DNA of 64,000 nucleotides from a candidate division TM6 bacterium GW2011_GWF2_28_16 (GTDB lineage: Bacteria > Patescibacteriota > Microgenomatia > UBA1400 > PJMF01): NCBI GenBank assembly GCA_001029715.1, contig CP011212.1:398936-462935 (forward strand). Direction: 5' to 3'. The notes beneath the pieces are model-generated. The model had not been told where the DNA came from and made no database searches. It was given only the letters and a program-made list of their open reading frames with translations. This document shows, one piece after another, positions 1 through 64,000 of this stretch (within the stretch, counting starts at the first letter, position 1; every line of letters begins with the position of its first letter). The translations under genes and the position numbers were made by a program.

Positions 1-381
1 TTTAACCTTGTATTTAGCCTTATAAATATCATCATTTTTTTGACAAATACGCCAAAATTCCTGAGCCGCTACAATATGTTTTTGATCAGTGGTACGGATA
101 AAGTGGCTAAAAGACAGGTTGAGTAACTTTTCAAGATCTGTAAATTTACTAGCCCACTGATCACAATATTCTTGCACATCCATTTTTTGTTCCAAAGCTT
201 TTTGCCAGATCTTTTGACCATGTTCATCGGTACCAGTATTAAAAACTACCTCGTTGCCAAGAATTTCTTTTTGATAGCGAGCGATGACATCAGCCTCAAT
301 AATTTCCAAAGCAAAGCCAATGTGAGGCGCAGCGTTAACGTAAGGTAAAGTGGTAGTAATATAGAATTTCTTGTATTGCAT
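1..381 (-). CDS. metG: Methionyl-tRNA synthetase, N-terminal fragment (gene continues beyond window start)
   Basis: Reverse-strand translation from ATG at 381 reads MQYKKFYITTTLPYVNAAPHIGFALEIIEADVIARYQK...NTGTDEHGQKI, matching the class I HIGH motif region and the TGTDEHGQKI motif typical of MetRS. Missing from the ORF track because it is truncated by the window edge. Confidence 0.6.
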   Translation of the reverse strand, partial: MQYKKFYITTTLPYVNAAPHIGFALEIIEADVIARYQKEILGNEVVFNTGTDEHGQKIWQKALEQKMDVQEYCDQWASKFTDLEKLLNLSFSHFIRTTDQKHIVAAQEFWRICQKNDDIYKAKYKVK

Positions 382-422
382 CGGGTCTATTATAGAAAAG
401 TCGAGGCAGAAAAGCCAGAGTT

Positions 423-830
423 CTATTTTTTTATTAGTTTTTTAACTTTTTCAAAGAAAGTTAAGCAAACTAAAGCTGAAGTAATTAGAAGAATAGTCAA
501 AAAACTTAGTAGATCAAAACTGATATTAACTATTTTAAAATAGAGCATTAGGTTGATAAAAAAGGCAATAATTAATCCAAGGTTTTTATTAAGCAATAGA
601 AAAGTAAAAAGAAAAAAGTTGGCAATGAAAGTTAGTAAAAAGAAAGGCAAATAACTATTTTTAAATATAAAATTTTGAATTTGACTTGGATAAATTTTAC
701 TAATCAGTAAGTAGAGTAAAAAATAAGCAATTAGGGCGATAAATAGACTCAAAATATAGTGAAGATGTTTCTTAAAAAAAAAATCCTTTTTAGGTTTAAG
801 TCTGGATCGCGCTTGGTTCTTTTCCATCAT
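423..830 (-). CDS. Hypothetical multi-pass membrane protein (135 aa)
   Basis: ORF track; three or four long hydrophobic segments and a basic N-terminus. No recognisable motif. Confidence 0.45.
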   Translation of the reverse strand: MMEKNQARSRLKPKKDFFFKKHLHYILSLFIALIAYFLLYLLISKIYPSQIQNFIFKNSYLPFFLLTFIANFFLFTFLLLNKNLGLIIAFFINLMLYFKIVNISFDLLSFLTILLITSALVCLTFFEKVKKLIKK

Positions 831-852
831 TTTAGTATACTAAAATTTATAT

Positions 853-1992
853 ATGAGTAACACTACCCTTCTAATATTATGTTTGTTTTTGATTTCAATT
901 TTAGCGACTTTTTATTTTTTGCTAAAAAAACTTTTGTCAGAAAAAAATTCAGAGCAATCTAGTGAACAACTGGAAGATATGGTTCACAAAGTTTTTGGCA
1001 TGGCTTCTAATGAAATTGCTATTCAAAGTAAAGGTATCCTGCAAGGTGAGAAAGATTTAATCAAGAATGATCTCTCTAATAAACAAGCTGCGATTGAAAA
1101 GATGATAAAAGATTTACGTCAAGAAATGGGTGACCAACAAAGAGAAATTCGTGCTATTGAAAAAGATCAGATTGATAAAATTAGTGGAGTTAAAACAGCT
1201 GTTGAAGAGCATCGCCAATTAACCAAGGAACTAAAAATTTCTACAGAGCAACTGGCCAAAGTTTTATCCAATAATCAGACTCGTGGAGCCTGGGGTGAAC
1301 GCATTATTGAAGATTTGTTGCAGGCCAATGGCTTGCAAGAAGGCATTCATTATCTACGTCAAGCTAAATTGGGCGCTTCAGAAATGAAGCCAGATATTAC
1401 CCTGCTTTTACCAGACCATCGCAACGTGGCAGTTGACGTTAAATTCCCGTATCAAGAAGTTCAAAAGATGTCGATGACTGAGGATCAGAGTGAAAAACAA
1501 AGTCATGTTTTGCAATTTAAAAGAGATCTTAAAATTAAAGTAGACAAAGTAGCTACCTATATTTCTCCAGAAAACGATACTTTAGATTACGCAATTATGT
1601 TTGTGCCAAATGAAGCTCTGTTTTCCTTTATCAATCAAAAGTTCCCAGACGTTATTGATGAGGCTTTAGCTAAAAAAGTAATTATTTGTTCGCCTTTTAG
1701 TTTCTTAATTGTGGCTCGCACAGTGATGGAAAGTTATCGTAACTTTATGGTGGGTAAAAAAATCAAACAAGTTATCAAACACATTGATGCTTTTGCAGGA
1801 GAATGGTTAAAATTTGACGATGAATTTTCTAAGTTTGGACGTAGTATCGAAACTTTGCAAAAAAACTACGAAACTCTTTCAACCACGAGGAAAAGACAGA
1901 TGGAAAAGAAGATTCAAAAGATTGAACAGTATCGCGGTAGTTCAGTAGAATTATTGGAAGATGGTGAAAAAGTTAAACTTCTAGAAGATTAA
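853..1992 (+). CDS. rmuC: DNA recombination protein RmuC
   Basis: 379 aa with an N-terminal TM and a long coiled-coil, then the RmuC-type core (RGAWGERIIEDLL, ...VDVKFPYQ..., MFVPNEALF). Confidence 0.7.
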   Translation: MSNTTLLILCLFLISILATFYFLLKKLLSEKNSEQSSEQLEDMVHKVFGMASNEIAIQSKGILQGEKDLIKNDLSNKQAAIEKMIKDLRQEMGDQQREIRAIEKDQIDKISGVKTAVEEHRQLTKELKISTEQLAKVLSNNQTRGAWGERIIEDLLQANGLQEGIHYLRQAKLGASEMKPDITLLLPDHRNVAVDVKFPYQEVQKMSMTEDQSEKQSHVLQFKRDLKIKVDKVATYISPENDTLDYAIMFVPNEALFSFINQKFPDVIDEALAKKVIICSPFSFLIVARTVMESYRNFMVGKKIKQVIKHIDAFAGEWLKFDDEFSKFGRSIETLQKNYETLSTTRKRQMEKKIQKIEQYRGSSVELLEDGEKVKLLED

Positions 1993-3128
1993 TCGTTTAA
2001 ATATTTTTCAAAAAAGCTAAGATCTTTTTGGACAGCTTGATTCCAATTGGGTTGTAAATTGTGATTAGCGCCTGGATATTTGTAGAAGTCAATATTTATT
2101 ACTTCCTTTTTTACTTCTTCCGCACTTTGACTGGCATCTGCGTTTTGAGCGCTAGTTGTAGCTCTCAATTCATTTTCTAAATCTACTTTAGCCAAAAATT
2201 CTTCTGTCCAAGAAATTAAGGCTGAGTCATCAGCAGTGCCATGTTGGATTTGAATCGGTCCATTTAATTTGTCTAAATGTTTGGTCAGCGAAAAATCAAA
2301 AACATCGTAATCATCCTCAAAAAGTGAAACATATTTACGAGTCTCTTTACCCTCATCTCCATATTCGTCACTGAAATAAAGAATTGAATATGGGAAAGGC
2401 ACCAGAACTGGTGCCCAAAGAGTAGTAGGCAGATTGCTACCAAGAACTTCTAGAGTAGAGATTGCAATTTGTCCACCATTACTATGTCCCCAAATGCCGA
2501 TTTGACTTGTATCAACGCTAACTTTTTTAATTGTTAGTTCAGTAATTTGACTAAGATCTATTTCTGGAAATGTTTGAATTGTTTTAATGAGATCAACTGC
2601 ATTGACGACTTTAATAAATCTAGCTTCCCAAGTATCAGTTGGCTCGGGATCACTTTCACCAAAGCCAAGAAAATCTGGAGCTAAAGTGAGGTAGTCGTTT
2701 TCTGCAAAGACAGCAGCAACATTTTTAGTACCTTCTCCAGAGTAATATGTTTCTAGAGGAACATAACCTCTAATCATTATTATGGTTGGTTTTTTTGTGT
2801 TCTCATTATCTATTTTCAAATTAAGTGCACCGGAAATTTTTTTACCCTGACTTTGATAAGTAAAAAGTAGGGCATATGTTTGCGTGTCCAAATCTTTAGA
2901 GATAATTTTTTCAATTCTGATTGGTGATGATACTTTAAATTCTTGTTTGCTTAAATTTTCAAAAGAATATTTAAGCAGTGGCAATGGTTTTTCTGTTTTT
3001 ATTTGTTTAACAATACTTTTTGCCAGAGGAGTTGATTCATTTTTTAAATAAAAATAAGCGATTAAAAAAGAAAGACAGCTACTTATTATCAATAGTAAAC
3101 ATATGAAGATTATTTTTTTTGTTTTCAC
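1989..3128 (-). CDS. Membrane-anchored alpha/beta-hydrolase (S9 peptidase / dienelactone hydrolase-like)
   Basis: N-terminal TM helix; nucleophile elbow GHSNGG (GxSxG) with downstream acidic and His residues (HGTADD). 4-nt convergent overlap with rmuC. Confidence 0.6.
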   Translation of the reverse strand: MKTKKIIFICLLLIISSCLSFLIAYFYLKNESTPLAKSIVKQIKTEKPLPLLKYSFENLSKQEFKVSSPIRIEKIISKDLDTQTYALLFTYQSQGKKISGALNLKIDNENTKKPTIIMIRGYVPLETYYSGEGTKNVAAVFAENDYLTLAPDFLGFGESDPEPTDTWEARFIKVVNAVDLIKTIQTFPEIDLSQITELTIKKVSVDTSQIGIWGHSNGGQIAISTLEVLGSNLPTTLWAPVLVPFPYSILYFSDEYGDEGKETRKYVSLFEDDYDVFDFSLTKHLDKLNGPIQIQHGTADDSALISWTEEFLAKVDLENELRATTSAQNADASQSAEEVKKEVINIDFYKYPGANHNLQPNWNQAVQKDLSFFEKYLND

Positions 3129-3312
3129 TCAGCAAATTATAGCAGTCTTGCTAACTTTTCTTCAAAATTGATGCTTGCTAAAATACCAGATCATATTTAA
3201 AATCTTTCAACATGTCGTTAATTACAAATTACTCCCATTTTTTCTTGGTCATTTTGCGCAAGAACGTTGCGGGGTAATCTTGTTGCATTAAAACAGATAA
3301 AAAACAAGAACA

Positions 3313-3342
3313 AGCCCCGCCTTAAGAAGCGGGTTTTTTTGT
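3313..3342 (+). terminator. Intrinsic terminator-like hairpin (cccgc-ttaagaa-gcggg + U7), part of an attenuator-like element
   Basis: Seen directly: gccccgccttaagaagcgggttttttt. The upstream segment gcgggg...(cttgtt..aacaag)...ccccgc can form a mutually exclusive alternative helix. Confidence 0.4.
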
Positions 3343-3476
3343 ATTTTTGATCTTTAACATTAACTAAGGGCTACTTTAGTCTTCAATTATTTGAAAGTTA
3401 AGGTAACCCTTTGTGGCTAGAGCAAATCAGCGCTCTAGTTTCGAAGGGAAAATTTTTCATGGTGGAGGAGAAAACA

Positions 3477-3590
3477 ATGGCAATAGGCAAGGGTAAGCAA
3501 AAAAAGTCTTCCGAACATTTGCCGAGATGCCCCCTTTGTGGGGGAAAACACAGGGCAAAATATTGTCCAAGAAAGCAAAAACCCTCTTAA
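3477..3590 (+). CDS. Small basic zinc-knuckle-like peptide (37 aa), unannotated micro-gene
   Basis: Near-consensus SD GGAGGAG sits 6 nt upstream of the ATG. Product MAIGKGKQKKSSEHLPRCPLCGGKHRAKYCPRKQKPS carries C-x2-C-x3-H-x4-C. A tandem hairpin terminator follows. Below the ORF-track length cutoff. Confidence 0.45.
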   Translation: MAIGKGKQKKSSEHLPRCPLCGGKHRAKYCPRKQKPS

Positions 3591-3595
3591 CCAAA

Positions 3596-3692
3596 GCCTC
3601 CGGTCCAGTAATGGACCGGAGGCAACAACATTTATTTTGACCAGGATCCTTAATTTTTAAATATTTGAAATTTAAGAATCCTCGTTTTTTTT
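3596..3692 (+). terminator. Tandem terminator: perfect 12-bp GNRA-capped hairpin, then a second hairpin with a U8 tract
   Basis: First hairpin: gcctccggtcca-GUAA-tggaccggaggc. Second: aggatccttaa...ttaagaatcct (one mismatch) followed by tttttttt. Confidence 0.6.
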
Positions 3693-3754
3693 CTAGAGCT
3701 AGCGCAAAGCGCGCCAATCTTTGGAAAGAGGAAATCTTTTTGGGAGGGTCGTCG

Positions 3755-3811
3755 ATGAAGAAAGATAAGAAGAAGAAAAAAGGACATCGTAATAAAAAAG
3801 GCAACAAGTAG
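3755..3811 (+). CDS. 18-aa Lys-rich micro-ORF (MKKDKKKKKGHRNKKGNK); speculative
   Basis: SD-like GGGAGGG 6 nt upstream of the ATG. Followed by a perfect GC-rich hairpin ggtggcgcc-atttattt-ggcgccacc (3842-3867) with no U-tract. Confidence 0.2.
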   Translation: MKKDKKKKKGHRNKKGNK

Positions 3812-3934
3812 TCGCCTTTAGGTGTCCAACCCTCAATCTTTGGTGGCGCCATTTATTTGGCGCCACCAAAATCTTTCCCTTCCTATATTATCTAAAACCT
3901 CTTTTTCAAATTTCGGTTATAATAACTCTTACCT

Positions 3935-5356
3935 ATGCAAAGAACTCTCGTTATTGATTCCTTAGAAAAAGTTGGTCAAACTGTTCGCCTCTGTGGTTGG
4001 GTGGATAGCAAGCGTGATCACGGTAAAGTTACTTTCATTGATTTAAGAGATCGTACTGGCAAGATCCAGGCCGTTGGTATTGGTGGCAAATTGAGTGAGT
4101 TAAGCAATGAGTCAGTTGTTGAAATCACTGGACCAATCAATACTCGTGGCGAAAAAATGGTCAACCCAAATTTGCCAACTGGCTCCATAGAGATTTTTGT
4201 TGAAGATTATAAGGTTCTCAATAAGGCAGCTGAGCTACCAATTCTTGTGGAAGGTGATGGTCGTGATGTTAATGAAGAGATGCGTCTTAAGTATCGCTAT
4301 TTAGATTTGCGTCGTGAGAGAATGCAAAAAATTGTGCGCTTGCGCTCTAAATTTTATCAAGCTCTTCGTGAGCAATTAGAGAAAAAAGATTTTACCGAAG
4401 TTGAAACTCCAATGTTGACCAAATCAACTAAGGAAGGAGCTCGTGATTTCATCGTGCCTTCTCGTTTTAATCCTGGTAAATTTTATGCTCTTCCGCAAAG
4501 TCCTCAACAATATAAACAATTATTGATGACGGCTGGTGTTGAGAATTATTATCAATTTGCTCGTTGTATTCGCGATGAAGATTTACGTGCTGATCGCGGT
4601 TTTGAATTTACTCAGCTTGATCTCGAAATGAGTTTTGTGACTCAACAAGAAGTAATGGATAATGTCGAAGAAATTGTCAAAAATGCTGTCAAAAAAGTTG
4701 GCGCCAAACTCAAAGATGAAGTTTTTCCAGTTATTCCTTACAAAGAAGCAATTGAAAAATATGGTGCCGATAAATTTGATTTGCGCAGTGAGGAAGAAAA
4801 AAAAGAAAATGTTTTAGCTTTTGCTTGGGTGGTTAGTTTCCCATTCTTTAAAAAAGTTGATAAAAAAGACATTGCTGAAGTGCGCGATGGTAAGAGTGGT
4901 TGGACTTTCACTCATAATCCTTTTTCGAGTCCAATTCCAGAATCTATGGAAGATCATAAGAATGCTGAAAATATCGAAAATATTATTACCGCTCAGTATG
5001 ACTTGGTCTGTAATGGTTACGAAGCAGGTGGCGGCAGTATTAGAGCTCATGATCCAGAAGTTCTTAAAAAGACCTTTGAAATCATGGGTTATAGTGATCA
5101 GGAGATTGAAGCCAGTGTGGGCCATATGTTGGAAGCTTTTAAATTGGGCACTCCTCCCCATGGTGGAATTGCTTTAGGACTAGATCGCTTAGTAATGCTT
5201 TTGGCAGGAGAGAATTCACTCAAAGAAACCATTGCTTTCCCAATGAGTTCTTCTGGCAAGACCTCTATCATGGACGCACCAAGCGAAGTTTCTGATGAAC
5301 AACTCAAAGAGTTAGGTATTCTAATCGCTCCTAATTTAGCTACAATGAAAAAGTGA
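3935..5356 (+). CDS. aspS: Aspartyl-tRNA synthetase (short, archaeal/non-discriminating-type, 473 aa)
   Basis: Class II aaRS motifs present: QSPQQYKQLLM, FEFTQLDLEMSF, GGGSIRAHDPE, GTPPHGGIALGLDRLVMLL. N-terminal OB-fold anticodon-binding domain. Confidence 0.9.
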   Translation: MQRTLVIDSLEKVGQTVRLCGWVDSKRDHGKVTFIDLRDRTGKIQAVGIGGKLSELSNESVVEITGPINTRGEKMVNPNLPTGSIEIFVEDYKVLNKAAELPILVEGDGRDVNEEMRLKYRYLDLRRERMQKIVRLRSKFYQALREQLEKKDFTEVETPMLTKSTKEGARDFIVPSRFNPGKFYALPQSPQQYKQLLMTAGVENYYQFARCIRDEDLRADRGFEFTQLDLEMSFVTQQEVMDNVEEIVKNAVKKVGAKLKDEVFPVIPYKEAIEKYGADKFDLRSEEEKKENVLAFAWVVSFPFFKKVDKKDIAEVRDGKSGWTFTHNPFSSPIPESMEDHKNAENIENIITAQYDLVCNGYEAGGGSIRAHDPEVLKKTFEIMGYSDQEIEASVGHMLEAFKLGTPPHGGIALGLDRLVMLLAGENSLKETIAFPMSSSGKTSIMDAPSEVSDEQLKELGILIAPNLATMKK

Positions 5357-6252
5357 GAAAATCATCTCTGCTTTTATTGCTACTATTTTTTCTTTCTTTG
5401 CTTAGCTTAGTCTATTTTTATTTTTTTTATCCACAAAAAATAGTTAAAAAAGTTGAATTAGAACTTTTTAGTTTAGAAAATGTACCAGTACTTAGAAATA
5501 AAAGTTTTTTTAATGACGATCTTAATCTAAGTGCTATTTCCGCTTATGCACTAGATTTATCGTCAATGACAGTACTTTATGAAAAAAATAGCCAACAAGT
5601 TCTTTATCCAGCCTCAACGAGTAAAATGATGACCGCTTTGGTTGCTTTAGACACTTTTAATTTAGAAGATGAATTAATGGTTGCTAAAGAGGCCACTGTA
5701 TCTGGCAATAAATTAAGTCTTAAAGAAGGCCAGCTAATTAGGGTTAAAGATTTATTGGCAGCAATGTTGATTTTTTCTGCTAATGATAGCGCTTATGTTT
5801 TAGCGGATAGAGATCCTGAAGGTTTTAGTGGCTTTATAGCTAAAATGAACCAAAAAGCCTCTAGCTTGGGTTTATCAGAAACTCACTTTGTTAATCCAGC
5901 TGGACTTGATGAAGCAGGACAGGATGCTACGGCCAGGGATTTAACAGTCATTGCTCAAGAATTACTCAAAAACAAGCAGCTTAAAGAGCTGGTTGCGATG
6001 CCTTACAAAAAAATAGAAGGAGAAGGTTGGTCTTATGATTTGTATAATAGCAACCAGCTGCTTGGTCAAATTCAAGGCATTTTAGGAGTTAAAACTGGTA
6101 CGACTGAGCTAGCGGGTGAAGTTTTAGTAACGTTAATAGAGAGAGATGGTCATCAAATCTTGATTACTTTAATGAATAGTCAGGATCGTTATCAAGATAC
6201 AAGTAGGTTAATAGCGTGGATACTTAATAATTACGAGTGGAAAAAACTCTAA
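5353..6252 (+). CDS. D-alanyl-D-alanine carboxypeptidase (S11, PBP5/6-like)
   Basis: Signal/TM, then SxxK (STSK), SxN (SAND) and KTG (KTGTT) motifs. GTG start overlaps the aspS stop by 4 nt. Confidence 0.8.
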   Translation: MRKSSLLLLLLFFLSLLSLVYFYFFYPQKIVKKVELELFSLENVPVLRNKSFFNDDLNLSAISAYALDLSSMTVLYEKNSQQVLYPASTSKMMTALVALDTFNLEDELMVAKEATVSGNKLSLKEGQLIRVKDLLAAMLIFSANDSAYVLADRDPEGFSGFIAKMNQKASSLGLSETHFVNPAGLDEAGQDATARDLTVIAQELLKNKQLKELVAMPYKKIEGEGWSYDLYNSNQLLGQIQGILGVKTGTTELAGEVLVTLIERDGHQILITLMNSQDRYQDTSRLIAWILNNYEWKKL

Positions 6253-6273
6253 GAAACCAGTTAGAATAAGCTT

Positions 6274-7368
6274 ATGTCTACTTCAAATTCTGGAAGTTCT
6301 GGTCCTAATCTGACTAATATTAATTATGCCGGTCGTTTACTTGTTAAATATGGCATCGCTTTTTTAATTTTTTTAATGGTCGGTCGAGTTTTATTAAATG
6401 CTTTTGTTAATTATTGGAAAGCAACTCATCCAGATCCACCGCCAGCCCCAACAGTTGGCTTTGGAACTTTGCCTAATCCAGCTTTTCCTGTTCAAACAGA
6501 AGAGGATAAGCCACAGTCTTATAGTCTAGAAATGGTTTATGGTGTTCAAGAAATTACCGATAGAAGCAAGGTCTTTCTAGTTACAAAGTCTGTTGCAAGT
6601 TTACTTTCCGACTCTCAGATCAAGTCGATGGCTGCTAACTATGGTTTTATTTTTACGCCAGAAATAATTGATGGAAAGATTTACCGTTTTACCAAAAACA
6701 CACCTCTAGATATGAGTTTAGAAATCAGTTCAGTAGATTTTACTTTTGAAATGAAAAGCAATTTCTTATCAAGGCCAGACTTGTTGAGTAATGAGTCTAA
6801 ATTGCCAGAAGAATTTGAAGCAGTTGCCCGAGTTAAGAAATTTATTGAATCAGCTGACTTAATGGGTAGCGATGTTGCCACTGCTTCTGGTCAAGTAACT
6901 TTTCTTAAATCAATTGGCGGTGAATTAAAAACAGCCTTTTCTCTTTCTGAAGCTGACTTTTTACAAGTTGATATAAATCGTAACCCAATTGACCAGCTTT
7001 ATAATGTTTATACCGATGAGGGTAAAAAAGGAATCATTTCAGCCAAGCTTAGTTCTGCCTTTACCTCCAACAATTCAATTGTAGAAATGGATTATCATTA
7101 TCGACAAGTTGACTATCTTAATTTTGAAACCTATCCATTGAGGACTGCTAAGTCAGCCTGGAATTTAGTTCAGGCAGGCGATGCTTATGTAATTAATGGC
7201 AAGGGTATTAAAGATGTTATTGTTAGAGAGCTTGAATTGGCTTATTACGATAGTTTTGATGAGCAGAAATATTTACAGCCAATCTATGTATTTAAGGGAG
7301 ATAATGATTTTATGGCTTTTGTTCCAGCAGTTAGTGCTAATTATTTAAATAGGTCTCAAACTGAATAA
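6274..7368 (+). CDS. Hypothetical N-terminally anchored extracytoplasmic protein (364 aa)
   Basis: ORF track; single N-terminal TM followed by a Pro-rich linker (PDPPPAPT). No recognisable catalytic motif. Confidence 0.5.
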   Translation: MSTSNSGSSGPNLTNINYAGRLLVKYGIAFLIFLMVGRVLLNAFVNYWKATHPDPPPAPTVGFGTLPNPAFPVQTEEDKPQSYSLEMVYGVQEITDRSKVFLVTKSVASLLSDSQIKSMAANYGFIFTPEIIDGKIYRFTKNTPLDMSLEISSVDFTFEMKSNFLSRPDLLSNESKLPEEFEAVARVKKFIESADLMGSDVATASGQVTFLKSIGGELKTAFSLSEADFLQVDINRNPIDQLYNVYTDEGKKGIISAKLSSAFTSNNSIVEMDYHYRQVDYLNFETYPLRTAKSAWNLVQAGDAYVINGKGIKDVIVRELELAYYDSFDEQKYLQPIYVFKGDNDFMAFVPAVSANYLNRSQTE

Positions 7369-7397
7369 GAAATTAAAGTGATAGAATAACGATCAAT

Positions 7398-8834
7398 ATG
7401 ACTCAAGTTCGTACCAGAATGGCCCCTAGTCCTACCGGAGAAATGCATGTCGGTAGTATGGCTACTTTACTTAAAAACTACGCTTTTGCTAAAAAGTATG
7501 GTGGACAATTTATTTTACGCATTGAAGATACTGACAAGGTAAGAGAGGTTGAGGGCGGTGTAGCTGCTATTCAAGAAATTATTCACAGATATGGTTTAGA
7601 TTGGGATGAAGGTCCAGGTAAAGGTGGCGAATTTGGTCCTTATATTCAGTCAGAGAGATTGGGTATCTATAAAGAAAAAGTACAAGATTTGTTAGAGAAA
7701 GATAAAGCTTACTACTGTTTTTGTTCTAAAGAACGTTTAGCGAGTGTTAAAGAAGAGCAGATGGCTAATAAACAGGCGCCTCATTACGATCGCCATTGCA
7801 GAAGTCTTTCCAAAGAAGATGCTCAAAAAAGAGTGGCGGCTGGCGAAGAGTACGTGATTCGTTTGAAAGTTCCTGAAGATCAGGAAATTAGTTTTACTGA
7901 CTTATTGCGTGGCGAGATCACTTTCAATTCAAATTTAATTGACGACCAAGTTTTGTTGAAGTCAGATGGTTATCCAACCTATCACTTGGCAGTGGTAATT
8001 GATGATAATTTAATGAAAATTAGCCATATTATGCGCGGTGAAGAATGGATTAGTTCTACCCCAAAGCACGTTTTGCTTTATCAAGCTTTTGGTTGGAGCG
8101 TCCCTGTTTTTGCTCATATTCCATTGTTTTTAAACCCTGATGGTAAAGGCAAAATGAGCAAACGCAAGGGTACAGTTTCTGCAGCTTCTTTTTTGGAGAA
8201 AGGTTATCTCCCAGAAGCAATGTTGAACTTTTTTATGATTCTCGGTTGGGCTAAAAAAGATCAAGAAGAAATTATTAGTCTCGATGAATATATTCAAGAA
8301 TTTGAGCCAAGTGATTTAAGCAGTAATAGTGTTGCTTTTGATCTTAAAAAATTAGATTGGCTCAATGGAGTCTATATTCGTAAATTAAGTTTTGGACAAC
8401 TTAAAGAAAAGATCAAGCCTTTTATAGCTCGAGAATTCCCTGCAGAGAAAATTGATCAAGTTTTACCCTTAATTCAAGAGCGTTTGGTGACTTTGGCAGA
8501 TTTTAATCAGCTAACTAAGTTTTTCTATTCTAAAATTAATTATGAAGCAGATTTGTTGCTTAAAAAGGCTGATTCAAAAGAATTAGTTGTAGAAGAGCTA
8601 AAACAGACGATTGAACTTTTAGAATCTTTATCAATTTGGTCGCTTCACAATTTAGAAGAAGGAATCAGAGGATTGCAAGAAAAAAAAGATTGGCATAGAG
8701 GTCAATTTTTCATGATGTTACGTATTGCTGTAACTGGTGAGAAAGCTACTCCGCCTCTTTTTGAAACAATGATGGTAATAGGTAAAGAATTAGTTATCTT
8801 TCGCTTGAAAGAAGCAATTAATAAGTTAGCTTAA
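7398..8834 (+). CDS. gltX: Glutamyl-tRNA synthetase
   Basis: Class I motifs: RMAPSPTGEMHVG (HIGH-type) and KMSKRKG (KMSKS). Confidence 0.9.
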   Translation: MTQVRTRMAPSPTGEMHVGSMATLLKNYAFAKKYGGQFILRIEDTDKVREVEGGVAAIQEIIHRYGLDWDEGPGKGGEFGPYIQSERLGIYKEKVQDLLEKDKAYYCFCSKERLASVKEEQMANKQAPHYDRHCRSLSKEDAQKRVAAGEEYVIRLKVPEDQEISFTDLLRGEITFNSNLIDDQVLLKSDGYPTYHLAVVIDDNLMKISHIMRGEEWISSTPKHVLLYQAFGWSVPVFAHIPLFLNPDGKGKMSKRKGTVSAASFLEKGYLPEAMLNFFMILGWAKKDQEEIISLDEYIQEFEPSDLSSNSVAFDLKKLDWLNGVYIRKLSFGQLKEKIKPFIAREFPAEKIDQVLPLIQERLVTLADFNQLTKFFYSKINYEADLLLKKADSKELVVEELKQTIELLESLSIWSLHNLEEGIRGLQEKKDWHRGQFFMMLRIAVTGEKATPPLFETMMVIGKELVIFRLKEAINKLA

Positions 8835-8838
8835 AGAT

Positions 8839-9651
8839 ATGACTGCCCAAACCAAATCACAGCAAATTCTAGCAAGCTTAGCTATGGCAGGACAGGTTGC
8901 TATGACCAGTCCTGTGCTTAGTGCCAATCAGGACAATCAAGTTTTAGACGAAAAATCTCGTCAAGTAGCTTTAGACATCTCAAAGCAGGAGCATCAAGAA
9001 ATTATTGCCAAACTGAGTTCTTATGTTAATTCTCCAGCTGGTCATTTAGAAAGAGAAACAGAACTTTATCTAGAACAGCAACTCTCAGAAATTTTAGGTT
9101 TTAAGGTAAGAACGGAACTCGATGGCAAAAGACTTAATCATAGCATTGGAATTATGGGTTCAGAACAACACTTATTGCGTTTTCCAGGTGATGAGCTTAA
9201 AGATCATGATGCTTATACTGAAGCGGGAATTGCTCCAAACAGAGGAGCTTTTGGTTGGTTTACAGACAATGGTCAGCTGACCGAAGAATCCATCCAAAGA
9301 GAAAAATATTATTTTGTAGCTCAATTAATGTACATGGAAGATTGGAGCGAAAATTATCAGGAATTAAAGCCGTGGTATAAATTTCGCAAAATGATCGTGA
9401 TTAATCCAGCCGAGCAGATTGCAGTAGTAGGAGTGGTGGCAGATGCTGGTCCAGCCATGTGGGTGAAGAAGCAATTCGGTGGTTCTCCAGAGGTAATTCG
9501 TGAAGGTAAAATTTGGAGCCCCAATAGCAAGGGTAAAGTTATGTTGCTTTTTGTTGATGATGAAGAAAATAAAATTCCCCTTGGTCCAATTTCTTTGGAT
9601 TTCGCTACTGCCTTGGCTCATAATAAGGAAATTTCTCAAAAAACCATATGA
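8839..9651 (+). CDS. Hypothetical protein (270 aa)
   Basis: ORF track; tightly packed between gltX and ybeY (4-nt overlap with ybeY). No motif recognised. Confidence 0.5.
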   Translation: MTAQTKSQQILASLAMAGQVAMTSPVLSANQDNQVLDEKSRQVALDISKQEHQEIIAKLSSYVNSPAGHLERETELYLEQQLSEILGFKVRTELDGKRLNHSIGIMGSEQHLLRFPGDELKDHDAYTEAGIAPNRGAFGWFTDNGQLTEESIQREKYYFVAQLMYMEDWSENYQELKPWYKFRKMIVINPAEQIAVVGVVADAGPAMWVKKQFGGSPEVIREGKIWSPNSKGKVMLLFVDDEENKIPLGPISLDFATALAHNKEISQKTI

Positions 9652-10043
9652 TTAAAGTAAATCTTTTTGTTGGTTCTCGCTATCCTGTTAATCGACATAA
9701 AATTAAAGAAACTGTAGAAAAAATTTTGATTGAGCACAACATAAGCAGTGCTCAAGTTGACGTTTCAATTGTAGGAGCCAGAAAAATTACTACTTTAAAT
9801 GAGAAATACTTAAAACATCAGGGTCCAACAGATGTTTTATCTTTTCCACAACACGATAAAGGACAATTGGAAGACGTTCCCATGCCAGAAGGAGAAGTAG
9901 TTCATTTGGGAGATATAGTAATTAGTTTTCCAGAAGCAGTCAGAATGGCCAAAAGATTTGGTAAGATGGTTGACCAGCAAATTTGTTTTTATTTAGAACA
10001 CGCCTTATTACACCTGCTCGGTTACCATCATGACGATCATTAG
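9648..10043 (+). CDS. ybeY: rRNA maturation endoribonuclease YbeY
   Basis: C-terminal metal-binding motif EHALLHLLGYHHDDH, matching the H..H..LHL.GYDH signature of UPF0054/YbeY. Confidence 0.75.
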   Translation: MIKVNLFVGSRYPVNRHKIKETVEKILIEHNISSAQVDVSIVGARKITTLNEKYLKHQGPTDVLSFPQHDKGQLEDVPMPEGEVVHLGDIVISFPEAVRMAKRFGKMVDQQICFYLEHALLHLLGYHHDDH

Positions 10044-10083
10044 AAGTTGATTCAAATTTATTAATTTATGTTAGACTCTAACT

Positions 10084-11604
10084 ATGGCTTGGTATCGTTC
10101 TTATCGTCCTAAAAAAATTCAAGATCTAAACATTAGCTCTGTTAGAGAATCTCTAGAGAGAATGATGGCGGCTGGGAAAATTCCTCAATCTTTGTTATTT
10201 GCCGGCCCAAAGGGCACGGGTAAAACTTCTGCCTCACGTATTTTAGGTGCCATGCTCAATGATCCAGCCAATGCTGATTTAGTTGATTATCTTTTTTTCA
10301 AAAAAGTTGCTCCTAAAAAGTTGGCTTTTGTAGAGCCAAATGAAGAAAGTGAGTTTGCTAAAAGAGTTTATGATGGACACTCTTTTGTTGTTCAGGAATT
10401 AGATGCAGCTTCTAATCGTCGTATTGATGATATTCGTTTGCTTAGAGAAAGAATCAATTTGCCTCCTAGTGATGGCAAAATGATGGTTTATATCTTAGAC
10501 GAAGTTCACATGTTAACCAATGAAGCTTTTAATGCTTTGTTGAAAATTCTTGAGGAACCACCAGCTCACGTGGTTTTTATTCTAGCCACTACAGAATTAC
10601 ATAAAATCCCAGCAACAATTGTTTCTCGTTGCAGTCTAATTAATTTCAGAAAAGCTAGCGGTAAAGAGCTAAAAGAGGCTTTAGAGCGAGTTCTGAAAGC
10701 AGAAAAAATAAAATTTGCTGATGAGGATCTAGAGAAAATCTCTCTCAGAGCTGATGGTAGTTTTAGAGATGGAGTTAAAATTTTAGAGATGGCTTGTAAA
10801 GATGGTAAATTAGATTTAGAAAGTATCAAAGATCTTCTTGCTAGTGATAATGAGTCTCACATTAAAAATTTACTTGAAGCAGTTGTGCAAAAAGATGAGC
10901 AGGAGTTGTTAAAAATTTTTGGGGAATTACGCGATAATAATTGCAACCAACGAGATTTTTACAAAGATCTTTTTGAGTTTTTACATAAAGATTTATTAAT
11001 GAATTTAGGAGTTATTGATGGAGTAGCTCATTATTCTATTAAAATTGATCAATTTTTTCTTAAGGAAGTTTTATCTCTCGATCTAAATCAAGATACACCC
11101 ATTCCTTTCTTAGTTTTAGAATTAAAACTCTTAGACATTATTGAGCGTTCTAAGAAAAATACTCCAAATTTGCCACCTAAAAATCCACCAACTAATTCAG
11201 GCTCAGAAAAAAAAACTGAAAAAATTGAGTTGAAAACCAAAGAGAACAAAAAAGAACCAGCAGACTCCAAAAAAAAAATTCAAAAAACTGATCTAGTTGG
11301 GCAAGATCTTTGGCAAAAATTAATAGAAACCTTTTCTGCAGATAATTTTTCTTTACTCACCCTTCTTAAATCTTGTAAGCTAGACACTATAAGCGAAGAG
11401 CTAGCTAGAATCTTTGTTTATTATCCTTTTCATAAAGAACAACTGGAGCAAATTAAAAATAAAGAATTGTTAAATAAAGCTGCTAGAGAAGTCCTAGGAC
11501 TCGATATGCAGTTTGACTTTGTTTTGCAAAATGAAACAGTGGTAGCCAGCAATCAGATTCAGGATTCAGAATTAATGCTTGCAGCTAAGGATTCTTTGTT
11601 ATAA
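10084..11604 (+). CDS. dnaX: DNA polymerase III subunit gamma/tau
   Basis: AAA+ clamp-loader motifs: Walker A GPKGTGKTS, box ILDEVHMLT, sensor 2 ATTELHKIPATIVSRC. Followed by ybaB as in many bacteria. Confidence 0.85.
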   Translation: MAWYRSYRPKKIQDLNISSVRESLERMMAAGKIPQSLLFAGPKGTGKTSASRILGAMLNDPANADLVDYLFFKKVAPKKLAFVEPNEESEFAKRVYDGHSFVVQELDAASNRRIDDIRLLRERINLPPSDGKMMVYILDEVHMLTNEAFNALLKILEEPPAHVVFILATTELHKIPATIVSRCSLINFRKASGKELKEALERVLKAEKIKFADEDLEKISLRADGSFRDGVKILEMACKDGKLDLESIKDLLASDNESHIKNLLEAVVQKDEQELLKIFGELRDNNCNQRDFYKDLFEFLHKDLLMNLGVIDGVAHYSIKIDQFFLKEVLSLDLNQDTPIPFLVLELKLLDIIERSKKNTPNLPPKNPPTNSGSEKKTEKIELKTKENKKEPADSKKKIQKTDLVGQDLWQKLIETFSADNFSLLTLLKSCKLDTISEELARIFVYYPFHKEQLEQIKNKELLNKAAREVLGLDMQFDFVLQNETVVASNQIQDSELMLAAKDSLL

Positions 11605-11740
11605 TCAGGGTTAGTTTTGAGTGCTAACTTTATAAATTAAAAAAGAAAGGAATAATTTAATTTTTGATGCATTACATTACCCGAGTAAACGTCTTTACTC
11701 GAGAGATGCTGAGGAAAAAATTATATTATTACGTAATAGT

Positions 11741-12022
11741 ATGGCAGGAAATTTCATGAACCAATTGGGAGATTTAAATAAATTGCGTAAGCAAGCTAAG
11801 CAAATGCAGCAAGAATTGGCAGCTGAAGAGATCACTGTTGAGCGTGGTGACATCGTAGTTAAAATTACTGGGGGTCAGGAAGTCAAAGACATCTCTGTCC
11901 AAGGTATTCATAGCGATGAATTAGTCAAAACTTTAAATGAAGCAATTAAAAAATCTCAAGAGGTAGCAGCCAAGAAACTTCAAAGTATGACGGGTGGTTT
12001 AGGCTCTCTGATGGGCAAATAA
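11741..12022 (+). CDS. ybaB: Nucleoid-associated protein YbaB/EbfC
   Basis: 93 aa; N-terminal MNQLGDLNKLRKQAKQMQQEL signature; conserved dnaX-ybaB synteny. Confidence 0.8.
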   Translation: MAGNFMNQLGDLNKLRKQAKQMQQELAAEEITVERGDIVVKITGGQEVKDISVQGIHSDELVKTLNEAIKKSQEVAAKKLQSMTGGLGSLMGK

Positions 12023-12028
12023 GTTTCA

Positions 12029-12667
12029 GTGATGAATATATTTATTGCTAGTGCTAATGACGGCAAAATTAAAGAAATTAAAGCAATTCTTGCTAATAAT
12101 TCTCTCAATTTACTCAGTATTTTAGATACAGAGCAATTAAATAGGTTGGGCTTATCAATCGATCAAGATTTTGATGTTATTGAAGACGGTAAAACTTTCC
12201 AGGATAACGCTCTTCTTAAGGCTAAAGCCTATGCTGATCTAACCAAGATGCCTGTTATTGCTGATGATTCTGGTTTAGAGGTAGAGGTTTTGGATGGATT
12301 TCCTTCAGTTAACTCCAATCGTTGGTTTGATGGTACAGTCGGTGAAAGAAACCTAGCTTTATTAGATTTACTTAAAGATAAAAAGAATCGCCAAGCCAGA
12401 TTTTATAGCGTAATTTGTTATTTTGATCCGGCTAATAACGAAGCAAATTTTTTTGATGGAGAAATTAAAGGGCAAATAGCTCTTGAGCCAAAAGGTAGTA
12501 AGATTGAAGGTTTTGGTTACGATCCGATCTTTATTCCAGAAGGTTTTGACAAAAGTTTTGCAGAACTAGGCGCAGAGTTTAAAAACACCATTTCTCATCG
12601 CAGAAAAGCTTTGGCTAAGCTAAACCGATATGTTCTTCAAGATAAACATCTTGAACAGCCTGAATAA
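12029..12667 (+). CDS. rdgB: Non-canonical purine NTP pyrophosphatase (RdgB/HAM1)
   Basis: Ham1 fold signatures: IASANDGKIKE, FGYDPIFIPEGFDKSFAEL, TISHRRKAL. Confidence 0.8.
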   Translation: MMNIFIASANDGKIKEIKAILANNSLNLLSILDTEQLNRLGLSIDQDFDVIEDGKTFQDNALLKAKAYADLTKMPVIADDSGLEVEVLDGFPSVNSNRWFDGTVGERNLALLDLLKDKKNRQARFYSVICYFDPANNEANFFDGEIKGQIALEPKGSKIEGFGYDPIFIPEGFDKSFAELGAEFKNTISHRRKALAKLNRYVLQDKHLEQPE

Positions 12668-13685
12668 TCTTGATGCCTTCTTCCATTGGTCTTTTAAAAG
12701 CTTTGCGACCCATGATTAATCCAGCTCCACCAGCTCTTTTATTAATCACGGCCGTTTTGACAGCTGCTTTAAGGTCTTTTTCTAAATCTCCATCTTCGCT
12801 ACTTTCACCACCTGAATTAATCAAACTAATTTTACCGGCATAGCAGTTCATAACTTGTAAGCGTACCATGTCGATTGGATTTTCTGTGCTTAGAGCCTCA
12901 TACATTTCTTTGCTTTGTTTACCAAATTTAAATTTGCGAAAACCACCGTCAATATCTGGCATTTTTTGTTTAATGATATCTGCTTCAATAGTTACTCCAA
13001 GACGATTAGCATAAGAAGTGATATCAGCAGCATTTTCGTAATTGCCATCTTTATCTTCCCAAGCTGAATTTCGAGGGTAGCACCAAAGTATAGTAGCTAA
13101 ACCTAATTGATGAGCTTCATAGAAAGCTTTGGAAATTTCTACTATTTGGCGATTGGATTCCTTAGAACCAAAATATATGGTCGCTCCAATCGCCACAGCT
13201 CCCATGTCATAAGCCTGTTTAACTTGGGCAAATAAGACTTGATCCCATTTATTTGGATAAGTTAAGAGTTCATTGTGGTTAATTTTGACGATGAAAGGAA
13301 TTTTGTCAGCATATTTTTTACTGACTAGCCCTAAAGCTCCTAAAGTAGAAGCAACGCCATTACATTCGGCTTCCATGGCAAGTTTAACTACGTTCTCTGG
13401 ATCAAAATAAATAGGGTTTTTATAAAAAGAATAAGAAGCATTGTGCTCAATATCTTGATCAACCGGTAGAATAGATAAATATCCTGTATTAGTTAGACGA
13501 CCATGTCCATAAAGTCGCTCAAGATTGCGAATTACTTTTTCATTACGATCGGAATTAGCAAAAACGTTTTGTACATGATTACTTTTAGGGAATTCAATTA
13601 ATTCCTTTGGCAATAATTGGCACTGATGAGCCATAAGATAGCGTGCTTCACTACCAAGTAAATCAATTATATCTTGATAAATCAT
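12615..13685 (-). CDS. fbaB: Class I fructose-bisphosphate aldolase (FbaB/DhnA type)
   Basis: 356 aa, collinear with E. coli FbaB over its full length, with long identical blocks (TGYLSILPVDQ, NPIYFDPENVV, IPFIVKINHNE, GAVAIGATIYFGS, ADIIKQKM, TAVINKRAGG.GLI.GRKAFKR). Confidence 0.85.
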   Translation of the reverse strand: MIYQDIIDLLGSEARYLMAHQCQLLPKELIEFPKSNHVQNVFANSDRNEKVIRNLERLYGHGRLTNTGYLSILPVDQDIEHNASYSFYKNPIYFDPENVVKLAMEAECNGVASTLGALGLVSKKYADKIPFIVKINHNELLTYPNKWDQVLFAQVKQAYDMGAVAIGATIYFGSKESNRQIVEISKAFYEAHQLGLATILWCYPRNSAWEDKDGNYENAADITSYANRLGVTIEADIIKQKMPDIDGGFRKFKFGKQSKEMYEALSTENPIDMVRLQVMNCYAGKISLINSGGESSEDGDLEKDLKAAVKTAVINKRAGGAGLIMGRKAFKRPMEEGIKIIQAVQDVYLEEHIGLA

Positions 13686-14203
13686 TTTTTCTTAGCTTTA
13701 CTTTTATTTTTGCTAATTATTTTAGCCACAGCATATTCAGATTTTACTTCATAAAGAACATAGAAGCTTATTAAGAGACTAAACAATAAGCCAAAGAGTC
13801 CGTTTCTAAAGAAGATGACACTAACTAAGTTCATAACCAACTCTAAGATGCTTAGGCAGAATAGAATGTACCAACCTTCAATCTTTCTATTCATAAGTGG
13901 TTTGTAGGCCATCAAAGAAATTGCGCCAGCTAAAATTTGAAGTAGACCTGTTATATAAAAATAAACAGAAGGAACAGTTCTCCACAAATTAAATATACGG
14001 TGAAAATCTTCTGCGCCAAAAATACTACGCAAACCGCCAGTAATCATAAATAAACCGGAAACAAGAACTAGATATGGAGCAATTTTTACTAAAATCTCCG
14101 TGGCTTTTTTAGGTAAATGGGGTACGCCACTGAAGACTTTTTCTAGCTCTCTGTCAAGCTTTTTAACTAATGGATGGGAGAAAAGAGATAAAATTTTCTG
14201 CAT
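13682..14203 (-). CDS. Hypothetical membrane protein (173 aa, ~4 TM)
   Basis: ORF track; hydrophobic profile; 4-nt overlap with fbaB. Confidence 0.45.
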   Translation of the reverse strand: MQKILSLFSHPLVKKLDRELEKVFSGVPHLPKKATEILVKIAPYLVLVSGLFMITGGLRSIFGAEDFHRIFNLWRTVPSVYFYITGLLQILAGAISLMAYKPLMNRKIEGWYILFCLSILELVMNLVSVIFFRNGLFGLLFSLLISFYVLYEVKSEYAVAKIISKNKSKAKKK

Positions 14204-14240
14204 GATTTCATATTAGCATAAATGTTAAGATGAATGCACG

Positions 14241-16760
14241 ATGAAAGAATCATTTCACAGCCTATCTATCAAAGAAAGCTTAGAAGCTCTAAATACTAAT
14301 CAAGAAGGATTAAGTGAAAATGAAGCTCTTTCCAGATTGGAAAAATATGGCAAGAATCGTCTTAAACAAACGAGCCAGTTTTTGGTTTTCAAAATCATTG
14401 CCAATCAATTTAAAAGTTTGCTGATTTTTATTTTAATTGCAGCAATGATTCTATCTATTCTCTTAAAAGAGAATATTGATGCTTTGGCGATTTTTGTAGT
14501 AATAATTCTAAATGCGATCCTTGGTTTTGTTGAAGAATACAAAGCTGAAAAATCTATTAATGAACTAAGGAAAATGGAGACTTTGAAGGCAGTGGTTTTG
14601 CGTGATGGTGTTGAGAAATATATTAATGCAGACTTTTTGGTTAAAGGTGATGTGATTCTCTTAGGTGAGGGTGAAAAAATTCCAGCAGATTGTAGAATTT
14701 TGGAAAATTTGTCTTTGGAAACAGATGAGTCAATGTTAACTGGAGAGTCAATGCCAGTGCTCAAAGTTTCTAATAAGTTATCTGAGAATCTTAGCATTCA
14801 AGATAGAAAAAACATTCTTTATTCTTCCTGTCTAATTACTAAAGGTAAAGCTAAAGCAGTGGTAATTGAAACAGGGATGAATACACAAATAGGTCAAATT
14901 GCCACACAAATTCAGGATGTGAAGGAAGAGCTAACTCCTCTACAAAAAACCCTTGATGAATTAGGTAAAAAAATTGCTATTTTAGCTATTCTTTTATCCA
15001 TTCCTGTTTTATTAATAGTTTGGTTTAAAGGTGGAGATCTTTTTGAAACTTTAATGATGGGTGTTTCTTTAGCAGTCTCCAGTATTCCTGAGGGTTTGCC
15101 AATTGTAGTTACAGTAGCTTTAGCGCTAGGTGTTAAAAGAATGGCCAAATCAAATGTTTTAACTAAAAAACTGCCTGCCGTTGAATCTTTGGGGGGAATT
15201 GACGTTATTTGTTCTGACAAAACTGGCACAATCACTAAAAATCAAATGGAAGTAATTGATCTTTTCATGTTAGATTTTTCAGCTAGCGATATTGCTCTCG
15301 AAGCAGTTTTATGTAGTGATGCTAAGGCTGACCACGGGGATCCGACGGAGCGGGCTTTGCTTAACTTTTTGAAGAAATATCAAGATCAAAATGAAAGTCT
15401 TGAAACTTATAAAAGAATCGCTGAAGTACCTTTTTCTAGTGAATATAAATATATGGCAGTAGCAGTAGAGAGTGATAGTAAAAGTAAAGAAATAATTAAA
15501 GGCGCACCAGAAATTGTTTTGGAGTTTTGCAATCTCAGCGATGAAGATAAAGAAAAAATTTTAAAAGCTAATGAAGACTTTACTAAAAATGGCTTGAGAG
15601 TTTTAGCTGTGGTTTCAAAATCAGTTACTAAGCAAAAGAATTTGTTTTCTTTAGAGAACTATAATTTTTCTGGTCTTTTAGCACTCCAAGATCCTCCAAG
15701 AGAACAAGTGGCAGCTTCGATTATGAAATGTCAGAAAGCAGGGGTGAGGGTCATTATGATTACAGGAGATCATAAAAATACAGCTATAACCGTGGCAAAG
15801 GAAGTTGGAATAAATGCAGAAATAGCCTACACAGGTTTAGAGCTAGACAAATTAAATCGTCGAGAGTTAATTGAGGTGCTTAAAAAATGTTCTGTTTTTG
15901 CTAGAGTCTCTCCACAAAACAAAGTACAAATTTTAGAAGCTCTACAAGGCCAGGGATTGCAGGTAGCAATGACTGGAGATGGGGTTAATGATGCTCCAGC
16001 TCTTAAAAAAGCCGATGTGGGCATTGCTGTTGGTTCAGGAACTGCTTTAAGTAAGGATGTGGCTGATGTAATTTTACTTAGTGATGATTTTACTAATATT
16101 GTAGATGGCATCGAAGAGGGACGTCATATTTTCTTTAATATCAAGAAATTTGTTAGGTTCTTACTTAGCGCAAACTTTGATGAAATTCTCTGCGTAGGAG
16201 CCTCAATCTTTATGGGTCTTCCATTGCCATTTATCCCAATTCAGATTCTTTGGCTCAATTTAGTAACTGATTCTTTTCCAGCTTTAGCTTTAAGTAATGA
16301 TGTGGGAGATCCATCTTTGATGGATAAAAAGCCTTATGTGGCTAGAAAAGAAGTTCTTCGTGGAGTAATTTCTTATGCATCCATAGCTGGATTTTTTGGC
16401 TTTTTAATTACCTTCTCTACATTCCTATACATGATTTATTTCAGAGAGAGTGGTGAGGTTTATGCTCGCACAATGAGTTTTTCAGCTATGGTTTTCTTTG
16501 AGCTATTTTTAGTTTTTTCTATTAGATCAGAATTGAGTGCTTTTAAGATGGGTATTTTTTCTAATAAATTTTTAATTGTTTCAGTTTTACTGTCTTTTGT
16601 TCTGCAGTTTTTAGCTATTTATAACCCCCTTTTCCAGGGTTTTCTAGGAACCATGAGCATCAGTACAACAGATCTTTTATGGCTCCTAGCTTGGTCCAGT
16701 TTTGGTTTTATTTTTATGGAAATATACAAGAAAATAAAAGTTATTTATTCCAAAAGATAA
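14241..16760 (+). CDS. P-type cation-transporting ATPase (P2-type, Ca2+/Mg2+-like)
   Basis: Phosphorylation site CSDKTGTIT; MITGDH; hinge GDGVNDAPALKKADVGIAVG; ten predicted TM segments. Confidence 0.85.
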   Translation: MKESFHSLSIKESLEALNTNQEGLSENEALSRLEKYGKNRLKQTSQFLVFKIIANQFKSLLIFILIAAMILSILLKENIDALAIFVVIILNAILGFVEEYKAEKSINELRKMETLKAVVLRDGVEKYINADFLVKGDVILLGEGEKIPADCRILENLSLETDESMLTGESMPVLKVSNKLSENLSIQDRKNILYSSCLITKGKAKAVVIETGMNTQIGQIATQIQDVKEELTPLQKTLDELGKKIAILAILLSIPVLLIVWFKGGDLFETLMMGVSLAVSSIPEGLPIVVTVALALGVKRMAKSNVLTKKLPAVESLGGIDVICSDKTGTITKNQMEVIDLFMLDFSASDIALEAVLCSDAKADHGDPTERALLNFLKKYQDQNESLETYKRIAEVPFSSEYKYMAVAVESDSKSKEIIKGAPEIVLEFCNLSDEDKEKILKANEDFTKNGLRVLAVVSKSVTKQKNLFSLENYNFSGLLALQDPPREQVAASIMKCQKAGVRVIMITGDHKNTAITVAKEVGINAEIAYTGLELDKLNRRELIEVLKKCSVFARVSPQNKVQILEALQGQGLQVAMTGDGVNDAPALKKADVGIAVGSGTALSKDVADVILLSDDFTNIVDGIEEGRHIFFNIKKFVRFLLSANFDEILCVGASIFMGLPLPFIPIQILWLNLVTDSFPALALSNDVGDPSLMDKKPYVARKEVLRGVISYASIAGFFGFLITFSTFLYMIYFRESGEVYARTMSFSAMVFFELFLVFSIRSELSAFKMGIFSNKFLIVSVLLSFVLQFLAIYNPLFQGFLGTMSISTTDLLWLLAWSSFGFIFMEIYKKIKVIYSKR

Positions 16761-16767
16761 TCGAGCT

Positions 16768-17640
16768 TTATACTGCAACGGATAATCCGCCTTGGAAGGC
16801 AAGTAATTCTTCTGGGATTTCAGCCTCAGACGAATATTGAGCTCCAGGAATTGCAAGAGATCTGCTTTTTTCGTTTTTACCATCAAGACCAGCTCCTATC
16901 AAAAAATAATTTGCAATTAATAGAAGATAAAAATCTGGACTACTTATTTTTTGATGTTTCTCGTCAACGTCATCTGTGACATTTTTTTCGAGCATATTAA
17001 TAGAGACAAAACTAGTCGCTCCATCCAATAGCGCTCGTTTTTTCATGGCTTCTTGAGTTCGTCCGGTGTCACCAAGATCTTCGAGAGAATAAATTTTTTT
17101 ATCTTTTATTTTAGCTGCGTTCCAAATTTCAAATTTGACCTCTTCACTAAAAGTTGTCTCACCGCTTGAGCTTGTAGCTCTAACTGGCATTGAATTAAGA
17201 CCAGTATCTTCAAGTGAATTTATTTTATCTCCAAATTGTTTTTTTAATAAAATAAGACATTTTTCTTCAAATTTTTCTTTAAACCATTTGGCACCCTCTA
17301 GATTGTAAATAATGAGAGATTGTTCTGCTTTTTGCCTAAACTCTTCAAGAGTTAGATCTTCTTCTCCATCAGATATTTCATTAATAAAGATTTGAATGTA
17401 CCAATTAATTGATTCGTTGAGAATAAATTCTGGAATTAAAGGAGCAAACCATCTGTCTTCGTCAAGAAGTTCTTTAACTTGTTGCTCAATCTTATTTTTT
17501 TCATCATCAGCTAGTTTATGAGGATATTTTCCATTATCTGAAGAATAAGGGGATTTAATTGTTCCCTTCTTTATTTCTAAGTTCAATCTGTTGTTGCTAC
17601 TTTTTTCTTCTTGAGAAGACATAAAGGAATAATATATCAC
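16768..17640 (-). CDS. Hypothetical acidic soluble protein (290 aa)
   Basis: ORF track; no TM and no recognisable motif. Sits 7 nt from the convergent ATPase stop. Confidence 0.5.
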   Translation of the reverse strand: MIYYSFMSSQEEKSSNNRLNLEIKKGTIKSPYSSDNGKYPHKLADDEKNKIEQQVKELLDEDRWFAPLIPEFILNESINWYIQIFINEISDGEEDLTLEEFRQKAEQSLIIYNLEGAKWFKEKFEEKCLILLKKQFGDKINSLEDTGLNSMPVRATSSSGETTFSEEVKFEIWNAAKIKDKKIYSLEDLGDTGRTQEAMKKRALLDGATSFVSINMLEKNVTDDVDEKHQKISSPDFYLLLIANYFLIGAGLDGKNEKSRSLAIPGAQYSSEAEIPEELLAFQGGLSVAV

Positions 17641-17779
17641 AAGAGGTCATTTTTGTCTTGCAATGGAGTTTTTTTGGTGATGGGGAGCAGTTTTGAAGGA
17701 TTTAATGATGCGTTTTTTAGAGTCAGCGTTAGGGATGAAAAAATAAATAAGCTCTTTTTAGAAAAGTTAGAGGAGATTT

Positions 17780-19996
17780 CTAAGAAATTTGATTAAAAAG
17801 TTGATCAGAAACTTCGCTTAATTTAATTTGTAGCGGAGGACCAGATGGATCAATAGGCTCATGTTTAAAACCAATTAAAGCAATGTTTTCTGAGCTGTTA
17901 TCTTTTTCATTCATGGGGTTCACTGTATTATCAATTCCCAGCATAGTTTCTCTAATTTGCGTTTTAATGGTTTTGACTCTGGATTCATCCCAGTTTCCAG
18001 GATTAATCTTGCCTTCAAGTCTTTTGAGAGAAGACAGGATAATACGTTTAAGGGTTTTATCTTCAAGAGTATCCAAATATTTAAGATCTTGCTGAGCTAA
18101 ATAAAAATGTTTGTTAAGTTTTAATAGAGAATAACCAAATTCTTCTTCAACTTCTGAGTTGATACTCGAACTTGGGTTGTCCCAGTCTTTTGGTTGATAT
18201 GAATATGGTAAGACATAAAGATGGGAGCTATTAGTAACTTCTTTTCGTTGATAGTCTTCCATCTGTTCTATTTCTGTTGTTCTATTTTCTGCAATTGGCT
18301 TAGCTGCAATAGTCGAGTTTTGATAAAGATCGCGATTTTTAATTGCTAATAGATATGAAAAAACTACTCTTTCTATCCAAGCTTTTTCAGTAGGAGCTAA
18401 TTTAGATAAGGTTGGAGTTTCCATCTGTTCATTGATTCCAAAAGTAAACACTCTTTTGCCTAGTTGCAAAGAAACTTGTAAATTGTGAGGGCTGACAGTG
18501 CGCTTGAAAGTAAGTTGTTTCAAGCCAACTTGAAACAATAATTTGTCCTGACCCTGAGACTGATCAAGGTTTACACTAATACCTCTTTTGGAAACAGGGA
18601 ACATTCCACCCCTAGCTTGGTCTTTGAGTTCTGTTAGCGGAGTGGTTTCATTTAAATTTAATTCAGGACGAAGAAAAGCTAAAACAGCTGCAACTTCGGT
18701 TACTTCTAATGGTTTGTTAGATAAATTAAGTAAATGAGGAAGATTGGTTCTAAATTCTGCAAGCGAAGATGGATCTAATTCGTCTAAATTATCTAGAGTA
18801 ATATTTCCTCTCCAAGTCAGAAGAATATTTTCTTGATTATTAACAGTTTTTGAGGGGAGTACAAAACCACCAAAATTGCCTTCTTTTTTTATTAGAAGCA
18901 ATTCTTCTTCCATAATGAATTCAATCAGCTTATTTGCCAAGGGATCATGAGTAAAATTGTCAGATTTTTCACAAAATGCTGTCAGATTTTGTTCTGACCC
19001 TGTCATTTTGGCAAAAGAATCTAAACCAGCCGATCTTACGTTTTTGTTAAAAATGCGGTCATCAGCTAAAGAAATAGGAGGACATTCAAAAACTTTTCTT
19101 AAAATTATTTCTTTGGCTTTTGATTTTTTGAGATTAACCCTCATTTGGGCTTGTCTCTCTTTTCTTCTAGAGCTGACATGAGTAATCGTTAATTTTCCGT
19201 TTTCATCATATTTTCCACGACTATCTACTGCTACATAAGCACTCAGGGCGTCAAATGTTTCCAGAACATACTGAGCCTGACAACGCATTTTATAGTCAGG
19301 GTGATGGAGCCGTGTAAAACTAAGAGCGTCGAACAAATTATAGGAGTTTTCTATTTTGTCGTAACCTAAGTCCTCAAATGTTTCTAAAATTATTAATTGT
19401 TTTTCGCGATCTTTACATTTTAAAATTTCTGAAGAAAGCCGATAAAGATTGCTAATAATTTTTTTGAAAGGGAGATCGTCAATTTTTGGAATGGCCTGCT
19501 CCGGAGTTCCCTTCCTTTTTCTTTTTTTATCAGTTTCGTTTTTTGGATCAAATTCTTCTTGATTAATTGATCCTCTAATTCCATTAATTCGAGATTGAGT
19601 AGCAGCATCTTTTAATAAAGGTGAGACAGCATCAGTGCCTTGATTAAAATACTCAATTTTATCTTTATGTTCTTGAAAAAATTTATCTAAAGTGTGGTCG
19701 AAAATTTGGAAATCAGACATGCCCATATTTGTTGCAAGAATCAAAGCTTCTTGGTATTTAGCACTCAACTTAGAGTTTAGACCATTTATTAGAAAAGCAA
19801 ATTCATCATGGCTGCACCAGTGTTGTTCTTTTTGATCAGAGAGAAGTTCTAAAACCTTATCTAAGATTTTTTCTTCAAATTCTTCTAAAAGAAGATAAGA
19901 ACTTTCTTTAATTCCCGCATAAATTGGCAACAGATCGGAAAATTTTTGTGCCCGCTCAATTTGTTGATAATTTTCTAGTGGCTCACTTTCGCTCAT
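17780..19996 (-). CDS. Hypothetical large soluble protein (738 aa), unknown function
   Basis: ORF track; long uninterrupted frame with non-repetitive composition and a KKRKRKG basic patch. No nucleotide-binding or nuclease motif recognised. Confidence 0.55.
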   Translation of the reverse strand: MSESEPLENYQQIERAQKFSDLLPIYAGIKESSYLLLEEFEEKILDKVLELLSDQKEQHWCSHDEFAFLINGLNSKLSAKYQEALILATNMGMSDFQIFDHTLDKFFQEHKDKIEYFNQGTDAVSPLLKDAATQSRINGIRGSINQEEFDPKNETDKKRKRKGTPEQAIPKIDDLPFKKIISNLYRLSSEILKCKDREKQLIILETFEDLGYDKIENSYNLFDALSFTRLHHPDYKMRCQAQYVLETFDALSAYVAVDSRGKYDENGKLTITHVSSRRKERQAQMRVNLKKSKAKEIILRKVFECPPISLADDRIFNKNVRSAGLDSFAKMTGSEQNLTAFCEKSDNFTHDPLANKLIEFIMEEELLLIKKEGNFGGFVLPSKTVNNQENILLTWRGNITLDNLDELDPSSLAEFRTNLPHLLNLSNKPLEVTEVAAVLAFLRPELNLNETTPLTELKDQARGGMFPVSKRGISVNLDQSQGQDKLLFQVGLKQLTFKRTVSPHNLQVSLQLGKRVFTFGINEQMETPTLSKLAPTEKAWIERVVFSYLLAIKNRDLYQNSTIAAKPIAENRTTEIEQMEDYQRKEVTNSSHLYVLPYSYQPKDWDNPSSSINSEVEEEFGYSLLKLNKHFYLAQQDLKYLDTLEDKTLKRIILSSLKRLEGKINPGNWDESRVKTIKTQIRETMLGIDNTVNPMNEKDNSSENIALIGFKHEPIDPSGPPLQIKLSEVSDQLFNQIS

Positions 19997-20032
19997 AATT
20001 TAGATAAAAATTAATTTAAGGATGTTTATTTG

Positions 20033-20104
20033 TGACCCCACGCAGAATCGAACTGCGGTTACAAGGATGAGAACCTTGTGTCCTAACCACTAGACGATGG
20101 GGCC
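20033..20104 (-). tRNA. tRNA-Glu (anticodon CUC)
   Basis: Reverse complement GGCCCCATCGTCTAGTGGTTAGGACACAAGGTTCTCATCCTTGTAACCGCAGTTCGATTCTGCGTGGGGTCA folds as a cloverleaf. 7-bp acceptor stem, D-arm GTCT/GGAC, anticodon loop TTCTCAT, T-loop TTCGATT. CCA not encoded. Confidence 0.8.
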
Positions 20105-20183
20105 GATCCAGAGATTATACCAAATTTGCCTTGATTTTGTAAACGCTACACTTCTTGTAATTTGGTTCAGTGATAATAAGTTA

Positions 20184-20927
20184 ATGATAATTATTTTATT
20201 TTTCTTAACTTTATTTTTTTCTGTTAGACAAATTGAGGCACAGAGTTTTTCTTATCAATTTATTTTGGCAAATAATTCAATTGATTTAGATTTTTTAAAA
20301 AAGTTAGAATTAAATTTAGAAGAGCAAAAGCCAAAAAATTTTCTCTCTTTTGAATATAAGTTGGAAAAACAAAATGATTTGCCCTCAGATCTTCCTTTAT
20401 TTATTGTTGCTTTTGATAAAGAAGTGCTTTTTTCAGTCGATTCCAGCTTGGCAGATAGTTTATTTCACCAGGTAGAAATAAATTTAACCAATCGAAATGA
20501 TCGAATACCAGTTTTTTATCAAAGCAATTATTTAGATGGTTTTAAGCTCACATTGGAAAATTTAATTTTTATTGAAGAGCCAATTCTTAATAAGGATAAA
20601 ACTTCAATAATTAAAGACCTAAGCGTCATTAGAGAATTAGATCAATCTCTTAGCATTATTTTTTCTCTAGAAGAAACAGAAAAAAGACAACATTCTTTTC
20701 AGCTGATTTGTCTTGATGAAGGAGGCGAAGTTACAAACTCAAATAAATTATTTAAGAATGACGACTTTCTTTGGTCTGACTTTTTTTTTACAAATTCTTT
20801 TTCTAATAAAAAAAATGAATTTATTTTTCACTTGGATAAGCTCGAATGCTCTGGGCTTGTTTATGTACTTACTGACTTTTCTATTCAGTCAGATAAAACT
20901 TCAATTATCAGAGTGGAGGACTTATGA
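20184..20927 (+). CDS. Hypothetical secreted protein (signal peptide; start trimmed to avoid the tRNA)
   Basis: ORF track frame 20097..20927 overlaps the tRNA. The internal Met at 20184 starts MIIILFFLTLFFSVRQIEAQS, which is signal-peptide-like. Confidence 0.45.
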   Translation: MIIILFFLTLFFSVRQIEAQSFSYQFILANNSIDLDFLKKLELNLEEQKPKNFLSFEYKLEKQNDLPSDLPLFIVAFDKEVLFSVDSSLADSLFHQVEINLTNRNDRIPVFYQSNYLDGFKLTLENLIFIEEPILNKDKTSIIKDLSVIRELDQSLSIIFSLEETEKRQHSFQLICLDEGGEVTNSNKLFKNDDFLWSDFFFTNSFSNKKNEFIFHLDKLECSGLVYVLTDFSIQSDKTSIIRVEDL

Positions 20928-21532
20928 AGGAAATTAAATTAAATTGTTTTTCTTCGAATGAATTATGTATAAATTCTTCTTCTCTTGAAAATTTTGTAAT
21001 CAATGATCCAACAGATCAGGAATTTTCTTTGCAAATTGCAAACCATGGCAATAAGGATTGTGAGCTTAATTTATCAACAAAGAATTTCAATGAAGATAGT
21101 TTTTTTGGTCAAGTTGAGCTTTTAATTTCTAGTCAAAATGAATTATTTTTTCGAGATAATTTGGACCAGTTTTTTAAGCAAAAAATAAACCTGAGCTCGA
21201 TTAGGGCTCAATCTTCAAAAACATATTATTTTTATTTAGATTTTCTAAATTTAATAACCAATGAAGAACAATTTTCAGTTAATTTTGACTTGTTGCTTGA
21301 TTTTGTTTGCCATGAGCCAAGTAAATTAGAGGAATTGCCTAATGAAGCTAATGAACTAGAAATAGAAACGCAAGAATTTACTAAGGGAGTGGTTTTATCT
21401 GCTAGTTCTAGTGCGGAGGTGAAACAGAATCTCCCACAAGTTTTTTTGTTTTTCTATTTATTGTCGATCTTGTTTGTCATAGCTTTTTTTGTCATAATTA
21501 AATTCATTAATGGCAAAAATAAGAAAAAGTAA
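20924..21532 (+). CDS. Hypothetical surface protein with C-terminal hydrophobic anchor and basic tail
   Basis: C-terminus ...NLPQVFLFFYLLSILFVIAFFVIIKFINGKNKKK, a hydrophobic helix plus KNKKK resembling a sorting-signal or tail-anchor architecture. 4-nt overlap with the upstream gene. Confidence 0.45.
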   Translation: MKEIKLNCFSSNELCINSSSLENFVINDPTDQEFSLQIANHGNKDCELNLSTKNFNEDSFFGQVELLISSQNELFFRDNLDQFFKQKINLSSIRAQSSKTYYFYLDFLNLITNEEQFSVNFDLLLDFVCHEPSKLEELPNEANELEIETQEFTKGVVLSASSSAEVKQNLPQVFLFFYLLSILFVIAFFVIIKFINGKNKKK

Positions 21533-22430
21533 AAGTAAAAGAAACTTTTGGTTTAAATTGAGTCATTTCTTTAGACCACAAGCTTCGAACAGATATCGTT
21601 CGAAACTCCTTCATCCTCAGTCGATGTTGGTGACATCCTTTATTTTATTGGCATTTTTTGCTCTTTTTAATGCGGTTAGGTTTTTTCCTAATTTAACAGA
21701 TAAAGTTTTAGGTTTTAGCTCAAACATTAGTACTAGTGATTTGCTTGATAAGACCAATCAAGAACGCCAAAGACTAGGCCTATCTAAGCTCGTTTTAAAT
21801 GAAGAGCTCAATCAAGCGGCTTTGGCTAAAGCTCAAGATATGTTCAATGATCAGTATTGGGCTCATGTTGCTCCAGATGGCAAGCAGGCCTGGGATTTTA
21901 TCAAAGAAACAGATTATTCTTATAAATATGCTGGAGAAAACTTAGCCAGAGATTTTAATACTAGCGATGAAGTAGTTGAGGCTTGGATAGCTTCTCCCTC
22001 TCATTATGAAAATTTGACTAATAAAGATTTTACCCAGATGGGTTTAGCGATTGTTAACGGTAATCTTAAGGGTTTCAATACGACTTTGGTTGTGCAATTA
22101 TTTGCTGTGCCCTCATCTGTGGCGATGAAAGATCAGGCCGGTAGTGATTTTTATTTACCAAAGGCTGCTGAAGCAACTTTTCACGAAAATGAGCTAGTGG
22201 CTGGCGAAAAAACTGCCAATAAGGAAATAGTTTTTTCCTCGCTTAATTTTACAAAAACTTTTTTCTTATTAGTAGTTCTTTTGATTATTTTAACCTTAAT
22301 CTATGATGCTTTGATAGCTTCTAGTAGAAAGTATCAGCGTCTAGTTGGACAAAACTTTGCCCATGTTGCTCTTTTTGTTACCGTTGCTTTCTTATTAGTT
22401 TTATTCAAGGGAGGTTCGGTTTTGCCATGA
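21510..22430 (+). CDS. CAP/SCP (PR-1-like) domain membrane protein
   Basis: CAP signatures YWAHVAPDG, AGENLARDF, WIASPSHYENL, flanked by an N-terminal TM and a C-terminal hydrophobic region. Confidence 0.6.
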   Translation: MAKIRKSKSKRNFWFKLSHFFRPQASNRYRSKLLHPQSMLVTSFILLAFFALFNAVRFFPNLTDKVLGFSSNISTSDLLDKTNQERQRLGLSKLVLNEELNQAALAKAQDMFNDQYWAHVAPDGKQAWDFIKETDYSYKYAGENLARDFNTSDEVVEAWIASPSHYENLTNKDFTQMGLAIVNGNLKGFNTTLVVQLFAVPSSVAMKDQAGSDFYLPKAAEATFHENELVAGEKTANKEIVFSSLNFTKTFFLLVVLLIILTLIYDALIASSRKYQRLVGQNFAHVALFVTVAFLLVLFKGGSVLP

Positions 22431-22684
22431 AAAGTTTTCTGAAAAAAAATCAAATTGCTTATCTTTTTCTCATGATTTTATTGGTAGCTTTTATTTATTT
22501 ATTTATGAGAGCTTGGCCAAATGGACAAATGCAACGTTATATTGCGATTGCTTTTGGAGTTATTTACTTTTTTTGGGGAGTAATTACTCATACCAAGAGT
22601 AAAAGAATTAATAGCGAAATTGTTTTTGAGTATTTATCAGTTTCTATGCTGGCTATACTTGTAATCGTTTTGATTACTTTATAA
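22427..22684 (+). CDS. Small membrane protein (85 aa, 2-3 TM)
   Basis: ORF track; hydrophobic; 4-nt overlap with the CAP gene. Confidence 0.4.
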   Translation: MKSFLKKNQIAYLFLMILLVAFIYLFMRAWPNGQMQRYIAIAFGVIYFFWGVITHTKSKRINSEIVFEYLSVSMLAILVIVLITL

Positions 22685-22749
22685 TAATGGCTTGCTTTTG
22701 AAAAAGGCTCGTGTTAGTTTTGACTAGTAAAAAAGAAAGGTTGTTTATT

Positions 22750-23496
22750 ATGGCAAGTAAAGAAATGAAGGGGATTATTTTGGCCGGTGGAGCAGGAACT
22801 CGTCTTTATCCGTTAACCAAAGTAACTAGCAAACAACTATTACCAGTTTATAACAAACCAATGATCCAATATCCGCTTGAGACTTTAATAAGAGCGGGAA
22901 TCAAAGATATTTTGATTATTGTTGCTCCAGATCACGCTGGTGATTTTCTCAAATGTTTGGGCAGTGGAAAAGAATATGGTTGCCATTTCACTTATGAAAT
23001 TCAAGATAAACCAGAGGGAATTGCTCAAGCTTTTTTAATTGGTCAAGATTTTATTGATCACGACAATGTTACTTTGATTTTAGGTGATAATCTCTATGAA
23101 GACGATTTCTCGGAAGCAATCAAAACTTTTAAGAGTGGCGGGCGTATTTTTGCCAAAAAAGTTGTTGACCCACAGCGTTTTGGTGTAGTTGAGTTCAATG
23201 AAAATAATAAAGCAATCTCAATTGAAGAAAAGCCAAAGCATCCAAAATCTGAATATTCAGTAACTGGTCTTTATATTTATGATTCAACTGTAATTGAAAA
23301 AATTAAGAGTCTTTCTTTTTCAGACAGAGGTGAGCTGGAAATTACAGATCTCAATAATCTCTATCTCAAAGAAGATAAGCTCGATGTAGCCTTTGTTAAA
23401 GGCAAGTGGTTTGATACTGGAACTTTTGAATCGATGCATGAGGCTATTACTTTTGCGAGAGATCGCCACCTAGCCAAAGAAGCTCGCTCACTGTAA
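22750..23496 (+). CDS. rmlA: Glucose-1-phosphate thymidylyltransferase (short form) / sugar-1-P nucleotidyltransferase
   Basis: N-terminal GIILAGGAGTRLYPLTKVTSKQLLPVYNKPMIQYPL is the RmlA signature. Start chosen at MASKEMKG after the AGAAAGG RBS; the ORF-track frame opens at 22711. Confidence 0.7.
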   Translation: MASKEMKGIILAGGAGTRLYPLTKVTSKQLLPVYNKPMIQYPLETLIRAGIKDILIIVAPDHAGDFLKCLGSGKEYGCHFTYEIQDKPEGIAQAFLIGQDFIDHDNVTLILGDNLYEDDFSEAIKTFKSGGRIFAKKVVDPQRFGVVEFNENNKAISIEEKPKHPKSEYSVTGLYIYDSTVIEKIKSLSFSDRGELEITDLNNLYLKEDKLDVAFVKGKWFDTGTFESMHEAITFARDRHLAKEARSL

Positions 23497-23505
23497 AATA
23501 ATTTT

Positions 23506-24342
23506 ATGAAAAGATTGGTCTTTTTTTTCTTGTCTTTTTTTCTATTGCTTTCACCTGCTCGTGCTCAAGAAGTTGGGTCAACTGACAGCTCTAGTCTAAA
23601 GACTGATGGAATTTGGCAAAAAGAACGTCTTGATGAAGAAATTTCTACTTTAAAAGCAAGTTATCAATCTCAATTAGAAAATTATCTCTATCAAGATAAA
23701 CTATATAGAATTGCCTACGATCAACATCAGGAATTACAAACTTTATCTTCTATAGAAGACCTAACCCAAAAAGCCAAAAGCTTAGGAATTTATAGAGATG
23801 AAGTTTTAATTAGTTATTTAAATTTATTGAGGCTAAATTTAATTGCCACTGAGGGGATTGAACTTTCCCTTAAGAATGAATCTTTGGCTAAATTAGAAAC
23901 GACACTTGATTACATAGGTATCCATCAAGAAAATTTAAAGAACATTAATGATAGAGATCAGGTTGTGGCTTCCTTGATGACTTTTACGACTGATCAAAAA
24001 AATCTCAATAATTTAGCAAATGAAGTTCTAGTTTTATTATCAGTTGGCAACTTACAGGTGATTTATGATAAATCAGTGGTTCTTAAGGGAGAAATTGATC
24101 TTTATTTAGAACAAAAAGGCACTTCAACTTTACCATCCATAGATCGAGCTAGTTATGAAACGAATCGTAGTTTAGATTCTGCCAAGTTGAAGCTAGACAC
24201 TTTTTGGACTGATGTTATCGAGCATAGAACTAGCAATTGGTATTTAGCTAAATTTTATGATCAATTACCAAAAACTTTAAATCCTATTTATGTCAATCTT
24301 TCACAGTCAATTTCTTATTTAAGTGAATTACTAAGTATTTAA
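23506..24342 (+). CDS. Hypothetical secreted protein (278 aa)
   Basis: Cleavable-looking signal peptide MKRLVFFFLSFFLLLSPARAQE, then a helix-rich body. Confidence 0.5.
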   Translation: MKRLVFFFLSFFLLLSPARAQEVGSTDSSSLKTDGIWQKERLDEEISTLKASYQSQLENYLYQDKLYRIAYDQHQELQTLSSIEDLTQKAKSLGIYRDEVLISYLNLLRLNLIATEGIELSLKNESLAKLETTLDYIGIHQENLKNINDRDQVVASLMTFTTDQKNLNNLANEVLVLLSVGNLQVIYDKSVVLKGEIDLYLEQKGTSTLPSIDRASYETNRSLDSAKLKLDTFWTDVIEHRTSNWYLAKFYDQLPKTLNPIYVNLSQSISYLSELLSI

Positions 24343-24346
24343 AAAT

Positions 24347-24706
24347 ATGTTTTCAAGAAAAGAATTTAATCAAACCAGTCAAACTGAATTCGTCGAAGAT
24401 GGAGCTTTCATAGAAAGCTCTGCACATAAAAAATTCAACTTAAGAGACTTAAAGAATAATAAGAATTTGTTACCTTTTTATATCTTAATTGCTGTCCTAT
24501 TCTTCTTCTTTTTATTAATGATTATTAAAATAATTGGCAACAAGCAGACACCAGAGGCAGAAATGATAAAAAAAGTTGAAGAAAAAATTGAATTAGATCC
24601 GCTCAGTTTGCGAGCTAATGAGTTAAGAGCAAATCTCAAAGATCATGATCCAACTAAGCAAACCCTACCATTTCCCCAGGTTGATTTAGAATTTAATATC
24701 AATTAG
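24347..24706 (+). CDS. Hypothetical single-pass membrane protein (119 aa)
   Basis: ORF track; one TM helix (LLPFYILIAVLFFFFLLMIIKII). Confidence 0.4.
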   Translation: MFSRKEFNQTSQTEFVEDGAFIESSAHKKFNLRDLKNNKNLLPFYILIAVLFFFFLLMIIKIIGNKQTPEAEMIKKVEEKIELDPLSLRANELRANLKDHDPTKQTLPFPQVDLEFNIN

Positions 24707-24726
24707 AATGCCAAAAAAAGTAAACT

Positions 24727-25281
24727 ATGCCAATACATAAAGACTCATACTTAGAAAAATTTGAAAAAACACTAAACCACGCTCAAGATGGTTTTGCTAC
24801 TTTGCGCACTGGCAGAGCCAGCGCACAGCTTTTAGATAGTATTTTTGTTGAAGCCTATGGATCTAGAATGGCTTTGCATGAAGTAGCTTCCATCTCTGCT
24901 CCAGACACTCAGCTCTTAGTGGTTAAGCCTTGGGATAAAAATCTTTTTCCAGCCATAGAAAAAGCAATTCAGCAAGCTCAATTAAATTTAAATCCAATTA
25001 TTGATGGAGATATTATTAGAATTGCTGTGCCTTCCCTCACTCAGGAAAGAAGACAAGAAATGGTCAAAATTCTTAGTCAAAAAGAAGAAGAGGCTAAAGT
25101 GATGTTCCGTAGTGTGCGAGCTGAAATACGCAAAGATATAGAGAAACAAGAAGGGGAAGCGGGCGTTAGCGAAGATGATATTAAATCTGAAGTTATAGAA
25201 TTGGACGAGACTGTTAAAGAATACATTACTAATCTAGAAGAAATTTCTAAACAAAAAGAAAAAGAGCTTCTAAACATTTAG
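24727..25281 (+). CDS. frr: Ribosome recycling factor
   Basis: 184 aa; RRF signature blocks TLRTGRASAQLLDSI, VKPWDKNL, IRIAVPSLTQERRQEMVK. Confidence 0.85.
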   Translation: MPIHKDSYLEKFEKTLNHAQDGFATLRTGRASAQLLDSIFVEAYGSRMALHEVASISAPDTQLLVVKPWDKNLFPAIEKAIQQAQLNLNPIIDGDIIRIAVPSLTQERRQEMVKILSQKEEEAKVMFRSVRAEIRKDIEKQEGEAGVSEDDIKSEVIELDETVKEYITNLEEISKQKEKELLNI

Positions 25282-25292
25282 CTTAGGTTTTT

Positions 25293-26405
25293 ATGGCAGC
25301 TTTGATTTTTATTCTTATTTTGTCTTTTTTAGTGATCATTCATGAGGCTGGACATTTTCTTTTTGCCAGAAAAAATCATATTAAAGTCAGAGAATTTGGT
25401 TTAGGCTATCCACCCAGAATTTTAAAATTATTTTATTGGAGGGGGACTCTTTTTTCACTTAATTTAATTCCTTTTGGTGGTTTTGTGCAGATGGATGGTG
25501 AAAATGGTCCAGAGGGAGATGAAAATAATTCTGCAGATTCTTTTTATGAGAAATCAATCAGAGCTCGCTTGCAAGTTATTTTAGCAGGAGTGACTGTTAA
25601 CTTTATTTTTGGAATTATAGCTTTTGCCATTGTTTTTTATCGCTTAGGTATTCCTACGGCTTTAGATGGCCAAGCAAGAATTCAGGATATAGCTGACAAT
25701 TCTCCAGCGATGGTGGCTGGTTTAGTGTCAAATACTAATATTTTGGCTTTTAAAACTGTCGATCAGTGGGTAGAAATGAATAGCATTTCTGAAGTTCAAG
25801 ATTTTAGTGCGGCTCATCTGGGCGAAACACTTGAAATTAGAACTTCTTTACTTTGTGACCAGGAATTTTGTACCGATGAATATAGAGAGAGCTCTATTTA
25901 TTTAAGAACAGTTGAGGAAACACCGACTAATGAAGGTGCGATGGGAATTGCTTTTAGCGATACGATTTTCAAAAGTTATCCTTGGTACTTAATGCCTTTC
26001 ATGACTATCTTCCATGCTTTTAAGCAATCAATCGCTTTAGCAGTATTAATATTGCAATCTCTTTGGCAGTTAGTTGTAGATTTATTTGCAGGAAGAGGTG
26101 TTCAGCAAGAAGTAGCTGGTCCAATTGGAATCATTGATCAAGCTAACACTTATGGGTTTTTTGAGGGCGGTTTTTTGAGCATTCTCAATTTTGCAGCATT
26201 ATTGTCTATTAATTTAGGAATTATGAATTTATTGCCAATTCCTGCGCTAGATGGAGGAAGAGCAATTTTGATAATTTTAGAAAAATTTTTCAAGAGAAAA
26301 CACATTGATAAAATTGCGCATTATCTAAATTATTTTGGTTATATTTCCCTACTTGCTCTAATGATCATTGTTTCCTTTAATGATATAAGAAACATTTTTA
26401 AATAA
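25293..26405 (+). CDS. rseP: RIP zinc metalloprotease RseP (site-2 protease)
   Basis: HEAGHFLFAR (HExxH) in TM1; PDZ-like middle region; NLLPIPALDGGR (LDG motif) in the C-terminal TM. Confidence 0.8.
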   Translation: MAALIFILILSFLVIIHEAGHFLFARKNHIKVREFGLGYPPRILKLFYWRGTLFSLNLIPFGGFVQMDGENGPEGDENNSADSFYEKSIRARLQVILAGVTVNFIFGIIAFAIVFYRLGIPTALDGQARIQDIADNSPAMVAGLVSNTNILAFKTVDQWVEMNSISEVQDFSAAHLGETLEIRTSLLCDQEFCTDEYRESSIYLRTVEETPTNEGAMGIAFSDTIFKSYPWYLMPFMTIFHAFKQSIALAVLILQSLWQLVVDLFAGRGVQQEVAGPIGIIDQANTYGFFEGGFLSILNFAALLSINLGIMNLLPIPALDGGRAILIILEKFFKRKHIDKIAHYLNYFGYISLLALMIIVSFNDIRNIFK

Positions 26406-26408
26406 ACT

Positions 26409-26657
26409 ATGGCAAAAAAAAGAAGTAAGAAAGATCGTCTTCGTGCTGAGGCACATCGTCTCACAAAAGTTAAATTAAAATCATCTTCTGTTCCTAAAAG
26501 AGAACAAACACCTGAAAAATCTTCCGCAGAGGAGAATTATTTAGAAAAAATTTTTGCCTATGATTCTAGCTTAATTGTTAAAGATTTAAAGAAAACTTTT
26601 ATAGTAGTGATCATTATTTTACTTGTTTTGTTAGCAATTGCTTTGTTATATACTTGA
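26409..26657 (+). CDS. Small basic C-tail-anchored protein (82 aa)
   Basis: ORF track; basic N-terminal part with a single C-terminal TM. Confidence 0.4.
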   Translation: MAKKRSKKDRLRAEAHRLTKVKLKSSSVPKREQTPEKSSAEENYLEKIFAYDSSLIVKDLKKTFIVVIIILLVLLAIALLYT

Positions 26658-26687
26658 GACTTAGTTTAAATTTAAGAAAGGGTTTTA

Positions 26688-27884
26688 ATGCCGAAAAAGA
26701 ATTTAATAGTTGCCTTAGTTTTATATGTAGTCAGTGCAAGTTTATCTTTTGCTGCCTTCTCTTATCTCTCCAAAGATTCCTTGGCTAACTCAGTTGCTAA
26801 TAAGCAAGCTGAGGACCCAAGTCAGACCTTGCTAAGCAGTCTATTAGATATAGATCCAAATGAAGCTAAAGATCAGGTTTGTCCACTAAACGGTGCCTAT
26901 TACACTCAAACTGAAAAAACTGCTTGGGAGCAAAGGCGCCCTCTTTTTGTAATGATTGAAAATACTCCAGATTCTCGTCCTCAGGCTGGTTTAAGTCGTG
27001 CTGATGTGGTTTTTGAAGCTGTTGCGGAGGGCGGGGTAACTCGTTTTGGAGCTTTGTTTTATTGTGCTGCTCAGTATCAAGATCTAACTTTGGCTCCTAT
27101 TCGCAGTGCTAGAACATATTTTGTTGATTGGGCATCTGGTTTTAATTTACCGATGTATGTACACGTAGGTGGAGCTAATGTTTCTGGACCAACTGATGCG
27201 CTTGGACAAATTGGCGATTATGGTTGGGAGGGTGAAAACGACATTAATCAATTCTCAGTGGGTTATCCAACTTTTGTGCGCAACTACAATCGTATTCCTG
27301 GCAAAGAAATTGCTACCGAGCATACCATGGAAACAACCACTGAAGGTCTTTGGGAAGTAGCTGCTGATCGTGATTGGACCAACCTAACTCCAGCCAGAAC
27401 AGTGGCTAAAAAAGCAGTTCCCGCCGCTTCTTGGCAAAGTGCATACAAAAGTTGGACTTTCGAAAGCGATAAGGTTCCTGCTGGTTCAGTTAGCAAAGTT
27501 TCTTACGATTTTTGGACTGGCTATAATGATTATTCGGTCGAATGGAATTATGATAGCGCCACTGATTCTTATAAAAGAGTTAATGCTGGGGAAGCATTCA
27601 CTGACATAAATAACGACGAACAAGTTGCTAGCAAGACCATGATTGTTTTATTAACCACAGAAAAAGGACCAATTAATGAGAAGAAGCATATGCTTTATGG
27701 CACTACTGGTCGCGGTAGCGCTCTCATTTTTAAACATGGTCAGGCTCCAATTGAAGCCAATTGGGTTAAAGCAGATCGCGAGTCAGAGCTAGAATTCGTA
27801 GATGTCAGAGGTAAAGCAGTTGAATTAGCCAGAGGTCAGGTTTGGATTTCTGTCTTAGCGACTGGCTCTGAAGTTGTCTATTAA
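26688..27884 (+). CDS. Secreted/anchored protein, DUF3048 (YerB-like) family candidate
   Basis: N-terminal TM, then RPLFVMIENTPDSRPQAGLSRADVVFEAVAEGGVTRF, which I recognise as resembling the YerB/DUF3048 lipoprotein family. Call made from memory. Confidence 0.45.
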   Translation: MPKKNLIVALVLYVVSASLSFAAFSYLSKDSLANSVANKQAEDPSQTLLSSLLDIDPNEAKDQVCPLNGAYYTQTEKTAWEQRRPLFVMIENTPDSRPQAGLSRADVVFEAVAEGGVTRFGALFYCAAQYQDLTLAPIRSARTYFVDWASGFNLPMYVHVGGANVSGPTDALGQIGDYGWEGENDINQFSVGYPTFVRNYNRIPGKEIATEHTMETTTEGLWEVAADRDWTNLTPARTVAKKAVPAASWQSAYKSWTFESDKVPAGSVSKVSYDFWTGYNDYSVEWNYDSATDSYKRVNAGEAFTDINNDEQVASKTMIVLLTTEKGPINEKKHMLYGTTGRGSALIFKHGQAPIEANWVKADRESELEFVDVRGKAVELARGQVWISVLATGSEVVY

Positions 27885-27915
27885 AACTAGTTTGCTTTTT
27901 TGCTATTTTTTGTTA

Positions 27916-27948
27916 ATATTGAAATTGAGTACAAATTGATTTCAATAT
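27916..27948. promoter_or_regulatory. Perfect 10-bp inverted repeat ATATTGAAAT-N13-ATTTCAATAT immediately upstream of the RBS of the wHTH gene; candidate operator
   Basis: Seen directly; the right arm ends 1 nt before the AAGGAG RBS of the 27960 gene. Confidence 0.35.
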
Positions 27949-27959
27949 AAGGAGTAGCC

Positions 27960-28559
27960 ATGGCAGATCTAAGCGATTTATTAGTTTCAAAAGTTAGAGT
28001 AAAAATGCTTTCACTTTTCTTTGAAAAGCCGAGTGAAATGTATTACGTTAGAGAGATTACTCGTTTAGTTAAAGAAGAGATTAATGCCGTTCGTCGTGAA
28101 TTAGACAGAATGCTAGAGTGTGGTTTGCTGAAAAGCGAGCAACGAGCCAATCGTCTCTATTATTTTCTCAATAAAAAATATTTATATTTCCAAGAATTGC
28201 AGAGAATTGTAATCAAAACAACTGGTCTTGGCAAAAAAATTCGCAAATTTAGACGTAAATTAGGCAACTTGAGTTATGTGGCTTTTACTGGAGCCTTTTT
28301 AAATCAAGAGAAGCTAAATAAAGACGAATTGGATATTTTAATTGTTGGAGAAGTTGTTTTGCCAGAAATAGAAGATTTGATAAAAACTGAGGAAAAAAGT
28401 TTTGGTCGAGAGATCAATTACGCAGTTTTAGAAACTGAAGAATTTGAATTTCGCAAGGCTCGTCGAGATCCTTTCATCATGGAAGTAATGTATGGTGCCA
28501 GAGTAATGATTATTGGAGATGAACTTGAATTTTGTCATCGCGAATTGCCAACAATCTAG
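27960..28559 (+). CDS. Winged-helix DNA-binding domain fused to a minimal nucleotidyltransferase-like domain (putative regulator)
   Basis: N-terminus: MYYVREITRLVKEEINAVRRELDRMLECGLLK, ArsR/MarR-like. Middle: GAF-x12-DELDILIVGE fits the hG[GS]..DhDh pattern of the Pol-beta NTase superfamily. Confidence 0.5.
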   Translation: MADLSDLLVSKVRVKMLSLFFEKPSEMYYVREITRLVKEEINAVRRELDRMLECGLLKSEQRANRLYYFLNKKYLYFQELQRIVIKTTGLGKKIRKFRRKLGNLSYVAFTGAFLNQEKLNKDELDILIVGEVVLPEIEDLIKTEEKSFGREINYAVLETEEFEFRKARRDPFIMEVMYGARVMIIGDELEFCHRELPTI

Positions 28560-28610
28560 TTGTCTAATTTATTATTTTTTGCTAGAGTGAGCTGTCACGG
28601 TAAAGTCTTT

Positions 28611-29984
28611 ATGAAAAAGCAATCTTTGGCTAAATCTTTATTTTTAATTTTTTTCCTAACTGTTTTTGCTGCCTTTATTGCTTTACCAGATAAAATTGGT
28701 GATTTTACTAAGCCAAAAATTGACTTTTATATACTAGGTAAGCATGTTTATAAAGATTATCAATTGCGAAAGGGCTTGGATATTCAGGGTGGGATGCAGG
28801 TTACTCTTGAAGCAGAAATGGAGCAAATTTCTGAAGAAGACAGGGCTACTGCCTTGGAGGCGTCTAGGGAAATTATTGCCAAAAGAGTTGATCTTTATGG
28901 TATTAGCGAATCTTCAATTCAGACCTCCAAAGCAGAAGGTAAGAATCGTTTAATCATTGAATTGCCTGGAATTTCTGATCCAGCAGAGGCTTTGGAGTTA
29001 GTTGGTAGAACCGCTTTATTAGAATTTAAATTGCAGAGAGAATTAACAGATGAAGAAATGAATGAGGCAACAGTTTCTCCACAAATTTGGCTCAACTCTT
29101 TTGTTGATACTGGTCTAACTGGTAAGCAGCTCAAAAGATCTCAAGCTCAACTAGACCCGCAAACTTCAAAGCCAGTAATTTCTTTAGAAATGAATGATGA
29201 TGGTAGAGAACTATTTGCCGATATCACAAAAAATAATGTTGATCAGGTTCTAGCCATTTTTATTGATGGCGTGCCAATTATGACACCAGTGATTTCTACA
29301 GCAATTCTTGATGGCAAAGCAATTATTAGTGGTAATTTTACAATTGATGAGGCCAAAAATTTAGCTATTCAGCTTAATGCGGGTGCGCTGCCAGTTAACA
29401 TTAAAGTTTTAGAGCAAAAAACCATAGGAGCTAGTTTGGGCGATGAATCAATTCAAAAAAGTGTCAAAGCAGGCCTGATTGGTTTAGCTATGGTTCTTTT
29501 ATTTATGATTCTTTATTACGGTTGGTTGGGTTTTGTGGCTGATATTTCTCTGATAATTTATGCAATTCTAACCATCGCTCTTTATAAAATTTTTGGAGTA
29601 GTTCTGACATTGCCTGGGATCGCTGGTTTAATTTTAACTATTGGCATGGCTGTTGATTCTAATATTTTAATTTTTGAAAGAATGAAGGAGGAAATAAGAA
29701 TTGGTCATCCTTATGCTCGAGCAATGGAGCTTGGTTTTGGTCGTGCTTGGGACAGTATTAAAGATGCCAATTTAGCCTCTATTTTCACGGCTTTAGTCCT
29801 CATTAATCCACTTAATTTTTCTTTTCTTAATACAAGTGGTTTAGTCAAGGGTTTTGGTCTGACTTTTTTACTCGGTACTTTACTCAGCTTATTTACTGGA
29901 GTTTTAGTTAGTCGTTTGTTGCTTAGGGCTTTTCTGCCTCTTTTTAATCGAGAAAAACGAATAGGCAAGGAATCTAAATCATGA
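28611..29984 (+). CDS. secD: Protein translocase subunit SecD
   Basis: N-terminal TM, large periplasmic domain, C-terminal 6-TM SecD core (LIGLAMVLLFMILYYG..., GIAGLILTIGMAVDSNILIFER). Start placed at MKKQSLAK; the frame opens at 28560. Confidence 0.8.
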   Translation: MKKQSLAKSLFLIFFLTVFAAFIALPDKIGDFTKPKIDFYILGKHVYKDYQLRKGLDIQGGMQVTLEAEMEQISEEDRATALEASREIIAKRVDLYGISESSIQTSKAEGKNRLIIELPGISDPAEALELVGRTALLEFKLQRELTDEEMNEATVSPQIWLNSFVDTGLTGKQLKRSQAQLDPQTSKPVISLEMNDDGRELFADITKNNVDQVLAIFIDGVPIMTPVISTAILDGKAIISGNFTIDEAKNLAIQLNAGALPVNIKVLEQKTIGASLGDESIQKSVKAGLIGLAMVLLFMILYYGWLGFVADISLIIYAILTIALYKIFGVVLTLPGIAGLILTIGMAVDSNILIFERMKEEIRIGHPYARAMELGFGRAWDSIKDANLASIFTALVLINPLNFSFLNTSGLVKGFGLTFLLGTLLSLFTGVLVSRLLLRAFLPLFNREKRIGKESKS

Positions 29985-30856
29985 AATTAATGAGGTTTAA
30001 AAAAATATATTTTGCGATTTCTTTATTCTTTTTAATTCCAGGAATGATTTCCTTGTTTTTATTTGGTTTGAAGCCAGCTATTGATTTTACTGGGGGCTCT
30101 TTACTTGAATTGCAATTTTTAGATCAAGGAGAAAACTCCAATTATTCAGAGGCTAATTTCAAAGATAGTATTGCTAGCTTATATGAAGCAAACGTGGTCC
30201 AGAGTTCAGGAGACAATAAGATGATTGTTAAAGGTAAAGAAATTACTAATCAAGAAAAAGATGAAATCGTCAGCCAACTTAATCAGGTATATGGACAAGT
30301 AGAAGTTTTACGCTTTGAAACAGTTGGACCAGTTTTAGGTGCCGAGCTTTTGAAAAAAACTCTGGCAGCTGTTTTCTTAGTTTCTGGGATTATCACTTTT
30401 TATGTTTGGAAGCAATTTGATGAACTCAAATACGGCGTTTGTGCTGTTCTAGCTATGTTGCACGATTCGCTTATTTTAATTGGCGCATTCAGCCTATTAG
30501 GGCATTTTTTCAATGTTGAAGTTGATGTTCTATTTGTAACAGCTTTATTAACAACACTATCCTTTTCTGTTCACGATACAATTGTTGTTTATGACCGGAT
30601 TAGAGAGCTTAAAAGAAAACACACTCGTTTTTCATTTGAAGAAATTACTAGTGCCGCTGTTCTAGAAACTTTGAGTAGATCAATTAATAACTCAATGACG
30701 ATTATTATCATGTTATTAAGCTTGGCAATTTTAGGAGGAGATAGCATTCGTTGGTTTGTAATTGCCTTATTAATTGGTGCAATTACGGGGACCTATTCGA
30801 GTACTTTTACTGCTGTACCTTTACTTTTAGTTGTTGGAAAAAAGAAAATTAAATAA
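29981..30856 (+). CDS. secF: Protein translocase subunit SecF
   Basis: 291 aa; SecF-type 6-TM core (HDSLILIGAFSLLG..., DTIVVYDRIRE). 4-nt overlap with secD. Confidence 0.8.
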   Translation: MKLMRFKKIYFAISLFFLIPGMISLFLFGLKPAIDFTGGSLLELQFLDQGENSNYSEANFKDSIASLYEANVVQSSGDNKMIVKGKEITNQEKDEIVSQLNQVYGQVEVLRFETVGPVLGAELLKKTLAAVFLVSGIITFYVWKQFDELKYGVCAVLAMLHDSLILIGAFSLLGHFFNVEVDVLFVTALLTTLSFSVHDTIVVYDRIRELKRKHTRFSFEEITSAAVLETLSRSINNSMTIIIMLLSLAILGGDSIRWFVIALLIGAITGTYSSTFTAVPLLLVVGKKKIK

Positions 30857-32429
30857 GTTTTTTAGCTTCTTTTAATAGTTCTTCTCTTGTATTTAGTTCT
30901 GGATTCTCTAAAATCTTTTCAAGCAATTTATCAAGTATTTCGCCAAGAATTGGTCCTGGTTTAAGAGATAATTCTTTCATCAAATCATTTCCATTAATGG
31001 CAAGATCATCTAAGCCCATGGGTTGATTGAGTTGCTCGATAATTCTGTTTTTCATTTCCTCTAGTCGCCAGCTGGTTTTTTTAGCGCCACTGCCAAGACG
31101 ATCGCCTTCTCGCAAATCGAGAATGTCATCAATGTTTTCAAAACCAACTCGACGAATGAAACGACGAATAGAGGAATCAGAATGATGTTCTTGATAATGA
31201 AACATGTGATATCTAACAAGAATAAAAACTCTTTGAGCATCTTTCTTTGACATTCTTAGTCTCAAAGCAATTTTGCTAGCTATGCGAGAACCTAAAATAT
31301 CATGATTATAAAAGGTAATTTCTTCATTTTCTTCTCTATAAGAAGGTGGTTTACCTATATCATGAAGAAGGGCAGCTAATCTAACAATTGGATCTTTGGA
31401 AGGGCAGTGTCTTAAGCTATCAATGCTATGTGTCCAGACATCGGTGGTGTGGTGCCCGCGTTGCTGCATGTTTATTCCTTGGTAAAGTTCTGGAATAATT
31501 TGCTCTAAAAGTCCAGATTCATCAAGCATTTCTATGCCTTTAGCTGGATTATCACTGGCCAAGATTTTTAAAAACTCATCTCTAATTCTTTCAAAACTAA
31601 TAAATTTTAATAAATCTTTATGAAATCTGATGGCGTAATAAGTTTCAGTATCTATGTCCATGTTGAGTTGCACTGCTAAGCGAATGGCGCGTAGCATACG
31701 CAAGGCGTCCTCAATAAATCTTTGATCCGCTTTGCCAACAGTGCGAATAATTCTTTTACTGATATCAGTTTTGCCATCATGCAAATCTATTAAGTCAAAA
31801 TCAGCTAACTCAAGTTCATAGGAAGTTTTAATTTCTTTCTGAGTAAAGATATTTTTTAGATACTTTTCGTTAACGCTAATAGCAAGAGCGTTGATGGTAA
31901 AATCTCTTCTTTCCAAATCTTCTTCAATGCTTTTACCGAAATCCACGCTTTCTGGTCGACGATGATCTAAATATTCTCCATCACTACGAAAAGTAGTCAT
32001 CTCGAAAGGAGGAACAGTTTTGATTTCTCTTTCTGGTTCTTGATCAGCGGAGGAGGCTTTATCTTTTAATGAGGCATGAATTTTCTTGGCTTTTTTGAGA
32101 TCAATAATTCTATTGGTTTTAACTTCTTCTTTTTGAATCATTGCGATCAAATTTTTGTCTGGGAGTTGATATTTCTTGCTCATTTCAACAATTAGATTTT
32201 CATGAGTTACGCTGACCGTGCCAAATTTATTTTCATAAAAATTTTCCGCAAAGATTTTTTGGATTTCTTCTGGAACGGCATTACTGGTAAAATCATAGTC
32301 CTTAATAGAATCAGGTTTAAAGTTCATAATTAGATCACGAACAGCTCCGCCTACCAAGAAACTTGAAAAACCTGCTTCATTAAAACGATGGAGTATATAC
32401 AAAACTTCAAATGGTAAATTTAAGCGCAT
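30849..32429 (-). CDS. cca: CCA-adding tRNA nucleotidyltransferase with HD domain
   Basis: Pol-beta head motif GGAVRDLI...DYDF; HD domain LLHDIGKP. 8-nt convergent overlap with secF. Confidence 0.8.
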   Translation of the reverse strand: MRLNLPFEVLYILHRFNEAGFSSFLVGGAVRDLIMNFKPDSIKDYDFTSNAVPEEIQKIFAENFYENKFGTVSVTHENLIVEMSKKYQLPDKNLIAMIQKEEVKTNRIIDLKKAKKIHASLKDKASSADQEPEREIKTVPPFEMTTFRSDGEYLDHRRPESVDFGKSIEEDLERRDFTINALAISVNEKYLKNIFTQKEIKTSYELELADFDLIDLHDGKTDISKRIIRTVGKADQRFIEDALRMLRAIRLAVQLNMDIDTETYYAIRFHKDLLKFISFERIRDEFLKILASDNPAKGIEMLDESGLLEQIIPELYQGINMQQRGHHTTDVWTHSIDSLRHCPSKDPIVRLAALLHDIGKPPSYREENEEITFYNHDILGSRIASKIALRLRMSKKDAQRVFILVRYHMFHYQEHHSDSSIRRFIRRVGFENIDDILDLREGDRLGSGAKKTSWRLEEMKNRIIEQLNQPMGLDDLAINGNDLMKELSLKPGPILGEILDKLLEKILENPELNTREELLKEAKKLI

Positions 32430-32453
32430 GGCTTTATTATAATTCTAAACACA

Positions 32454-34100
32454 ATGAAATGGCATATTCAATCAGCGATCATTCCTAAAGACCTTGAAGA
32501 ACTAGGTAAAATTCTCCTTGCCAATAGAGAGATAGAAGATGAAAAAACATTTTTTAAGGGGATCTCTCCATTTAAGATTAGTCTTGAAGATCTAGGAATT
32601 GAACGTAGCGAGTTGGATAAAATTAAGCATCGCCTTAAAAAAGCCAAGGCCAAACAAGAGAAAATCATCATTTTTGGGGATTATGATGCCGATGGAATTA
32701 GCGCCAGTGCAGTGCTTTGGCAGGTTCTTCATGCAGAGAAATATAATGTTTTACCATTTATTCCCAATCGCCTTAAACATGGCTACGGTTTATCTGTTAG
32801 AGCCCTTGATGACTTGTTAAAAGATCAAGCTGACACTGCATTAATCATTACTGTCGACAATGGCATCGTGGCTCATCCTGCTCTTAAGTTACTTAAAGAG
32901 AAAAAAATTGACGTTATTATCAGTGATCATCATCAGCGAGATGAAGAAAAACTAGATGCTTTAGCAGTTTTTCATTCAACTAAGGTTTGTGGTTGTGCAG
33001 TAGCTTGGTTTTTAGCTAGAGAGTTGAGTACTAATTCTGATCGAAAGCTTTTAACTAATTTATTAGCTTTGGTGGCAATTGCTACTGTCACAGATCTGAT
33101 GCCTTTGCTTTCATATAACCGTTATTTATTGATGTACGGCTTGGCAGTTCTTAGAGCTAATAATAATCTTGGTTTGGAACAGCTTTTGCTTAAAGCTAAG
33201 ATCGATCCAGAAAATATTGATGCTTATACCCTGGGTTTTCAGATAGGTCCACGCATTAACGCCATGGGGCGTTTGGCTGAGGGTATGGATGCTCTGCGTT
33301 TGCTTTGTACTAAGGATAAGAAAAAAGCAGTTGCTCTCAGTAATCTTCTTTATAGTACCAATGAAGATCGACAAAATTTAACTTTAGATTTAACCAAACA
33401 AGCAGAAGAAATAGTCACCAAAGAAAAAGATGAAAAAATCATCATTTTGAGTTCTGCTGATTATCATGAAGGTATTATTGGTTTAATTGCTGGCAGAATG
33501 ACTGAGAAATTTTCTAAGCCAAGTATTGTCATTAGTGCTGGTTTAGACGTGGCCAAGGCGTCAGCCCGTTCTTTACCTGGTTTTAATATTACTGAATTTA
33601 TTCGCTTATTTAAAAAGGATTTATTAGAAGTTGGCGGTCATCCTTTAGCAGCTGGCTTTGCTTTAAAAACTTCGAAGATTGAAGAAGTCAAAAAAGCCAT
33701 GCAAGCTAAAGCAAAAGAGCTTTTGGCAGATACGAATTTAGAGAAAACTTTAGAATTGGAAGCAATTATGCCAGTGAACCTTTTGAATACCGAGACAGTA
33801 GGGTTAGTTAATAGCTTTGCTCCTTTTGGTTTGGCTAATACCAAGCCAGTTTTTCTTATAAAAAACGTTTTACTTAAAAACTATAAATTACTCGGTAAAG
33901 AACAGCAGCATTTAAAATTATCGATTTCAATCGGAGAAGATAACTCAGAGTACGATGTTTTAGCCTGGGGAAGAGCAAGCTTGCTTAATACCCTCAAATT
34001 GGAAGAACGATTTGATTTAGCTGTTTCTTTAGAAATTAATAGTTTCAGAGGGAGAGACAAATTGCAATTTGCTCTTAGAGATCTTCAAAAAGTTAGTTAA
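32454..34100 (+). CDS. recJ: Single-stranded-DNA-specific exonuclease RecJ
   Basis: DHH motifs (IIIFGDYDADGISASAV, ITVDNGI, DHH at SDHHQ), DHHA1 domain (GGHPLAAG) and C-terminal OB-like domain. Confidence 0.8.
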   Translation: MKWHIQSAIIPKDLEELGKILLANREIEDEKTFFKGISPFKISLEDLGIERSELDKIKHRLKKAKAKQEKIIIFGDYDADGISASAVLWQVLHAEKYNVLPFIPNRLKHGYGLSVRALDDLLKDQADTALIITVDNGIVAHPALKLLKEKKIDVIISDHHQRDEEKLDALAVFHSTKVCGCAVAWFLARELSTNSDRKLLTNLLALVAIATVTDLMPLLSYNRYLLMYGLAVLRANNNLGLEQLLLKAKIDPENIDAYTLGFQIGPRINAMGRLAEGMDALRLLCTKDKKKAVALSNLLYSTNEDRQNLTLDLTKQAEEIVTKEKDEKIIILSSADYHEGIIGLIAGRMTEKFSKPSIVISAGLDVAKASARSLPGFNITEFIRLFKKDLLEVGGHPLAAGFALKTSKIEEVKKAMQAKAKELLADTNLEKTLELEAIMPVNLLNTETVGLVNSFAPFGLANTKPVFLIKNVLLKNYKLLGKEQQHLKLSISIGEDNSEYDVLAWGRASLLNTLKLEERFDLAVSLEINSFRGRDKLQFALRDLQKVS

Positions 34101-34145
34101 AAATAAAAAACCGCAAACTTTGCAGCCTGCGGTTTCTATTTTTTA
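34101..34145. terminator. Bidirectional intrinsic terminator between recJ (+) and the thioredoxin-like gene (-)
   Basis: aaaaaaccgca-aactttgcagcc-tgcggtttctatttttt: an 8-bp stem flanked by an A-run (5') and a U-run (3'). Confidence 0.5.
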
Positions 34146-34159
34146 AATTAATTTATAAA

Positions 34160-34981
34160 TTAAAGATGTTTTTCCAATAATGCTTCTACCTGTTCAATTG
34201 GCAGAGCACCAGGAATTAGCTCAAAACCACCCTTTTTACTAACGATGACTGTTCCTGGAGTACCAGTAATGCCAGCTTTTGAGCCACCAACTTGGTCATC
34301 TTTGACGCTTTGTGCCATTTCGTTACTATCAATACAAGCTTTAACTTTATTAGTATCGGCACCTGCAGCAGTAGCTAGAGAGAGAATCATTTCTTCACTA
34401 ACTATTTTATTAGTAGCATCAGTACCAAAGATTGAGCCATCAGCCATTTTTTCGTAAACGCTGTCAGAGAATTTCCAGAAAGCATCTTCGCTACCGTAAG
34501 TAGCTACACATTCACTTGCTTCAGCAAGAGGCTGAGCATTTGGATGGAAAGAAAGTGGGAAATGTCTGTAAACCCAAGCAATTTGGTCGCCATATTTATC
34601 CATTAAGCTGGTCATAGTTGGGTGAAATTTATTACAGTAAGGACACTCGTAATCTGAATATTCGACCAAAACGACTTTAGCATTCTTATTGCCACGAATA
34701 TGATCAGTTTTTGCATCAAAAGCTGGTAAACTTTCTAATTTTTTTTGGGCAGCGGCTTCAGCGACAGTCGTGTCAGCAACTGCGGTTCCACCAGCGCCAA
34801 TTCCGCTTTTGAGTATTTTATTTTCTCTCCATAGAGAACCAGTTAAAAATCCCAAAAGGAATGCCATAATTAATAAAATAATGATAGAAAAATTAGCGTT
34901 TACAAAATCGCTAAAAGCTTTTAAAGAAAATTTGCTTACCACAAGCTGTGGAGCTTCTTTTTGTTGAATTTTTTTTGCCAT
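34160..34981 (-). CDS. Membrane-anchored DsbA-like thiol:disulfide oxidoreductase
   Basis: N-terminal TM; thioredoxin-fold active site CPYC (EYSDYECPYCNKFH). Confidence 0.65.
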   Translation of the reverse strand: MAKKIQQKEAPQLVVSKFSLKAFSDFVNANFSIIILLIMAFLLGFLTGSLWRENKILKSGIGAGGTAVADTTVAEAAAQKKLESLPAFDAKTDHIRGNKNAKVVLVEYSDYECPYCNKFHPTMTSLMDKYGDQIAWVYRHFPLSFHPNAQPLAEASECVATYGSEDAFWKFSDSVYEKMADGSIFGTDATNKIVSEEMILSLATAAGADTNKVKACIDSNEMAQSVKDDQVGGSKAGITGTPGTVIVSKKGGFELIPGALPIEQVEALLEKHL

Positions 34982-35005
34982 AAGGCCTTTCCTAAAAAAT
35001 ATAAT
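34975..35005 (+). promoter_or_regulatory. Candidate sigma70-like promoter for prmC (TTGCCA-N19-TATAAT)
   Basis: Perfect -10 TATAAT at 35000-35005, 52 nt upstream of the prmC ATG. The -35 is 5/6 but the spacer is long (19 nt). Confidence 0.25.
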
Positions 35006-35057
35006 AAAAGTAGATTACAATATGCCTTATTAGAAAGAATTTTACAAGCAGAATATT

Positions 35058-35834
35058 ATGACTAAATCAAGACAGCTTAGTATTTACGAAAAAAATCAAT
35101 TGCTTAGATATGGTTTAAAGGAAGATGATCTTTTAGCTAGAGCTGAAATGCCTGTCGAATATTTGACTGGCTTTGTAAACTTCAAAAATTTAGAAATAAA
35201 AGTTAATCAAAATGTTTTAATTCCTAGGGTAGAAACTGAAGAATTAATTGATTTAATAACTAATTTTATTGATTCTATTAGAGCGCCACTTTCTTGTTTA
35301 GAAGTAGGTACGGGAAGCGGAGCAATCAGTCTTGCTCTTTTTGATTTTTTATCAAGACAAAAAAATTTACTTTTGGAAAAATTTATTTTAACTGATCTTT
35401 CTACAGCTGCCTTAAAAATAGCTAAAGAAAATTTTTCTAGATTATTTGGAACAGGATCTCTTTCAAAAATTCAATTTTTAGAAAATGATTTGTTGAGTGG
35501 ATTTTCAGAGCAAAAGTTTAATTTAATTGTTGCTAATCTCCCATATGTTCCTTCTGGCAAAATGGCAAATTTAGACTTAAGCGTCAAAGATTATGAACCA
35601 ATTTTAGCTCTTAATGGAGGAGAGAGCGGTTTTGAATTGATTAACAAAATGCTAGAACAAGTTTTAGATAAAGAATTATTGAGTGAAAAAGGTCAAATTT
35701 TTTTAGAGGTCTATGAAAATCACAACATTCAATTTATTAAAGAGAAGTTCCCTAAAATCTTTCAAAATTTTTCAATTAGAGAATCCAAAGATCAATTTAA
35801 TAGACAGCGTTTTTTAATTCTTCAGAAGATTTAG
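35058..35834 (+). CDS. prmC: Release-factor glutamine N5-methyltransferase PrmC/HemK
   Basis: SAM motif LEVGTGSGAISLAL; catalytic VANLPYVP (NPPY-type). Confidence 0.75.
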   Translation: MTKSRQLSIYEKNQLLRYGLKEDDLLARAEMPVEYLTGFVNFKNLEIKVNQNVLIPRVETEELIDLITNFIDSIRAPLSCLEVGTGSGAISLALFDFLSRQKNLLLEKFILTDLSTAALKIAKENFSRLFGTGSLSKIQFLENDLLSGFSEQKFNLIVANLPYVPSGKMANLDLSVKDYEPILALNGGESGFELINKMLEQVLDKELLSEKGQIFLEVYENHNIQFIKEKFPKIFQNFSIRESKDQFNRQRFLILQKI

Positions 35835-36947
35835 GTATTGCTCTGCGACTTTTTCTATTTGATATTTTTTTATAAAGTTTTGTTGGGCATTCTTAGCTAG
35901 TTTTTTTTGTAAATTTTTATCTTTAAGTAATTCAATGATTTTATTTGATAAATCAATGTAATCTTTATTTTTAGCTAATAAAGAATTTTTTTCGTTGCTG
36001 AGGATTTCGTTTCCAGGGGCACGATCAAAGGCAACAATTGGTTTAGCAAAGGCCATGGCTTCAATAATGGTTAAACCAAAACCCTCTAGAGACCAAACTG
36101 AGGGGCAGACAATCAGCTCACTCTCTTCGATAGCTTTTTGTTTATTTTTAACATATTGAAGAAATTTAATTTGTTGATCATTTTTAGCCATCAATTTAAG
36201 TTCTTTTTCAAAATTTCCTTGACCGATAATTAGGAGCTCGGCATCTTTAAATTCTTTTTTGACTAAGGCAAAAGCTTTAATTGCTAAATCTTGTCCTTTA
36301 CCTTTTTCAAGTCTAGAGATAACAGTAATAGTTCGTTTTTTAATTGTTTTTTGTCTTTTTAATGAGGGAATAAAACTTCCACAAGGAATAATAATCATTT
36401 TTTCTTTGGCAAAGACTTTTTTGAGGGCAAATTAAGTGTTATTTGATGGAACAATAATTTTAGAAGCAATATTTTTAGTTAGGAAATAAAGGAATTTTGG
36501 AATTCCTCTGAGTTTTACAAAAAGTGGTTCCAGTGGACCATACTCTATGAAAAAAGTGGGCAAATTAAACAACTTAGATAAAGGTCCGGGAATAATTTTT
36601 TCTGAAAAACCAGAGTAAATAACAACTTGTTTTGAAGATCTTTTTTTAATCTCTGAGAAGACTTTGAAATAATAAATTATGGCAAAAGGGCTTAGTAAAA
36701 TACTTTTTAGTAAACCTCTCCGATTGCTGGCAAAATCTAAATAAAGAGGAGTTTTTTTAACTTGTAGATTTTTTTTGTTAGTTAAGTTTTTTAATAGAAA
36801 GTCATTGCTGGTGTAAAGATATACAAAATTGCCCTTTTTAGCCAATTCAAGCAATAAATCTTTGGCGAATTGTTCTGCTCCGCCGAAATCTTTACTTTGA
36901 AGGAAAAAGTTAATAGTTATTTTTTTCGGTTTGAACGATGATTCCAT
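35814..36947 (-). pseudogene. GT4-family glycosyltransferase interrupted by a single in-frame TAA (two ORFs, same frame)
   Basis: ORF 36432..36947 holds the N-terminal GT-B domain (FGGAEQFAKDLLLELAKKG). ORF 35814..36398 holds the C-terminal domain (EGFGLTIIEAMAFAKPIVAFD). Both are in the same frame, separated only by the stop at 36432-36434. Confidence 0.55.
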
Positions 36948-37164
36948 TTAGATTTTCTGGCAACATATCTGATATTTTTTCAAAAAATGGTCTAAAAATA
37001 GGAATTAAAATATTGACTAAAACTAATAGGACAATGATGTTAAAAAACCAAGCTCCTGCGCTACGAGCCATTCCAGCCAAAAAATTTTTCCTCATAACCA
37101 TCCAATTACTGACATCATAAATAGTGTCGTGTTTTTCTAAGTTGAGTTTATGGTCTTTTGTCAT
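36910..37164 (-). CDS. Small single-TM protein (84 aa); weak
   Basis: ORF track; one hydrophobic helix; overlaps the 5' end of the GT4 frame by 38 nt. Confidence 0.3.
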   Translation of the reverse strand: MTKDHKLNLEKHDTIYDVSNWMVMRKNFLAGMARSAGAWFFNIIVLLVLVNILIPIFRPFFEKISDMLPENLNGIIVQTEKNNY

Positions 37165-37270
37165 TTTTATATTCTAGCTTTTCTTTTTAACTAACTCAAG
37201 CAAAAGAATTTTGTTGATGTTATACTTGACGCATTCAAAATCAAAAAATTTAAAAATAGAAAGGTTTTTA

Positions 37271-39487
37271 ATGTCTTTTAGATCTGGTAAGTGGCAAGAA
37301 GAAATTAACACTAGGGATTTTATTTTAAATAATTTTACTCCCTACGATGGCGATAATTCTTTTCTAAAAGGTCCCACCGAAGCGACCAAAGAACTTTGGC
37401 AAAAATCTAGCGAACTTTTACAAAAAGAGATGAAAAATGGTGGTATTTTAGATATTGATACCAAAACCATCTCTTCAATAACCAGCCATAAACCTGGATA
37501 TTTAGATAAGAAAATTGAAAAGATTGTTGGTTTTCAAACAGACGCTCCACTAAAAAGAGCCATGAAGCCTTATGGAGGTATTAGAGTGGTTGAGGCTGCT
37601 TGTGAAGAAAATGGCTACAAAGTTGATCCGGCAGTTTCTGAAATTTTTAATAAATATCGTAAATCTCATAATGATGGTGTTTTTGATGTTTATACTAAAA
37701 CTATGCGTCAACTACGTTCAACTGGTATTTTGACTGGTTTACCAGACAATTATGCTCGTGGCAGAATTATTGGTGATTATCGTCGTGTGGCTTTATATGG
37801 TATCGATCGTTTAGTTGAGGCCAAAAAAGCAGATAAAGAGACTTTGGATGGCGTAATGACTGATGATTTAATCAGACTCCGTGAAGAAATCAGTGAACAA
37901 ATTAAAGCTTTAGGAGAAATGAAGGAAATGGCTCTTAGCTATGGCTTTGATATTTCTAAACCAGCCAAAAATGCTCAAGAAGCCATTCAATGGACTTGGT
38001 TTGGTTTCTTAGCCGCTCTAAAGGAACAAGATGGTGCAGCCATGAGTTTGGGCAATGTCAGTACTTTTTTTGATGTTTATATCGAAAGAGATCTAAAAAA
38101 TGGCAATTTAACTGAAGTTGAGGCTCAAGAATTAGTTGATCATTTCATCATGAAATGTCGTCTCATTCGTCATTTGCGCATGGATGCTTATAATGAGCTT
38201 TTTGCTGGAGATCCAACCTGGATTACGGAAGCAATTGGTGGCTTTTTCTCTAATGGTCAACACAAAATTACCAAGACTAGTTTTAGATTTTTACAAAGTT
38301 TATATAATATTGGTCCAGCTCCAGAGCCAAACTTAACTATTTTATGGTCAGATAAGCTTCCAAAGGGTTTCAAGAAGTTTGCTGCTCAGGTTTCGATTGA
38401 CACTTCTTCACTGCAATATGAAAATGACAGCCTGATGCGTGAGGCAGGCAATTGTGATGATTATTGTATTGCTTGTTGTGTTTCGATGATGGAAACCGGC
38501 AAAGAAATGCAATTTTTTGGAGCACGCTGCAATTTAGCTAAAGCTTTGCTAATGGCTCTTAATGAGGGTCGTGATGAAATCAGTGGTGAGCTAGTGGTGA
38601 CTGGAATTGAAAAAATGCCAGCTGGCCCAATTAAATATGAAGAATTTATTAAGAGATTTAAGCAAACTGTAGCTTATTTAGCTAAAGCTTACGTTAATAC
38701 CATGGACGTCATTCATTATATGCATGACAAATATTATTATGAAAAAGCTCAAATGGCCTTGATGGATACCGAGGTTAAAAGAAATATGGCTTTTGGTATG
38801 GCAGGATTAAGCGTAGTGGCAGATTCTATTTCAGCGATTAAATTTGCCAAAGTTACACCAATTCGCAATGAAGAAGGTTTGACGACTGGTTTTGAGACAG
38901 AAGGTGAATTCCCAATGTATGGCAATGATGATGATCGCGTTGATACAATCGCTCAGAGCTTGGTTAGCGATTTTAATAAAGAATTGGCTAAGCAACACAT
39001 TTATCGTGATGCAACTCCAACTTTGTCGATTTTAACCATCACTTCTAACGTTGTTTATGGCAAGAAAACTGGTTCTACCCCAGACGGACGTAAAAAAGGT
39101 GAACCTTTTGCTCCAGGAGCGAATCCAATGCATGGTCGTGATCATTCAGGTGCAATTGCCTCACTAAATTCAGTGGCCAAGATTGATTATCATGATGCTA
39201 GAGATGGTGTTTCTAACACTTTTTCAATCGTGCCAAAAACCTTAGGTGAAAATAAGGAAACTCAGGTCAACAATCTTTTGGCAATGCTTGATGGTTACTT
39301 TAACAAAAACGCTCATCACCTAAACGTTAATGTTTTGAATCGTGAAACTTTGGAAGATGCTATGAAGCATCCAGAGAAATATCCACAATTAACCATTCGT
39401 GTTTCTGGATATGCGGTTAACTTTGTCAGACTGAGTGAGGCTCATCAACGAGAAGTCATTGCTAGAACCTTTCATGAAAGCATGTAA
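37271..39487 (+). CDS. pflB: Formate C-acetyltransferase (pyruvate formate-lyase)
   Basis: Collinear with E. coli PflB across the full length ([18 protein letters not shown], catalytic CC in IACCVS, glycyl-radical motif RVSGYAV). GAAAGG RBS 7 nt before the chosen ATG; the ORF-track frame opens at 37211. Confidence 0.9.
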
Positions 39488-40220
39488 TCTGAAAATCCAT
39501 TCGATTGAAACCTTTGGGACTCATGATGGTCCAGGTATTCGTTTGGTAATTTTTGCACAGGGCTGTCTTTTTCGCTGTCTTTATTGTCACAACCCAGACA
39601 CACAAGCTTTGGAAACTGATAAAACCAAAACGATTAAAATTAAAGAAATTCTTGAACTTTTAGAAAAGCAAAGAACCTATTTTGGCAAAACTGGTGGCTT
39701 AACGATTTCTGGTGGTGAGCCAACACTACAAGCCACTGGGTTAATTGAACTTTTCAAAGAATGCAAAAAAAGAGCTTTTAATACCTGTCTCGATACTTGT
39801 GGAGCAATTTATAGCCGAGAAGTGCAAGAGCTTTATGATTTAGCTGATTTAGTCATGCTTGATGTTAAACACATTGATGATGGCTGGCACCAAAAATTAA
39901 CTGGGATGAGCAATGCTAATACTCTTAAAAACGCTGCTTATCGAGAAAAAACAGGCAAAGAATTGTGGTTGCGCTATGTTTTGGTGCCCGGTTGGACCGA
40001 TCAAGAAGAACATCTGGAAACATGGGCTAAGTATTTTGCAAATTATAAAACTCTTAAAAGAGTAGAATTAATTCCTTATCATAAATTAGGAGTTTTTAAG
40101 TATGAGGCTTTGGGTCGTAAATATGAACTCGATGGAGTTGAGCCCCCGACAAAAACTGAGATTGCTAAAGCAGCAGAAATTTTTATAAAGTATTTAGGTA
40201 ATAAAGTTGTGGTGGTTTAA
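39474..40220 (+). CDS. pflA: Pyruvate formate-lyase activating enzyme (radical SAM)
   Basis: [10 protein letters not shown] (CxxxCxxC) and GGEP motif. Start taken at [23 protein letters not shown], overlapping the pflB end by 14 nt. Confidence 0.85.
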
Positions 40221-40247
40221 GTCATCTCAATGAATAGAAAGTAAATT

Positions 40248-42335
40248 ATGAATTTTGAAGCCCTTTTTTATCCAAAGTCGATCGCTATTGTTGGTGCATC
40301 TAGTAGAGAGAAAACAGTTGGTAATGACGTGGTTAAAAACCTTGTTAGACAGGGCTATGAGGGTAAAATTTATCCAATTAATCCGAAAATTAATAGGCTC
40401 TATGATTTGAAGGTTTATGAGAGTATTGAAAAAATTGCAGATAAAATTGATTTATTAGTGGTGGCTATTCCAGCTAAATTTGTGGCCGAAGAAATTCGTA
40501 AGTCTGCCGAAAAAGGCACTAAGGCTGTGATTGTTATTTCAGCTGGCTTCAAAGAAGCTGGCAATCTAGAACTAGAAAAAGAACTGGCTGAAACTTGCAA
40601 TGAGCTTGAAATTACCTTAATCGGCCCAAATTGTTTGGGTGCAATTAATGCTGAGCATAGCATGAATGCTTCTTTCGCTGCCATCATGCCACCAGTCGGA
40701 GATGTAGCTTTCTTCTCTCAAAGTGGTGCTCTATGCACTGCAGTTTTGGATTATGCCAAAGATATGGGCATTGGTTTCTCTAAGTTTGTGAGTATTGGCA
40801 ATAAAGCTGCTTTAGATGAGCTAGATTTAATTAAATATTTGCATGAAGATCCAAAAACCAAAGTCATTTGTCTTTATGCCGAATCTCTTGAAAATGCTCC
40901 AGAATTTATCAAGGTTTTACGTGAACTGAATAGAGGGGAAAATCCTAAACCAATTATTGTGCTTAAATCTGGTAAGACTAGTGCTGGTGCTGGAGCAATT
41001 GCTTCACATACTGGTTCTTTAAGCAGTGGAGATAGTGCTTACGAAGCTCTTTTTGCTCAGGCAGGGATTATTCGTGCCAATAGCATCAGCGAACTTTTTG
41101 ATTTAGCTCAGGTTTTTTCGATGAATGAGCTCCAAAAAGTTAAAAAAGTAACTATCATCACTAATGCTGGCGGTCCAGGTGTTTTGACTACTGATGCAGT
41201 TGTAGAGAGTGGTTTGGAAATGGCTGAATTAGATCCTAAGACAGTTGCTAAATTGCATTCTTTTTTACCTGCTGCTGCTAGCACTCACAATCCAGTTGAT
41301 GTTTTGGGTGATGCAGTAGGAGAGGTCTATGAAAAGACAATTAGTGTTTTAGCTAAAGATCCAGGCACCGATGCCATTATTCTTCTTTTGACACCTCAAT
41401 CAATGACTGAGCCAGTTAAAACTGCTGAAGCAGTGGTAAAAATGCGTAAAACTAGCAAAAAACCAGTGGTAGTGAGTTTAATGGGCCGAGCTTTGGTAGC
41501 TGAAGGGGTAGAAGTTTTAAAAGAAAATAAAATTGCTTCAACTACTTTTCCAGAGCCAGCCGCAACAGCTTTGGCCAAATTTGCTAAATTTAGTGAATGG
41601 AGTAAAGAAAAGAATGAGTTAGCTTTAAGTTATGATGATGTTGATAAAGCTAAGGTGGCTACAATTTTCACGGAGGCCAAGAGTAAGGGGCAAACTTCTT
41701 TTCCAGAAGCAGAGGCAATGGAGATCATGAGGGCTTATAAATTTCCGCTAATGAAATCTGCTGTAGTTAAAAATGCCAAAGAAGCTTTAAGAATGATGCA
41801 AGAATTTAATTGCGAAGTGGCAATGAAAATTGTTTCTCCAGATATTTTGCACAAAAGCGATGTTGGCGGAGTTAGTTTGGGGGTTACTGCAGAGACTGTA
41901 GTTACTGAATATCAAGCAATGATAAAAAGAGTTGCGCAAAATAAACCTGAAGCAAAATTAGAGGGTGTTTTATTATTACAAATGGCAAAAAAAGGCACAG
42001 AGTTAATTTTGGGTATTAATAAAAATTCTTTAGGCACAATGCTAATGTTTGGTTTGGGTGGTATTTATGTAGAGATATTTAAAGATGTGAAATTTGCTTT
42101 TGCTCCGCTAACCAGAGCTGATGCTTTAAGTATGATAAATGGTTTACATTGTAGTAAATTATTAGAAGGAGCCAGAGGCGAAAAGGCAGTTGATAAAGAA
42201 AAAATTATTGAAGCTATTGGTCGCTTGTCTCAATTGGTAAATGATTTTCCAGAAATTGTTGAATTAGACATCAACCCTTTATTGGTTAATGCTGAAGGCA
42301 CTAAAGTTTTAGATGCAAGAGTGGTGATTGAATAA
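40248..42335 (+). CDS. ADP-forming acetyl-CoA synthetase (fused alpha/beta, NDP-forming acyl-CoA synthetase superfamily)
   Basis: N-terminal CoA-binding domain (IAIVGAS...GYEGKIYPINPK), succinyl-CoA-synthetase-like ligase domain, and C-terminal ATP-grasp domain (VAMKIVSPDILHKSDVGGV). Confidence 0.8.
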   Translation: MNFEALFYPKSIAIVGASSREKTVGNDVVKNLVRQGYEGKIYPINPKINRLYDLKVYESIEKIADKIDLLVVAIPAKFVAEEIRKSAEKGTKAVIVISAGFKEAGNLELEKELAETCNELEITLIGPNCLGAINAEHSMNASFAAIMPPVGDVAFFSQSGALCTAVLDYAKDMGIGFSKFVSIGNKAALDELDLIKYLHEDPKTKVICLYAESLENAPEFIKVLRELNRGENPKPIIVLKSGKTSAGAGAIASHTGSLSSGDSAYEALFAQAGIIRANSISELFDLAQVFSMNELQKVKKVTIITNAGGPGVLTTDAVVESGLEMAELDPKTVAKLHSFLPAAASTHNPVDVLGDAVGEVYEKTISVLAKDPGTDAIILLLTPQSMTEPVKTAEAVVKMRKTSKKPVVVSLMGRALVAEGVEVLKENKIASTTFPEPAATALAKFAKFSEWSKEKNELALSYDDVDKAKVATIFTEAKSKGQTSFPEAEAMEIMRAYKFPLMKSAVVKNAKEALRMMQEFNCEVAMKIVSPDILHKSDVGGVSLGVTAETVVTEYQAMIKRVAQNKPEAKLEGVLLLQMAKKGTELILGINKNSLGTMLMFGLGGIYVEIFKDVKFAFAPLTRADALSMINGLHCSKLLEGARGEKAVDKEKIIEAIGRLSQLVNDFPEIVELDINPLLVNAEGTKVLDARVVIE

Positions 42336-42368
42336 GCTAAAGCCATCTGGTGTTATAATATTCTTTAA

Positions 42369-43499
42369 ATGAAATCAGCTATTTATGCTTTTTCTGGCGA
42401 TCCAATTACCTTCGGTCATCTTGATGTTATTCAGCGTGCAGCAGCAGTTTTTGATCGCTTGGTGGTAGCGATTGGTCTTAATCCTGCTAAAAAATATCTT
42501 TTTTCTCAAGAAAAACGCACTGAAATGGCGCGTAGATCCCTTTTGACTCTTAAAAATGTAGAAGTGAAATCTTTTCAAGGAATGTTGGTGGATTTTGCTT
42601 ATGAAAATAATATTGATGTGATTGTCAAAGGAGTTAGAAGTGCTCAGGATTTTGAGTATGAGCAAAGCTTACACAGCTTAGGTGAAAGCCAGAAACTTGG
42701 AATAGATACTTTTATTCTTTTTGCTAAACCGTCATTGGCACATATTAGTTCAAGCGCGGTCAAAGAAATTCAGCAAGAACAAGGCTTAATTCAAGATTAT
42801 GTGCCAAGCTATGTTAAACAATGCGTCGAAGCCAAGTTGAGTGAGCAATTCATTGTTGGTCTAACTGGTGAGATTGGAGTTGGGAAATCTTATCTTGGGC
42901 AAAAAATGGTAGCTTTGGCTCAAAAAATGGGTTTAGAAGCACATAACATTGAGTTAGATCATTTGTCTTGGCAAATTCAGTCAGATCTTAAAGAAGAAAA
43001 ATATGAAGTAGTCAGAAAAAAAATTATTGATACTTTTGGTGCAGAAATTGCCAATAATGATGGCAGTATTAACCGTAAGATTTTGGGTGAAATTGTTTTT
43101 GCCAATCAAAAAAAATTAGATAAACTCAATGAAATTATGGAGACTCCAATTTTAGTGCGTTTACGTAGAGAGCTAAAAAATAAGAAAGGTTTAATTTTTC
43201 TTAACGCAGCTTTACTAGTTGAGGCACAAATGAGCCAGCTTTCTAATTACAACACGATTTTGCTCGGTGTGGATGAAAAAACTCAGCAAGAGCGACTTCT
43301 AGAAAGAGGATTAAACAAAGAGCAAATTAAAAGAAGATTAAAAAGTCAGTATGATTTTGCTAATAAGAAAAAGAATTTGCAAAAAGAAATTGAGATGAGC
43401 AAGCAAGGTAAACTTTGGACTTTGAATAAGAAAAATGTTACTGGTGAAGAAATGAAAAAACTATTAAATGAGCTTTTGCTTTATTTTGGCATCAATTAG
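42369..43499 (+). CDS. Bifunctional phosphopantetheine adenylyltransferase / dephospho-CoA kinase (CoaD-CoaE fusion)
   Basis: Residues 1-160 are collinear with PPAT (AIYAFSGDPITFGHLDV, KGVRSAQDFEYE, ISSSAVKE). Residues ~165-376 carry the DPCK P-loop GLTGEIGVGKS. Confidence 0.8.
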   Translation: MKSAIYAFSGDPITFGHLDVIQRAAAVFDRLVVAIGLNPAKKYLFSQEKRTEMARRSLLTLKNVEVKSFQGMLVDFAYENNIDVIVKGVRSAQDFEYEQSLHSLGESQKLGIDTFILFAKPSLAHISSSAVKEIQQEQGLIQDYVPSYVKQCVEAKLSEQFIVGLTGEIGVGKSYLGQKMVALAQKMGLEAHNIELDHLSWQIQSDLKEEKYEVVRKKIIDTFGAEIANNDGSINRKILGEIVFANQKKLDKLNEIMETPILVRLRRELKNKKGLIFLNAALLVEAQMSQLSNYNTILLGVDEKTQQERLLERGLNKEQIKRRLKSQYDFANKKKNLQKEIEMSKQGKLWTLNKKNVTGEEMKKLLNELLLYFGIN

Positions 43500-44069
43500 A
43501 ACACCTAGCTTGAATCTCACTAAAGAATAAATCGTTACACAGATAAGAAAAATATAAACGGGGAATCCCCAATGAGCAAAAGTCCAAGATTTAATTGTCA
43601 AGAGAGTTATTCCGGCATTAATCATGCCAAAAAGAAAAATTTTGTAGCTTTCTGATTCTGGTTGACGGTAAGATTTAACAACAGTTGGAATAGAAGCAAA
43701 ACCATCAGCCAAAATAGCAAAGAAGATGGCTAAATTCCCTTCACCAGTTAACTGCCAAATAAGAATTGCAAAAAGAGAAATAGAGCCATAGACGTAGTCC
43801 ATTTTATTTAATTTCCAGTATGATTTTTTGTTAACAAAAGAAGCAATGATAATTAAAAGAGGATTAAAGCCAGTCATAAAAGTCATTAATGAAGTTAATC
43901 CAACTCCTTTGTCTATTTCAGCAGCAAAAGCAATCATTGGGGCTAAGGTCCACAAAAACCAACTAACTCGATTAGGCTTAGTTTTGCCTTTGATGGTATC
44001 AATGAGATAAGTAAGACCACCGTAAAAAGATATTAAAGCTCCCAAAATAATAAATTTTTCATCTAGCAT
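43464..44069 (-). CDS. Hypothetical 6-TM membrane protein
   Basis: ORF track; hydrophobic; 36-nt convergent overlap with the CoaDE gene. Confidence 0.45.
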   Translation of the reverse strand: MLDEKFIILGALISFYGGLTYLIDTIKGKTKPNRVSWFLWTLAPMIAFAAEIDKGVGLTSLMTFMTGFNPLLIIIASFVNKKSYWKLNKMDYVYGSISLFAILIWQLTGEGNLAIFFAILADGFASIPTVVKSYRQPESESYKIFLFGMINAGITLLTIKSWTFAHWGFPVYIFLICVTIYSLVRFKLGVLIDAKIKQKLI

Positions 44070-44084
44070 GCTTGCATTTTAGCA

Positions 44085-44849
44085 CTAGCTTAGTTCTATA
44101 GAAATGGGGCAGTGGTCTGAACCAAGAATATCTTGATGAATTTCTGCTTTTTTAAGTTTTTTACGTAAATTTGGACTAATAAAGAAATAATCGATTCTCC
44201 AGCCAACGTTGCGTTGTCTAGCTCCAGATCGTTGGCTCCACCAAGAATATTGATCTTTTAGATCAGGATGGAGAGCGCGGAAACTATCTATAAATCCAAT
44301 GCCTAGTAATTTATCTATCCAAGCTCTTTCTTCTTTGAGAAAGCCAGAAATCTGGCTATTTTCCTTTGGTCTAGCTAGATCGATTTCTCGATGAGCAGTG
44401 TTAACATCACCGCAAATGACAATGTTTTTTTCGGTTTTAAGTAATTCCTTTAGATAATCTAGTAAGAAATCATAATAAGCCATTTTGTAGGCGAGGCGCT
44501 CAGAAGAGGCTTTGCCATTGGGAAAATAAATATTGAAGAGAATAAAATTTTCAAATTTAGTAATTAAGGTTCGACCTTCGCGGTCAAATTTTTCATTGTT
44601 GAGACCAATTTTGACTTCGTAGGGTTCTTTTTTACTGTAAGTTATTACTCCACTGTAACCTTTTCTTTCTGCCCAAGCGAAATGACTATGAAAGTTTTCT
44701 AATTCAGTCAATTCAAAACCTAGCTGATCAGGAGAAGCCTTGCTTTCTTGCAAACAAACGATGTCAGCTTGATTGCTTTTCATCCAAGCAAAAAAGCCTT
44801 TTTTAGCAATTGCTCTAATGCCATTCACATTCCAAGAATAAATCTTCAT
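44085..44849 (-). CDS. xth: Exodeoxyribonuclease III (AP endonuclease)
   Basis: MKIYSWNVNGIRA...ADIVCLQESKA, ...DYFFIS..., SDHCPI. Start trimmed to MKIYSWNVNG; the ORF-track frame opens at 44903. Confidence 0.85.
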   Translation of the reverse strand: MKIYSWNVNGIRAIAKKGFFAWMKSNQADIVCLQESKASPDQLGFELTELENFHSHFAWAERKGYSGVITYSKKEPYEVKIGLNNEKFDREGRTLITKFENFILFNIYFPNGKASSERLAYKMAYYDFLLDYLKELLKTEKNIVICGDVNTAHREIDLARPKENSQISGFLKEERAWIDKLLGIGFIDSFRALHPDLKDQYSWWSQRSGARQRNVGWRIDYFFISPNLRKKLKKAEIHQDILGSDHCPISIELS

Positions 44850-44885
44850 AATATCGAAATTATAGCGTATATTTGAGCCTGTGTT

Positions 44886-45755
44886 ATGAATCAATTTGAT
44901 CACTTAGTTTTATTAACTCTTACTTACAGCAGTTGTTTCAACTTTGCTTTAAGTGAGAATGAGGTGGCAAGACGCTTAGTGAAAGGCGAAAAAAAATTGT
45001 TCTTTTCTAGAAATAAAATAAAGGTATCTTTAAAAAAATTGCTAGAGCAATCTTTAATTCAAAGTGATGGCCAATATTTTTATTTAGAAGCAAATAATTT
45101 GTTAAATAGAAAAAGTAAAGCTAAATTTGTAGAAAGTAAAAAAGCTGACGCTAAAGAATTTGTTAAACTAGCTCAAAGGGTTCCTTTTGTCAAAGCAATT
45201 GTTTTGACCGGTTCAACAGCTGTTGGCAATGCAGGCAAGAACGATGATTTAGATTTTATGATTATTTGTCAAAATAATACTTTATGGATTACAAGATTTT
45301 TATTAGTTATTTTAACCAAATTAAAAAACAAAAGACCTGGTATTCAGGAAAGCAGTTCTTGGTGCCTCAATCTTTGGTTAGATGAAAATGATTTGGCGAT
45401 GGGAAAACAGAGAAGAAGTCTTTATGAAGCTTATGAAATTTTACAAATGAAATTTATTTTTGATCGCGGTTCTTACGAGCAACTTTTCCTCAATGCCAAT
45501 CAATGGTTAAAAAAACATCTCTTTTTTTATGATAATTTTAAGTTTGGCAGATATAAAAGAGGAATGTCTTTTTCGCTATTCAATCGATTTATGTTTATAA
45601 TCCAAAAACTTTATCGCCAGATTATTTTTGGTAAAGAAAACTTTTCCCTCAGCCCTACCCAAGCATTTTTTAATGAAATTTCATTTAAGGAAAAGCTGTT
45701 TGGAAGGTTGGAGAAGAAATTAGATGAAATTGGCAAACAAACTATCAGTTTTTGA
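44886..45755 (+). CDS. wHTH + nucleotidyltransferase-domain protein (paralog-type of the 27960 gene)
   Basis: NTase signature AIVLTGSTAVGNAGKNDDLDFMII (G[GS]-x10-DLD). N-terminal ~70 aa look like a winged helix. Confidence 0.5.
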   Translation: MNQFDHLVLLTLTYSSCFNFALSENEVARRLVKGEKKLFFSRNKIKVSLKKLLEQSLIQSDGQYFYLEANNLLNRKSKAKFVESKKADAKEFVKLAQRVPFVKAIVLTGSTAVGNAGKNDDLDFMIICQNNTLWITRFLLVILTKLKNKRPGIQESSSWCLNLWLDENDLAMGKQRRSLYEAYEILQMKFIFDRGSYEQLFLNANQWLKKHLFFYDNFKFGRYKRGMSFSLFNRFMFIIQKLYRQIIFGKENFSLSPTQAFFNEISFKEKLFGRLEKKLDEIGKQTISF

Positions 45756-46560
45756 GAATACTTGTTTAAAAGATAAAAAAAGAAATAGTTATCTCCTTAA
45801 TTTCATTAAATTGACAGTTGAAAGAAGAACAAATGAACTCAGGTTATTGCAATTAAAAAAATTAACTAAAATAGCTCCATTGATAGATTTGGGAAAATTA
45901 ACTGCTGGACTAGTGCATGATATTAGACAGCCATTGTCAGTATTGAGTCTAATTTTGCAAGACGCTAAAAGAAATAAAAACATAATTTCTAACTTGGACC
46001 AGGCCTTTTTAGCAATTGATAAGATTGATGATCTTTCAAAAATGAGTGCCTGCATACTTTTTAACGAATCAGAACTTGAAGTTTTCAATTTAAACTTAGA
46101 AATTAATAAGCTAATCAGTTTATTTGAATACAAATCTAGAACGAAAAAAGTAAAGATTATTTTCAAGCCCAGTAGAGATTATGAGCTTTATGCAGATAGA
46201 AAAAAATTAAATCAAGTTTTGGCTAATTTAATTTTAAATGCATTGGAATCTTATGAAAATTTAGAAAAAAGTGATAAAGACATATTTATTAAATTAATTA
46301 GAAAACCAAGAAATTTACTTATTAAAATTAAAGACTATGGCGTTGGAATAAAAAAAGAAAATTTATCTTTAATATTTGAGCCAAATTTTTCTTCTAAAAT
46401 TAAAGAAGAGGCACTTGGTTTTGGGCTTTATGTTGGTCAAGAAGCAATGGCAAAAGGATATGGCACAAAGATTAAAGTTGAGAGTAAAGATAAATTTGGC
46501 TCAACTTTCACCTTGTTTATTAAAAGTAAATTTGTCTTAGATGAAAATAAAGCTAAGTAA
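45724..46560 (+). CDS. Soluble (no TM, no sensor domain) histidine kinase
   Basis: H-box GLVHDIRQPLSV, N-box LANLILNALES, G1 DYGVGI, G2 GFGLYVGQ. 32-nt overlap with the upstream NTase gene. Confidence 0.7.
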   Translation: MKLANKLSVFENTCLKDKKRNSYLLNFIKLTVERRTNELRLLQLKKLTKIAPLIDLGKLTAGLVHDIRQPLSVLSLILQDAKRNKNIISNLDQAFLAIDKIDDLSKMSACILFNESELEVFNLNLEINKLISLFEYKSRTKKVKIIFKPSRDYELYADRKKLNQVLANLILNALESYENLEKSDKDIFIKLIRKPRNLLIKIKDYGVGIKKENLSLIFEPNFSSKIKEEALGFGLYVGQEAMAKGYGTKIKVESKDKFGSTFTLFIKSKFVLDENKAK

Positions 46561-46741
46561 AATATTTTTATAAAATTACCGCTTGCGCTGATTCTCAATT
46601 CTTGCTACTTTAATTATTGCTGTGGAACATAGTGAAAATCTATGACTGTGCCGCAACGGTAATTCCTTTTTAAGGATTAGTCCGATCTTCAGCAAAAGAG
46701 AAATCTTGACGAGCATCGAGGCTGTATATTTTACTGTCGAT

Positions 46742-46764
46742 GCTCCCTAAAGGGGAGCTTTTTT
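46742..46764 (+). terminator. Intrinsic terminator (gctccc-taaa-gggagc + U6) preceded by a competing hairpin
   Basis: Seen directly. An upstream 9-bp hairpin gagcatcga...tcgatgctc (46711-46745) shares nucleotides with the terminator 5' arm. Confidence 0.45.
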
Positions 46765-46840
46765 GTTCAAAGAACCACGGCTATTAATATTATTAATAGT
46801 TATCTTCGTGGTTAATTTCTGCGAAGTAAGAAAGGTTTTT

Positions 46841-47542
46841 ATGAACACAAAAGCTATCGAAATGGCAGGCAGTATTGGAATTGAGCTAAGCCAAATAAAT
46901 TCAGAATGGACTTCTCTTCAAAGCATTGATTCTTCTTCAATATTAGAGAATGCAGGTAAGGAAGCAGGCATAGAAGATCGTCAGTGGCAAAAATTGCTTT
47001 CTCAAGCTGGTTCTTGGGTGATTGATGGTTTGGATAAAAAGATATTTGAAATACAAAATAAAGTAATTGAGCAAACAACTGCCATTGAGTTAAGAAAAAT
47101 GTTTGGTGTTCCACTTTCATTGCTAGCAATGCCTGTTTTTGTAGAGTTGGCAGGAATGGAATTGGCAGCGAAAATTGATTTGAAAAAAGAAGCCATGATG
47201 ACCTCTCAAATTTGGGAACAAATTAATAACAGAGTTTTATATATGGTTCAACTTTTCTTAGCAGAGCAAATCAATTTGGTCGAAGATGAAGAAAAAGCTC
47301 ATCAGAGTGCTTTGAGTGAATCAAAGAAAGAAGCCGACGGAGTCTCTGGTTTATCAGAAACGGTGGGAGCTGTGGAGAATCAATTTGCTTCAAAGCTGGA
47401 AAAACTAAAAGATAAGAAAGAATCTTTAATAAGTGTTTTCAAAAAGATTGGTGGAGATTTAGTTAATACTGTTGAGAGAGCTTTTGAGACTACTGTTTTT
47501 AGTGCGAGTAGGCAAAGTACTGCTGTTACGGTGATTCAATAA
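46841..47542 (+). CDS. Hypothetical protein (start trimmed to MNTKAIEMAGS after the AAGAAAGG RBS)
   Basis: ORF track frame 46763..47542. Its first 26 codons overlap the terminator hairpin, so the downstream Met is preferred. Confidence 0.4.
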   Translation: MNTKAIEMAGSIGIELSQINSEWTSLQSIDSSSILENAGKEAGIEDRQWQKLLSQAGSWVIDGLDKKIFEIQNKVIEQTTAIELRKMFGVPLSLLAMPVFVELAGMELAAKIDLKKEAMMTSQIWEQINNRVLYMVQLFLAEQINLVEDEEKAHQSALSESKKEADGVSGLSETVGAVENQFASKLEKLKDKKESLISVFKKIGGDLVNTVERAFETTVFSASRQSTAVTVIQ

Positions 47543-47547
47543 ACTTG

Positions 47548-47618
47548 ATCCCGGGCCAGGATTTGAACCTAGAATAATTGATTCAGAGTCAATTGTGATG
47601 CCATTTCACTACCCGGGA
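47548..47618 (-). tRNA. tRNA-Gln (anticodon CUG)
   Basis: Reverse complement TCCCGGGTAGTGAAATGGCATCACAATTGACTCTGAATCAATTATTCTAGGTTCAAATCCTGGCCCGGGA-T. U1-A72, D-arm GTGA/TCAC, anticodon loop CTCTGAA, T-loop TTCAAAT. Confidence 0.8.
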
Positions 47619-47690
47619 GGGTAAATTTTAAGATTTTTTTATTCTCTGATTATATAACAAAAGCAGTTTTTTGTTCTACAGAGGATAAAT

Positions 47691-48356
47691 ATGAAAAAAA
47701 TATTAATTTTAGAAAATGACTGGACTCTTTTATCTTCTTTAAGCGATTTTTTAAAAAAGAAGGGACATTTATCTTATTGTTCTCAATCTATAAAAAGAGC
47801 TGAAGAATTACTCAAAAAAAAGACCTTTGATTTATTTTTATGCGAAAGGGTTTTGCCAGATGGAGATACTTTAGATTTATTAGAAAAAATGAAAGAAAGA
47901 AAGCTTTTTACGAGAGTTTTAGTTTTTAGTTCTAAAAAATCTTTAGTAGATCGGATTGCTACATTAAAATTAGCAGATGATTTTATAGCCAAACCATTTA
48001 ATTTTACGGAATTAACTTTAAAAATAAAGAATATCTTATGTTTAGAAAAAATAAGAGATCAAGATTTTTTTGAAAATTCATTTCTCTCGCTTAAAGAAGA
48101 TAGTTTTTTTACTGATAAAGTAAATCATTTTCGTCCTCAAGAATTAAAAATTTTAGAATGTTTCTCTAAGCATAGAAATTTTGTTATTTCGTATGAAACC
48201 ATATCCTCTTATGTTTGGGGCTATAAAGAAACAATTCCTCTTAAAAAAACAATTAGTGTTTATATTAGAAGAATAAGAATAAAGCTTCCAAATAATTTTA
48301 AGATAGAAACAATTAAAAATAGAGGATATAGATTTATTAATTTAAAGGAAAAATAA
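47691..48356 (+). CDS. OmpR-family response regulator, atypical receiver (Glu in place of the phospho-acceptor Asp)
   Basis: Receiver and winged-helix (IKNRGYRFI) domains. The block aligning to DLILLD reads DLFLCE, and the N-terminal acidic pair is ND. Conserved S/T (VFSS) and K (AKPF) are kept. Confidence 0.6.
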   Translation: MKKILILENDWTLLSSLSDFLKKKGHLSYCSQSIKRAEELLKKKTFDLFLCERVLPDGDTLDLLEKMKERKLFTRVLVFSSKKSLVDRIATLKLADDFIAKPFNFTELTLKIKNILCLEKIRDQDFFENSFLSLKEDSFFTDKVNHFRPQELKILECFSKHRNFVISYETISSYVWGYKETIPLKKTISVYIRRIRIKLPNNFKIETIKNRGYRFINLKEK

Positions 48357-48786
48357 TTCTAAAAGTGGCACCTTTATTTTTTTTAGAAATAATTTCTAAT
48401 TTAGCTTTAAATTCCTTTTCTAAAATTTCATTAATTTGGAACATATTTGAATTGGAGTTTTTTTCTCTAAATAAAAACCCTTTTTGTTTGACTAGTGCTT
48501 TTTCTAAAAAAGACAGGCCAATTCCTCCACCCGTTATACTTATTGAAAGTTTTTTTGAACTTTCGATATTGCTAGTAATTAGAATTACTTTATTTTCTGA
48601 ATTGCTATTTGGATAAGCTTGTTCTGCATTCTTTATTAGTTTGTTTAGTAATTCTTCAAAAATATATTTTTTGCCAGGAATTCTAATTTCATTAGGAAGA
48701 TCAATTTTCAAAATGTAAACAAACTTCTTTTGCTTGATACGTAAAATGTTGGTGGTTTTTATAATTATTTCTCCAACATTTTTCAT
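48337..48786 (-). CDS. Stand-alone HATPase_c (GHKL ATPase) domain protein
   Basis: N-box-like LLNKLIKNAEQAY and G2 ITGGGIGLSF, with no DHp/H-box. 20-nt convergent overlap with the response regulator. Confidence 0.5.
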   Translation of the reverse strand: MKNVGEIIIKTTNILRIKQKKFVYILKIDLPNEIRIPGKKYIFEELLNKLIKNAEQAYPNSNSENKVILITSNIESSKKLSISITGGGIGLSFLEKALVKQKGFLFREKNSNSNMFQINEILEKEFKAKLEIISKKNKGATFRIIFPLN

Positions 48787-48818
48787 GATGGAGAAATTTT
48801 AAAACTTCAACTTAAAAT

Positions 48819-50321
48819 TTATTTAAAATTCTCTTCTTTTATCTCCCAAATCTCTAAACAAGGTGCTCCGTTTGGTCGGCAGAAGCTCTTGAGGAGGTCT
48901 GCTTCGGGGAGTTTCATTTCTAGGCGATGAGAATTAACTATTAATAATTTGTTGTCAAAATCTCTGGCTTTTTGCCAAAACTCAGCGGGAATTTCTCTAA
49001 CTGGTTGACCGATGCCTTCGACGTAAATATTTTCAACGTTTTGATTATGGAGATTGAGCAAGATACCATCTGGGAGAGTGCCAAAATAGCCCTCGGTGGC
49101 GACGGCTACCCTTTGTGTTTCGGCTAGCTCTTGGATATAGGAGACCGATTCTTTGATGCCATGTCCTGAAGCCCAGCTTTCGAGAAACTGTTCTCGATCG
49201 ACTCTGCTTAGTTGTAGCTGATCGACTTTGAAGTAAGATGTGGAGATAAATAAAATCGATGGTAAGATAATTAAAAGCAAAAATAGATACTTGAAGATTT
49301 TCTTGTTGAAATTTTGTAGAGAAATAGTTGCTGAAGCAATAAAAAATAAACTACTGGGTAGGATGTAGCGAGGGTAAATAATTCTTCCGAGCAAAGCCAA
49401 AGGGAAAATAAAAATTAAACCAGATAAAAACAGAACCACTTGTTTACGTCTGGTTTTAGCTGAAAGCGGCAAGGCTAAGAGCAAAATCACTGGTCCCAGA
49501 TAATAAATGAGTTGTTCGTAGAAGAACTGACTGTTTTGCCAAAAAATCGTAAAAATTTCAGTGGACAAAATCACAGAGCGAGGTTGCAAAAAATTCCCTC
49601 CAACAGCAAATAATTGACTGAAAAGCGGTATTATTCTAAAGCTATAAAAAGCCAATCCAGCCAAAAGCAAGCCTACACTAATTTTAATGCTTTTATTAAT
49701 GATTAATTTTAAATTCAATTTTTCTTCAAAAAAAATCGCTAAGTAAAAGACTGGCATGAAGAGAAGAGCTGGGGTTTTACTCATAATGCTTAGTAAGAAA
49801 AAGAAAGCAAAAGGCAAAATTGGCCAGATCTTTTTATTTCTAATTATTAAGAGAGCAAAATAATAAGAAATAATCAGATTGGCAAATAAGAGCCCATCAG
49901 TTAAAGCCATGCGATTATAGAAAAAAGTAAAAGGACTAATAATTGCTAAGAACATGGCCAGATGAGCAGCCTTCTTTTCCTTGATTTTTCTCATGATTAA
50001 GAAAATCATTGAAACACTTACTCCTCCGACTAAAACCGCTAATAACCTAGCCGCGAAAAGCTGGTCAGTAATTAATTTCAAAAAAGGCAACATCAGCCAC
50101 ATCAGTAGAGGGGTTTTACCATCATTCATTGGATAAAAAAGATAGCGATTAAAATCATCAATAATCAGTTGTGACCAGCGAATATAGATTGATTCATCAG
50201 CAAAAACTGGTAAAGAAGTTAAATGAAAAAGATGCAAGGCAAAGTATAAAACAAGCAAAGCTAAAAAGAAAAAAAGAGTTTTATTTTTCACTTCTTCTAT
50301 TAAATAGGAAAAAGGTAGCAC
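48819..50321 (-). CDS. GT-C fold membrane glycosyltransferase (ArnT/PMT-like, GT39/83-type)
   Basis: ~11 TM. First-loop DE motif (FADESIYIRW) typical of the polyprenyl-phosphate-sugar-utilising ArnT/PMT family. Large C-terminal soluble domain. Confidence 0.6.
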   Translation of the reverse strand: MLPFSYLIEEVKNKTLFFFLALLVLYFALHLFHLTSLPVFADESIYIRWSQLIIDDFNRYLFYPMNDGKTPLLMWLMLPFLKLITDQLFAARLLAVLVGGVSVSMIFLIMRKIKEKKAAHLAMFLAIISPFTFFYNRMALTDGLLFANLIISYYFALLIIRNKKIWPILPFAFFFLLSIMSKTPALLFMPVFYLAIFFEEKLNLKLIINKSIKISVGLLLAGLAFYSFRIIPLFSQLFAVGGNFLQPRSVILSTEIFTIFWQNSQFFYEQLIYYLGPVILLLALPLSAKTRRKQVVLFLSGLIFIFPLALLGRIIYPRYILPSSLFFIASATISLQNFNKKIFKYLFLLLIILPSILFISTSYFKVDQLQLSRVDREQFLESWASGHGIKESVSYIQELAETQRVAVATEGYFGTLPDGILLNLHNQNVENIYVEGIGQPVREIPAEFWQKARDFDNKLLIVNSHRLEMKLPEADLLKSFCRPNGAPCLEIWEIKEENFK

Positions 50322-51471
50322 TAAGCAAGAGGTAGAAGCTAGGGATTAGCCAAGTAATGGCTTTTTGCAGGCTTTCCAAACTACTTGAATCCAAGTGAAA
50401 ACTCATCCAAGGCAGATAGTACATCCAAGGTAAATAGCGTAGCAATGAAGAAAAGGAAAAAACGATTAATAAATTTCTGAGAAATTTATTTTTGATTAAA
50501 GGTAAAAAGATTAGAGACCAAAGTAAATACCAAGGTAAAAACTGTTTGGATCTTTCAGTTAGCAATGGAGCGAACATTGCTAAAGCCATTAAATCGTAGG
50601 TAGGGAATTTGCCTAGTCTTCCTAGCCTATTTTTGAGTGCTAAATAAATTATTAGAGGTAACAAAACAATTGTGGCAAATTTAATAGAAATTGATACAGT
50701 AAGCAAAACAGCAATTAAGATAATCTTGAAAATTTTTTTCTTTTGTAAATTAGTCGCTAGATAAACAGCTAATAAAGCTGGAGCCAGCATCCATAGATCA
50801 TTATGAGCACTGCTGAGAATTTCAATTAAAAGTAATGGATTTAAAAAGAATAAAGCTAATTTAAAATAGTTAGCTTTCTTGAAAAACTTTTCACTAATCA
50901 GCAGAGCTAGAATTAAGGAAAGAAAAGCAAATAGTTTAAAAACGATAAAGGTGGAAAGAAATTTCCCCAGTCCAGCTAGATATGGCAACAGTGACAAAGT
51001 AGTCCAACCATAACCATATGGAGCCGGGGTGTGAATGTTGTTCATGAAACGCAACATCGGATCATTAGGAAAATTAATGGCAGTTTGAACATGTGGATTA
51101 GCCCCATACTCGATGATCATTTTTGCATTAAAAATATAATTAAAAAGATCGTGAGAGAGGGCGTTGTAAGAAAAAATTAGGGGCAAACTGACAATGATTA
51201 GAAACTTCCAAAAATTTTGGCGAACATCAAGTTTTAAGCCATGCCAATTTTTAAGGATAAGCAAATAATTAATGAAGATCAAAGTGATTAGAACGCCATA
51301 GAAAATAGTTCTAAAATTTTGTAATGGTAAAACATGTTGCCAAAGATAAGTTTGAAGAGAAACAAAAAAATTAAGATTCAGCAAAGTCAGATTAGGATCG
51401 GTCAAAACAAAAGAAAAAATCGCAAAAACAACAAATAAAAAAAAATAACTTTTAAGTAAAAAACTTTTCAT
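50281..51471 (-). CDS. Polytopic membrane protein, GT-C-like (DUF2029/GT87-like mannosyltransferase candidate)
   Basis: ~10 TM; hydrophobic profile and loop pattern only. Confidence 0.4.
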   Translation of the reverse strand: MKSFLLKSYFFLFVVFAIFSFVLTDPNLTLLNLNFFVSLQTYLWQHVLPLQNFRTIFYGVLITLIFINYLLILKNWHGLKLDVRQNFWKFLIIVSLPLIFSYNALSHDLFNYIFNAKMIIEYGANPHVQTAINFPNDPMLRFMNNIHTPAPYGYGWTTLSLLPYLAGLGKFLSTFIVFKLFAFLSLILALLISEKFFKKANYFKLALFFLNPLLLIEILSSAHNDLWMLAPALLAVYLATNLQKKKIFKIILIAVLLTVSISIKFATIVLLPLIIYLALKNRLGRLGKFPTYDLMALAMFAPLLTERSKQFLPWYLLWSLIFLPLIKNKFLRNLLIVFSFSSLLRYLPWMYYLPWMSFHLDSSSLESLQKAITWLIPSFYLLLSATFFLFNRRSEK

Positions 51472-52223
51472 TTTTTTGGATACTTGCCATTTAATTCAGC
51501 CATTCTGATTCGCAAAATATCAGCAAACATCAAAATGGAATCTCTCACCGGACTAACTCTATTACTTTGGAAGTGTTTCCATAAAATTGGTACCTCCTTC
51601 ATTGCAAACCCATATTTTTTAGCTAAATAGAGTAGCTCTACATCAAAGGCACCAGTAAAAGCATCTTGGCGTTCATTTTTACCAGAGTAAATGTATAGAT
51701 TATTAAACAGTTTTTCAGTAGTTCTCTCTGAAAAAAGCTTAAAGCCACACTGACTATCTTGAATGCCGGAAAGAGCCAATAGCTGAACGAGATAGTTAAA
51801 GCCTCTGCCCATCAGATGGCGATAAAAAGGCTCTTTTTCTCTTTTGGCGCCAATTATTTCTCTAGAGCCAAAAATGACTTCATATTCGCTATTATATTTA
51901 AGCAATTTACGAACTTCTCGAAGCGGAGTTGATTGATCAAAATCAGAGAATAAGCGCCAAGCACCATTGGCTTTGAGCATACCAGACTTAACAGTTGGAC
52001 CTTTACCTTTGTGTTGATTCAAAATTAGTTTAATACGCTCATCTTTTCGACTAAATTCTTCTAGAGCTCTGATGGTTCCATCAGTACTACCATCATCAGT
52101 CAGAATTAGCTCCCAAGATTTTTGATAGTCCCTCAGAAATTGGTAAACTTCTTCAAGAATACCACGTCTAATATTTTTCATTTCATTGTAGGAGGGGAGT
52201 ACAACCGACAAATATGGTTTCAT
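51468..52223 (-). CDS. GT2-family glycosyltransferase (polyprenyl-phosphate sugar synthase-like)
   Basis: VVLPSYNEMKNI, DDGSTDGT, DxD-type GT-A signatures; 251 aa. Confidence 0.7.
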   Translation of the reverse strand: MKPYLSVVLPSYNEMKNIRRGILEEVYQFLRDYQKSWELILTDDGSTDGTIRALEEFSRKDERIKLILNQHKGKGPTVKSGMLKANGAWRLFSDFDQSTPLREVRKLLKYNSEYEVIFGSREIIGAKREKEPFYRHLMGRGFNYLVQLLALSGIQDSQCGFKLFSERTTEKLFNNLYIYSGKNERQDAFTGAFDVELLYLAKKYGFAMKEVPILWKHFQSNRVSPVRDSILMFADILRIRMAELNGKYPKK

Positions 52224-52228
52224 AAAAT

Positions 52229-53773
52229 TTATTTATTATAACTAGTTAAAACACTAATTTCTGGACCATTTTCCATTTGAAAAACTTCGTCAATAGTTCT
52301 ACTTGGAAAAACAACTACTTCATAGAGAGATGTATCGAAAATATCATTTCTAACTTCTTTTTCATCATTAATAATAAAAAGTTTAGTGGCTAATTGATGA
52401 TCTTCAAGTTTGACTATTTTGTTTTCTTTAGTACTTAGAAAATATCGATAACTCATGCCATAAGAATCTTTAGATGGGGAAAAGAGAACAATATTATATT
52501 TTTCATCTTTATTAACTCTTCTATAAATCTCATCGCTAGTTTTACTCATGTCTCCTGGTTTCCAGCCAGCGTCTTTAATTGAATATCTACTTATATTACT
52601 TGAAATAAAAAATGCTAAAAATGGCAAAATAATTGCCAACATTAACCATTTATTTTTAAATTTAGCAAAGAAAAGGCCGTAAAGAATATAAACAAAAGGA
52701 AATAGATAGGCGATGTAGTGTTCATAAACCTCATGCTGGTAAAGACTAATGCCAATTATGCCAGGTAACAAATAAGCTAATAATACGATCTCGCTATCTT
52801 TGATTTTATTTTTATTTTTAACTAAATAAAATACGCTTGAAAGCAAAAGAAGATATAAAAGTGGATAATTTATTTTGTTAGCTGCAAAGCTTGGTTCAAA
52901 AAGAATTTGTGAAGCGCGATTTTTCAGATCGATTGTTACAAATTTAGTAATTGCGCCAAAACCTTCTCGACCCTTTTTTCTTTGTAAGTCAAAGCTCTCT
53001 TCCTTAACTAAAATCTTTGTGAAAGATTTGGCATTTGTGAAGTCATGCTTGTAATCAAAAAGCATGAGGGGAGTTAGAGAAATTATGAAAATAAGAACTG
53101 CTAGCGCAACATGTTTAAAAAACCTTTTTTCTTCGACAAAGAAATGTTTTTTGTTATTTTTAATTTTAGCAATGAGTTGGATTAAGAATACAATTCCTGC
53201 TCCTGATAAAGAGAGCAGAGTTACATAGTGCAATTGAATTAACAGGCTAAAACAAAGTGAAACCAAAAGCCAATATTTTGTATTTTTTTTCCAAGCTAAA
53301 AAAGTGAAATAAAACATCAATAAACTAAAAAATGGGGCGATGTTTGGGTTCCAACTAAAACGGGCAAGATTAACCACGCCGGCCGACAAAGTGAAAAAAA
53401 TTGTCGATATATAAGCAGTTTTTTTGTTAAAAAGTTTTTTAGTAATTTTGAAGAGCAAAAAAACTGTTAGAACACTTAAGCCAGCCACGGCATAAACTGG
53501 CCCAATTGGATTTGGGTAAGACAAGAACAAAAATGGCAACATAAAATAATAATAAAAAGGTCCTAAATACATGTTGCCAATACTAGTTACTGGACCAATA
53601 AAAACAGGATCTTTTTCTTTAAAAATTTGTGAAACTACTAAAGCATCTCTTCCCTGATCTCCTTGAAACATAAAAGTGTTTTTGAGATTAAAGAAACGTA
53701 AGAATATGGCTAAAGCTAAGATAAAAAATAAAAATAAGTATTCTTTTTTTATTTTTCTAATAGAGTCAAACAT
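52229..53773 (-). CDS. GT-C-type membrane protein (paralog of the window-end gene at 63591)
   Basis: ~12 TM. N-terminal FQGDQGRDALVV...IGPVTSIGNMYLGPFYYY aligns with FQFDHGKDSLAV...IGPWTSIPGLYFGPAWYY of the 63591 ORF. Start trimmed to MFDSIRK; the ORF-track frame opens at 53836. Confidence 0.55.
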   Translation of the reverse strand: MFDSIRKIKKEYLFLFFILALAIFLRFFNLKNTFMFQGDQGRDALVVSQIFKEKDPVFIGPVTSIGNMYLGPFYYYFMLPFLFLSYPNPIGPVYAVAGLSVLTVFLLFKITKKLFNKKTAYISTIFFTLSAGVVNLARFSWNPNIAPFFSLLMFYFTFLAWKKNTKYWLLVSLCFSLLIQLHYVTLLSLSGAGIVFLIQLIAKIKNNKKHFFVEEKRFFKHVALAVLIFIISLTPLMLFDYKHDFTNAKSFTKILVKEESFDLQRKKGREGFGAITKFVTIDLKNRASQILFEPSFAANKINYPLLYLLLLSSVFYLVKNKNKIKDSEIVLLAYLLPGIIGISLYQHEVYEHYIAYLFPFVYILYGLFFAKFKNKWLMLAIILPFLAFFISSNISRYSIKDAGWKPGDMSKTSDEIYRRVNKDEKYNIVLFSPSKDSYGMSYRYFLSTKENKIVKLEDHQLATKLFIINDEKEVRNDIFDTSLYEVVVFPSRTIDEVFQMENGPEISVLTSYNK

Positions 53774-53777
53774 GGTT

Positions 53778-54974
53778 TTATTTCTTCTTTTTCCAAACAA
53801 AAGTGCTGTAAGCGAAAAAATTCCAGAACATACCAACTAGAATACCCACCACTGCAGATATAACGCCCGTATCAATTATGTAGTTAACAATTGGTAGAGT
53901 AAATACAGGTTTAAGACCAATGGTAGCAGAAGTAAAGTAAGCAATGGCACTCTGAATTAAGATTGAGCCACCAGAAGATAAATTAAAAGTGAGAAAACTC
54001 ATTGGAATCTGACTGGCTTTTAACTTACGATCCTTAAAAGTCCAAAGATTGCTCCAAATAAAATTCGAGACGATAGCTGTTTCAATGGATAAAAAATTAG
54101 CAATCACGAAGCTTTTTTCTGATGAAAATGGTATTCTCCATAAAGATAAGGCGATTAGTTGAACCAAGGCTCCAAACCCTCCAACAATGGCAAATTTCAC
54201 CACTCTCATCTCTAAAATTTCTTTTATTCTAACCTTCATAAGATATAACAAAGTATTTTTGATATACTCTGGCCCTATTTTACTATTACCTACTACTCGA
54301 TCTTTAAATTCAAAAGGCACTTCTGCAATTTTGAAATTTTTACGCAAGGTTTTATGTAAAAAACCTATCTGAAAAGTATAACCTGAAAAACGATCATCAT
54401 GCAATTCATCTTCTATAGATAGGTATACTTCCTTTTTGATTGCTCGAAAGCCTGTCGTCCAATCTCTGATTGAGAAGTCCAGCATCAAAAAATTAATAAA
54501 AGCGTTTCCGACTATGCTTAAAAATTTACGATGTATGCCCCAGTTTTTAGGAATAGAGCCACCCTTAATGTATCTAGATCCTAAAACAAGGTCGTAGCCC
54601 TGATCAATCTTTTTTAAAAAAGCAGGAATTTTTTTAGGATCATGAGAGAGATCGGCATCAAACTCAAAAACTAAGTCTGCTTTTAATTTAGCAAAAGCAT
54701 GATTCATGCCAATCAAATAAGCCCCACCTAAGCCAGATTTTTTTTTATTGATTAATAATTCAAGAAATCTAAACTTTTTTTGTAAACTTTTCACGAGGAT
54801 TGCTGTGCCATCTGGAGAACTATCGTCAACTACTAAGATTTGCATTTGCCAATTTTTAATGCTTTTAAAAATTTCAGCAAGAGACTGGATGGTCTCTGCA
54901 ATATTACCTTTTTCATTATAAGTGGGAATAATGACAACGGCTTTTTTCATCTTAGTTAGGATTTTTACTTTCAA
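53778..54974 (-). CDS. GT2 glycosyltransferase fused to a C-terminal GtrA-like 4-TM domain
   Basis: N-terminus [13 protein letters not shown]...VDDSSPDGT...FDADLSHDP (DPM/DPG-synthase-like). C-terminus [15 protein letters not shown]... with 4 TM (GtrA family). Confidence 0.7.
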
Positions 54975-55929
54975 ATTCTATATCTTGCGTCACCATCAAA
55001 GTAACCAATTCTTCAAAACTAACTGAAGGCTCCCACTTAAGAATCTTTTTAGCTTTTTCTGGATTGCCAATTAATAAATCAACTTCGGCTGGACGATCAT
55101 ATTTTTTATTATGTTTAACGTATTTTTGATAATCTCCTAGACCTGCAACTCTGAAAGCAATTTCCAAGAATTCTCTGACACTATGAGTTTCACCAGTAGC
55201 AATCACAAAATCATCGGCTTTATCTTGCTGTAACATTAACCACATGGCTTTGACGTAATCTTTGGCATAGCCCCAATCTCTCTTTGCATCTAAATTGCCC
55301 AACTCAATAAAGTCTTGTTTACCTAGTTTAATGCGAGCCACAGCATTACTAATCTTACGTGTTACGAATTCTAGTCCGCGACGAGGCGATTCATGATTGA
55401 AAAGAATACCAGAAACAGCAAACATATCGTATGATTCTCGATAGTTAACCGTAATCCAATGTCCATAGACTTTGGCTACGCCATAAGGTGAGCGGGGGTA
55501 AAAGGGAGTATTCTCATTTTGAGGAACTTCTCTAACTTTGCCAAACATTTCACTTGAGCTAGCTTGATAGAATTTAGCTTTTGGACAAGCCAATCTCATA
55601 GCATCTAAAACTCTGGTTACGCCAATAGCGGTAAATTCTCCAGTTAAAACCGGCTGCTCCCAAGAAGCTTTAACAAAAGACTGAGCAGCTAAATTATAAA
55701 TTTCATCTGGCTGGATATCTTGCAAAGCAAAAGTTAAAGAATGTTGATCAATTAAATCTCCAGAAATAAGTTCAAGGTTTGGATTGTGAATAATAGATTT
55801 AATGCGATCGAAATTTTGAGTACTAGTGCGACGGGTTAGGCCATAAACTTTATAACCTTTTTCAAGCAAAAGCTCGGCTAAATAAGAACCGTCTTGTCCA
55901 GTAATGCCCGTGATAAAAGCTTTTTTCAT
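54952..55929 (-). CDS. gmd: GDP-mannose 4,6-dehydratase
   Basis: [29 protein letters not shown] (Gmd N-terminus), [10 protein letters not shown] (YxxxK). Start ATG overlaps the upstream gene's TGA (ATGA). The ORF-track frame opens at 55995. Confidence 0.85.
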
Positions 55930-56870
55930 ATGTTTTCTCTCCAATAATTTAAAATTCTTTCTAAAGTTTCTTTTAATTGGTGATTTTGTTGCCAACCTAA
56001 ATTTACAATCTTTTCATTGTCGCAAACAAGGCTATGAAGGTCAACTGGGCGAATTTTATTTGGATCTATTTCAACCTTAATTTCTGCCTTAGCTAAGTTA
56101 ATCAATAAATCTAGAACTTCTCGGATGCTGTGCCCTTGACCAGAACCAATATTATAAACTTCATTGTTTTGACCCTTTTCCATAATTAAGATGTAGGCAT
56201 TAACGACATCTTTAACATCGGAAAAATCTCTAATACTATCAAGATTGCCAACTTTGACGGAATCTGCTTCACCTTTTTCGACTTTAACCACCGCGGCTGC
56301 AAGATCAGCAACGACAAAACCAAGGGTCTGTCTTTCGCCAATATGATTAAAAGGTCTTACTCTAACAATATTAAGTCCTTCGCTTTTGACAAAAGAATAA
56401 GCCATCATATCTTGAATCAATTTAGATAAAGCGTATGGATTATCTGGACCAAGAGTAGCTTTTTCATCAATGGCTTGATCATTGTCATTAGCAGCATAAA
56501 CAAGAGCAGTGCTAACATGAAGTAGTTTGGCTTGTGGAGCGTGAGCCTTAATGGCTTCAAGCAGATTTAGTTGAAGATTGGTGTTCATTTCCAAAATGAA
56601 CTTACGTTTTTCGAAACTATCTCCAACACTTGCTAGTGAGGCTAAATGATAGATTTCATCTGGTTTCACTGCTGCAATTAAATCTTGAGTGGCTTGATAG
56701 TCAGTTAAATTAATTTGGTAAATATTTTTTTCATCGACGAATTGTTTGACAAACTCACCCTCATCTCGATAAGAAGTTAAATGAATGTTTCTTTCACCTC
56801 TTTTATAAAGCTCTTCAACTAAATGCGAGGCTACAAAGCCAGTGCCGCCAGTGATTAAAATAGTTTTCAT
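55926..56870 (-). CDS. NAD(P)-dependent SDR reductase/epimerase (GDP-4-keto-6-deoxymannose reductase Rmd- or Fcl-like)
   Basis: [14 protein letters not shown] Rossmann motif, YALSKLIQD (YxxxK). Translationally coupled to gmd. Confidence 0.55.
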
Positions 56871-56887
56871 ATTGAATCCATTTTCCT

Positions 56888-58168
56888 TTATCTTTTACCA
56901 ATGCCCAAATATTGATATTGCCAATTTTTAACTCTTTCTGGATTAAATTGATTACGACAGTCAATGAAAGTTTGTTTTTTGTTATTTTTAACTTTAGAAA
57001 AATCAAAACTAATAATCTCTGGCCATTCAACTACTGCCATAATGATGTCAGCATTTTCACAAGCTTCTTCAATCGAGGAAAATTGTTGATGATTGTCGGT
57101 TGCTAGAGGATTATATTTAGCCATTGGATCGTAGCTTCTGACTTTAGCTTTTTTATCGCTTAAAAATGGAATAATTTTTGTCGACGGAGCTTCTCTCATA
57201 TCGTCAGTGTTAGGTTTAAAAGATAAACCCAAGATGGCAATAGTTTTGTCTTTGAAGCCACCCGACTCTTCAGCAAATTTCTTTAGAAGTCTGAAGATGC
57301 GATCTTTATTGATTTCATCAACGCGATTGAGTAAATTACCACTTTCCCCAACAGTGCGTGAATAAGCGGCCAATTCCTTAACATCTTTAGGGAAGCAAGA
57401 ACCCCCATAGCCTAAACCTGGATACCAGTAGTGTTGGCCAATTCTTTTATCGTAACCAATAGCCTTAATGACTTCTTCAATATCAGCGCCATTTTTTTCA
57501 CAAAGATTAGCAACTTCATTAATAAAAGTAATACGAGTAGCCAAATAAGAGTTGGCAGTGTATTTGGCCATTTGTGCCGAAGCGACTTTACAATGAACAA
57601 CTGGAGCTTTAAGCGTTTTGTGCAATTCTTCTAATTTTGTAAAGACGAAGTCATCTTCAGCACCAATGACAATTCTGTCAGGATTAAGAGTGTCAAAAAC
57701 AGCTGAGCCTTCTCTTAAGAATTCTGGTAAAGAAGCACCATAGAATTTAGTTGATATTTTTTCCTTGATGACAGAGATCACTTTTTCTAAAGTTCCTGGA
57801 GGAACAGTTGATTTAATGACTACAATGGCATTTTCTTTAAGATAGGGAGCAAGCGATTCTGCACTAGCTAAGACGTATTTTAAGTCAGCTGTGCCGTCTG
57901 AAGCCGATGGAGTTCCAACAGCGATAATGATGATTTCTGCCTCATTGATGGCTTCTTGATAAGAAGTGGTAAAACGTAATTTTCCTTTAGCTTGCTGTTC
58001 TAGCAATAATTCCTGCAAATCTGGTTCATAGAAAGGCACTTGGCCTTTTTCTAAGAGTTTAATTTTATTTTCATCAATATCTAAACCAATGACTTGGTTT
58101 CCGAAAGAGGCGTAGACTGCAGCTGAGACAACCCCTACGAAACCAGTGCCAATAACTGTTACTTTCAT
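56888..58168 (-). CDS. ugd: UDP-glucose/GDP-mannose 6-dehydrogenase family enzyme
   Basis: MKVTVIGTGFVGVVSA (NAD binding) and catalytic GGSCFPKD. Confidence 0.8.
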   Translation of the reverse strand: MKVTVIGTGFVGVVSAAVYASFGNQVIGLDIDENKIKLLEKGQVPFYEPDLQELLLEQQAKGKLRFTTSYQEAINEAEIIIIAVGTPSASDGTADLKYVLASAESLAPYLKENAIVVIKSTVPPGTLEKVISVIKEKISTKFYGASLPEFLREGSAVFDTLNPDRIVIGAEDDFVFTKLEELHKTLKAPVVHCKVASAQMAKYTANSYLATRITFINEVANLCEKNGADIEEVIKAIGYDKRIGQHYWYPGLGYGGSCFPKDVKELAAYSRTVGESGNLLNRVDEINKDRIFRLLKKFAEESGGFKDKTIAILGLSFKPNTDDMREAPSTKIIPFLSDKKAKVRSYDPMAKYNPLATDNHQQFSSIEEACENADIIMAVVEWPEIISFDFSKVKNNKKQTFIDCRNQFNPERVKNWQYQYLGIGKR

Positions 58169-58171
58169 AAA

Positions 58172-58202
58172 TTAACTTTCTATTTTGTTTATCTTGTATA
58201 AT
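58172..58202 (+). promoter_or_regulatory. Candidate promoter for trmD (TTAACT-N19-TATAAT)
   Basis: Perfect TATAAT at 58197-58202, 33 nt upstream of the trmD ATG, in the divergent ugd/trmD spacer. The -35 is weak and the spacing long. Confidence 0.3.
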
Positions 58203-58234
58203 AGCAGAGAACATATCTAATTTATCACGATTTT

Positions 58235-58873
58235 ATGAAAATTAATATTTTAACTATTTTTCCAGATTTCTTTAAGACTCCTCTTGAAACTTCGATCTTA
58301 AAGCGTGCTTTGGCTAAAGAAGCGATTGAGTTTAAGATTATAAATTTGCGTGATTTTGCGGAGGGTAAACATCAAACTACCGATCAGCGACCTTTTGGTG
58401 GTGGTCCAGGCATGGTCATGATGATTGAGCCTATTGATAAGGCTTTGCAGTCTTTAGGTCTTAGTAAGGGTCAAAAAAATAAAAGAATTCTTTTAACTTC
58501 TGCCAAAGGTAATTTATTTACTCAAGAAGTAGCCAGAGATTTTTCTTCTTTAGATGAATTAACCTTAATTTGTGGTCATTATGAAGGAGTTGATGAAAGA
58601 GTTGCTTTGTACTTAATAGATGCAGAAATCAGGATTGGTGACTATGTTTTAACCGGTGGTGAAACAGCTTCTTTAGTTATTGCTGACGCCGTAACAAGGC
58701 TAATTCCAGGTGTTTTAGGCAACGAGCTAAGTAATCAAGACGAATCACATAGCCAGCCTGGTAAAATGGCTCATCCACAGTTTACCAAACCAGTTGAATA
58801 CAAGGGTTGGAATGTGCCAGAAGTTTTACTTTCTGGAAATCATCAAAAAATTAAAGATTGGCGCACTCACTAA
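58235..58873 (+). CDS. trmD: tRNA (guanine37-N1)-methyltransferase
   Basis: INILTIFPDFF, RPFGGGPGMVMM, LICGHYEGVDERV, GDYVLTGGE. Complete SPOUT knot motifs. Confidence 0.85.
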   Translation: MKINILTIFPDFFKTPLETSILKRALAKEAIEFKIINLRDFAEGKHQTTDQRPFGGGPGMVMMIEPIDKALQSLGLSKGQKNKRILLTSAKGNLFTQEVARDFSSLDELTLICGHYEGVDERVALYLIDAEIRIGDYVLTGGETASLVIADAVTRLIPGVLGNELSNQDESHSQPGKMAHPQFTKPVEYKGWNVPEVLLSGNHQKIKDWRTH

Positions 58874-59735
58874 TTACTTCTTTGATAGTTTTTTGCTTAA
58901 AATCTAAAATATTTTTGATTTTATCAATATTTAAAGCAGTATTTTTTTGATAAGGACGGTTGCTTGTCTCTAAATATTTAGCCAAAGAACCTGCTTTAAG
59001 ATCAAAATTAAGAGCAAACTTTTCATTAATAAGCTTGGCAAACTCAAAGTCTGTCCAGGATTCACCAGATGTAGCGTGATAAATTCCGGTCATTTTTTTA
59101 TTAATTACAAAGTCGATAATTTTAACGAAATCATTAATATAAGTTGGTCCGAAGTAATGATCACTAAACTGTGGATAAAGTTTGTTATTTTTCATGCCGT
59201 CTATAATTCTGTGCAAGGTGTCAACTTTTTCAAAAGCATCACTTCTGAAAGGTTGGTCGATACGCAAAATTGTCCAATCAATATTACTATTGGTAATGGC
59301 TTCCTCAGCCAAAGCTTTAGTTTTGCCATACCATTCAATTGGGTTAGTTTTGTCAGTTTCGACATACATTTCTTTTTTTTCACCGTCAAAAACATAAGCA
59401 GTGGAAAGGTGAATCAGATGTTTGCCTGTTTCTGCACAAGCTTTAACTAAGTTTTCCGTACCTCTCACGTTAACCGCATAACAAACTCCATTTACATCTC
59501 CAGTTTGTTGCCAAGCTCCGGTGACATCAGTGTAAGCTGCCATATGAACTACGAATTTAGAATCTGAAGTAGATAAAACAGACATGACTTGTTTTTCGTT
59601 GGTAATGTCAATTGGTCTAGATTCGTTGCGTAGATCTAAATTATCAAATTCATATTTATCTGCAAAATCTTTGACAAATCTAGAGCCAACTAGTCCGTTT
59701 AAACCAGTACCGAGAAGAGGAATTTTATTATCCAT
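58851..59735 (-). CDS. rmlD: dTDP-4-dehydrorhamnose reductase
   Basis: LLGTGLNGLVGSRF, YGKTKALAE (YxxxK); RmlD-like length of 294 aa. 23-nt convergent overlap with trmD. Confidence 0.7.
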   Translation of the reverse strand: MDNKIPLLGTGLNGLVGSRFVKDFADKYEFDNLDLRNESRPIDITNEKQVMSVLSTSDSKFVVHMAAYTDVTGAWQQTGDVNGVCYAVNVRGTENLVKACAETGKHLIHLSTAYVFDGEKKEMYVETDKTNPIEWYGKTKALAEEAITNSNIDWTILRIDQPFRSDAFEKVDTLHRIIDGMKNNKLYPQFSDHYFGPTYINDFVKIIDFVINKKMTGIYHATSGESWTDFEFAKLINEKFALNFDLKAGSLAKYLETSNRPYQKNTALNIDKIKNILDFKQKTIKEVISECANL

Positions 59736-59748
59736 GATGAAACCTTTC

Positions 59749-60765
59749 TTATGTGTCGTATTGTTTATTAAAATAAGCTTGATTGTTTGTTTTGAGTGGT
59801 CTCCACCAATTTTGATTATTTTGATACCAAGCCACAGTTTTTTTTAAGCCTTCTTCCAAACTCACGCTAGGTTGCCAACCCAAAGCTTCTTGGGTTTTTG
59901 TAAAATCAACACTATAACGACGATCGTGACCAGGACGATCTTTGATATACTCGATGGCATTTTCGTCTTTACCCATAATCTTAATAATCATTTTGATCAG
60001 ATCAAGATTATTAACATCTTTATAAAGTCCACCGAAAAGATAAGTTTTGGCATTTTCGCCATTTTGTAAGATTAGATCGATGCCTTTACAGTGATCTTGA
60101 ACATAAAGCCAGTCCCGCACATAAAGTCCATCACCATAAATAGGGACTTTTTTATCATCAATTAAATTGGTGATGGCTAGGGGAATCATTTTTTCTGGGA
60201 AATGATATTCGCCATAATTATTAGAGCAGTTGCTTAAAGTAAATGGTAGACCATAGGTGTCGCCATAAGCGCGCACCAGATGATCAGAAGCGGCTTTTGA
60301 GGCAGAATAAGGACTATGAGGATTATAAGCTGTTTCTTCATTGAATTTTTCATTAGAGCCAAGTTCTAAAGCTCCAAAAACTTCATCAGTCGAAATATGA
60401 TGAAAACGTTTGACTTTGTGTTTGAGAGCGGCGTCTAGTAAAACCTGTGTGCCGAGAATATTAGTTTCAAGGAAAATAGCAGGTTCCATGATGGAACGAT
60501 CGACGTGAGATTCGGCAGCAAAATGAACAACCACGTCTACGTCTTCCATAATTTTATTGACGAGCTGACCATCTCTAATGTCACCTTGAATAAATTTATA
60601 TTGAGGATTGTTTTCAATATCCTTTAAAGTGCTGAGGTTGCCGGCATAGGTCAATAAATCTAGATTAATAATTTTATCTTCAGGATGATTCTGGAGATAA
60701 TAATGAACGAAGTTGGAACCGATAAAACCAGCACCACCAGTGATGAGTAAAGTTTGACTTTGCAT
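59749..60765 (-). CDS. rmlB: dTDP-glucose 4,6-dehydratase
   Basis: LLITGGAGFIGSNFV, TDEVFG, YSASKAASDHLVRAY, RPGHDRRY. Classic RmlB blocks. Confidence 0.85.
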   Translation of the reverse strand: MQSQTLLITGGAGFIGSNFVHYYLQNHPEDKIINLDLLTYAGNLSTLKDIENNPQYKFIQGDIRDGQLVNKIMEDVDVVVHFAAESHVDRSIMEPAIFLETNILGTQVLLDAALKHKVKRFHHISTDEVFGALELGSNEKFNEETAYNPHSPYSASKAASDHLVRAYGDTYGLPFTLSNCSNNYGEYHFPEKMIPLAITNLIDDKKVPIYGDGLYVRDWLYVQDHCKGIDLILQNGENAKTYLFGGLYKDVNNLDLIKMIIKIMGKDENAIEYIKDRPGHDRRYSVDFTKTQEALGWQPSVSLEEGLKKTVAWYQNNQNWWRPLKTNNQAYFNKQYDT

Positions 60766-60767
60766 AA

Positions 60768-60938
60768 TTAAAAATCCATTTCTTCTATTTTAGTTTCTAG
60801 TTTTTCTAGCTTGTTTTCTAAAAGTTTGTATTTTTTCTTTTCCACACTCAGAGAAGACTGATAAAAACCTGCCATAAAAGCTAAGACGATAATTGCAACC
60901 AGCATCAGACGAATAAGATTTTTAGTTGAAGATGGCAT
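60768..60938 (-). CDS. Candidate 56-aa single-TM/coiled-coil micro-protein bridging LCP and rmlB
   Basis: MPSSTKNLIRLMLVAIIVLAFMAGFYQSSLSVEKKKYKLLENKLEKLETKIEEMDF. Its TAA stop sits 2 nt before the rmlB ATG and it overlaps the LCP stop by 17 nt. Below the ORF-track cutoff. Confidence 0.3.
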   Translation of the reverse strand: MPSSTKNLIRLMLVAIIVLAFMAGFYQSSLSVEKKKYKLLENKLEKLETKIEEMDF

Positions 60939-62031
60939 TGATACTTTCTGTAAATTTAATTTGATCTTTTATTTGATAGATCCATTGTTGTTTACTCTGC
61001 CAGAGCGGAGGATTGAAGATGACTCCGTTTTCATCATCTGGATAAATGCTTAATTGATGCTTTTCAAAAGAAATCTCTGTAGAAGTATTTTTACTTATAT
61101 AATCAATAAAAACAGTTCCAATTTGGATAATTTCTTCAGTACTAATATTTTTAGCGAAACGATCTAGATAAAAACGATAGAGCTGCCCAAATACTTCTGG
61201 GTTTCTAGTTTTTAAGATTTTATCAAAAATAGCTTCTAAAACTAATTGCTGTCTTTGAGCTCTTGCTTCATCAGTGCCCTCATCTCCCTCGCTGTGGCGA
61301 CTACGCATGTATTTCAAAGCCAGACTGCTATCCATTTCTTGAAAGCCAGTCTTAAAACTAACCTCTTCATAAAGTAATTTAGGATCAGTAATTTCACTAA
61401 CATCTACATCTTGAATTGGGAAAAGAGGATCGGTAAAAGCAATTGGCACGTCAATTTCTACTCCACCAAGGATATCAATCATTTTTTCTAAATCTTCAAT
61501 GCCCATGACAATGGTGTGATCTGCCTTAAAATTGCTAATTTCAGCAATGACTTCTTCTGGGAATTTCTCTGGAGTTTCTGGATATCTATCTTTGCCATAA
61601 AAATATAAAGCGTTAATTTTAGTCTGATAATTTTCTACGTATAAATCTCTTGGCAAGGAAAGAGTTTTGATTTTGCCATTTTTAAAGTCTGCTTGTAAAA
61701 GCATGACTGTGTCAGTTAGTTCTGGATCTCCATCTCTGCCACTGAGCTTATCGGTTCCTAGGATTAAAAAATTATATTTTTGAGCTAATTCCGAGACATT
61801 ATTTAAATTATCTTGAAATTGATTTAGAGAAATCGAAGCGGTATCAAGAACTTCTTCTTTGCTAAGTTCAGCTGCCTTGGCGAAGTCTTTAATGATTTTG
61901 TTAGTTTTGATGCTAAAGTAGATAAAAAGTGAAATAAAACTTAAAAATAAGAGTCCAAAGAACCAAAGTATCAATTTAAAAATAAGACTTGGCTTCTTAT
62001 ACTCGAGAGTAACAGTTAAATCTTGTTTCAT
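60922..62031 (-). CDS. LytR-CpsA-Psr (LCP) family glycopolymer phosphotransferase
   Basis: N-terminal TM; LCP core FLILGTDKLSGRDGDPELTDTVMLLQ and R-rich motif YMRSRH. Confidence 0.75.
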   Translation of the reverse strand: MKQDLTVTLEYKKPSLIFKLILWFFGLLFLSFISLFIYFSIKTNKIIKDFAKAAELSKEEVLDTASISLNQFQDNLNNVSELAQKYNFLILGTDKLSGRDGDPELTDTVMLLQADFKNGKIKTLSLPRDLYVENYQTKINALYFYGKDRYPETPEKFPEEVIAEISNFKADHTIVMGIEDLEKMIDILGGVEIDVPIAFTDPLFPIQDVDVSEITDPKLLYEEVSFKTGFQEMDSSLALKYMRSRHSEGDEGTDEARAQRQQLVLEAIFDKILKTRNPEVFGQLYRFYLDRFAKNISTEEIIQIGTVFIDYISKNTSTEISFEKHQLSIYPDDENGVIFNPPLWQSKQQWIYQIKDQIKFTESINAIFN

Positions 62032-62088
62032 TAAACTTGAGTATATTGGAAAAGTCGCTTATTTTCAAAGAGAAAAAAGTCGAATAGA

Positions 62089-63594
62089 ATGAAAGTTAAT
62101 ATGGATGAACACGAAATTTTACCAACTGATGACCTGACAAGTGAGTTGAGTGGTGAGGAAATTGCAGAAATTAAGAAAAAATCCGTCAAGGGTGTTGTCT
62201 CTTTTTTCGCACGAACCATAATTTTGCAAGGAGTTGGTTTGGTTTCAGCCTTCATATTAAGTGCTTTTCTATCTCCAGAAGATTTTGGTATTTTTGGGAT
62301 TGTTACGCAAATTATTGCTTTGCTTGTTTTCTTTTCTGACATCGGATTAGCAGCAGCTCTAATTCAAAAAAAAGCTGAGCCTACGGAAGATGACTATAAA
62401 ACGGCTTTCACAGTGCAATTAATTTTGGCTTGGACAATTTTCTTTATTGTTCTGGCAATTATTAAATTAGGTTTTTTAAATGTAAAAATTGGCAACGAAG
62501 GAATTCTAGTACTTTTAGCCTTGGCAATTTCTTTTCCTTTGGCAACTTTCAAAACCATTCCTTCAATTATTCTTGAGAGAAAATTAGACTTTAATAAATT
62601 AGTTTTGCCACAAATTTTTGAGCAAGTGGTTTTTCATTCAATTTTAATAGTTATGGCCTGGAAAGGTTATGGCGTAGCTTCTTATTTTTATGCTATTTTA
62701 TTTCGTAGCGTCATTGGTTTAATAGTGATTCAAATTTTGCAACCTTGGTTTCCAAAAATTAAAATTGATAGGCAGTCACTCAAAGGTTTACTTAGTTTTG
62801 GTTTCAAATTTCAACTCAATGATTTTTTAGCCCGCATCAAAGATCAGCTTTATTTCTTGGTTCTAGGAGCATTCTTGCCACTTAAAGATTTTGGCTACAT
62901 GCAGTGGTCAAAAAATTGGTCTATGTATCCATATAATTTAACTGTGCAGAATGTCATGTCAATTACTTTTCCAACTTTTTCGAGATTACAAAATCATAAA
63001 GATTTACTTAAAAAAGCCATTGAGAAATCACTTTATTTTATTTCTTTATTTATTTTTCCAATCTTAATTGGCATGTCTATCTTTATTTATCCTTTAACTG
63101 AGCTGGTGGATAAATACACTAAATGGCAGCCAGCGATCTTTTCTTTTGTTTTATTCTCACTTAGTGTGGCTTGGTCGGCAATTTCAACTCCACTTATTAA
63201 TAGTCTAAATGCGATTGGCAAGATTAACCAAACTTTGAAATTAATGACCATGTGGACTGTTTTAACTTGGGTTTTAACTCCAGTCTTAGTTTGGAAATTT
63301 GGTTTTAATGGCGTAGCTATTGCTGCTTTTTTAATATCTTTTACTTCTATTTTTTCAGTATTCATGACCAAAAAATATGTAGCTATAGAAGTGATGAGAA
63401 ATATTTGGCCACAATTAGTAGCAAGTCTTTTTATGGCTGTTTTTGGATTTTTAGGAATCAAATATTGGGGCTTAAGTTATCGTAATTTCTTTTTTGGTGG
63501 TTTTGCTTCATTTTTACTTTATGCTGTGGTGTTTTTTGTCTTATCTAAGAATAGGTTTTTAGAGGAAATTAAAAGTTTAAGAAAAAATTTATGA
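62089..63594 (+). CDS. Polysaccharide/oligosaccharide flippase (Wzx/MOP superfamily)
   Basis: 501 aa with ~14 TM and a short soluble N-terminus; typical MOP-flippase topology. 4-nt overlap with the next gene. Confidence 0.6.
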   Translation: MKVNMDEHEILPTDDLTSELSGEEIAEIKKKSVKGVVSFFARTIILQGVGLVSAFILSAFLSPEDFGIFGIVTQIIALLVFFSDIGLAAALIQKKAEPTEDDYKTAFTVQLILAWTIFFIVLAIIKLGFLNVKIGNEGILVLLALAISFPLATFKTIPSIILERKLDFNKLVLPQIFEQVVFHSILIVMAWKGYGVASYFYAILFRSVIGLIVIQILQPWFPKIKIDRQSLKGLLSFGFKFQLNDFLARIKDQLYFLVLGAFLPLKDFGYMQWSKNWSMYPYNLTVQNVMSITFPTFSRLQNHKDLLKKAIEKSLYFISLFIFPILIGMSIFIYPLTELVDKYTKWQPAIFSFVLFSLSVAWSAISTPLINSLNAIGKINQTLKLMTMWTVLTWVLTPVLVWKFGFNGVAIAAFLISFTSIFSVFMTKKYVAIEVMRNIWPQLVASLFMAVFGFLGIKYWGLSYRNFFFGGFASFLLYAVVFFVLSKNRFLEEIKSLRKNL

Positions 63595-64000
63595 AGAAGA
63601 ATTTTTTGCTTTATTTAATTTTTTTTCTTGTCTTGTTTAGTCATTTTTTTCTTTTAAAAGATGGGGTTATTCCTTTTCAATTTGATCATGGTAAAGATTC
63701 TCTAGCAGTCATGGACATGTGGTTAAATAAAAACCCCAAATTAATCGGTCCGTGGACGAGTATTCCTGGTTTGTATTTTGGTCCAGCTTGGTATTATTTA
63801 CTCTTGCCAGCTTTTCTAATTGGGGCTTGGAATCCAGTCTCTGCAGTTTGGTTGATGGTTTTATTACTTTTGGTACAAATTTATTTAGCCTATCGTTATT
63901 TAGGTAAAGAAGAAGCCTTTATTATGGCGACTGCACCAATGTGGTTAATGATTTCTACTAGTGCTTGGAACCCATTCCCAATGACTTTTGTTTCACTTAT
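63591..64000 (+). CDS. GT-C-type membrane protein, 5' fragment (paralog of 52229..53773; continues past window end)
   Basis: MKKNFLLYLIFF...FQFDHGKDSLAVMDMWLNKNPKLIGPWTSIPGLYFGPAWYY aligns block-for-block with the N-terminus of the 52229 gene. Confidence 0.5.
   Translation, partial: MKKNFLLYLIFFLVLFSHFFLLKDGVIPFQFDHGKDSLAVMDMWLNKNPKLIGPWTSIPGLYFGPAWYYLLLPAFLIGAWNPVSAVWLMVLLLLVQIYLAYRYLGKEEAFIMATAPMWLMISTSAWNPFPMTFVSL

What the first reader, a model, noticed from the sequence alone, without database searches (positions are those of the whole stretch)
20033..22684. tRNA-Glu followed by a four-gene cluster of small secreted/anchored proteins including a CAP/SCP-domain protein
Downstream of the tRNA, four tightly overlapping genes (4-nt ATGA-type overlaps) encode a signal-peptide protein and a protein ending in a hydrophobic helix plus KNKKK tail. 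That tail has the architecture of a cell-wall sorting or tail-anchor signal, although the preceding motif is NLPQV rather than LPxTG. The other two encode a membrane-flanked CAP/PR-1-like domain protein and an 85-aa membrane peptide. CAP-domain proteins are typically secreted and interact with host lipids, sterols and proteins. A surface-exposed CAP protein in a tiny-genome bacterium suggests a host- or partner-interaction module.
Basis: partly seen in the sequence, partly recalled or inferred. Interest (0 to 1): 0.55.

Follow-up and report, generated by a model that had tools for sequence, protein, structure and literature searches.

The report
Membrane-tethered CAP protein envelope gene block
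The four genes are real, but they are two separate things: an ancient pair found in nearly all relatives of this tiny-genome groundwater bacterium (a membrane-tethered CAP-domain protein and its 85-residue partner), which looks like cell-envelope housekeeping, and two fast-evolving surface proteins in a variable slot beside a conserved tRNA gene. Nothing supports sortase anchoring.

Summary
The window comes from Candidatus Pacebacteria GW2011_GWF2_38_9 (Patescibacteria/CPR). All four ORFs and the tRNA-Glu exist, and PF00188 is confirmed (E=1e-19).

Corrections to the observation:
- The tRNA is on the minus strand with its own promoter, so it diverges from the cluster.
- ORF1 starts at 20184.
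- The ORF2/CAP overlap is 23 nt, not 4.
- ORF2 has no signal peptide, and its NLPQV motif is not conserved, so it does not meet the features of a sortase substrate.

Comparison of 84 related loci shows a different conserved unit: CAP-3TM protein, 85-aa 3-TM partner (adjacent in 79/81 loci), often an RmlA-like gene, then two orphan envelope proteins (70/77), near frr and rseP.

ORF1 and ORF2 evolve about twice as fast. They fill a variable slot between tRNA-Glu(CTC) and CAP. In more distant relatives this slot holds a SipW-type signal peptidase plus large surface proteins, and in one locus it is empty.

Best reading: the YkwD-type CAP domain sits at the organism's own membrane–wall interface, as does DalA, the one characterised bacterial YkwD-type protein found in the literature search. 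ORF1 and ORF2 are lineage-specific surface proteins. The host-interaction idea is unsupported for CAP and open for ORF1/ORF2. Moderate interest; new variant of a known kind.

The parts
20032..20104 (-). tRNA-Glu(CTC). It forms the conserved left boundary of the locus and is transcribed away from the cluster.
   Evidence: ARAGORN and Rfam RF00005 at 59.7 bits. The same tRNA lies upstream of CAP in 41 of 68 related loci, on the minus strand in 39 of them.
20114..20143 (-). Promoter-like site for the tRNA (TTTACA, 18-nt spacer, TATAAT preceded by TG).
   Evidence: Consensus scan, 11 of 12 matches, the best site in 19800-25400. This is a consensus match only.
20184..20927 (+). ORF1, 247 aa. A secreted protein with a signal peptide (residues 1-19, ..IEA|QS) and two tandem beta-sandwich domains. 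It evolves fast.
   Evidence: The start is set by homologues. Hydropathy supports the signal peptide. AF2 model pLDDT 69.7, with only generic sandwich/Ig matches in the PDB. There are no Pfam or NCBIfam hits. hhalign against the SipW-adjacent upstream proteins of distant loci gives Prob 90.8%, E=1.2e-6 over 59 columns. Identity to L011 is 49%, where CAP is 77%.
20924..21532 (+). ORF2, 202 aa. It has no signal peptide. Residues 1-130 form a beta-sandwich with 4 conserved Cys, residues 133-173 are a disordered linker, residues 174-192 are a TM helix, and the tail is KFINGKNKKK. It is translationally coupled to ORF1 (ATGA overlap, GGAGG 7 nt upstream).
   Evidence: The family is small: 65 clusters among 1.84 billion representatives. 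The domain is in no Pfam or NCBIfam model. Remote members have signal peptides and co-occur with DUF11, fn3 and LTD domains.
21510..22430 (+). ORF3, 306 aa, a polytopic membrane protein. It has a basic cytoplasmic N-terminus with an invariant F.P...N..R...LHP motif, TM1 (38-56), an extracytoplasmic YkwD-type CAP domain, a variable linker, and a TM2/TM3 hairpin carrying invariant Y265 D266, N282 and H285.
   Evidence: PF00188 E=1.1e-19, and 15 of 15 family members hit it. TIGR02909 YkwD E=7e-26 and DalA model E=3.5e-15, both below their cut-offs. 3812 homologues with full-length conservation. Topology. Closest solved structures are 4IFA (E=1e-9) and BB0689/4D53.
21744..22097 (+). CAP/SCP domain (residues 79-196 of ORF3), with invariant H119, E143 (within GENLARDF) and H165.
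   Evidence: Two His plus an acidic residue is the conserved CAP site described in PMC5842191.
22427..22684 (+). ORF4, 85 aa, a 3-TM partner of the CAP protein. Invariant residues are Y12, L15, Y47, W50, G51, H55, E68 and Y69. It is related to the C-terminal three helices of Pfam DUF5656.
   Evidence: It lies immediately downstream of CAP on the same strand in 79 of 81 loci, down to 35% CAP identity. Conservation. DUF5656 is hit by 9 of 19 family members, best E=1.3e-5, profile positions 166-242 of 242. The window copy itself gives no hit.
22750..23496 (+). RmlA-like nucleotidyltransferase (sugar-1-phosphate NTP transferase), a facultative insert in the module.
   Evidence: PF00483 E=1.4e-65. 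It is present between ORF4 and U278 in 58 of 79 loci. The start is uncertain (22711, 22750 or 22765) because gene callers differ.
23506..24342 (+). U278, an orphan secreted protein with a signal peptide. It is part of the conserved module.
   Evidence: Present downstream of CAP/ORF4 in 70 of 77 loci. No consistent Pfam hit. Conservation.
24347..24706 (+). U119, an orphan bitopic membrane protein. It has a cytoplasmic NQT.F motif, one TM helix, and an external C-terminal motif DP....LPFP.VD.
   Evidence: Present in 70 of 77 loci. No consistent Pfam hit. Conservation and hydropathy.
24727..26405 (+). frr (RRF, 24727-25281) and rseP-like M50 protease (25293-26405), the housekeeping right flank.
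   Evidence: Pfam assignments on the identical contig. They follow the module in most loci, at variable distance.

Best explanation
The region is the start of a long co-directional run of cell-envelope genes in a Pacebacteria (Microgenomates, CPR) genome. It holds two units of different evolutionary age.

Unit A (ancient, near-universal in the group): ORF3 is a three-pass membrane protein. It displays a YkwD-type CAP domain on the outer face of the cytoplasmic membrane, held by a TM helix on each side. It is always paired with ORF4, an 85-aa three-helix protein. The conserved polar residues in the ORF3 hairpin and in ORF4 suggest that the two form one membrane complex (inferred). Two orphan envelope proteins (U278 secreted, U119 bitopic) and often an RmlA-like enzyme belong to the same conserved block, next to frr and rseP. 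The most likely role (inferred) is housekeeping at the organism's own membrane–wall interface: binding or scaffolding of peptidoglycan or a wall polymer. This is what has been shown for DalA, the only characterised bacterial YkwD-type CAP protein found in the searches. Secreted host manipulation is less likely.

Unit B (young, variable): ORF1 is a secreted two-domain beta-sandwich protein. ORF2 is a beta-sandwich on a disordered stalk with a C-terminal TM helix and polybasic stop-transfer tail. The two are translationally coupled surface proteins that evolve about twice as fast as unit A. They occupy a variable slot between the conserved tRNA-Glu(CTC) and CAP. In more distant relatives the slot holds a SipW-type signal peptidase plus large surface proteins, or nothing. 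ORF2 most likely acts as the membrane anchor or stalk of a surface structure that includes ORF1 (inferred). Its tail may be a relic of a sortase-type sorting signal that now serves only as a membrane anchor. That relic idea rests on only 3 of about 65 family clusters.
For: Shown:
- Identity of the organism.
- PF00188 above its threshold, in 15 of 15 family members.
- Invariant H119, E143 and H165.
- Topology by hydropathy and the positive-inside rule.
- ORF4 adjacent to CAP in 79/81 loci, U278 and U119 in 70/77, the NTP transferase in 58/79.
- At least 460 species representatives encode a CAP relative.
- Envelope and housekeeping neighbours: RRF, M50, DUF3048, SecDF.
- No terminator-like site in 19800-25400.
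- Identity to L011: CAP 77%, ORF4 75%, NTP transferase 91%, against ORF1 49% and ORF2 41%.
- ORF1 and ORF2 always overlap stop-to-start, usually with a GGAG-like stretch just upstream.
- ORF1/ORF2 orthologues occur mainly in the close clade (15/17 and 14/17) and rarely beyond it.
- SipW-type peptidase upstream of CAP in 24/61 loci, with TIGR02228 above its cut-off in 6 of 6 genes tested.
- ORF1 is related to the SipW-adjacent proteins (hhalign Prob 90.8%).
- tRNA-Glu(CTC) is a conserved boundary (41/68 loci). Slot length ranges from 127 nt to about 4.1 kb.
- Remote ORF2 homologues have signal peptides and surface-protein domains.

From the literature:
- RSP1200/DalA is a YkwD/CAP protein (PMC5442454).
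- DalA binds peptidoglycan and is needed for normal division (PMC10470522).
- The DalA model matches the same stretch as PF00188.
Against: - No biochemical function is known for any bacterial CAP domain beyond DalA. BB0689 yielded none (PMC5842191).
- The similarity to DalA is domain-level only (56 bits against a 200-bit cut-off), and the anchoring differs (TM helices versus a lipoprotein).
- Conserved synteny in slowly rearranging small genomes could be inherited rather than functional.
- The ORF3–ORF4 complex and the ORF1–ORF2 complex are inferred; no multimer prediction was possible.
- ORF2 lacks a signal peptide, so its outward orientation is not explained.
- Signal peptides and topology were not checked with dedicated predictors.
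- CPR bacteria are often epibionts, so even a conserved surface module could contact a host.
Confidence: 0.55

Rival explanations
1. The four genes form one host- or partner-interaction module: a surface-exposed CAP protein binds host lipids or proteins, and ORF2 is attached to the wall by a sortase that recognises a non-canonical motif (NLPQV).
For: - The CAP domain is predicted to be extracytoplasmic.
- ORF2's tail has the form of a sorting signal, and a few remote homologues carry LAPTG, IPNTG or LSDTG.
- A Microgenomates genome encodes a sortase (PMC7143001).
- ORF1/ORF2 evolve fast, as host-contact proteins often do.
Against: - ORF2 and about 45 clusters of its subfamily lack a signal peptide.
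- The pentapeptide position is not conserved.
- No LPXTG-anchor or other sorting-domain model hits ORF2.
- The window has no sortase.
- CAP is tethered at both ends, evolves slowly, is near-universal, and is linked to housekeeping envelope genes.
- CAP/ORF4 occur without ORF1/ORF2 in most loci.
Confidence: 0.15
2. A SipW/TasA-type fibre system. ORF1, and perhaps ORF2, are TasA/camelysin-like subunits processed by a SipW-type peptidase encoded elsewhere in the genome. They assemble into surface fibres anchored near the CAP module.
For: - SipW-type peptidase genes sit directly upstream of ORF1-like genes in many distant loci.
- ORF1 is related to those proteins.
- After the signal peptide, their N-termini (AYFTTFETLLNNTVSV, AMFVPSETIRNNTLSF) resemble the mature N-terminus of TasA (AFNDIKSKDATFASGTLDL). 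This resemblance is by eye only.
- The predicted folds are beta-sandwiches.
Against: - hhalign of the ORF2 family against TasA gives Prob 0.2%.
- No Pfam hit of any kind, and so none to the camelysin/M73 family, falls on the ORF1-like or ORF2-like domains of any member.
- TasA is not among the top PDB fold matches.
- No SipW homologue was found in this window.
- ORF2 has no signal peptide to be cleaved.
Confidence: 0.12
3. ORF2 is a tail-anchored protein whose beta-sandwich domain stays in the cytoplasm. Alternatively, ORF1-ORF2 is made as one secreted, anchored protein through a -1 ribosomal frameshift at the overlapping stop/start.
For: - ORF2 has no signal peptide and a single TM helix 10 residues from the C-terminus.
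- ORF2 is in the -1 frame relative to ORF1 in all 13 loci where the two overlap stop-to-start, with a GGAG-like stretch a few nucleotides upstream in most.
- A fusion would restore the canonical layout of signal peptide, domains and anchor.
Against: - The polybasic tail after the helix argues for a C-in, N-out orientation.
- The four Cys are nearly invariant across the family, including in homologues that carry signal peptides.
- No conserved slippery heptamer is present, and ATGA or TGATG overlaps with a Shine-Dalgarno sequence are ordinary translational coupling.
- ORF2 has its own conserved Met-Lys-Glu start.
Confidence: 0.1
4. ORF1/ORF2, and the orphan U738 on the other side of the tRNA, are cargo of a mobile element or prophage remnant integrated at the tRNA-Glu gene.
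For: - The genes are next to a tRNA.
- G+C is slightly lower in 20001-22000 (0.307 against a window average of about 0.34).
- The content of the slot varies between relatives.
- U738 has no homologue in related loci.
Against: - ORF1 and ORF2 have no match in 50,697 phage records.
- No integrase, recombinase or phage family is recorded for the called genes within about 10 kb on either side. Repeats were not searched.
- The slot consistently holds the same kinds of surface-protein genes, with or without sipW, in the same orientation as CAP across deep divergence. This points to diversification in place.
Confidence: 0.05

Closest known systems
DalA (RSP_1200) of Rhodobacter (Cereibacter) sphaeroides, a divisome-associated YkwD/CAP lipoprotein
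   Same: It has a YkwD-type CAP domain: the NCBIfam DalA model matches residues 76-183 (E=3.5e-15), the same stretch as PF00188. The domain is extracytoplasmic and tethered to a membrane of the producing cell. DalA is shown to bind the cell's own peptidoglycan and to be needed for normal division.
   Different: The score is far below the family cut-off (56 against 200 bits). DalA is an outer-membrane lipoprotein of a diderm, whereas this protein is anchored by TM helices on both sides of the domain in what is probably a monoderm. DalA has no ORF4-like partner. No functional data exist for the protein here.
YkwD family (TIGR02909) and the solved bacterial CAP proteins 4IFA and BB0689 (4D53)
   Same: The domain is the same short bacterial version of CAP, with the conserved N..R, GEN and S..H motifs.
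   Different: The score is below the TIGR02909 cut-off (90.6 against 171 bits). Those proteins are soluble or lipid- or wall-bound, with no flanking TM helices. Their functions are unknown (PMC5842191).
Clostridioides difficile Cwp9/Cwp11/Cwp12 (CAP domain fused to cell-wall-binding repeats)
   Same: A bacterial CAP domain is held at the producing cell's own envelope rather than released (PMC5842191).
   Different: Anchoring there is by CWB2 wall-binding repeats, here by TM helices. Homology outside the CAP domain was not tested.
LPXTG cell-wall sorting signal of sortase substrates
   Same: ORF2 ends with a hydrophobic helix plus a basic tail. Three remote homologues have LAPTG, IPNTG or LSDTG before such a tail, together with an N-terminal signal peptide.
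   Different: ORF2 has no signal peptide, no conserved pentapeptide and no model hit, and the window has no sortase.
The tapA-sipW-tasA operon of Bacillus subtilis (a dedicated ER/archaeal-type signal peptidase next to its secreted substrates)
   Same: In 24 of 61 related loci a SipW-type peptidase gene (TIGR02228 above its cut-off) lies directly upstream of secreted beta-sandwich proteins related to ORF1.
   Different: There is no detectable sequence or fold relationship to TasA. The window itself has no sipW.
Pfam DUF5656 (uncharacterised membrane protein family)
   Same: ORF4 family members match the last three helices of the profile (positions 166-242 of 242). Nine of 19 members hit, and one scores above the gathering threshold.
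   Different: ORF4 covers only the C-terminal third of the profile. The window copy gives no hit. DUF5656 has no known function, and no paper in the library mentions it.

Membership tests
CAP/SCP superfamily (PF00188) | Match to the family HMM above the gathering threshold | tested here: met
   71.9 bits against a 21.1-bit cut-off, E=1.1e-19, profile positions 1-115 of 117. All 15 of 15 family members hit.
CAP/SCP superfamily (PF00188) | Conserved site of two His plus an acidic residue | tested here: met
   H119, E143 and H165 are invariant in 15 diverse members. The site is as described in PMC5842191. Mapping residues onto the canonical tetrad was done from memory of GAPR-1; on that mapping the fourth position is Ser162.
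CAP/SCP superfamily (PF00188) | Alpha-beta-alpha sandwich fold | not tested
YkwD family (TIGR02909) | Score above the curated cut-off | tested here: not met
   90.6 bits against a 171-bit cut-off. The protein is YkwD-like, not a member of that subfamily.
DalA (NF052539) | Equivalog score; lipoprotein signal peptide | tested here: not met
   56.3 bits against a 200-bit cut-off. The N-terminus is a basic cytoplasmic tail plus a TM helix, and the protein contains no Cys at all, so it has no lipobox.
Sortase substrate (LPXTG sorting signal), tested on ORF2 | N-terminal Sec signal peptide | tested here: not met
   The maximum 12-mer hydropathy near the N-terminus is 0.8 for the 97%-identical P0121, whose first 30 residues equal ORF2's. 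ORF2 starts at the position of the mature N-terminus of homologues that do have signal peptides.
Sortase substrate (LPXTG sorting signal), tested on ORF2 | Conserved LPXTG-type pentapeptide just before the helix | tested here: not met
   NLPQV aligns with NPPQV, NLPRI, NLLEM, NYPWI, NSFWI and NQKQT. There is no Thr-Gly. No sorting-domain model hits at E<=1.
Sortase substrate (LPXTG sorting signal), tested on ORF2 | C-terminal hydrophobic helix plus positively charged tail | tested here: met
   Residues 174-192 (hydropathy 3.06) followed by KFINGKNKKK. The feature is conserved across the subfamily.
Sortase substrate (LPXTG sorting signal), tested on ORF2 | Cognate sortase in the genome | not testable with these tools
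   Only 64 kb of a contig of about 853 kb is available. Within the window there is no SrtA-like hit and no TLxTC motif in a long ORF.
TasA/camelysin (SipW-dependent secreted proteins) | Sequence or profile homology to TasA or Peptidase_M73 | tested here: not met
   hhalign of the ORF2 family against TasA gives Prob 0.2% (the TasA sequence was verified). No Pfam hit falls on the ORF1-like or ORF2-like domains of any member. TasA is not among the top 50 PDB fold matches.
TasA/camelysin (SipW-dependent secreted proteins) | Adjacent SipW-type signal peptidase | tested here: not met
   The window has none. One is present in 24 of 61 related loci.
DUF5656 (PF18900), tested on ORF4 | Match to the family HMM | tested here: inconclusive
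   The window ORF4 gives no hit at E<=1. Nine of 19 orthologues hit the C-terminal 77 profile positions, and one is above the gathering threshold (25.1 against 23.3 bits).

The most novel reading that the evidence does not exclude
The stretch from tRNA-Glu to U119 may be an undescribed, lineage-wide surface-organising locus of Microgenomates.
- Its fixed part would be a membrane platform: the CAP-3TM protein, the DUF5656-like partner and two orphan envelope proteins.
- Next to the platform lies a hypervariable cassette of surface proteins, ancestrally processed by SipW. This cassette would set cell-surface identity, such as host or partner attachment or phage evasion.
- In this clade the cassette protein ORF2 would reach the surface without any signal peptide. 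That implies an unconventional insertion route, or a programmed -1 fusion with ORF1.
Probability: 0.2. Interest if true: 0.65.

Novelty: new variant of a known kind. Interest (0 to 1): 0.4.

Why it matters
Bacterial CAP-domain proteins are widespread, yet the searches here found only one with a known function (DalA). This family offers a very large natural sample, at least 460 species. It has a fixed architecture, a fixed membrane partner and fixed neighbours, in organisms whose cell envelope and host attachment are largely unknown. If the module proves to be an envelope or division scaffold, it would extend the DalA precedent to the Patescibacteria. The variable slot bounded by the tRNA would also give a defined place to look for the surface proteins that distinguish closely related ultrasmall bacteria. 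As a single locus, however, the finding is an ordinary conserved gene block with no demonstrated function.

Tried and rejected
- Sortase anchoring of ORF2: rejected (no signal peptide, no conserved motif, no model hit).
- TasA/camelysin homology of ORF1/ORF2, suspected from motifs and the SipW context: not supported by hhalign, Pfam or fold search.
- ORF1 and ORF2 as paralogues: rejected (hhalign Prob 0.3%).
- The CAP C-terminal hairpin plus ORF4 as a split DUF5656: no DUF5656 hit in any CAP protein.
- Functional clues for U278 and U119 from weak Pfam hits pooled across family members: none. For ORF4, a profile search of PDB sequences also found nothing.
- Phage origin of ORF1/ORF2: no match.
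- Literature searches for DUF5656, and for SipW or CAP domains in Patescibacteria, found nothing relevant.
- The 276-aa version of ORF1 starting at 20097: rejected, because it overlaps the tRNA and its promoter and is not supported by homologues.

Full report
**Source and observation.** The CAP protein is 100% identical to UT13_C0001G0428 of Candidatus Pacebacteria bacterium GW2011_GWF2_38_9, a groundwater member of the Patescibacteria/CPR. The same DNA occurs on several metagenome contigs. tRNA-Glu(CTC) lies at 20032-20104. Four co-directional ORFs end at 20927, 21532, 22430 and 22684. All four have homologues in other genomes, so they are genes and not chance ORFs.

Five details need correcting.
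1. The tRNA is on the minus strand. The best promoter-like site of the region (TTTACA-18-TATAAT with TG, 20143-20114) sits directly upstream of it on that strand. The cluster therefore diverges from the tRNA.
2. The first ATG of ORF1 (20097) lies inside the tRNA. Eight of the nine homologues found start at the Met at 20184, which opens a conserved hydrophobic signal peptide ending IEA|QS. The exception, P0130, carries the same extended call.
3. The ORF1/2 and ORF3/4 junctions are ATGA overlaps, but ORF2 and ORF3 overlap by 23 nt.
4. ORF2 has no N-terminal signal peptide.
5. NLPQV is not conserved among ORF2 orthologues.

**The CAP protein.** PF00188 is matched at E=1.1e-19 (71.9 bits, residues 79-196), and by all 15 diverse family members tested. 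NCBIfam places the domain nearest the YkwD family (E=7e-26) and the DalA model (E=3.5e-15), both below their cut-offs. The closest solved structures are 4IFA and Borrelia BB0689.

The family is large: 3812 hits in the homologue search, and at least 460 GTDB species representatives in the genome scan. It is conserved over its full length down to about 35% identity. The conserved features are:
- a Lys/Arg-rich cytoplasmic N-terminus with an invariant F.P...N..R...LHP motif;
- TM1;
- the CAP core, with invariant H119, E143 (within GENLARDF) and H165;
- a linker of variable length;
- a TM2/TM3 hairpin with invariant Y265, D266, N282 and H285.

Hydropathy and charge distribution place the CAP domain outside, tied to the membrane on both sides. 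The protein is therefore not a released factor.

**What is conserved around it.** I collected 84 distinct related loci. I searched their ORFs iteratively with each window protein. The results were:
- ORF4 follows CAP directly, on the same strand, with a gap of -10 to +50 nt, in 79 of 81 loci that have enough flank.
- The two orphan proteins downstream follow in 70 of 77 loci. U278 (23506-24342) has a signal peptide. U119 (24347-24706) is bitopic.
- An RmlA-like nucleotidyltransferase lies between ORF4 and U278 in 58 of 79 loci.
- frr and an rseP-like M50 protease come next, at variable distance.

On the identical contig the run continues with DUF3048 and secDF. No terminator-like site occurs in 19800-25400.

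ORF4 has invariant Y12, L15, Y47, W50, G51, H55, E68 and Y69. Nine of 19 orthologues match the last three helices of Pfam DUF5656, with a best E of 1.3e-5. U278 and U119 match no family consistently. The conserved unit is therefore CAP-ORF4-(NTP transferase)-U278-U119.

**ORF1 and ORF2.** Both families are small. Each has 8-9 homologues in the indexed search. For ORF2, the exhaustive profile search found 65 clusters among 1.84 billion representatives. Neither protein matches any Pfam or NCBIfam model.

The AF2 models show the following:
- ORF1: two tandem beta-sandwich domains (pLDDT 69.7).
- ORF2: an N-terminal beta-sandwich (pLDDT about 90 for most of residues 1-130), then a disordered stalk (133-173), then a C-terminal helix.

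PDB fold matches for both are weak and generic.

The two proteins evolve about twice as fast as their neighbours. Against L011, ORF1 is 49% and ORF2 41% identical, while CAP is 77%, ORF4 75% and the NTP transferase 91%. In another relative, CAP is 97% and ORF2 79% identical. I judged these two to come from one genome because both list the same longest-contig length.

In all 13 loci of the clade where the junction is clear, ORF2's ATG overlaps ORF1's stop, and most have a GGAG-like stretch just upstream. This indicates translational coupling. Clear orthologues are confined to loci with CAP identity of about 50% or more (15/17 and 14/17). They are sporadic beyond that.

**The slot and its boundary.** tRNA-Glu(CTC) lies upstream of CAP in 41 of 68 loci scanned, on the minus strand in 39 of them. 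These include loci with only 35-40% CAP identity. By subtracting coordinates, the distance between the tRNA and CAP ranges from 127 nt (L067, no gene) to about 4.1 kb (L069).

In 24 of 61 loci with enough upstream sequence, the slot contains an archaeal/ER-type (SipW-type) signal peptidase I gene. All six such genes tested scored above the TIGR02228 cut-off. In L046 the peptidase is fused to a large LTD/fn3 surface protein. The gene that follows the peptidase is usually a secreted protein related to ORF1 (hhalign Prob 90.8%, E=1.2e-6 over the LSF.Y.L...E..GFD.P.F.V core).

Remote ORF2 homologues carry signal peptides and are combined with DUF11, fn3 or LTD domains. Three of them have LAPTG, IPNTG or LSDTG before the terminal helix.

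The window itself has no SipW-type gene and no sortase-like gene. ORF1 and ORF2 have no phage matches. The slot therefore looks like a site where surface-protein genes diversify in place, not like an integrated element.

**Interpretation.** The CAP/ORF4 pair is near-universal and slow-evolving. It is fixed to its own membrane and sits among envelope and housekeeping genes. The one bacterial YkwD-type CAP protein with a known role that the searches found is DalA (RSP1200) of R. sphaeroides. It binds the cell's own peptidoglycan, localises to the septum and is needed for normal division (PMC5442454, PMC10470522). Other prokaryotic CAP domains remain uncharacterised (PMC5842191).

I therefore favour a role at the organism's own membrane–wall interface, with ORF4 as an in-membrane partner. 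This is inferred from strict adjacency and from the conserved polar residues in both proteins. I read ORF1/ORF2 as a coupled pair of lineage-specific surface proteins, with ORF2 as the membrane-anchored stalk.

The sortase idea fails three of its defining features. ORF2's tail may be an evolutionary relic of such a signal, but that rests on only three remote homologues. The TasA idea, which the SipW context suggested, was tested and not supported.

**What remains unexplained.**
- How the ORF2 N-domain would cross the membrane without a signal peptide. It keeps the four Cys that are nearly invariant in the family, and it is followed by a positive-inside tail. Ordinary coupling is the plain reading of the overlap, but a -1 frameshift fusion with ORF1 cannot be excluded.
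- What the conserved polar cluster in the ORF3/ORF4 helices does.
- What binds the invariant cytoplasmic motif of the CAP protein.

**Verdict.** The sortase idea, the four genes as one module, and CAP as a host factor do not.

The locus is a new variant of a known kind. It is a membrane-tethered YkwD-type CAP protein with an obligate small partner, in a conserved envelope block, next to a variable surface-protein slot. No paper in the searchable library describes it. Interest is moderate (0.4).

Noticed in passing
window 46597-46756 (+), with ORF 46763-47542 and tRNA-Gln 47547-47618 (-): An AdoCbl (B12) riboswitch (RF01482, 55.6 bits, above the gathering score) sits directly upstream of a 259-aa ORF that matches no NCBIfam model. 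A minus-strand tRNA-Gln(CTG) follows. The identity of the B12-regulated gene in this reduced genome is not known.
   Followed up: partly
window 17780-19996 (-): A 738-aa protein on the far side of the tRNA has no Pfam or NCBIfam hit. It has no homologue in any related locus except the identical contigs, not even in relatives with 77% CAP identity. The left flank of the tRNA is therefore also variable.
   Followed up: partly
window 21510-21532: The last 7 sense codons and the stop of ORF2 (..INGKNKKK*) and the first 7-8 codons of the CAP gene (MAKIRKSK..) are read from the same A-rich 23 nt in two frames. The CAP start has no Shine-Dalgarno-like sequence. The overlap (22 nt to more than 40 nt) is kept in the close clade.
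   Followed up: partly
ORF2 family, 12-25 residues before the C-terminal helix (window about 21390-21410): A recurrent VL(S/G/A)A or VLG motif appears (VVLSASSS here; VLAAN, VLGAS, ILGVS, VLGIELAPTG in others). It precedes the terminal helix across the family, including the members with LPXTG-like motifs. Its meaning is unknown.
   Followed up: no
L046:1427-4591: A SipW-type signal peptidase domain (TIGR02228, 98 bits) is fused in one 1054-aa ORF to a surface protein with LTD and fn3 domains. It lies directly upstream of an ORF2-like gene and CAP.
   Followed up: partly
L067:2208-2408: Here tRNA-Glu(CTC) lies only 127 nt upstream of the CAP gene, so the variable slot is empty. This shows that CAP/ORF4 do not need ORF1/ORF2-type genes next to them.
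   Followed up: partly
database records: The protein identical to ORF1 is named under 'candidate division TM6 bacterium GW2011_GWF2_28_16', while the CAP protein is named under 'Candidatus Pacebacteria bacterium GW2011_GWF2_38_9'. Many GTDB genome records with this Patescibacteria synteny are titled 'uncultured Pseudomonadales bacterium'. These are probably labelling errors in public records.
   Followed up: no
window 16768-17640 (-): A 290-aa ORF whose C-terminal half weakly matches hypoxanthine phosphoribosyltransferase (TIGR01203, E=6e-8, far below its cut-off). Its N-terminal half matched nothing.
   Followed up: no

What the first reader, a model, noticed from the sequence alone, without database searches (positions are those of the whole stretch)
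27916..28559. Perfect 10-bp palindrome (ATATTGAAAT-N13-ATTTCAATAT) directly upstream of a wHTH-nucleotidyltransferase fusion gene
The inverted repeat ends 1 nt before the RBS of a gene whose product combines an N-terminal winged-helix domain with a minimal Pol-beta-type nucleotidyltransferase signature (G-x12-DELDILIV). The geometry suggests autoregulation by its own product. wHTH+NTase fusions are not classical transcription factors. Minimal NTases are usually toxin-antitoxin or defense-associated, in MNT/HEPN pairs, yet no HEPN partner is adjacent.
Basis: partly seen in the sequence, partly recalled or inferred. Interest (0 to 1): 0.55.

Follow-up and report, generated by a model that had tools for sequence, protein, structure and literature searches.

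The report
Toxin-less antitoxin-like regulator before secDF
A small DNA-binding protein of Patescibacteria, related to the antitoxin of a toxin-antitoxin pair, has lost its toxin partner and its enzyme motif, sits at a fixed place in front of the protein-export genes secDF, and carries a conserved symmetric DNA site on its own promoter, probably to repress itself.

Summary
The palindrome and the gene are real. ATATTGAAAT (27916-27925), 13 nt, ATTTCAATAT (27939-27948) lies 1 nt before AGGAG and 11 nt before the ATG of a 199-aa ORF.

The 10-bp arms are not the conserved element. They decay to 4-7 of 10 matches in orthologues that are 82-90% identical. What persists across about 40 genomes is the spacer core, TTGAGTACA. 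It sits in a 23-bp interrupted dyad, ATTGAgtaCAAaTTGattTCAAT (27924-27946), placed on or just after a -10 box.

The protein is a winged-helix plus minimal-nucleotidyltransferase fusion (AlphaFold pLDDT 93.8). It matches PADLOC candidate PDC-M05A over its full length (E 2.5e-37). The three non-Patescibacteria relatives examined have an overlapping downstream gene, annotated HEPN in one, and all 112 relatives compared keep the canonical GSX10DXD motif.

The Patescibacteria clade has no HEPN partner. It holds a fixed frr-rseP-DUF3048-[gene]-secD-secF position, and its motif is degenerate (never Ser; Glu for the first Asp in 58 of 79).

Most likely it is a domesticated, toxin-less, probably non-catalytic antitoxin-like repressor that autoregulates a wHTH-MNT-secDF unit. 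DNA binding and regulation are inferred, not shown. Novelty: new variant of a known kind. Interest is moderate.

The parts
26688..27884 (+). Upstream gene, DUF3048 family secreted or membrane protein; conserved upstream neighbour
   Evidence: Pfam PF11258 (4.6e-29) and PF17479 (8.6e-19). It lies upstream of the wHTH gene in 75 of the 80 related loci.
27892..27897 (+). Candidate -35 hexamer TTGCTT (inferred)
   Evidence: Read from the sequence. It lies 16 nt upstream of TAATAT. It was not picked up by the strict consensus scan.
27911..27919 (+). Candidate extended -10, TGtTAATAT (inferred); overlaps the left arm of the palindrome
   Evidence: A TG-extended TAnnnT hexamer ends 5-7 nt upstream of GAGTAC in the window clade and in L013/L019/L026.
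27916..27925 (+).
   Evidence: Conserved only in the closest relatives.
27924..27946 (.). Conserved 23-bp interrupted dyad, ATTGAgtaCAAaTTGattTCAAT, centred on 27935; proposed operator
   Evidence: Position table of 39 anchored instances. Dyad pairs k=1-3 and k=7-11 are kept in most lineages. Top PWM score in the window is 31.6 bits, and the next best is 13.6.
27925..27933 (+). Nearly invariant core TTGAGTACA; predicted to cover the transcription start
   Evidence: GAGTA is 39/39, the following C is 30/39 and the next A is 35/39. This is the only TGAGTACA in 64 kb.
27939..27948 (+). Right arm of the palindrome, ATTTCAATAT; contains the conserved TTCAA half-site
   Evidence: L114, the same species, has ATTCCAATAT.
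27950..27954 (+). Shine-Dalgarno sequence AGGAG
   Evidence: 5 nt before the ATG.
27960..28559 (+). wHTH-MNT fusion gene, 199 aa (PDC-M05A-like, orphan)
27960..28184 (+). N-terminal winged helix-turn-helix (residues 1-75); recognition helix at 41-54 (INAVRRELDRMLEC), wing at 57-70
   Evidence: AF2 secondary structure. Foldseek hits to AF1382, HlyU, SqrR, MarR and AspA. Profile hits to the ArsR family. NCBIfam HTH_metalloreg matches 65 of 94 members.
28263..28535 (+). C-terminal minimal-nucleotidyltransferase-like alpha/beta domain (residues 102-192)
   Evidence: AF2 model. PF01909 and PF18765 hits in 35 and 32 of 94 family members. MNT/MntA structures found by profile and Foldseek.
28290..28334 (+). 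Degenerate catalytic motif G111-A112-X10-E123-L-D125, in place of GSX10DXD
   Evidence: Residue requirements in MntA are from PMC7641770.
28614..29984 (+). secD, 54 nt downstream; probably co-transcribed
   Evidence: Pfam SecDF_P1_head, SecD_1st and SecD_SecF_C. No terminator-like site between the genes. Conserved adjacency.
29981..30856 (+). secF
   Evidence: Pfam SecD_SecF_C, 8.9e-49.

Best explanation
The gene encodes a domesticated, toxin-less relative of the wHTH-MNT antitoxin of NTase/HEPN (type VII, PDC-M05-like) toxin-antitoxin modules.

In this Patescibacteria lineage it is vertically inherited at a fixed place, directly upstream of secD-secF. Its nucleotidyltransferase domain has lost the canonical catalytic residues. 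It therefore most likely serves as a dimerisation and/or nucleotide-sensing module rather than as an enzyme.

The winged-helix domain is proposed to bind, as a dimer, the 23-bp dyad ATTGAgtaCAAaTTGattTCAAT (27924-27946). This dyad overlaps the -10/+1 region of the gene's own promoter. Binding would occlude RNA polymerase and negatively autoregulate the gene, together with the downstream secDF where they are co-transcribed. The perfect 10-bp palindrome is a lineage-specific elaboration of that site.

Shown: the fold, family membership, absence of HEPN, degenerate motif, synteny, and motif conservation and position. Inferred: DNA binding by this protein, repression, co-transcription with secDF, and loss of catalysis.
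For: Protein:
- The AF2 model has pLDDT 93.8 and shows a wHTH followed by an NTase alpha/beta domain.
- Foldseek finds ArsR/MarR-type regulators and MntA. The family profile hits ArsR-family and MNT structures.
- Of 94 family members, 35 hit PF01909 (best 7.5e-11) and 32 hit PF18765 (best 1.1e-14).
- The window protein matches PDC-M05A over its full length (E 2.5e-37, residues 3-191 against 5-195 of 201). PDC-M05 is described as an NTase plus a HEPN protein (PMC12988326).
- Three of three non-Patescibacteria relatives examined have an overlapping 145-148-aa downstream gene. It is annotated PF05168 HEPN in one of them. They sit next to integrase or R-M genes.

Orphan status:
- No PDC-M05B or HEPN match among the neighbours, nor in any window ORF of at least 50 aa.
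- The order frr-rseP-DUF3048-gene-secD-secF holds in nearly all 80 loci.

Motif:
- TA-type relatives (n=112): G 112, S 112, first D 110, second D 112.
- Patescibacteria clade (n=79): Ser 0 (K 30, R 26, A 10); first acidic position E 58, D 14, non-acidic 7.
- In MntA, the G27S/S28T and D39E/D41E variants were made to confirm the motif's role in adenylylation, and they neutralise HepT less well (PMC7641770).

DNA:
- The core is invariant in 39 upstream regions from proteins down to about 55% identity.
- A TAnnnT hexamer ends 1-8 nt upstream of the core in 35 of 39 instances.
- The motif stays with the wHTH gene when a 2.1-kb cassette is inserted upstream (L001 and others). It also stays when secDF is not downstream (L029, L034, L042).
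- A PWM scan finds no other comparable site in the 64-kb window or in about 650 kb of related loci.
- TA-type relatives also carry inverted repeats directly upstream, for example TGTAG-N9-CTACA twice in L201.
Against: - No experiment shows that this protein binds this DNA; another factor could recognise the motif.
- In about half of the loci the gene abuts the DUF3048 gene (gap under 40 nt). In those loci no GAGTAC motif was found, either there or upstream of DUF3048, yet the wHTH is just as conserved. Autoregulation at this site therefore cannot be the protein's only, or a universal, function.
- The dyad is asymmetric: the left half is invariant and the right half is loose. Its outer half-sites are 17 bp apart, which is unusual for a simple dimer.
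- The promoter elements and transcription start are inferred. The strict consensus scan found no + strand promoter here.
- E123 and D125 are still carboxylates and 14 of 79 members keep DxD, so residual or altered catalysis is not excluded.
- A second promoter-like TGCTAGAGT lies before secD, so secDF may not depend on this promoter.
Confidence: 0.6

Rival explanations
1. It is still an active MNT-type antitoxin or enzyme. The GAX10EXD site would retain nucleotidyltransferase activity and modify a HEPN toxin encoded elsewhere, or a new substrate. The wHTH would only provide TA-style autoregulation.
For: The NTase fold is intact and modelled with high confidence. Two carboxylates, E123 and D125, and a conserved E151 remain. 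D125 is kept in 75 of 79 members and 14 of 79 keep DxD. The domain is under very strong purifying selection, with 76% mean column identity.
Against: The motif Ser is lost in 79 of 79 members. The first Asp is Glu or non-acidic in 65 of 79. In MntA, the G27S/S28T and D39E/D41E variants neutralise HepT less well and were made to confirm the motif's role in adenylylation (PMC7641770). No HEPN homologue was found in the window. The housekeeping synteny is fixed, unlike the mobile contexts of the TA-type relatives.
Confidence: 0.15
2. The conserved motif is not this protein's operator. It would be a promoter or initiation-region element, or the site of a different regulator, for the secDF transcription unit. 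The wHTH-MNT protein would then act elsewhere.
For: The core always lies on or next to a -10 box. The motif is absent where the gene has no promoter of its own, although the wHTH stays conserved there.
Against: The distance between the -10 box and the core falls into two classes, 1-3 nt and 5-8 nt. That is not expected for a fixed promoter element. No other promoter-like place in the window has the core. The motif stays with the wHTH gene when secDF is not downstream (L029, L034, L042). HEPN-linked relatives also have inverted repeats at the same place.
Confidence: 0.17
3. The inverted repeat acts as an RNA hairpin in the 5' leader, such as a translational or stability element that occludes the ribosome-binding site, or as a terminator of the upstream gene.
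For: The repeat ends 1 nt before the Shine-Dalgarno sequence. Read-through from the DUF3048 gene is possible, because no terminator-like site was found between the genes in the window.
Against: The transcribed part folds at only -2.1 kcal/mol, z = +1.3, and 182 of 200 shuffles fold at least as well. There is no Rfam match. The paired positions are conserved rather than covarying. The C-to-A change in the core is not compensated. In 23 loci the -10 box abuts the core, so the left half would not be transcribed. The arms are not conserved. There is no T-run after the repeat.
Confidence: 0.05
4. The perfect 10-bp palindrome is a chance feature of AT-rich intergenic DNA with no function of its own.
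For: The window has 10 such repeats against 5.8 +/- 2.4 expected. The arms decay quickly among close relatives, and a strain-level SNP breaks one.
Against: This holds only for the outer arms. The inner core and the TTGA/TCAA half-sites are conserved far beyond neutral expectation.
Confidence: 0.3

Closest known systems
PDC-M05 (PADLOC phage-defence candidate): M05A nucleotidyltransferase + M05B HEPN protein
   Same: Full-length HMM match to M05A (E 2.5e-37, residues 3-191 against 5-195 of 201). Same size of about 200 aa and same wHTH + MNT architecture. Inverted repeats lie directly upstream of the gene in the relatives L201, L203 and L205.
   Different: No HEPN (M05B) partner, either adjacent or elsewhere in the window. 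The housekeeping neighbourhood is fixed, rather than variable and next to integrase or R-M genes. The catalytic motif is degenerate. The window protein scores lower against M05A (127 bits) than the HEPN-linked relatives do (178-187 bits).
MntA/HepT type VII toxin-antitoxin system (MNT adenylyltransferase antitoxin; PMC7641770)
   Same: Homologous minimal NTase fold. Foldseek hit to 6m6u_F, profile hits to MNT/MntA chains, and NCBIfam MntA_antitoxin matched by 29 of 94 family members. The motif register is the same, G-x-X10-acid-X-D.
   Different: S28 corresponds to A, K or R, and D39 corresponds to E. There is no HepT substrate. An N-terminal wHTH of about 85 residues is present.
ArsR/SmtB-type winged-helix repressors
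   Same: wHTH fold, with weak profile similarity: NF033788 at E 1.7e-5, and SqrR, ArsR, YgaV and SmtB at E 0.002-0.01. An imperfect inverted-repeat site overlaps the regulator's own promoter, which is the usual autorepression layout of this family (general knowledge).
   Different: All scores are below the curated cut-offs. The C-terminal dimerisation helix is replaced by linker helices and an NTase-like domain. No metal-site residues were examined.
AbiE (AbiEi wHTH antitoxin + AbiEii NTase toxin, type IV TA / abortive infection)
   Same: It combines a winged-helix autoregulator with a Pol-beta-superfamily NTase (general knowledge). Two relatives give weak AbiEi hits (E 0.002-0.008).
   Different: AbiE consists of two separate proteins. 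There is no AbiEii (DUF1814) similarity, and the window protein itself gives no AbiEi hit.

Membership tests
PDC-M05 / wHTH-MNT + HEPN module | Protein matches the M05A profile over its full length | tested here: met
   PDLC04368, E 2.5e-37, residues 3-191 against 5-195 of 201
PDC-M05 / wHTH-MNT + HEPN module | Adjacent, usually overlapping, HEPN-domain partner gene | tested here: not met
   The next gene is secD. The neighbours give no PADLOC hit. A profile built from three partner proteins finds nothing in the window ORFs, best E 0.07-0.9. None of the 80 syntenic loci has room for a partner gene between the wHTH gene and secD.
PDC-M05 / wHTH-MNT + HEPN module | Variable, island-like genomic context | tested here: not met
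   The order frr-rseP-DUF3048-gene-secD-secF is conserved. The HEPN-linked relatives instead sit next to integrase or R-M genes.
Minimal nucleotidyltransferase (MNT, PF01909/PF18765; MntA) | Pol-beta-type NTase alpha/beta fold | tested here: met
   AF2 model, residues 102-192, pLDDT 84-97 per block. Foldseek hit to MntA 6m6u_F. Profile hits to 8xeh, 9xbd, 2rff and 5yep. 35 of 94 relatives hit PF01909. The window protein alone gives no Pfam NTase hit.
Minimal nucleotidyltransferase (MNT, PF01909/PF18765; MntA) | Catalytic motif GSX10DXD | tested here: not met
   The window has G111-A112-X10-E123-L-D125. In the clade, Ser is 0 of 79 and the first Asp is 14 of 79. The HEPN-linked relatives have 112 of 112 and 110 of 112.
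Minimal nucleotidyltransferase (MNT, PF01909/PF18765; MntA) | Nucleotidyl transfer to a substrate (AMPylation of HepT) | not testable with these tools
   Needs a biochemical assay.
ArsR/SmtB family repressors | Profile match above the curated threshold | tested here: not met
   PF01022 at 12.8 bits against a cut-off of 22. NF033788 at 24.6 bits against a cut-off of 55.
ArsR/SmtB family repressors | Winged-helix fold with recognition helix and beta-wing | tested here: met
   AF2 elements H30-37, H41-54, E57-62 and E65-70. Foldseek hits to HlyU, SqrR, AF1382 and BigR.
ArsR/SmtB family repressors | Binds an inverted repeat in its own promoter | not testable with these tools
   A conserved dyad is present at the promoter. 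Binding was not tested.
Known RNA families (Rfam) | Covariance-model match in 27700-28700 | tested here: not met
   No match at E <= 1.

The most novel reading that the evidence does not exclude
A toxin-antitoxin antitoxin has been captured as a core, lineage-wide transcription factor of a genome-reduced bacterial group (the Microgenomates branch of Patescibacteria). Its pseudo-nucleotidyltransferase domain would act as a nucleotide or energy-state sensor that tunes expression of the SecDF protein-export motor through the GAGTAC dyad. The regulator would also have other targets, since it is equally conserved in genomes where the autoregulatory site is missing.
Probability: 0.2. Interest if true: 0.65.

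Novelty: new variant of a known kind. Interest (0 to 1): 0.42.

Why it matters
Patescibacteria have very small genomes and few recognisable regulators, and almost none of them has a known binding site. This study gives an unusually conserved regulator candidate (76% mean column identity) found in at least 587 species-level genomes. It has a defined candidate operator and a defined neighbour, secDF.

It is also a clean example of a toxin-antitoxin or defence-candidate component losing its toxin and its catalytic residues and becoming a fixed housekeeping gene.

There is a practical consequence. Defence-system finders that use the PDC-M05A model will hit this orphan in many Patescibacteria genomes. 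It should not be read as a defence or TA gene there.

Tried and rejected
- RNA element: rejected. There is no Rfam hit. The fold is -2.1 kcal/mol, weaker than most shuffles. The paired positions show no covariation.
Only one (L114, the same species) encodes the protein. The others are chance matches in unrelated DNA, so this says nothing about a regulon.
- PWM scan of the window and of 80 loci: no second site.
- Search for the motif upstream of DUF3048 in the compact loci: nothing convincing. The GAGTAC matches about 1.5-1.9 kb upstream in several loci are a coding 'EY..NYG' motif.
- Reading TTGAGT as a -35 box with a downstream -10: the spacing is inconsistent across loci.
- First structure prediction from a shallow alignment: the wHTH came out poor (pLDDT about 50). 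It was replaced by a 94-sequence alignment.
- The single sequence gives no Pfam NTase hit. Homology was established through family members and profiles instead.

Full report
OBSERVATION

- ATATTGAAAT lies at 27916-27925 and its exact reverse complement ATTTCAATAT at 27939-27948, with a 13-nt spacer.
- One base follows, then AGGAG (27950-27954), then ATG at 27960.
- The ORF 27960-28559 encodes 199 aa.
- The protein motif is G111-A112-X10-E123-L124-D125, i.e. G-x10-DELD, not G-x12.

A perfect inverted repeat of at least 10 bp with a loop of at most 30 nt is not rare here. The window has 10, and dinucleotide shuffles give 5.8 +/- 2.4. About 0.009 are expected per 100 nt, so its position in a 75-nt promoter region is suggestive but not proof.

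WHAT IS CONSERVED IN THE DNA

A scan of GTDB species genomes gave 587 loci encoding a relative, and I kept 80.

Upstream regions aligned on the start codon show that the 10-bp arms are not the conserved element.
- In register, the arms pair at 10, 9, 7, 7, 6, 4, 6, 5 and 7 of 10 positions in loci whose protein is 82-100% identical.
- Beyond that they pair at 1-5 of 10.
- A near-identical strain (L114, protein 100% identical) already has ATTCCAATAT in the right arm.

- GAGTA is invariant in 39 upstream regions, flanked as (A)(W)TTGAGTA(C/A)A, then ATT(G/T), then TTCAA.
- These positions form an interrupted dyad centred 8 nt after the G of GAGTAC. In the window this is ATTGAgtaCAAaTTGattTCAAT, 27924-27946, centre 27935.
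- The outer TTGA/TCAA pairs and the inner CAA/TTG pairs are kept in most lineages. Some lineages have the cleaner TTGAGT-N9-ACTCAA (L019, L026, L034).
- A PWM built from these sites scores 31.6 bits at 27923. The next best site in the 64-kb window scores 13.6 bits.
- In about 650 kb of related loci no other site reaches the range of the upstream sites, apart from one in the non-syntenic locus L050.

POSITION RELATIVE TO THE PROMOTER

In 35 of 39 instances a TAnnnT hexamer ends 1-8 nt upstream of GAGTAC. There are two classes.
- In 23 loci, TACAAT, TAGAAT or TAAAAT ends 1-3 nt before the core. Several of these have a TTGnnn box 17 nt upstream, read (L021, L031, L036, L044, L045).
- In the window clade and in L013/L019/L026, a TG-extended -10 ends 5-7 nt before the core. 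In the window this is TGtTAATAT, 27911-27919.

The core therefore always covers the discriminator and start region, but at two different offsets. That argues for a repressor site overlapping the promoter rather than a fixed promoter element. The promoter and the transcription start are inferred; the strict consensus scan found no + strand promoter here.

The motif travels with the wHTH gene.
- It stays adjacent when a 2.1-kb cassette is inserted upstream (L001, L002, L004, L006, L011). In L001 the cassette encodes a sortase-like protein and a secreted repeat protein.
- It is present in L029, L034 and L042, where secDF is not downstream.
- It is absent where the gene abuts the DUF3048 gene (gap under 40 nt, about half of the loci). 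It was not found upstream of DUF3048 in those loci either.

NOT AN RNA ELEMENT

- There is no Rfam match.
- The transcribed part folds at -2.1 kcal/mol, z = +1.3.
- The dyad positions are conserved rather than covarying, and G-T versus A-C mismatches (19 versus 9) give no clear RNA signal.
- In the first promoter class the left half would not be transcribed.

THE PROTEIN

The single sequence gives only sub-threshold wHTH hits and no NTase hit.

The family is large.
- More than 3,400 proteins in the 90%-identity clusters, all from Patescibacteria where a source names them.
- 2,160 50%-identity clusters at E <= 1e-10.

Within the 35 close members the mean column identity is 76%.

With a 94-sequence alignment, AlphaFold gives pLDDT 93.8 and pTM 0.85. 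The model has three parts.
- A winged helix: H11-22, H30-37, recognition helix H41-54, and wing E57-62/E65-70.
- Linker helices at 77-101.
- A beta-alpha-beta NTase core at 102-192.

Supporting evidence for both domains:
- Foldseek finds ArsR/MarR/HlyU/SqrR/AF1382/AspA-type wHTH proteins and MntA (6m6u_F), at weak E-values of about 1e-3.
- The family profile hits ArsR-family chains (E 0.002) and MNT chains (8xeh at 0.007; also 9xbd, 2rff and 5yep).
- Of 94 members, 35 hit PF01909 (best 7.5e-11), 32 hit PF18765 (best 1.1e-14), 65 hit NCBIfam HTH_metalloreg and 29 hit MntA_antitoxin.

KNOWN RELATIVES

PADLOC's PDC-M05A model matches the protein over its full length (E 2.5e-37). PDC-M05 is described as a nucleotidyltransferase plus a HEPN protein. 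It is TA-like, enriched in Archaea and not validated experimentally (PMC12988326).

I checked three non-Patescibacteria relatives of about 30-37% identity. Each is followed by an overlapping 145-148-aa gene, annotated PF05168 HEPN in L201. They lie in variable contexts next to an integrase or an R-M methylase. Their upstream regions also carry inverted repeats:
- TGTAG-N9-CTACA, twice, in L201
- GTTTACAtttGTAAAC in L203
- GTAGC-N7-GCTAC in L205

An operator in front of the wHTH-MNT gene therefore looks like a family trait.

WHAT DIFFERS IN THIS CLADE

1. No HEPN. The neighbours are DUF3048 and SecD/SecF. They have no PADLOC M05B hit. A profile of the three partner proteins finds nothing in any window ORF of at least 50 aa.
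2. Fixed synteny. The order frr - rseP - small gene - DUF3048 - gene - secD - secF - (CCA enzyme, opposite strand) - recJ holds in nearly all 80 loci.
3. A degenerate catalytic motif.
   - HEPN-linked relatives (n=112): G 112, S 112, S-D-x-D with 110 and 112.
   - Syntenic clade (n=79): the Ser is never present (K 30, R 26, A 10). The first Asp is E in 58, D in 14 and non-acidic in 7. G is 65 of 79.
   - In MntA, G27/S28 and D39/D41/D71 bind the ATP phosphates and two Mg2+ ions. The G27S/S28T and D39E/D41E variants were made to confirm the motif's role in adenylylation, and they neutralise HepT less well (PMC7641770).
   - The clade has its own invariant residues instead: E151, E161, D170, F172 and the basic stretch FRKxRRDPF.

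The domain is thus under strong selection, but probably not for the ancestral catalysis.

MECHANISM PROPOSED

A dimer of the protein binds the dyad at 27924-27946 through its wHTH domains. This blocks RNA polymerase at a promoter whose -10 box (27911-27919) and start lie on the site. The result is negative autoregulation.

secD starts 54 nt downstream with no terminator-like site between the genes, and in many loci the gap is 3-60 nt. secDF is therefore probably part of the same unit, although a second promoter-like TGCTAGAGT precedes secD.

The NTase-like domain would provide dimerisation and possibly nucleotide sensing. All of this paragraph is inference from geometry, conservation and analogy with TA antitoxins and ArsR-type repressors.

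WEAK POINTS

- Binding is untested.
- The dyad is asymmetric, and its outer half-sites are 17 bp apart.
- The motif is missing in about half of the genomes, although the wHTH is equally conserved there. The protein must therefore have another role or other targets.
- Residual catalysis cannot be excluded.
- The regulon could not be explored. The one metagenome scan returned chance 15-mer matches.

VERDICT

- The functional site is the conserved GAGTAC dyad, not the perfect arms.
- The protein belongs to the wHTH-MNT family that PADLOC models as PDC-M05A (MntA-like).
- Its NTase motif is degenerate.

This is a new variant of a known kind: an orphan, domesticated, probably non-catalytic antitoxin-like regulator fixed upstream of secDF in Patescibacteria. 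Interest is moderate.

Noticed in passing
L001:1877-3905 (also L002, L004, L006, L011): A 2.1-2.2-kb insertion lies between the DUF3048 gene and the operator/wHTH gene. In L001 it encodes a 463-aa secreted repeat protein with a C-terminal sorting-like signal and a 202-aa sortase-like protein.
   Followed up: partly
L048, L052, L059, L063, L067, L070-L080, 10-25 nt upstream of the wHTH-MNT start codon: More distant orthologues lack the GAGTAC motif but share a CTGCCC motif shortly before the ATG. Its nature is unknown; it could be another operator or a leader or translation signal.
   Followed up: no
window, whole 64 kb: The hexamer GTACTC is absent (0 against 4.2 expected; 5 of 200 shuffles give 0), while its complement GAGTAC occurs 9 times against 4.9 expected. 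This may reflect codon or strand bias.
   Followed up: partly
L114:3219-3233 (contig Ga0180007_10000001, 751,110 bp): This is the same species as the window. Its wHTH-MNT protein is 100% identical and its neighbours 98-99% identical, on a 751-kb metagenome contig. The right palindrome arm carries a T-to-C change (ATTCCAATAT). The contig is a good target for a whole-genome motif and HEPN scan.
   Followed up: partly
window 27884-27915 and 28553-28584: A 32-nt direct repeat (75% identity) of T-rich sequence ending in TTTTTTGCTA occurs in both intergenic regions flanking the gene. The second copy gives a TG-extended -10-like TGCTAGAGT before secD, a possible separate secD promoter.
   Followed up: no
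L201:2900-3000, L203:2900-3000, L205:2900-3000: The HEPN-linked relatives have their own inverted repeats directly upstream of the wHTH-MNT gene: TGTAG-N9-CTACA twice, GTTTACAtttGTAAAC, and GTAGC-N7-GCTAC. These are candidate operators of PDC-M05-type modules.
   Followed up: partly
window 3596-3623, 3839-3870, 13147-13195, 18515-18538, 46203-46235, 48743-48782, 50468-50490, 53417-53465, 53724-53756: Other perfect inverted repeats of at least 10 bp with loops of at most 30 nt. The first two are G+C-rich.
   Followed up: no
L047, L050 (and L029, L034, L042, L070, L074): A few family members lie outside the usual synteny or lack secDF downstream. L050 has a more symmetric site, TTGAGTACAAAATGTATACAA, about 900 nt upstream on the opposite strand.
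   Followed up: no

What the first reader, a model, noticed from the sequence alone, without database searches (positions are those of the whole stretch)
42369..43499. CoaD-CoaE gene fusion (PPAT + dephospho-CoA kinase in one polypeptide)
The last two steps of CoA biosynthesis are encoded as a single 376-aa protein. An N-terminal PPAT is collinear with bacterial CoaD through the ISSSAVKE motif. It is directly followed by a P-loop DPCK domain (GLTGEIGVGKS). In bacteria these are normally separate genes. The fused arrangement is the hallmark of eukaryotic CoA synthase (COASY). Here it immediately follows the acetyl-CoA-producing module. No CoaA/B/C is visible in the window, which may indicate salvage of 4'-phosphopantetheine from a host or partner.
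Basis: partly seen in the sequence, partly recalled or inferred. Interest (0 to 1): 0.55.

Follow-up and report, generated by a model that had tools for sequence, protein, structure and literature searches.

The report
Bacterial fused CoaD-CoaE CoA synthase
One 376-residue protein in this small candidate-phyla bacterium joins the last two enzymes of coenzyme A synthesis; the fusion is real and sits in a conserved operon with CoA-using fermentation enzymes, but it belongs to a widespread prokaryotic family and is only moderately surprising.

Summary
ORF 42369-43499 (+) is uninterrupted and encodes 376 aa. The N-half passes NCBIfam's bacterial CoaD equivalog cut-off (155 vs 103 bits). The C-half passes the CoaE equivalog cut-off (90 vs 66 bits). 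The mapped catalytic residues are kept in both halves, with two conservative changes in the CoaD half. An AlphaFold model (pLDDT 92, pTM 0.89) shows no linker between the halves.

The exact protein is already public, from Candidatus Pacebacteria bacterium GW2011_GWF2_38_9. NCBI names it only as PPAT.

The fusion is neither rare nor specific to reduced genomes. About 300 clusters at 50% identity carry it. They span Patescibacteria, DPANN archaea, Fibrobacteres, Spirochaetes and Planctomycetes, including one 6.15 Mb chromosome.

It resembles eukaryotic COASY only by convergence, because the PPAT half is the bacterial CoaD type.

In the window's clade the gene follows an ADP-forming acyl-CoA synthetase in 34 of 80 species, usually behind pyruvate formate-lyase. 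In the sister clade it is fused or adjacent to an uncharacterised HD-superfamily protein in 24 of 80.

Salvage of 4'-phosphopantetheine is plausible but untested. No coaA, coaX or coaBC lies in the 64 kb window, and the rest of the genome could not be read.

The parts
42369..43499 (+). coaDE ORF, 376 aa plus stop: bifunctional phosphopantetheine adenylyltransferase / dephospho-CoA kinase
42369..42842 (+). CoaD (PPAT) domain, residues 1-158
   Evidence: TIGR01510 at 155.3 bits. PDB phmmer hits to bacterial PPATs, E 1e-32 to 1e-19. Foldseek TMt 0.93-0.96, rmsd 1.1-1.7 A.
42393..42419 (+). S9-GDPITF-G16-H17, the (T/S)xxDPxTxGH nucleotidyltransferase motif with the catalytic His (E. coli T10/H18)
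   Evidence: D11, G16 and H17 are invariant in 18 diverse fused homologues. Positions checked. E. coli numbering is from memory of the E. coli CoaD sequence.
42744..42767 (+). I126-SSSAVKE-133, the ISSS(T) ATP-phosphate-binding motif of CoaD
   Evidence: S128 and K132 invariant, S127 nearly invariant
42846..43496 (+). CoaE (DPCK) domain, residues 160-376, including the normal C-terminal strand and helix of CoaE
   Evidence: TIGR00152 at 89.6 bits, PF01121 at 81.5 bits. PDB DPCK hits 2if2, 2f6r, 2grj, 1jjv. Model secondary structure.
42858..42890 (+). P-loop G164-LTGEIGVG-K173-S174
   Evidence: G167, G172 and K173 invariant. K173 aligns to the P-loop Lys (Mtb K14; PMC3019153).
42957..42959 (+). 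D197 codon, equivalent of the catalytic Asp (Mtb D32) of DPCK
   Evidence: Invariant. Aligned to the second Asp of the 'DAD' motif of 1jjv. Role from PMC3019153.
43293..43295 (+). R309 codon, equivalent of lid Arg140 of DPCK
   Evidence: Invariant. Column-by-column alignment to R140 of H. influenzae CoaE 1jjv.
42336..42368 (+). 33-nt spacer between acd and coaDE; contains TATAAT at 42354-42359
   Evidence: The spacer is 7 nt in L004 and 24 nt in L011. No terminator-like site lies between the two genes.
40248..42335 (+). ADP-forming acyl-CoA synthetase (ACD, fused alpha-beta), 695 aa, directly upstream
   Evidence: PF13549, PF13607, PF13380 and PF19045. It scores below every NCBIfam equivalog cut-off, so the acyl substrate is not assigned. 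It sits upstream of coaDE in 34 of 80 species.
39474..40220 (+). Pyruvate formate-lyase activating enzyme (radical SAM), 248 aa as called; the longest ORF starts at 39435
37271..39487 (+). Pyruvate formate-lyase (glycyl radical enzyme), 738 aa as called; the longest ORF starts at 37211
   Evidence: PF02901 at 668 bits and PF01228 at 138 bits

Best explanation
The ORF encodes one polypeptide with two intact catalytic modules. A bacterial-type phosphopantetheine adenylyltransferase (CoaD, residues 1-158) converts 4'-phosphopantetheine + ATP to dephospho-CoA + PPi. A P-loop dephospho-CoA kinase (CoaE, residues 160-376) converts dephospho-CoA + ATP to CoA + ADP. The last helix of CoaD runs straight into the first strand of CoaE, so the two sites are rigidly coupled, and the intermediate may pass between them (inferred). 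The gene is the last member of a same-strand cluster pfl - pflA - acd - coaDE that is conserved across the Microgenomates-type Patescibacteria. CoA completion is therefore probably co-expressed with the branch pyruvate -> acetyl-CoA -> acetate + ATP, which uses CoA catalytically (co-transcription inferred). The fusion arose within prokaryotes from a bacterial CoaD and a CoaE. It appears to be one family that later spread across phyla and into DPANN archaea. It is analogous to eukaryotic COASY, not derived from it. The identity of both domains, their intactness, the operon conservation and the distribution are shown here. Enzyme activity, channelling, co-transcription and the source of 4'-phosphopantetheine are inferred.
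For: Both halves exceed curated equivalog cut-offs and Pfam gathering scores. Functional residues are kept, and most are invariant in 18 homologues down to 33% identity. In CoaD these are S9, D11, G16, H17, K41, K87, R90, D94, E98 and S127-129. In CoaE they are G167, G172, K173, S174, D197, L282 and R309 (residue roles from PMC3019153). The AF2 model has pLDDT 92.3 and pTM 0.89 with no disordered linker. Its N-half superposes on PPAT crystal structures at 1.1-1.7 A. The identical protein was read on 20 independent contigs. An exhaustive search gives 314 clusters at E<=1e-30, and nearly all of the best 150 match both domains in one stretch. Among 80 GTDB species loci, acd lies directly upstream in 34, and pfl + pflA precede it in 23 of those. 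The gaps are 7-33 nt with no terminator-like site between the genes. In an NJ tree all ACD-linked proteins, including the window's, fall on one side of the midpoint root.
Against: No enzymology exists for any member. Bacterial CoaD works as a hexamer, and whether a C-terminal CoaE is compatible with that assembly was not modelled. Co-transcription is inferred from spacing and synteny only. A TATAAT 10 nt upstream of the ATG could drive independent expression. The tree has no bootstrap support and no stand-alone CoaD or CoaE outgroups, so a single origin is likely but not proven.
Confidence: 0.85

Rival explanations
1. Salvage-only reading. The organism has no pantothenate kinase or CoaBC, so CoaDE is its whole CoA pathway and runs on 4'-phosphopantetheine, or a precursor of it, obtained from a host or the community.
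For: No PanK, CoaB or CoaC family appears among the window's ORFs. The genome is about 853 kb (contig length). The family is common in reduced-genome CPR and DPANN lineages. In relatives the gene sits in cofactor-salvage neighbourhoods with NAPRTase, nicotinamidase, NAD synthase and NUDIX. A bona fide archaeal contig (CDP-archaeol synthase and an archaeal KH/beta-CASP nuclease as neighbours) carries this bacterial-type cassette. DPANN members were reported to lack the archaeal DPCK (PMC6650551).
Against: Only 7.5% of the genome was inspected. The same fusion occurs in a 6.15 Mb Sedimentisphaerales chromosome and in Fibrobacteres and Spirochaetes, so the fusion does not imply pathway loss. No transporter was identified. 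E. coli cannot take up 4'-phosphopantetheine (review PMC12570885). Pantothenate-to-CoA enzymes are reported in some Microgenomatia MAGs (PMC9166423).
Confidence: 0.45
2. Ordinary end of a complete pathway. coaX/coaA and coaBC lie elsewhere in the genome, and the fusion is just a compact version of the two terminal genes with no bearing on lifestyle.
For: The fusion is present in large free-living genomes. PMC9166423 reports CoA-pathway enzymes in some Microgenomatia. In the Sedimentisphaerales chromosome the gene sits alone with its HD partner, away from any pathway cluster, as scattered CoA genes usually do.
Against: CPR genomes of this size generally lack cofactor pathways (general knowledge; Saccharibacteria example in PMC11659515). 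Nothing of the upstream pathway is seen in 64 kb.
Confidence: 0.4
3. One half is degenerate or moonlighting, for example a regulatory nucleotide-binding domain or an RNA CoA-capping activity, so the protein is not a two-step CoA synthase.
For: The DPCK half is fairly divergent (24-61 bits to solved DPCKs). PPAT can cap RNA with phosphopantetheine in vitro (abstract of PMC10761072).
Against: Every mapped catalytic or binding residue is present in both halves (two conservative substitutions in CoaD: S9 for T10 and K87 for R88), and most are invariant across the family. Both halves exceed equivalog cut-offs.
Confidence: 0.05
4. The gene is a eukaryote-derived COASY homologue acquired by horizontal transfer.
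For: Same domain order. The DPCK half hits the mouse COASY DPCK domain (2f6r) at E 5e-14.
Against: The N-half is a bacterial CoaD equivalog, and its best structural and sequence relatives are all bacterial. The DPCK half hits the 2if2 dephospho-CoA kinase chain better than COASY. There is no N-terminal extension. GC content (34.2%) equals that of the window.
Confidence: 0.02
5. Artefact: a frameshift, a missed stop or a chimeric assembly joins two separate genes.
For: None found.
Against: The reading frame is clean. The identical protein was read on 20 contigs from independent assemblies. Hundreds of homologues of about 375 aa share the architecture.
Confidence: 0.01

Closest known systems
Stand-alone bacterial CoaD (PPAT, e.g. 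E. coli 1b6t, M. abscessus 5o06) and CoaE (DPCK, e.g. 2if2, H. influenzae 1jjv)
   Same: The sequence families (TIGR01510, TIGR00152), the fold of the PPAT half and the catalytic residues are the same. The chemistry expected of each half is the same.
   Different: The two are covalently joined with no linker. The fused family has SGDP where most CoaD have (T/S)FDP. The consequence for the PPAT hexamer is unknown.
Eukaryotic CoA synthase (COASY)
   Same: One chain with PPAT followed by DPCK, catalysing the last two CoA steps. The DPCK domain is homologous (2f6r, E 5e-14).
   Different: From established knowledge, the COASY PPAT domain is of the eukaryotic/archaeal type and is not orthologous to bacterial CoaD. 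COASY also has a long N-terminal targeting and regulatory region that is absent here. The origins are independent (convergent).
Archaeal PPAT fused to the arCOG04076 GTP-dependent DPCK (Shimosaka et al. 2019, PMC6650551)
   Same: A prokaryotic fusion of the same two consecutive steps.
   Different: Both domains belong to other families: an archaeal PPAT, and a DPCK with no significant sequence similarity to the known bacterial and eukaryotic DPCKs (PMC6650551). The DPANN archaea seen here carry the bacterial CoaD-CoaE type instead.
Truncated CoA pathways of mycoplasmas, including HAD-DPCK fusions (PMC8721197)
   Same: Reduced-genome bacteria keep only terminal CoA enzymes, and the DPCK is fused to a partner domain.
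   Different: The partner there is a HAD phosphatase, not PPAT. Whether the upstream pathway is missing has not been established for this genome.
Bacterial CoaBC
   Same: A precedent for fusing two consecutive CoA-pathway steps into one bacterial protein.
   Different: Different steps (PPCS/PPCDC) and unrelated folds.

Membership tests
Bacterial CoaD / PPAT (TIGR01510, EC 2.7.7.3) | Profile score above the curated equivalog cut-off | tested here: met
   155.3 bits against a cut-off of 103.3, residues 4-156
Bacterial CoaD / PPAT (TIGR01510, EC 2.7.7.3) | (T/S)xxDPxTxGH motif with the catalytic His, plus K42, R88, R91, D95, E99 and the ISSS(T) motif (E. coli numbering, from memory) | tested here: met
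   S9, D11, G16, H17, K41, K87 (R to K), R90, D94, E98 and I126-SSS-129 are present. D11, G16, H17, K41, R90, D94 and S128 are invariant in 18 homologues; S9, S127 and E98 are nearly invariant.
Bacterial CoaD / PPAT (TIGR01510, EC 2.7.7.3) | Nucleotidyltransferase Rossmann-like fold of PPAT | tested here: met
   The AF2 model (pLDDT 92.3) gives TMt 0.93-0.96 and rmsd 1.1-1.7 A over about 157 residues against PPAT crystal structures.
Bacterial CoaD / PPAT (TIGR01510, EC 2.7.7.3) | Homohexameric assembly and PPAT activity | not testable with these tools
   No multimer modelling or assay was available.
CoaE / DPCK (TIGR00152, PF01121, EC 2.7.1.24) | Profile score above the curated cut-offs | tested here: met
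   TIGR00152 at 89.6 bits against 65.55; PF01121 at 81.5 bits against 27
CoaE / DPCK (TIGR00152, PF01121, EC 2.7.1.24) | P-loop GxxGxGK(S/T), catalytic Asp (Mtb D32), substrate-cleft Leu (L114) and lid Arg (R140) | tested here: met
   G167-G172-K173-S174, D197, L282 and R309 are present. The alignment to 1jjv places R309 on R140 and L282 on L114. Residue roles come from PMC3019153.
CoaE / DPCK (TIGR00152, PF01121, EC 2.7.1.24) | ATP-dependent phosphorylation of the 3'-OH of dephospho-CoA | not testable with these tools
   This needs an enzyme assay.
Eukaryotic COASY | PPAT then DPCK on one polypeptide | tested here: met
Eukaryotic COASY | PPAT domain of the eukaryotic/archaeal type rather than a bacterial CoaD orthologue | tested here: not met
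   The N-half is a TIGR01510 equivalog. All 34 PPAT chains matched in the PDB are named Phosphopantetheine adenylyltransferase; none is from COASY, whose only match is in the DPCK half. No COASY PPAT sequence was compared directly.
Eukaryotic COASY | N-terminal targeting and regulatory extension before the PPAT domain | tested here: not met
   The CoaD profile match starts at residue 4.
Archaeal PPAT-DPCK fusion (arCOG04076 type) | DPCK half belongs to arCOG04076 (GTP-dependent, not a CoaE homologue) | tested here: not met
   The C-half is a Walker-A CoaE. Family definition from PMC6650551.
Truncated (salvage-only) CoA pathway | Genome lacks pantothenate kinase and CoaB/CoaC | tested here: inconclusive
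   They are absent from the 64 kb window. The remaining ~790 kb of the genome could not be read with these tools.
Truncated (salvage-only) CoA pathway | An uptake route for 4'-phosphopantetheine or dephospho-CoA | not tested
   No candidate was identified. The adjacent 201-aa membrane protein has no family assignment.

The most novel reading that the evidence does not exclude
CoaDE is a compact, horizontally mobile two-step CoA-completion cassette. It lets ultra-small symbionts (CPR bacteria and DPANN archaea that lack their domain's own late CoA enzymes) make CoA from partner-derived 4'-phosphopantetheine. In Microgenomates it is wired into the operon of the CoA-dependent, ATP-yielding pyruvate-to-acetate branch. 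In the sister clade it works with the uncharacterised COG4339-type HD phosphohydrolase, which supplies or recycles its substrate or removes a product such as PPi, 3',5'-ADP or a dinucleoside polyphosphate. That would assign a first function to that widespread orphan family.
Probability: 0.2. Interest if true: 0.6.

Novelty: new variant of a known kind. Interest (0 to 1): 0.35.

Why it matters
Both enzymes are textbook, and PPAT-DPCK fusion is textbook for eukaryotes, so the chemistry is not new. Four things are useful.

1. A prokaryotic CoaD-CoaE family exists and is large. It crosses the bacteria/archaea boundary. NCBI names it only as PPAT, so automated pathway reconstructions may score these genomes as lacking DPCK.

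2. It may explain how DPANN archaea reported to lack the archaeal DPCK finish CoA.

3. Its conserved coupling to ACD and PFL in Microgenomates ties cofactor supply to what is probably these cells' CoA-dependent route of substrate-level ATP synthesis.

4. The fusion or adjacency with the orphan HD-superfamily protein gives a concrete, testable functional lead for that family.

None of this would overturn current understanding.

Tried and rejected
- **Related-locus scan:** the 18-sequence alignment A1 was too diverse for the scan. It was repeated with 7 sequences.
- **Literature:** eight searches found no description of a prokaryotic CoaD-CoaE fusion and no function for COG4339. A ninth gave only general CPR surveys.
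- **Promoter and terminator scan, 36800-44200:** fewer sites than in shuffled sequence, so it says nothing about transcript boundaries.
- **Stand-alone HD-like partner in the window:** none by tblastn.
- **201-aa membrane protein downstream as a transporter candidate:** no Pfam hit even at E<=10, and every source calls it hypothetical. It is conserved next to coaDE only in close relatives. It was not pursued as part of the system.
- **Genome-wide search for coaA/coaX/coaBC:** not possible. The window's own genome did not appear in the genome-contig scan, and look-ups return at most 10 kb flanks.
- **Eukaryotic origin and assembly artefact:** both considered and rejected (see rival explanations).

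Full report
**Observation**

The + strand carries an uninterrupted ORF from ATG 42369 to TAG 43497-43499, 376 codons.

Pfam places PF01467 (cytidylyltransferase-like) at residues 11-133 and PF01121 (CoaE) at residues 162-336, both far above their gathering scores. NCBIfam is more specific. The bacterial PPAT equivalog TIGR01510 scores 155.3 bits (cut-off 103.3) over residues 4-156. The dephospho-CoA kinase equivalog TIGR00152 scores 89.6 bits (cut-off 65.55) over residues 162-344.

The identical protein was read on 20 contigs from independent assemblies. Its GC content (34.2%) equals that of the window.

**Are both halves intact?**

I aligned 18 fused homologues, down to 33% identity.
- Invariant in the CoaD half: D11, G16, H17, K41, R90, D94, S128 and K132.
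- Invariant in the CoaE half: G167, G172, K173, D197 and R309.

By position, S9, H17, K41, K87, R90, D94 and E98 correspond to E. coli PPAT T10, H18, K42, R88, R91, D95 and E99. The E. coli numbering comes from my memory of that sequence.

In the kinase half, the HMMER alignment to H. influenzae CoaE (1jjv) puts the P-loop Lys on K173. It puts the second Asp of the 'DAD' motif on D197, L114 on L282 and R140 on R309. Mutagenesis of the M. tuberculosis enzyme showed these four residues to be critical for catalysis or substrate binding (PMC3019153).

An AlphaFold2 model built on the alignment has mean pLDDT 92.3 and pTM 0.89. Helix 147-158 of CoaD leads directly into strand 160-167, which precedes the P-loop, so there is no linker. 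The 40 residues after the Pfam match are the usual last strand and helix of CoaE, not an extra domain.

The N-half superposes on bacterial PPAT crystal structures with TM 0.93-0.96 and rmsd 1.1-1.7 A. No solved chain covers both halves.

**Organism and public status**

The protein is 100% identical to an NCBI entry from a Candidatus Pacebacteria bacterium, on an 853-kb contig. The neighbouring gene gives the full strain name GW2011_GWF2_38_9. NCBI names the protein only 'pantetheine-phosphate adenylyltransferase'. JGI names several homologues 'pantetheine-phosphate adenylyltransferase/dephospho-CoA kinase'. The architecture is therefore in databases. Eight literature searches found no paper describing a prokaryotic CoaD-CoaE fusion.

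**Distribution**

An exhaustive phmmer search of 1.84 billion cluster representatives gives 314 clusters at E<=1e-30. Nearly all of the best 150 match residues 1 to about 360 in a single stretch, meaning they are fused.

A scan of one genome per GTDB species, using two narrow peptide patterns, found 175 relatives. The best 80 match about 350-376 of the query's 376 residues (one, on a short contig, only 294). Going by the depositors' titles, they come from:
- Patescibacteria: Pacebacteria, Woesebacteria, Microgenomatus, Dojkabacteria.
- Many DPANN archaea: Woese-, Pace-, Nano-, Aenigm- and Micrarchaeota, and Nanohaloarchaea.
- Fibrobacteres, Spirochaetales, a Clostridiales MAG and Thermodesulfobacteriota.
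- Planctomycetes, including a closed 6.15-Mb Sedimentisphaerales chromosome.

One 411-kb Woesearchaeota contig is clearly archaeal. Its neighbours include a CDP-archaeol synthase and an archaeal KH/beta-CASP nuclease.

The fusion is therefore not a CPR peculiarity and does not by itself mark a reduced pathway.

**Genomic partners**

I ran tblastn of the window's proteins against all fetched loci. It shows two recurrent and mutually exclusive contexts.
- **ACD context (34 of 80 species).** An ADP-forming acyl-CoA synthetase gene lies directly upstream on the same strand. In 23 of these, PFL and its activase precede it. This is the window's arrangement, with gaps of 7-33 nt.
- **HD context (24 of 80 species).** A roughly 205-aa HD-like protein is fused to the C-terminus (5 loci, ORFs of about 585 aa) or encoded immediately downstream, often overlapping by 4 nt (19 loci).

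A midpoint-rooted NJ tree separates the ACD-linked Patescibacteria clade, which contains the window's protein, from everything else. The tree has no support values.

**The HD partner**

It has no Pfam or NCBIfam family. JGI calls it a 'predicted metal-dependent HD superfamily phosphohydrolase'. NCBI misnames it 'NMDAR2C subunit'. A confident model (pLDDT 96.5) resembles only distant HD-superfamily folds such as PDE catalytic domains and YpgQ, with TM about 0.5-0.6. No copy lies in this window.

**Mechanism**

The best-supported reading is a bifunctional enzyme that converts 4'-phosphopantetheine to CoA using two ATP. It is probably expressed with the PFL-ACD branch. That branch uses CoA catalytically: pyruvate + CoA -> acetyl-CoA + formate, then acetyl-CoA + ADP + Pi -> acetate + ATP + CoA. 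The acyl substrate of the ACD is not formally assigned, because it scores below all equivalog cut-offs.

Domain identity, residue conservation, synteny and distribution are shown. Activity, channelling and co-transcription are inferred.

**Where does the 4'-phosphopantetheine come from?**

Pfam results for the window's ORFs of 100 aa or more (seven inside longer genes left out as spurious) show no PanK or CoaBC family. That covers only 64 of about 853 kb.

For salvage:
- The genome is small.
- The family is common in CPR and DPANN lineages.
- Relatives carry the gene in NAD-salvage neighbourhoods.
- DPANN members were reported to lack the archaeal DPCK (PMC6650551).

Against salvage:
- Large genomes carry the same fusion.
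- No transporter is known, and E. coli cannot import 4'-phosphopantetheine (PMC12570885).
- Pantothenate-to-CoA enzymes are reported in some Microgenomatia (PMC9166423).

I rate salvage-only at about 0.45 and a complete pathway at about 0.40.

**Comparison with known systems**

Each half meets every testable membership criterion of bacterial CoaD and of CoaE.

The protein works like COASY but is not a member. Only the DPCK half is homologous to COASY (2f6r, E 5e-14). The PPAT half is the bacterial type, and there is no N-terminal extension.

It also differs from the archaeal PPAT-arCOG04076 fusion (PMC6650551) and from the mycoplasma HAD-DPCK fusions (PMC8721197). PPAT-DPCK fusion has therefore arisen at least three times.

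**Verdict**

This is a real, intact and correctly recognised gene fusion. It is a prokaryotic variant of a known kind of bifunctional enzyme, already present but under-annotated in public databases. Interest is moderate at 0.35. The most valuable leads are the cross-domain spread, the operon link to ACD and PFL, and the association with an orphan HD-family protein.

Noticed in passing
L009:9137-9763 (+); fused form in L007:8001-9767 (residues ~371-588); also L093:11122-11742: An uncharacterised ~205-aa HD-superfamily protein is fused to, or encoded immediately after, CoaDE in 24 of 80 species. These are DPANN archaea, Spirochaetales and Planctomycetes, never the ACD-linked Patescibacteria. It carries the motifs YHxxxH..C, WYHD and DxDLxxLG. 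JGI calls it a 'predicted metal-dependent HD superfamily phosphohydrolase'; NCBI misnames it 'NMDAR2C subunit'. It has no Pfam family, and 1262 clusters match at E<=1e-5. It is also found fused to a lone PF01467 domain (P0360) and to a nucleoside 2-deoxyribosyltransferase (P0308). The model has pLDDT 96.5, and only distant HD folds match it.
   Followed up: partly
L094 (GCA_016938695.1, 411-kb contig), gene 10001-11128; L035-L043, L050-L052, L056, L058, L061, L066, L068, L070, L075, L076: Bona fide DPANN archaeal contigs carry this bacterial-type CoaD-CoaE at 50-59% identity to the Patescibacteria protein. Neighbours on L094 include CDP-archaeol synthase and an archaeal KH/beta-CASP nuclease. 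PMC6650551 noted that Nanoarchaeota and other DPANN lack the archaeal DPCK, so this cassette may fill that gap.
   Followed up: partly
window 43464-44069 (-): A 201-aa multi-pass membrane protein (UT13_C0001G0451) converges on coaDE and overlaps its 3' end by 36 nt. It has no Pfam hit even at E<=10, and 1761 clusters match at E<=0.001 across Patescibacteria, including TM7, at about 60% identity or more. It sits next to coaDE only in relatives whose CoaDE is at least 74% identical. Function unknown.
   Followed up: partly
window 42369-43499; public record of P0001: NCBI names this protein only 'Pantetheine-phosphate adenylyltransferase'. The DPCK half is not reflected in the name, so name-based pathway reconstructions may score these genomes as lacking coaE.
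   Followed up: yes
L009:10758-16015 and L007:2359-5932: In relatives without the ACD link, CoaDE sits among NAD-salvage genes (NAPRTase, nicotinamidase/isochorismatase, NAD synthase, NUDIX). This looks like a cofactor-salvage neighbourhood.
   Followed up: no
window 35814-36398 (-) and 36432-36947 (-): A GT4-type glycosyltransferase appears split into two adjacent ORFs. The 194-aa ORF carries the Glycos_transf_1 C-terminal domain. The 171-aa ORF has only a faint Glyco_transf_4 N-terminal hit (E 0.02). The same split occurs in independent assemblies (L001, L002).
   Followed up: no
window 40248-42335 (+): The ACD (fused alpha-beta NDP-forming acyl-CoA synthetase) scores below every NCBIfam equivalog cut-off (best 606 bits against 1300 for 4-hydroxybutyrate-CoA ligase; 528 against 567 for the acetate-CoA ligase alpha domain). 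Its acyl substrate is assumed, not established.
   Followed up: no
window 42354-42359: A perfect TATAAT lies 10 nt upstream of the coaDE start codon, inside the 33-nt acd-coaDE spacer. The promoter scan did not call it because there is no -35 match. It could allow independent, nearly leaderless expression.
   Followed up: no
L013, L014, L016, L023, L025, L026, L028-L030, L032 and others: Many TPA metagenome bins titled 'uncultured Pseudomonadales bacterium' carry typical Patescibacteria gene content and synteny (PFL-ACD-CoaDE, 65-85% identity to the window). The organism names in those records look like placeholders or errors.
   Followed up: no
window 16768-21532: A run of sizeable ORFs has no Pfam family at E<=1e-4: 290 aa (-), 738 aa (-), 276 aa (+) and 202 aa (+). 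They flank tRNA-Glu(CTC) at 20032-20104.
   Followed up: no
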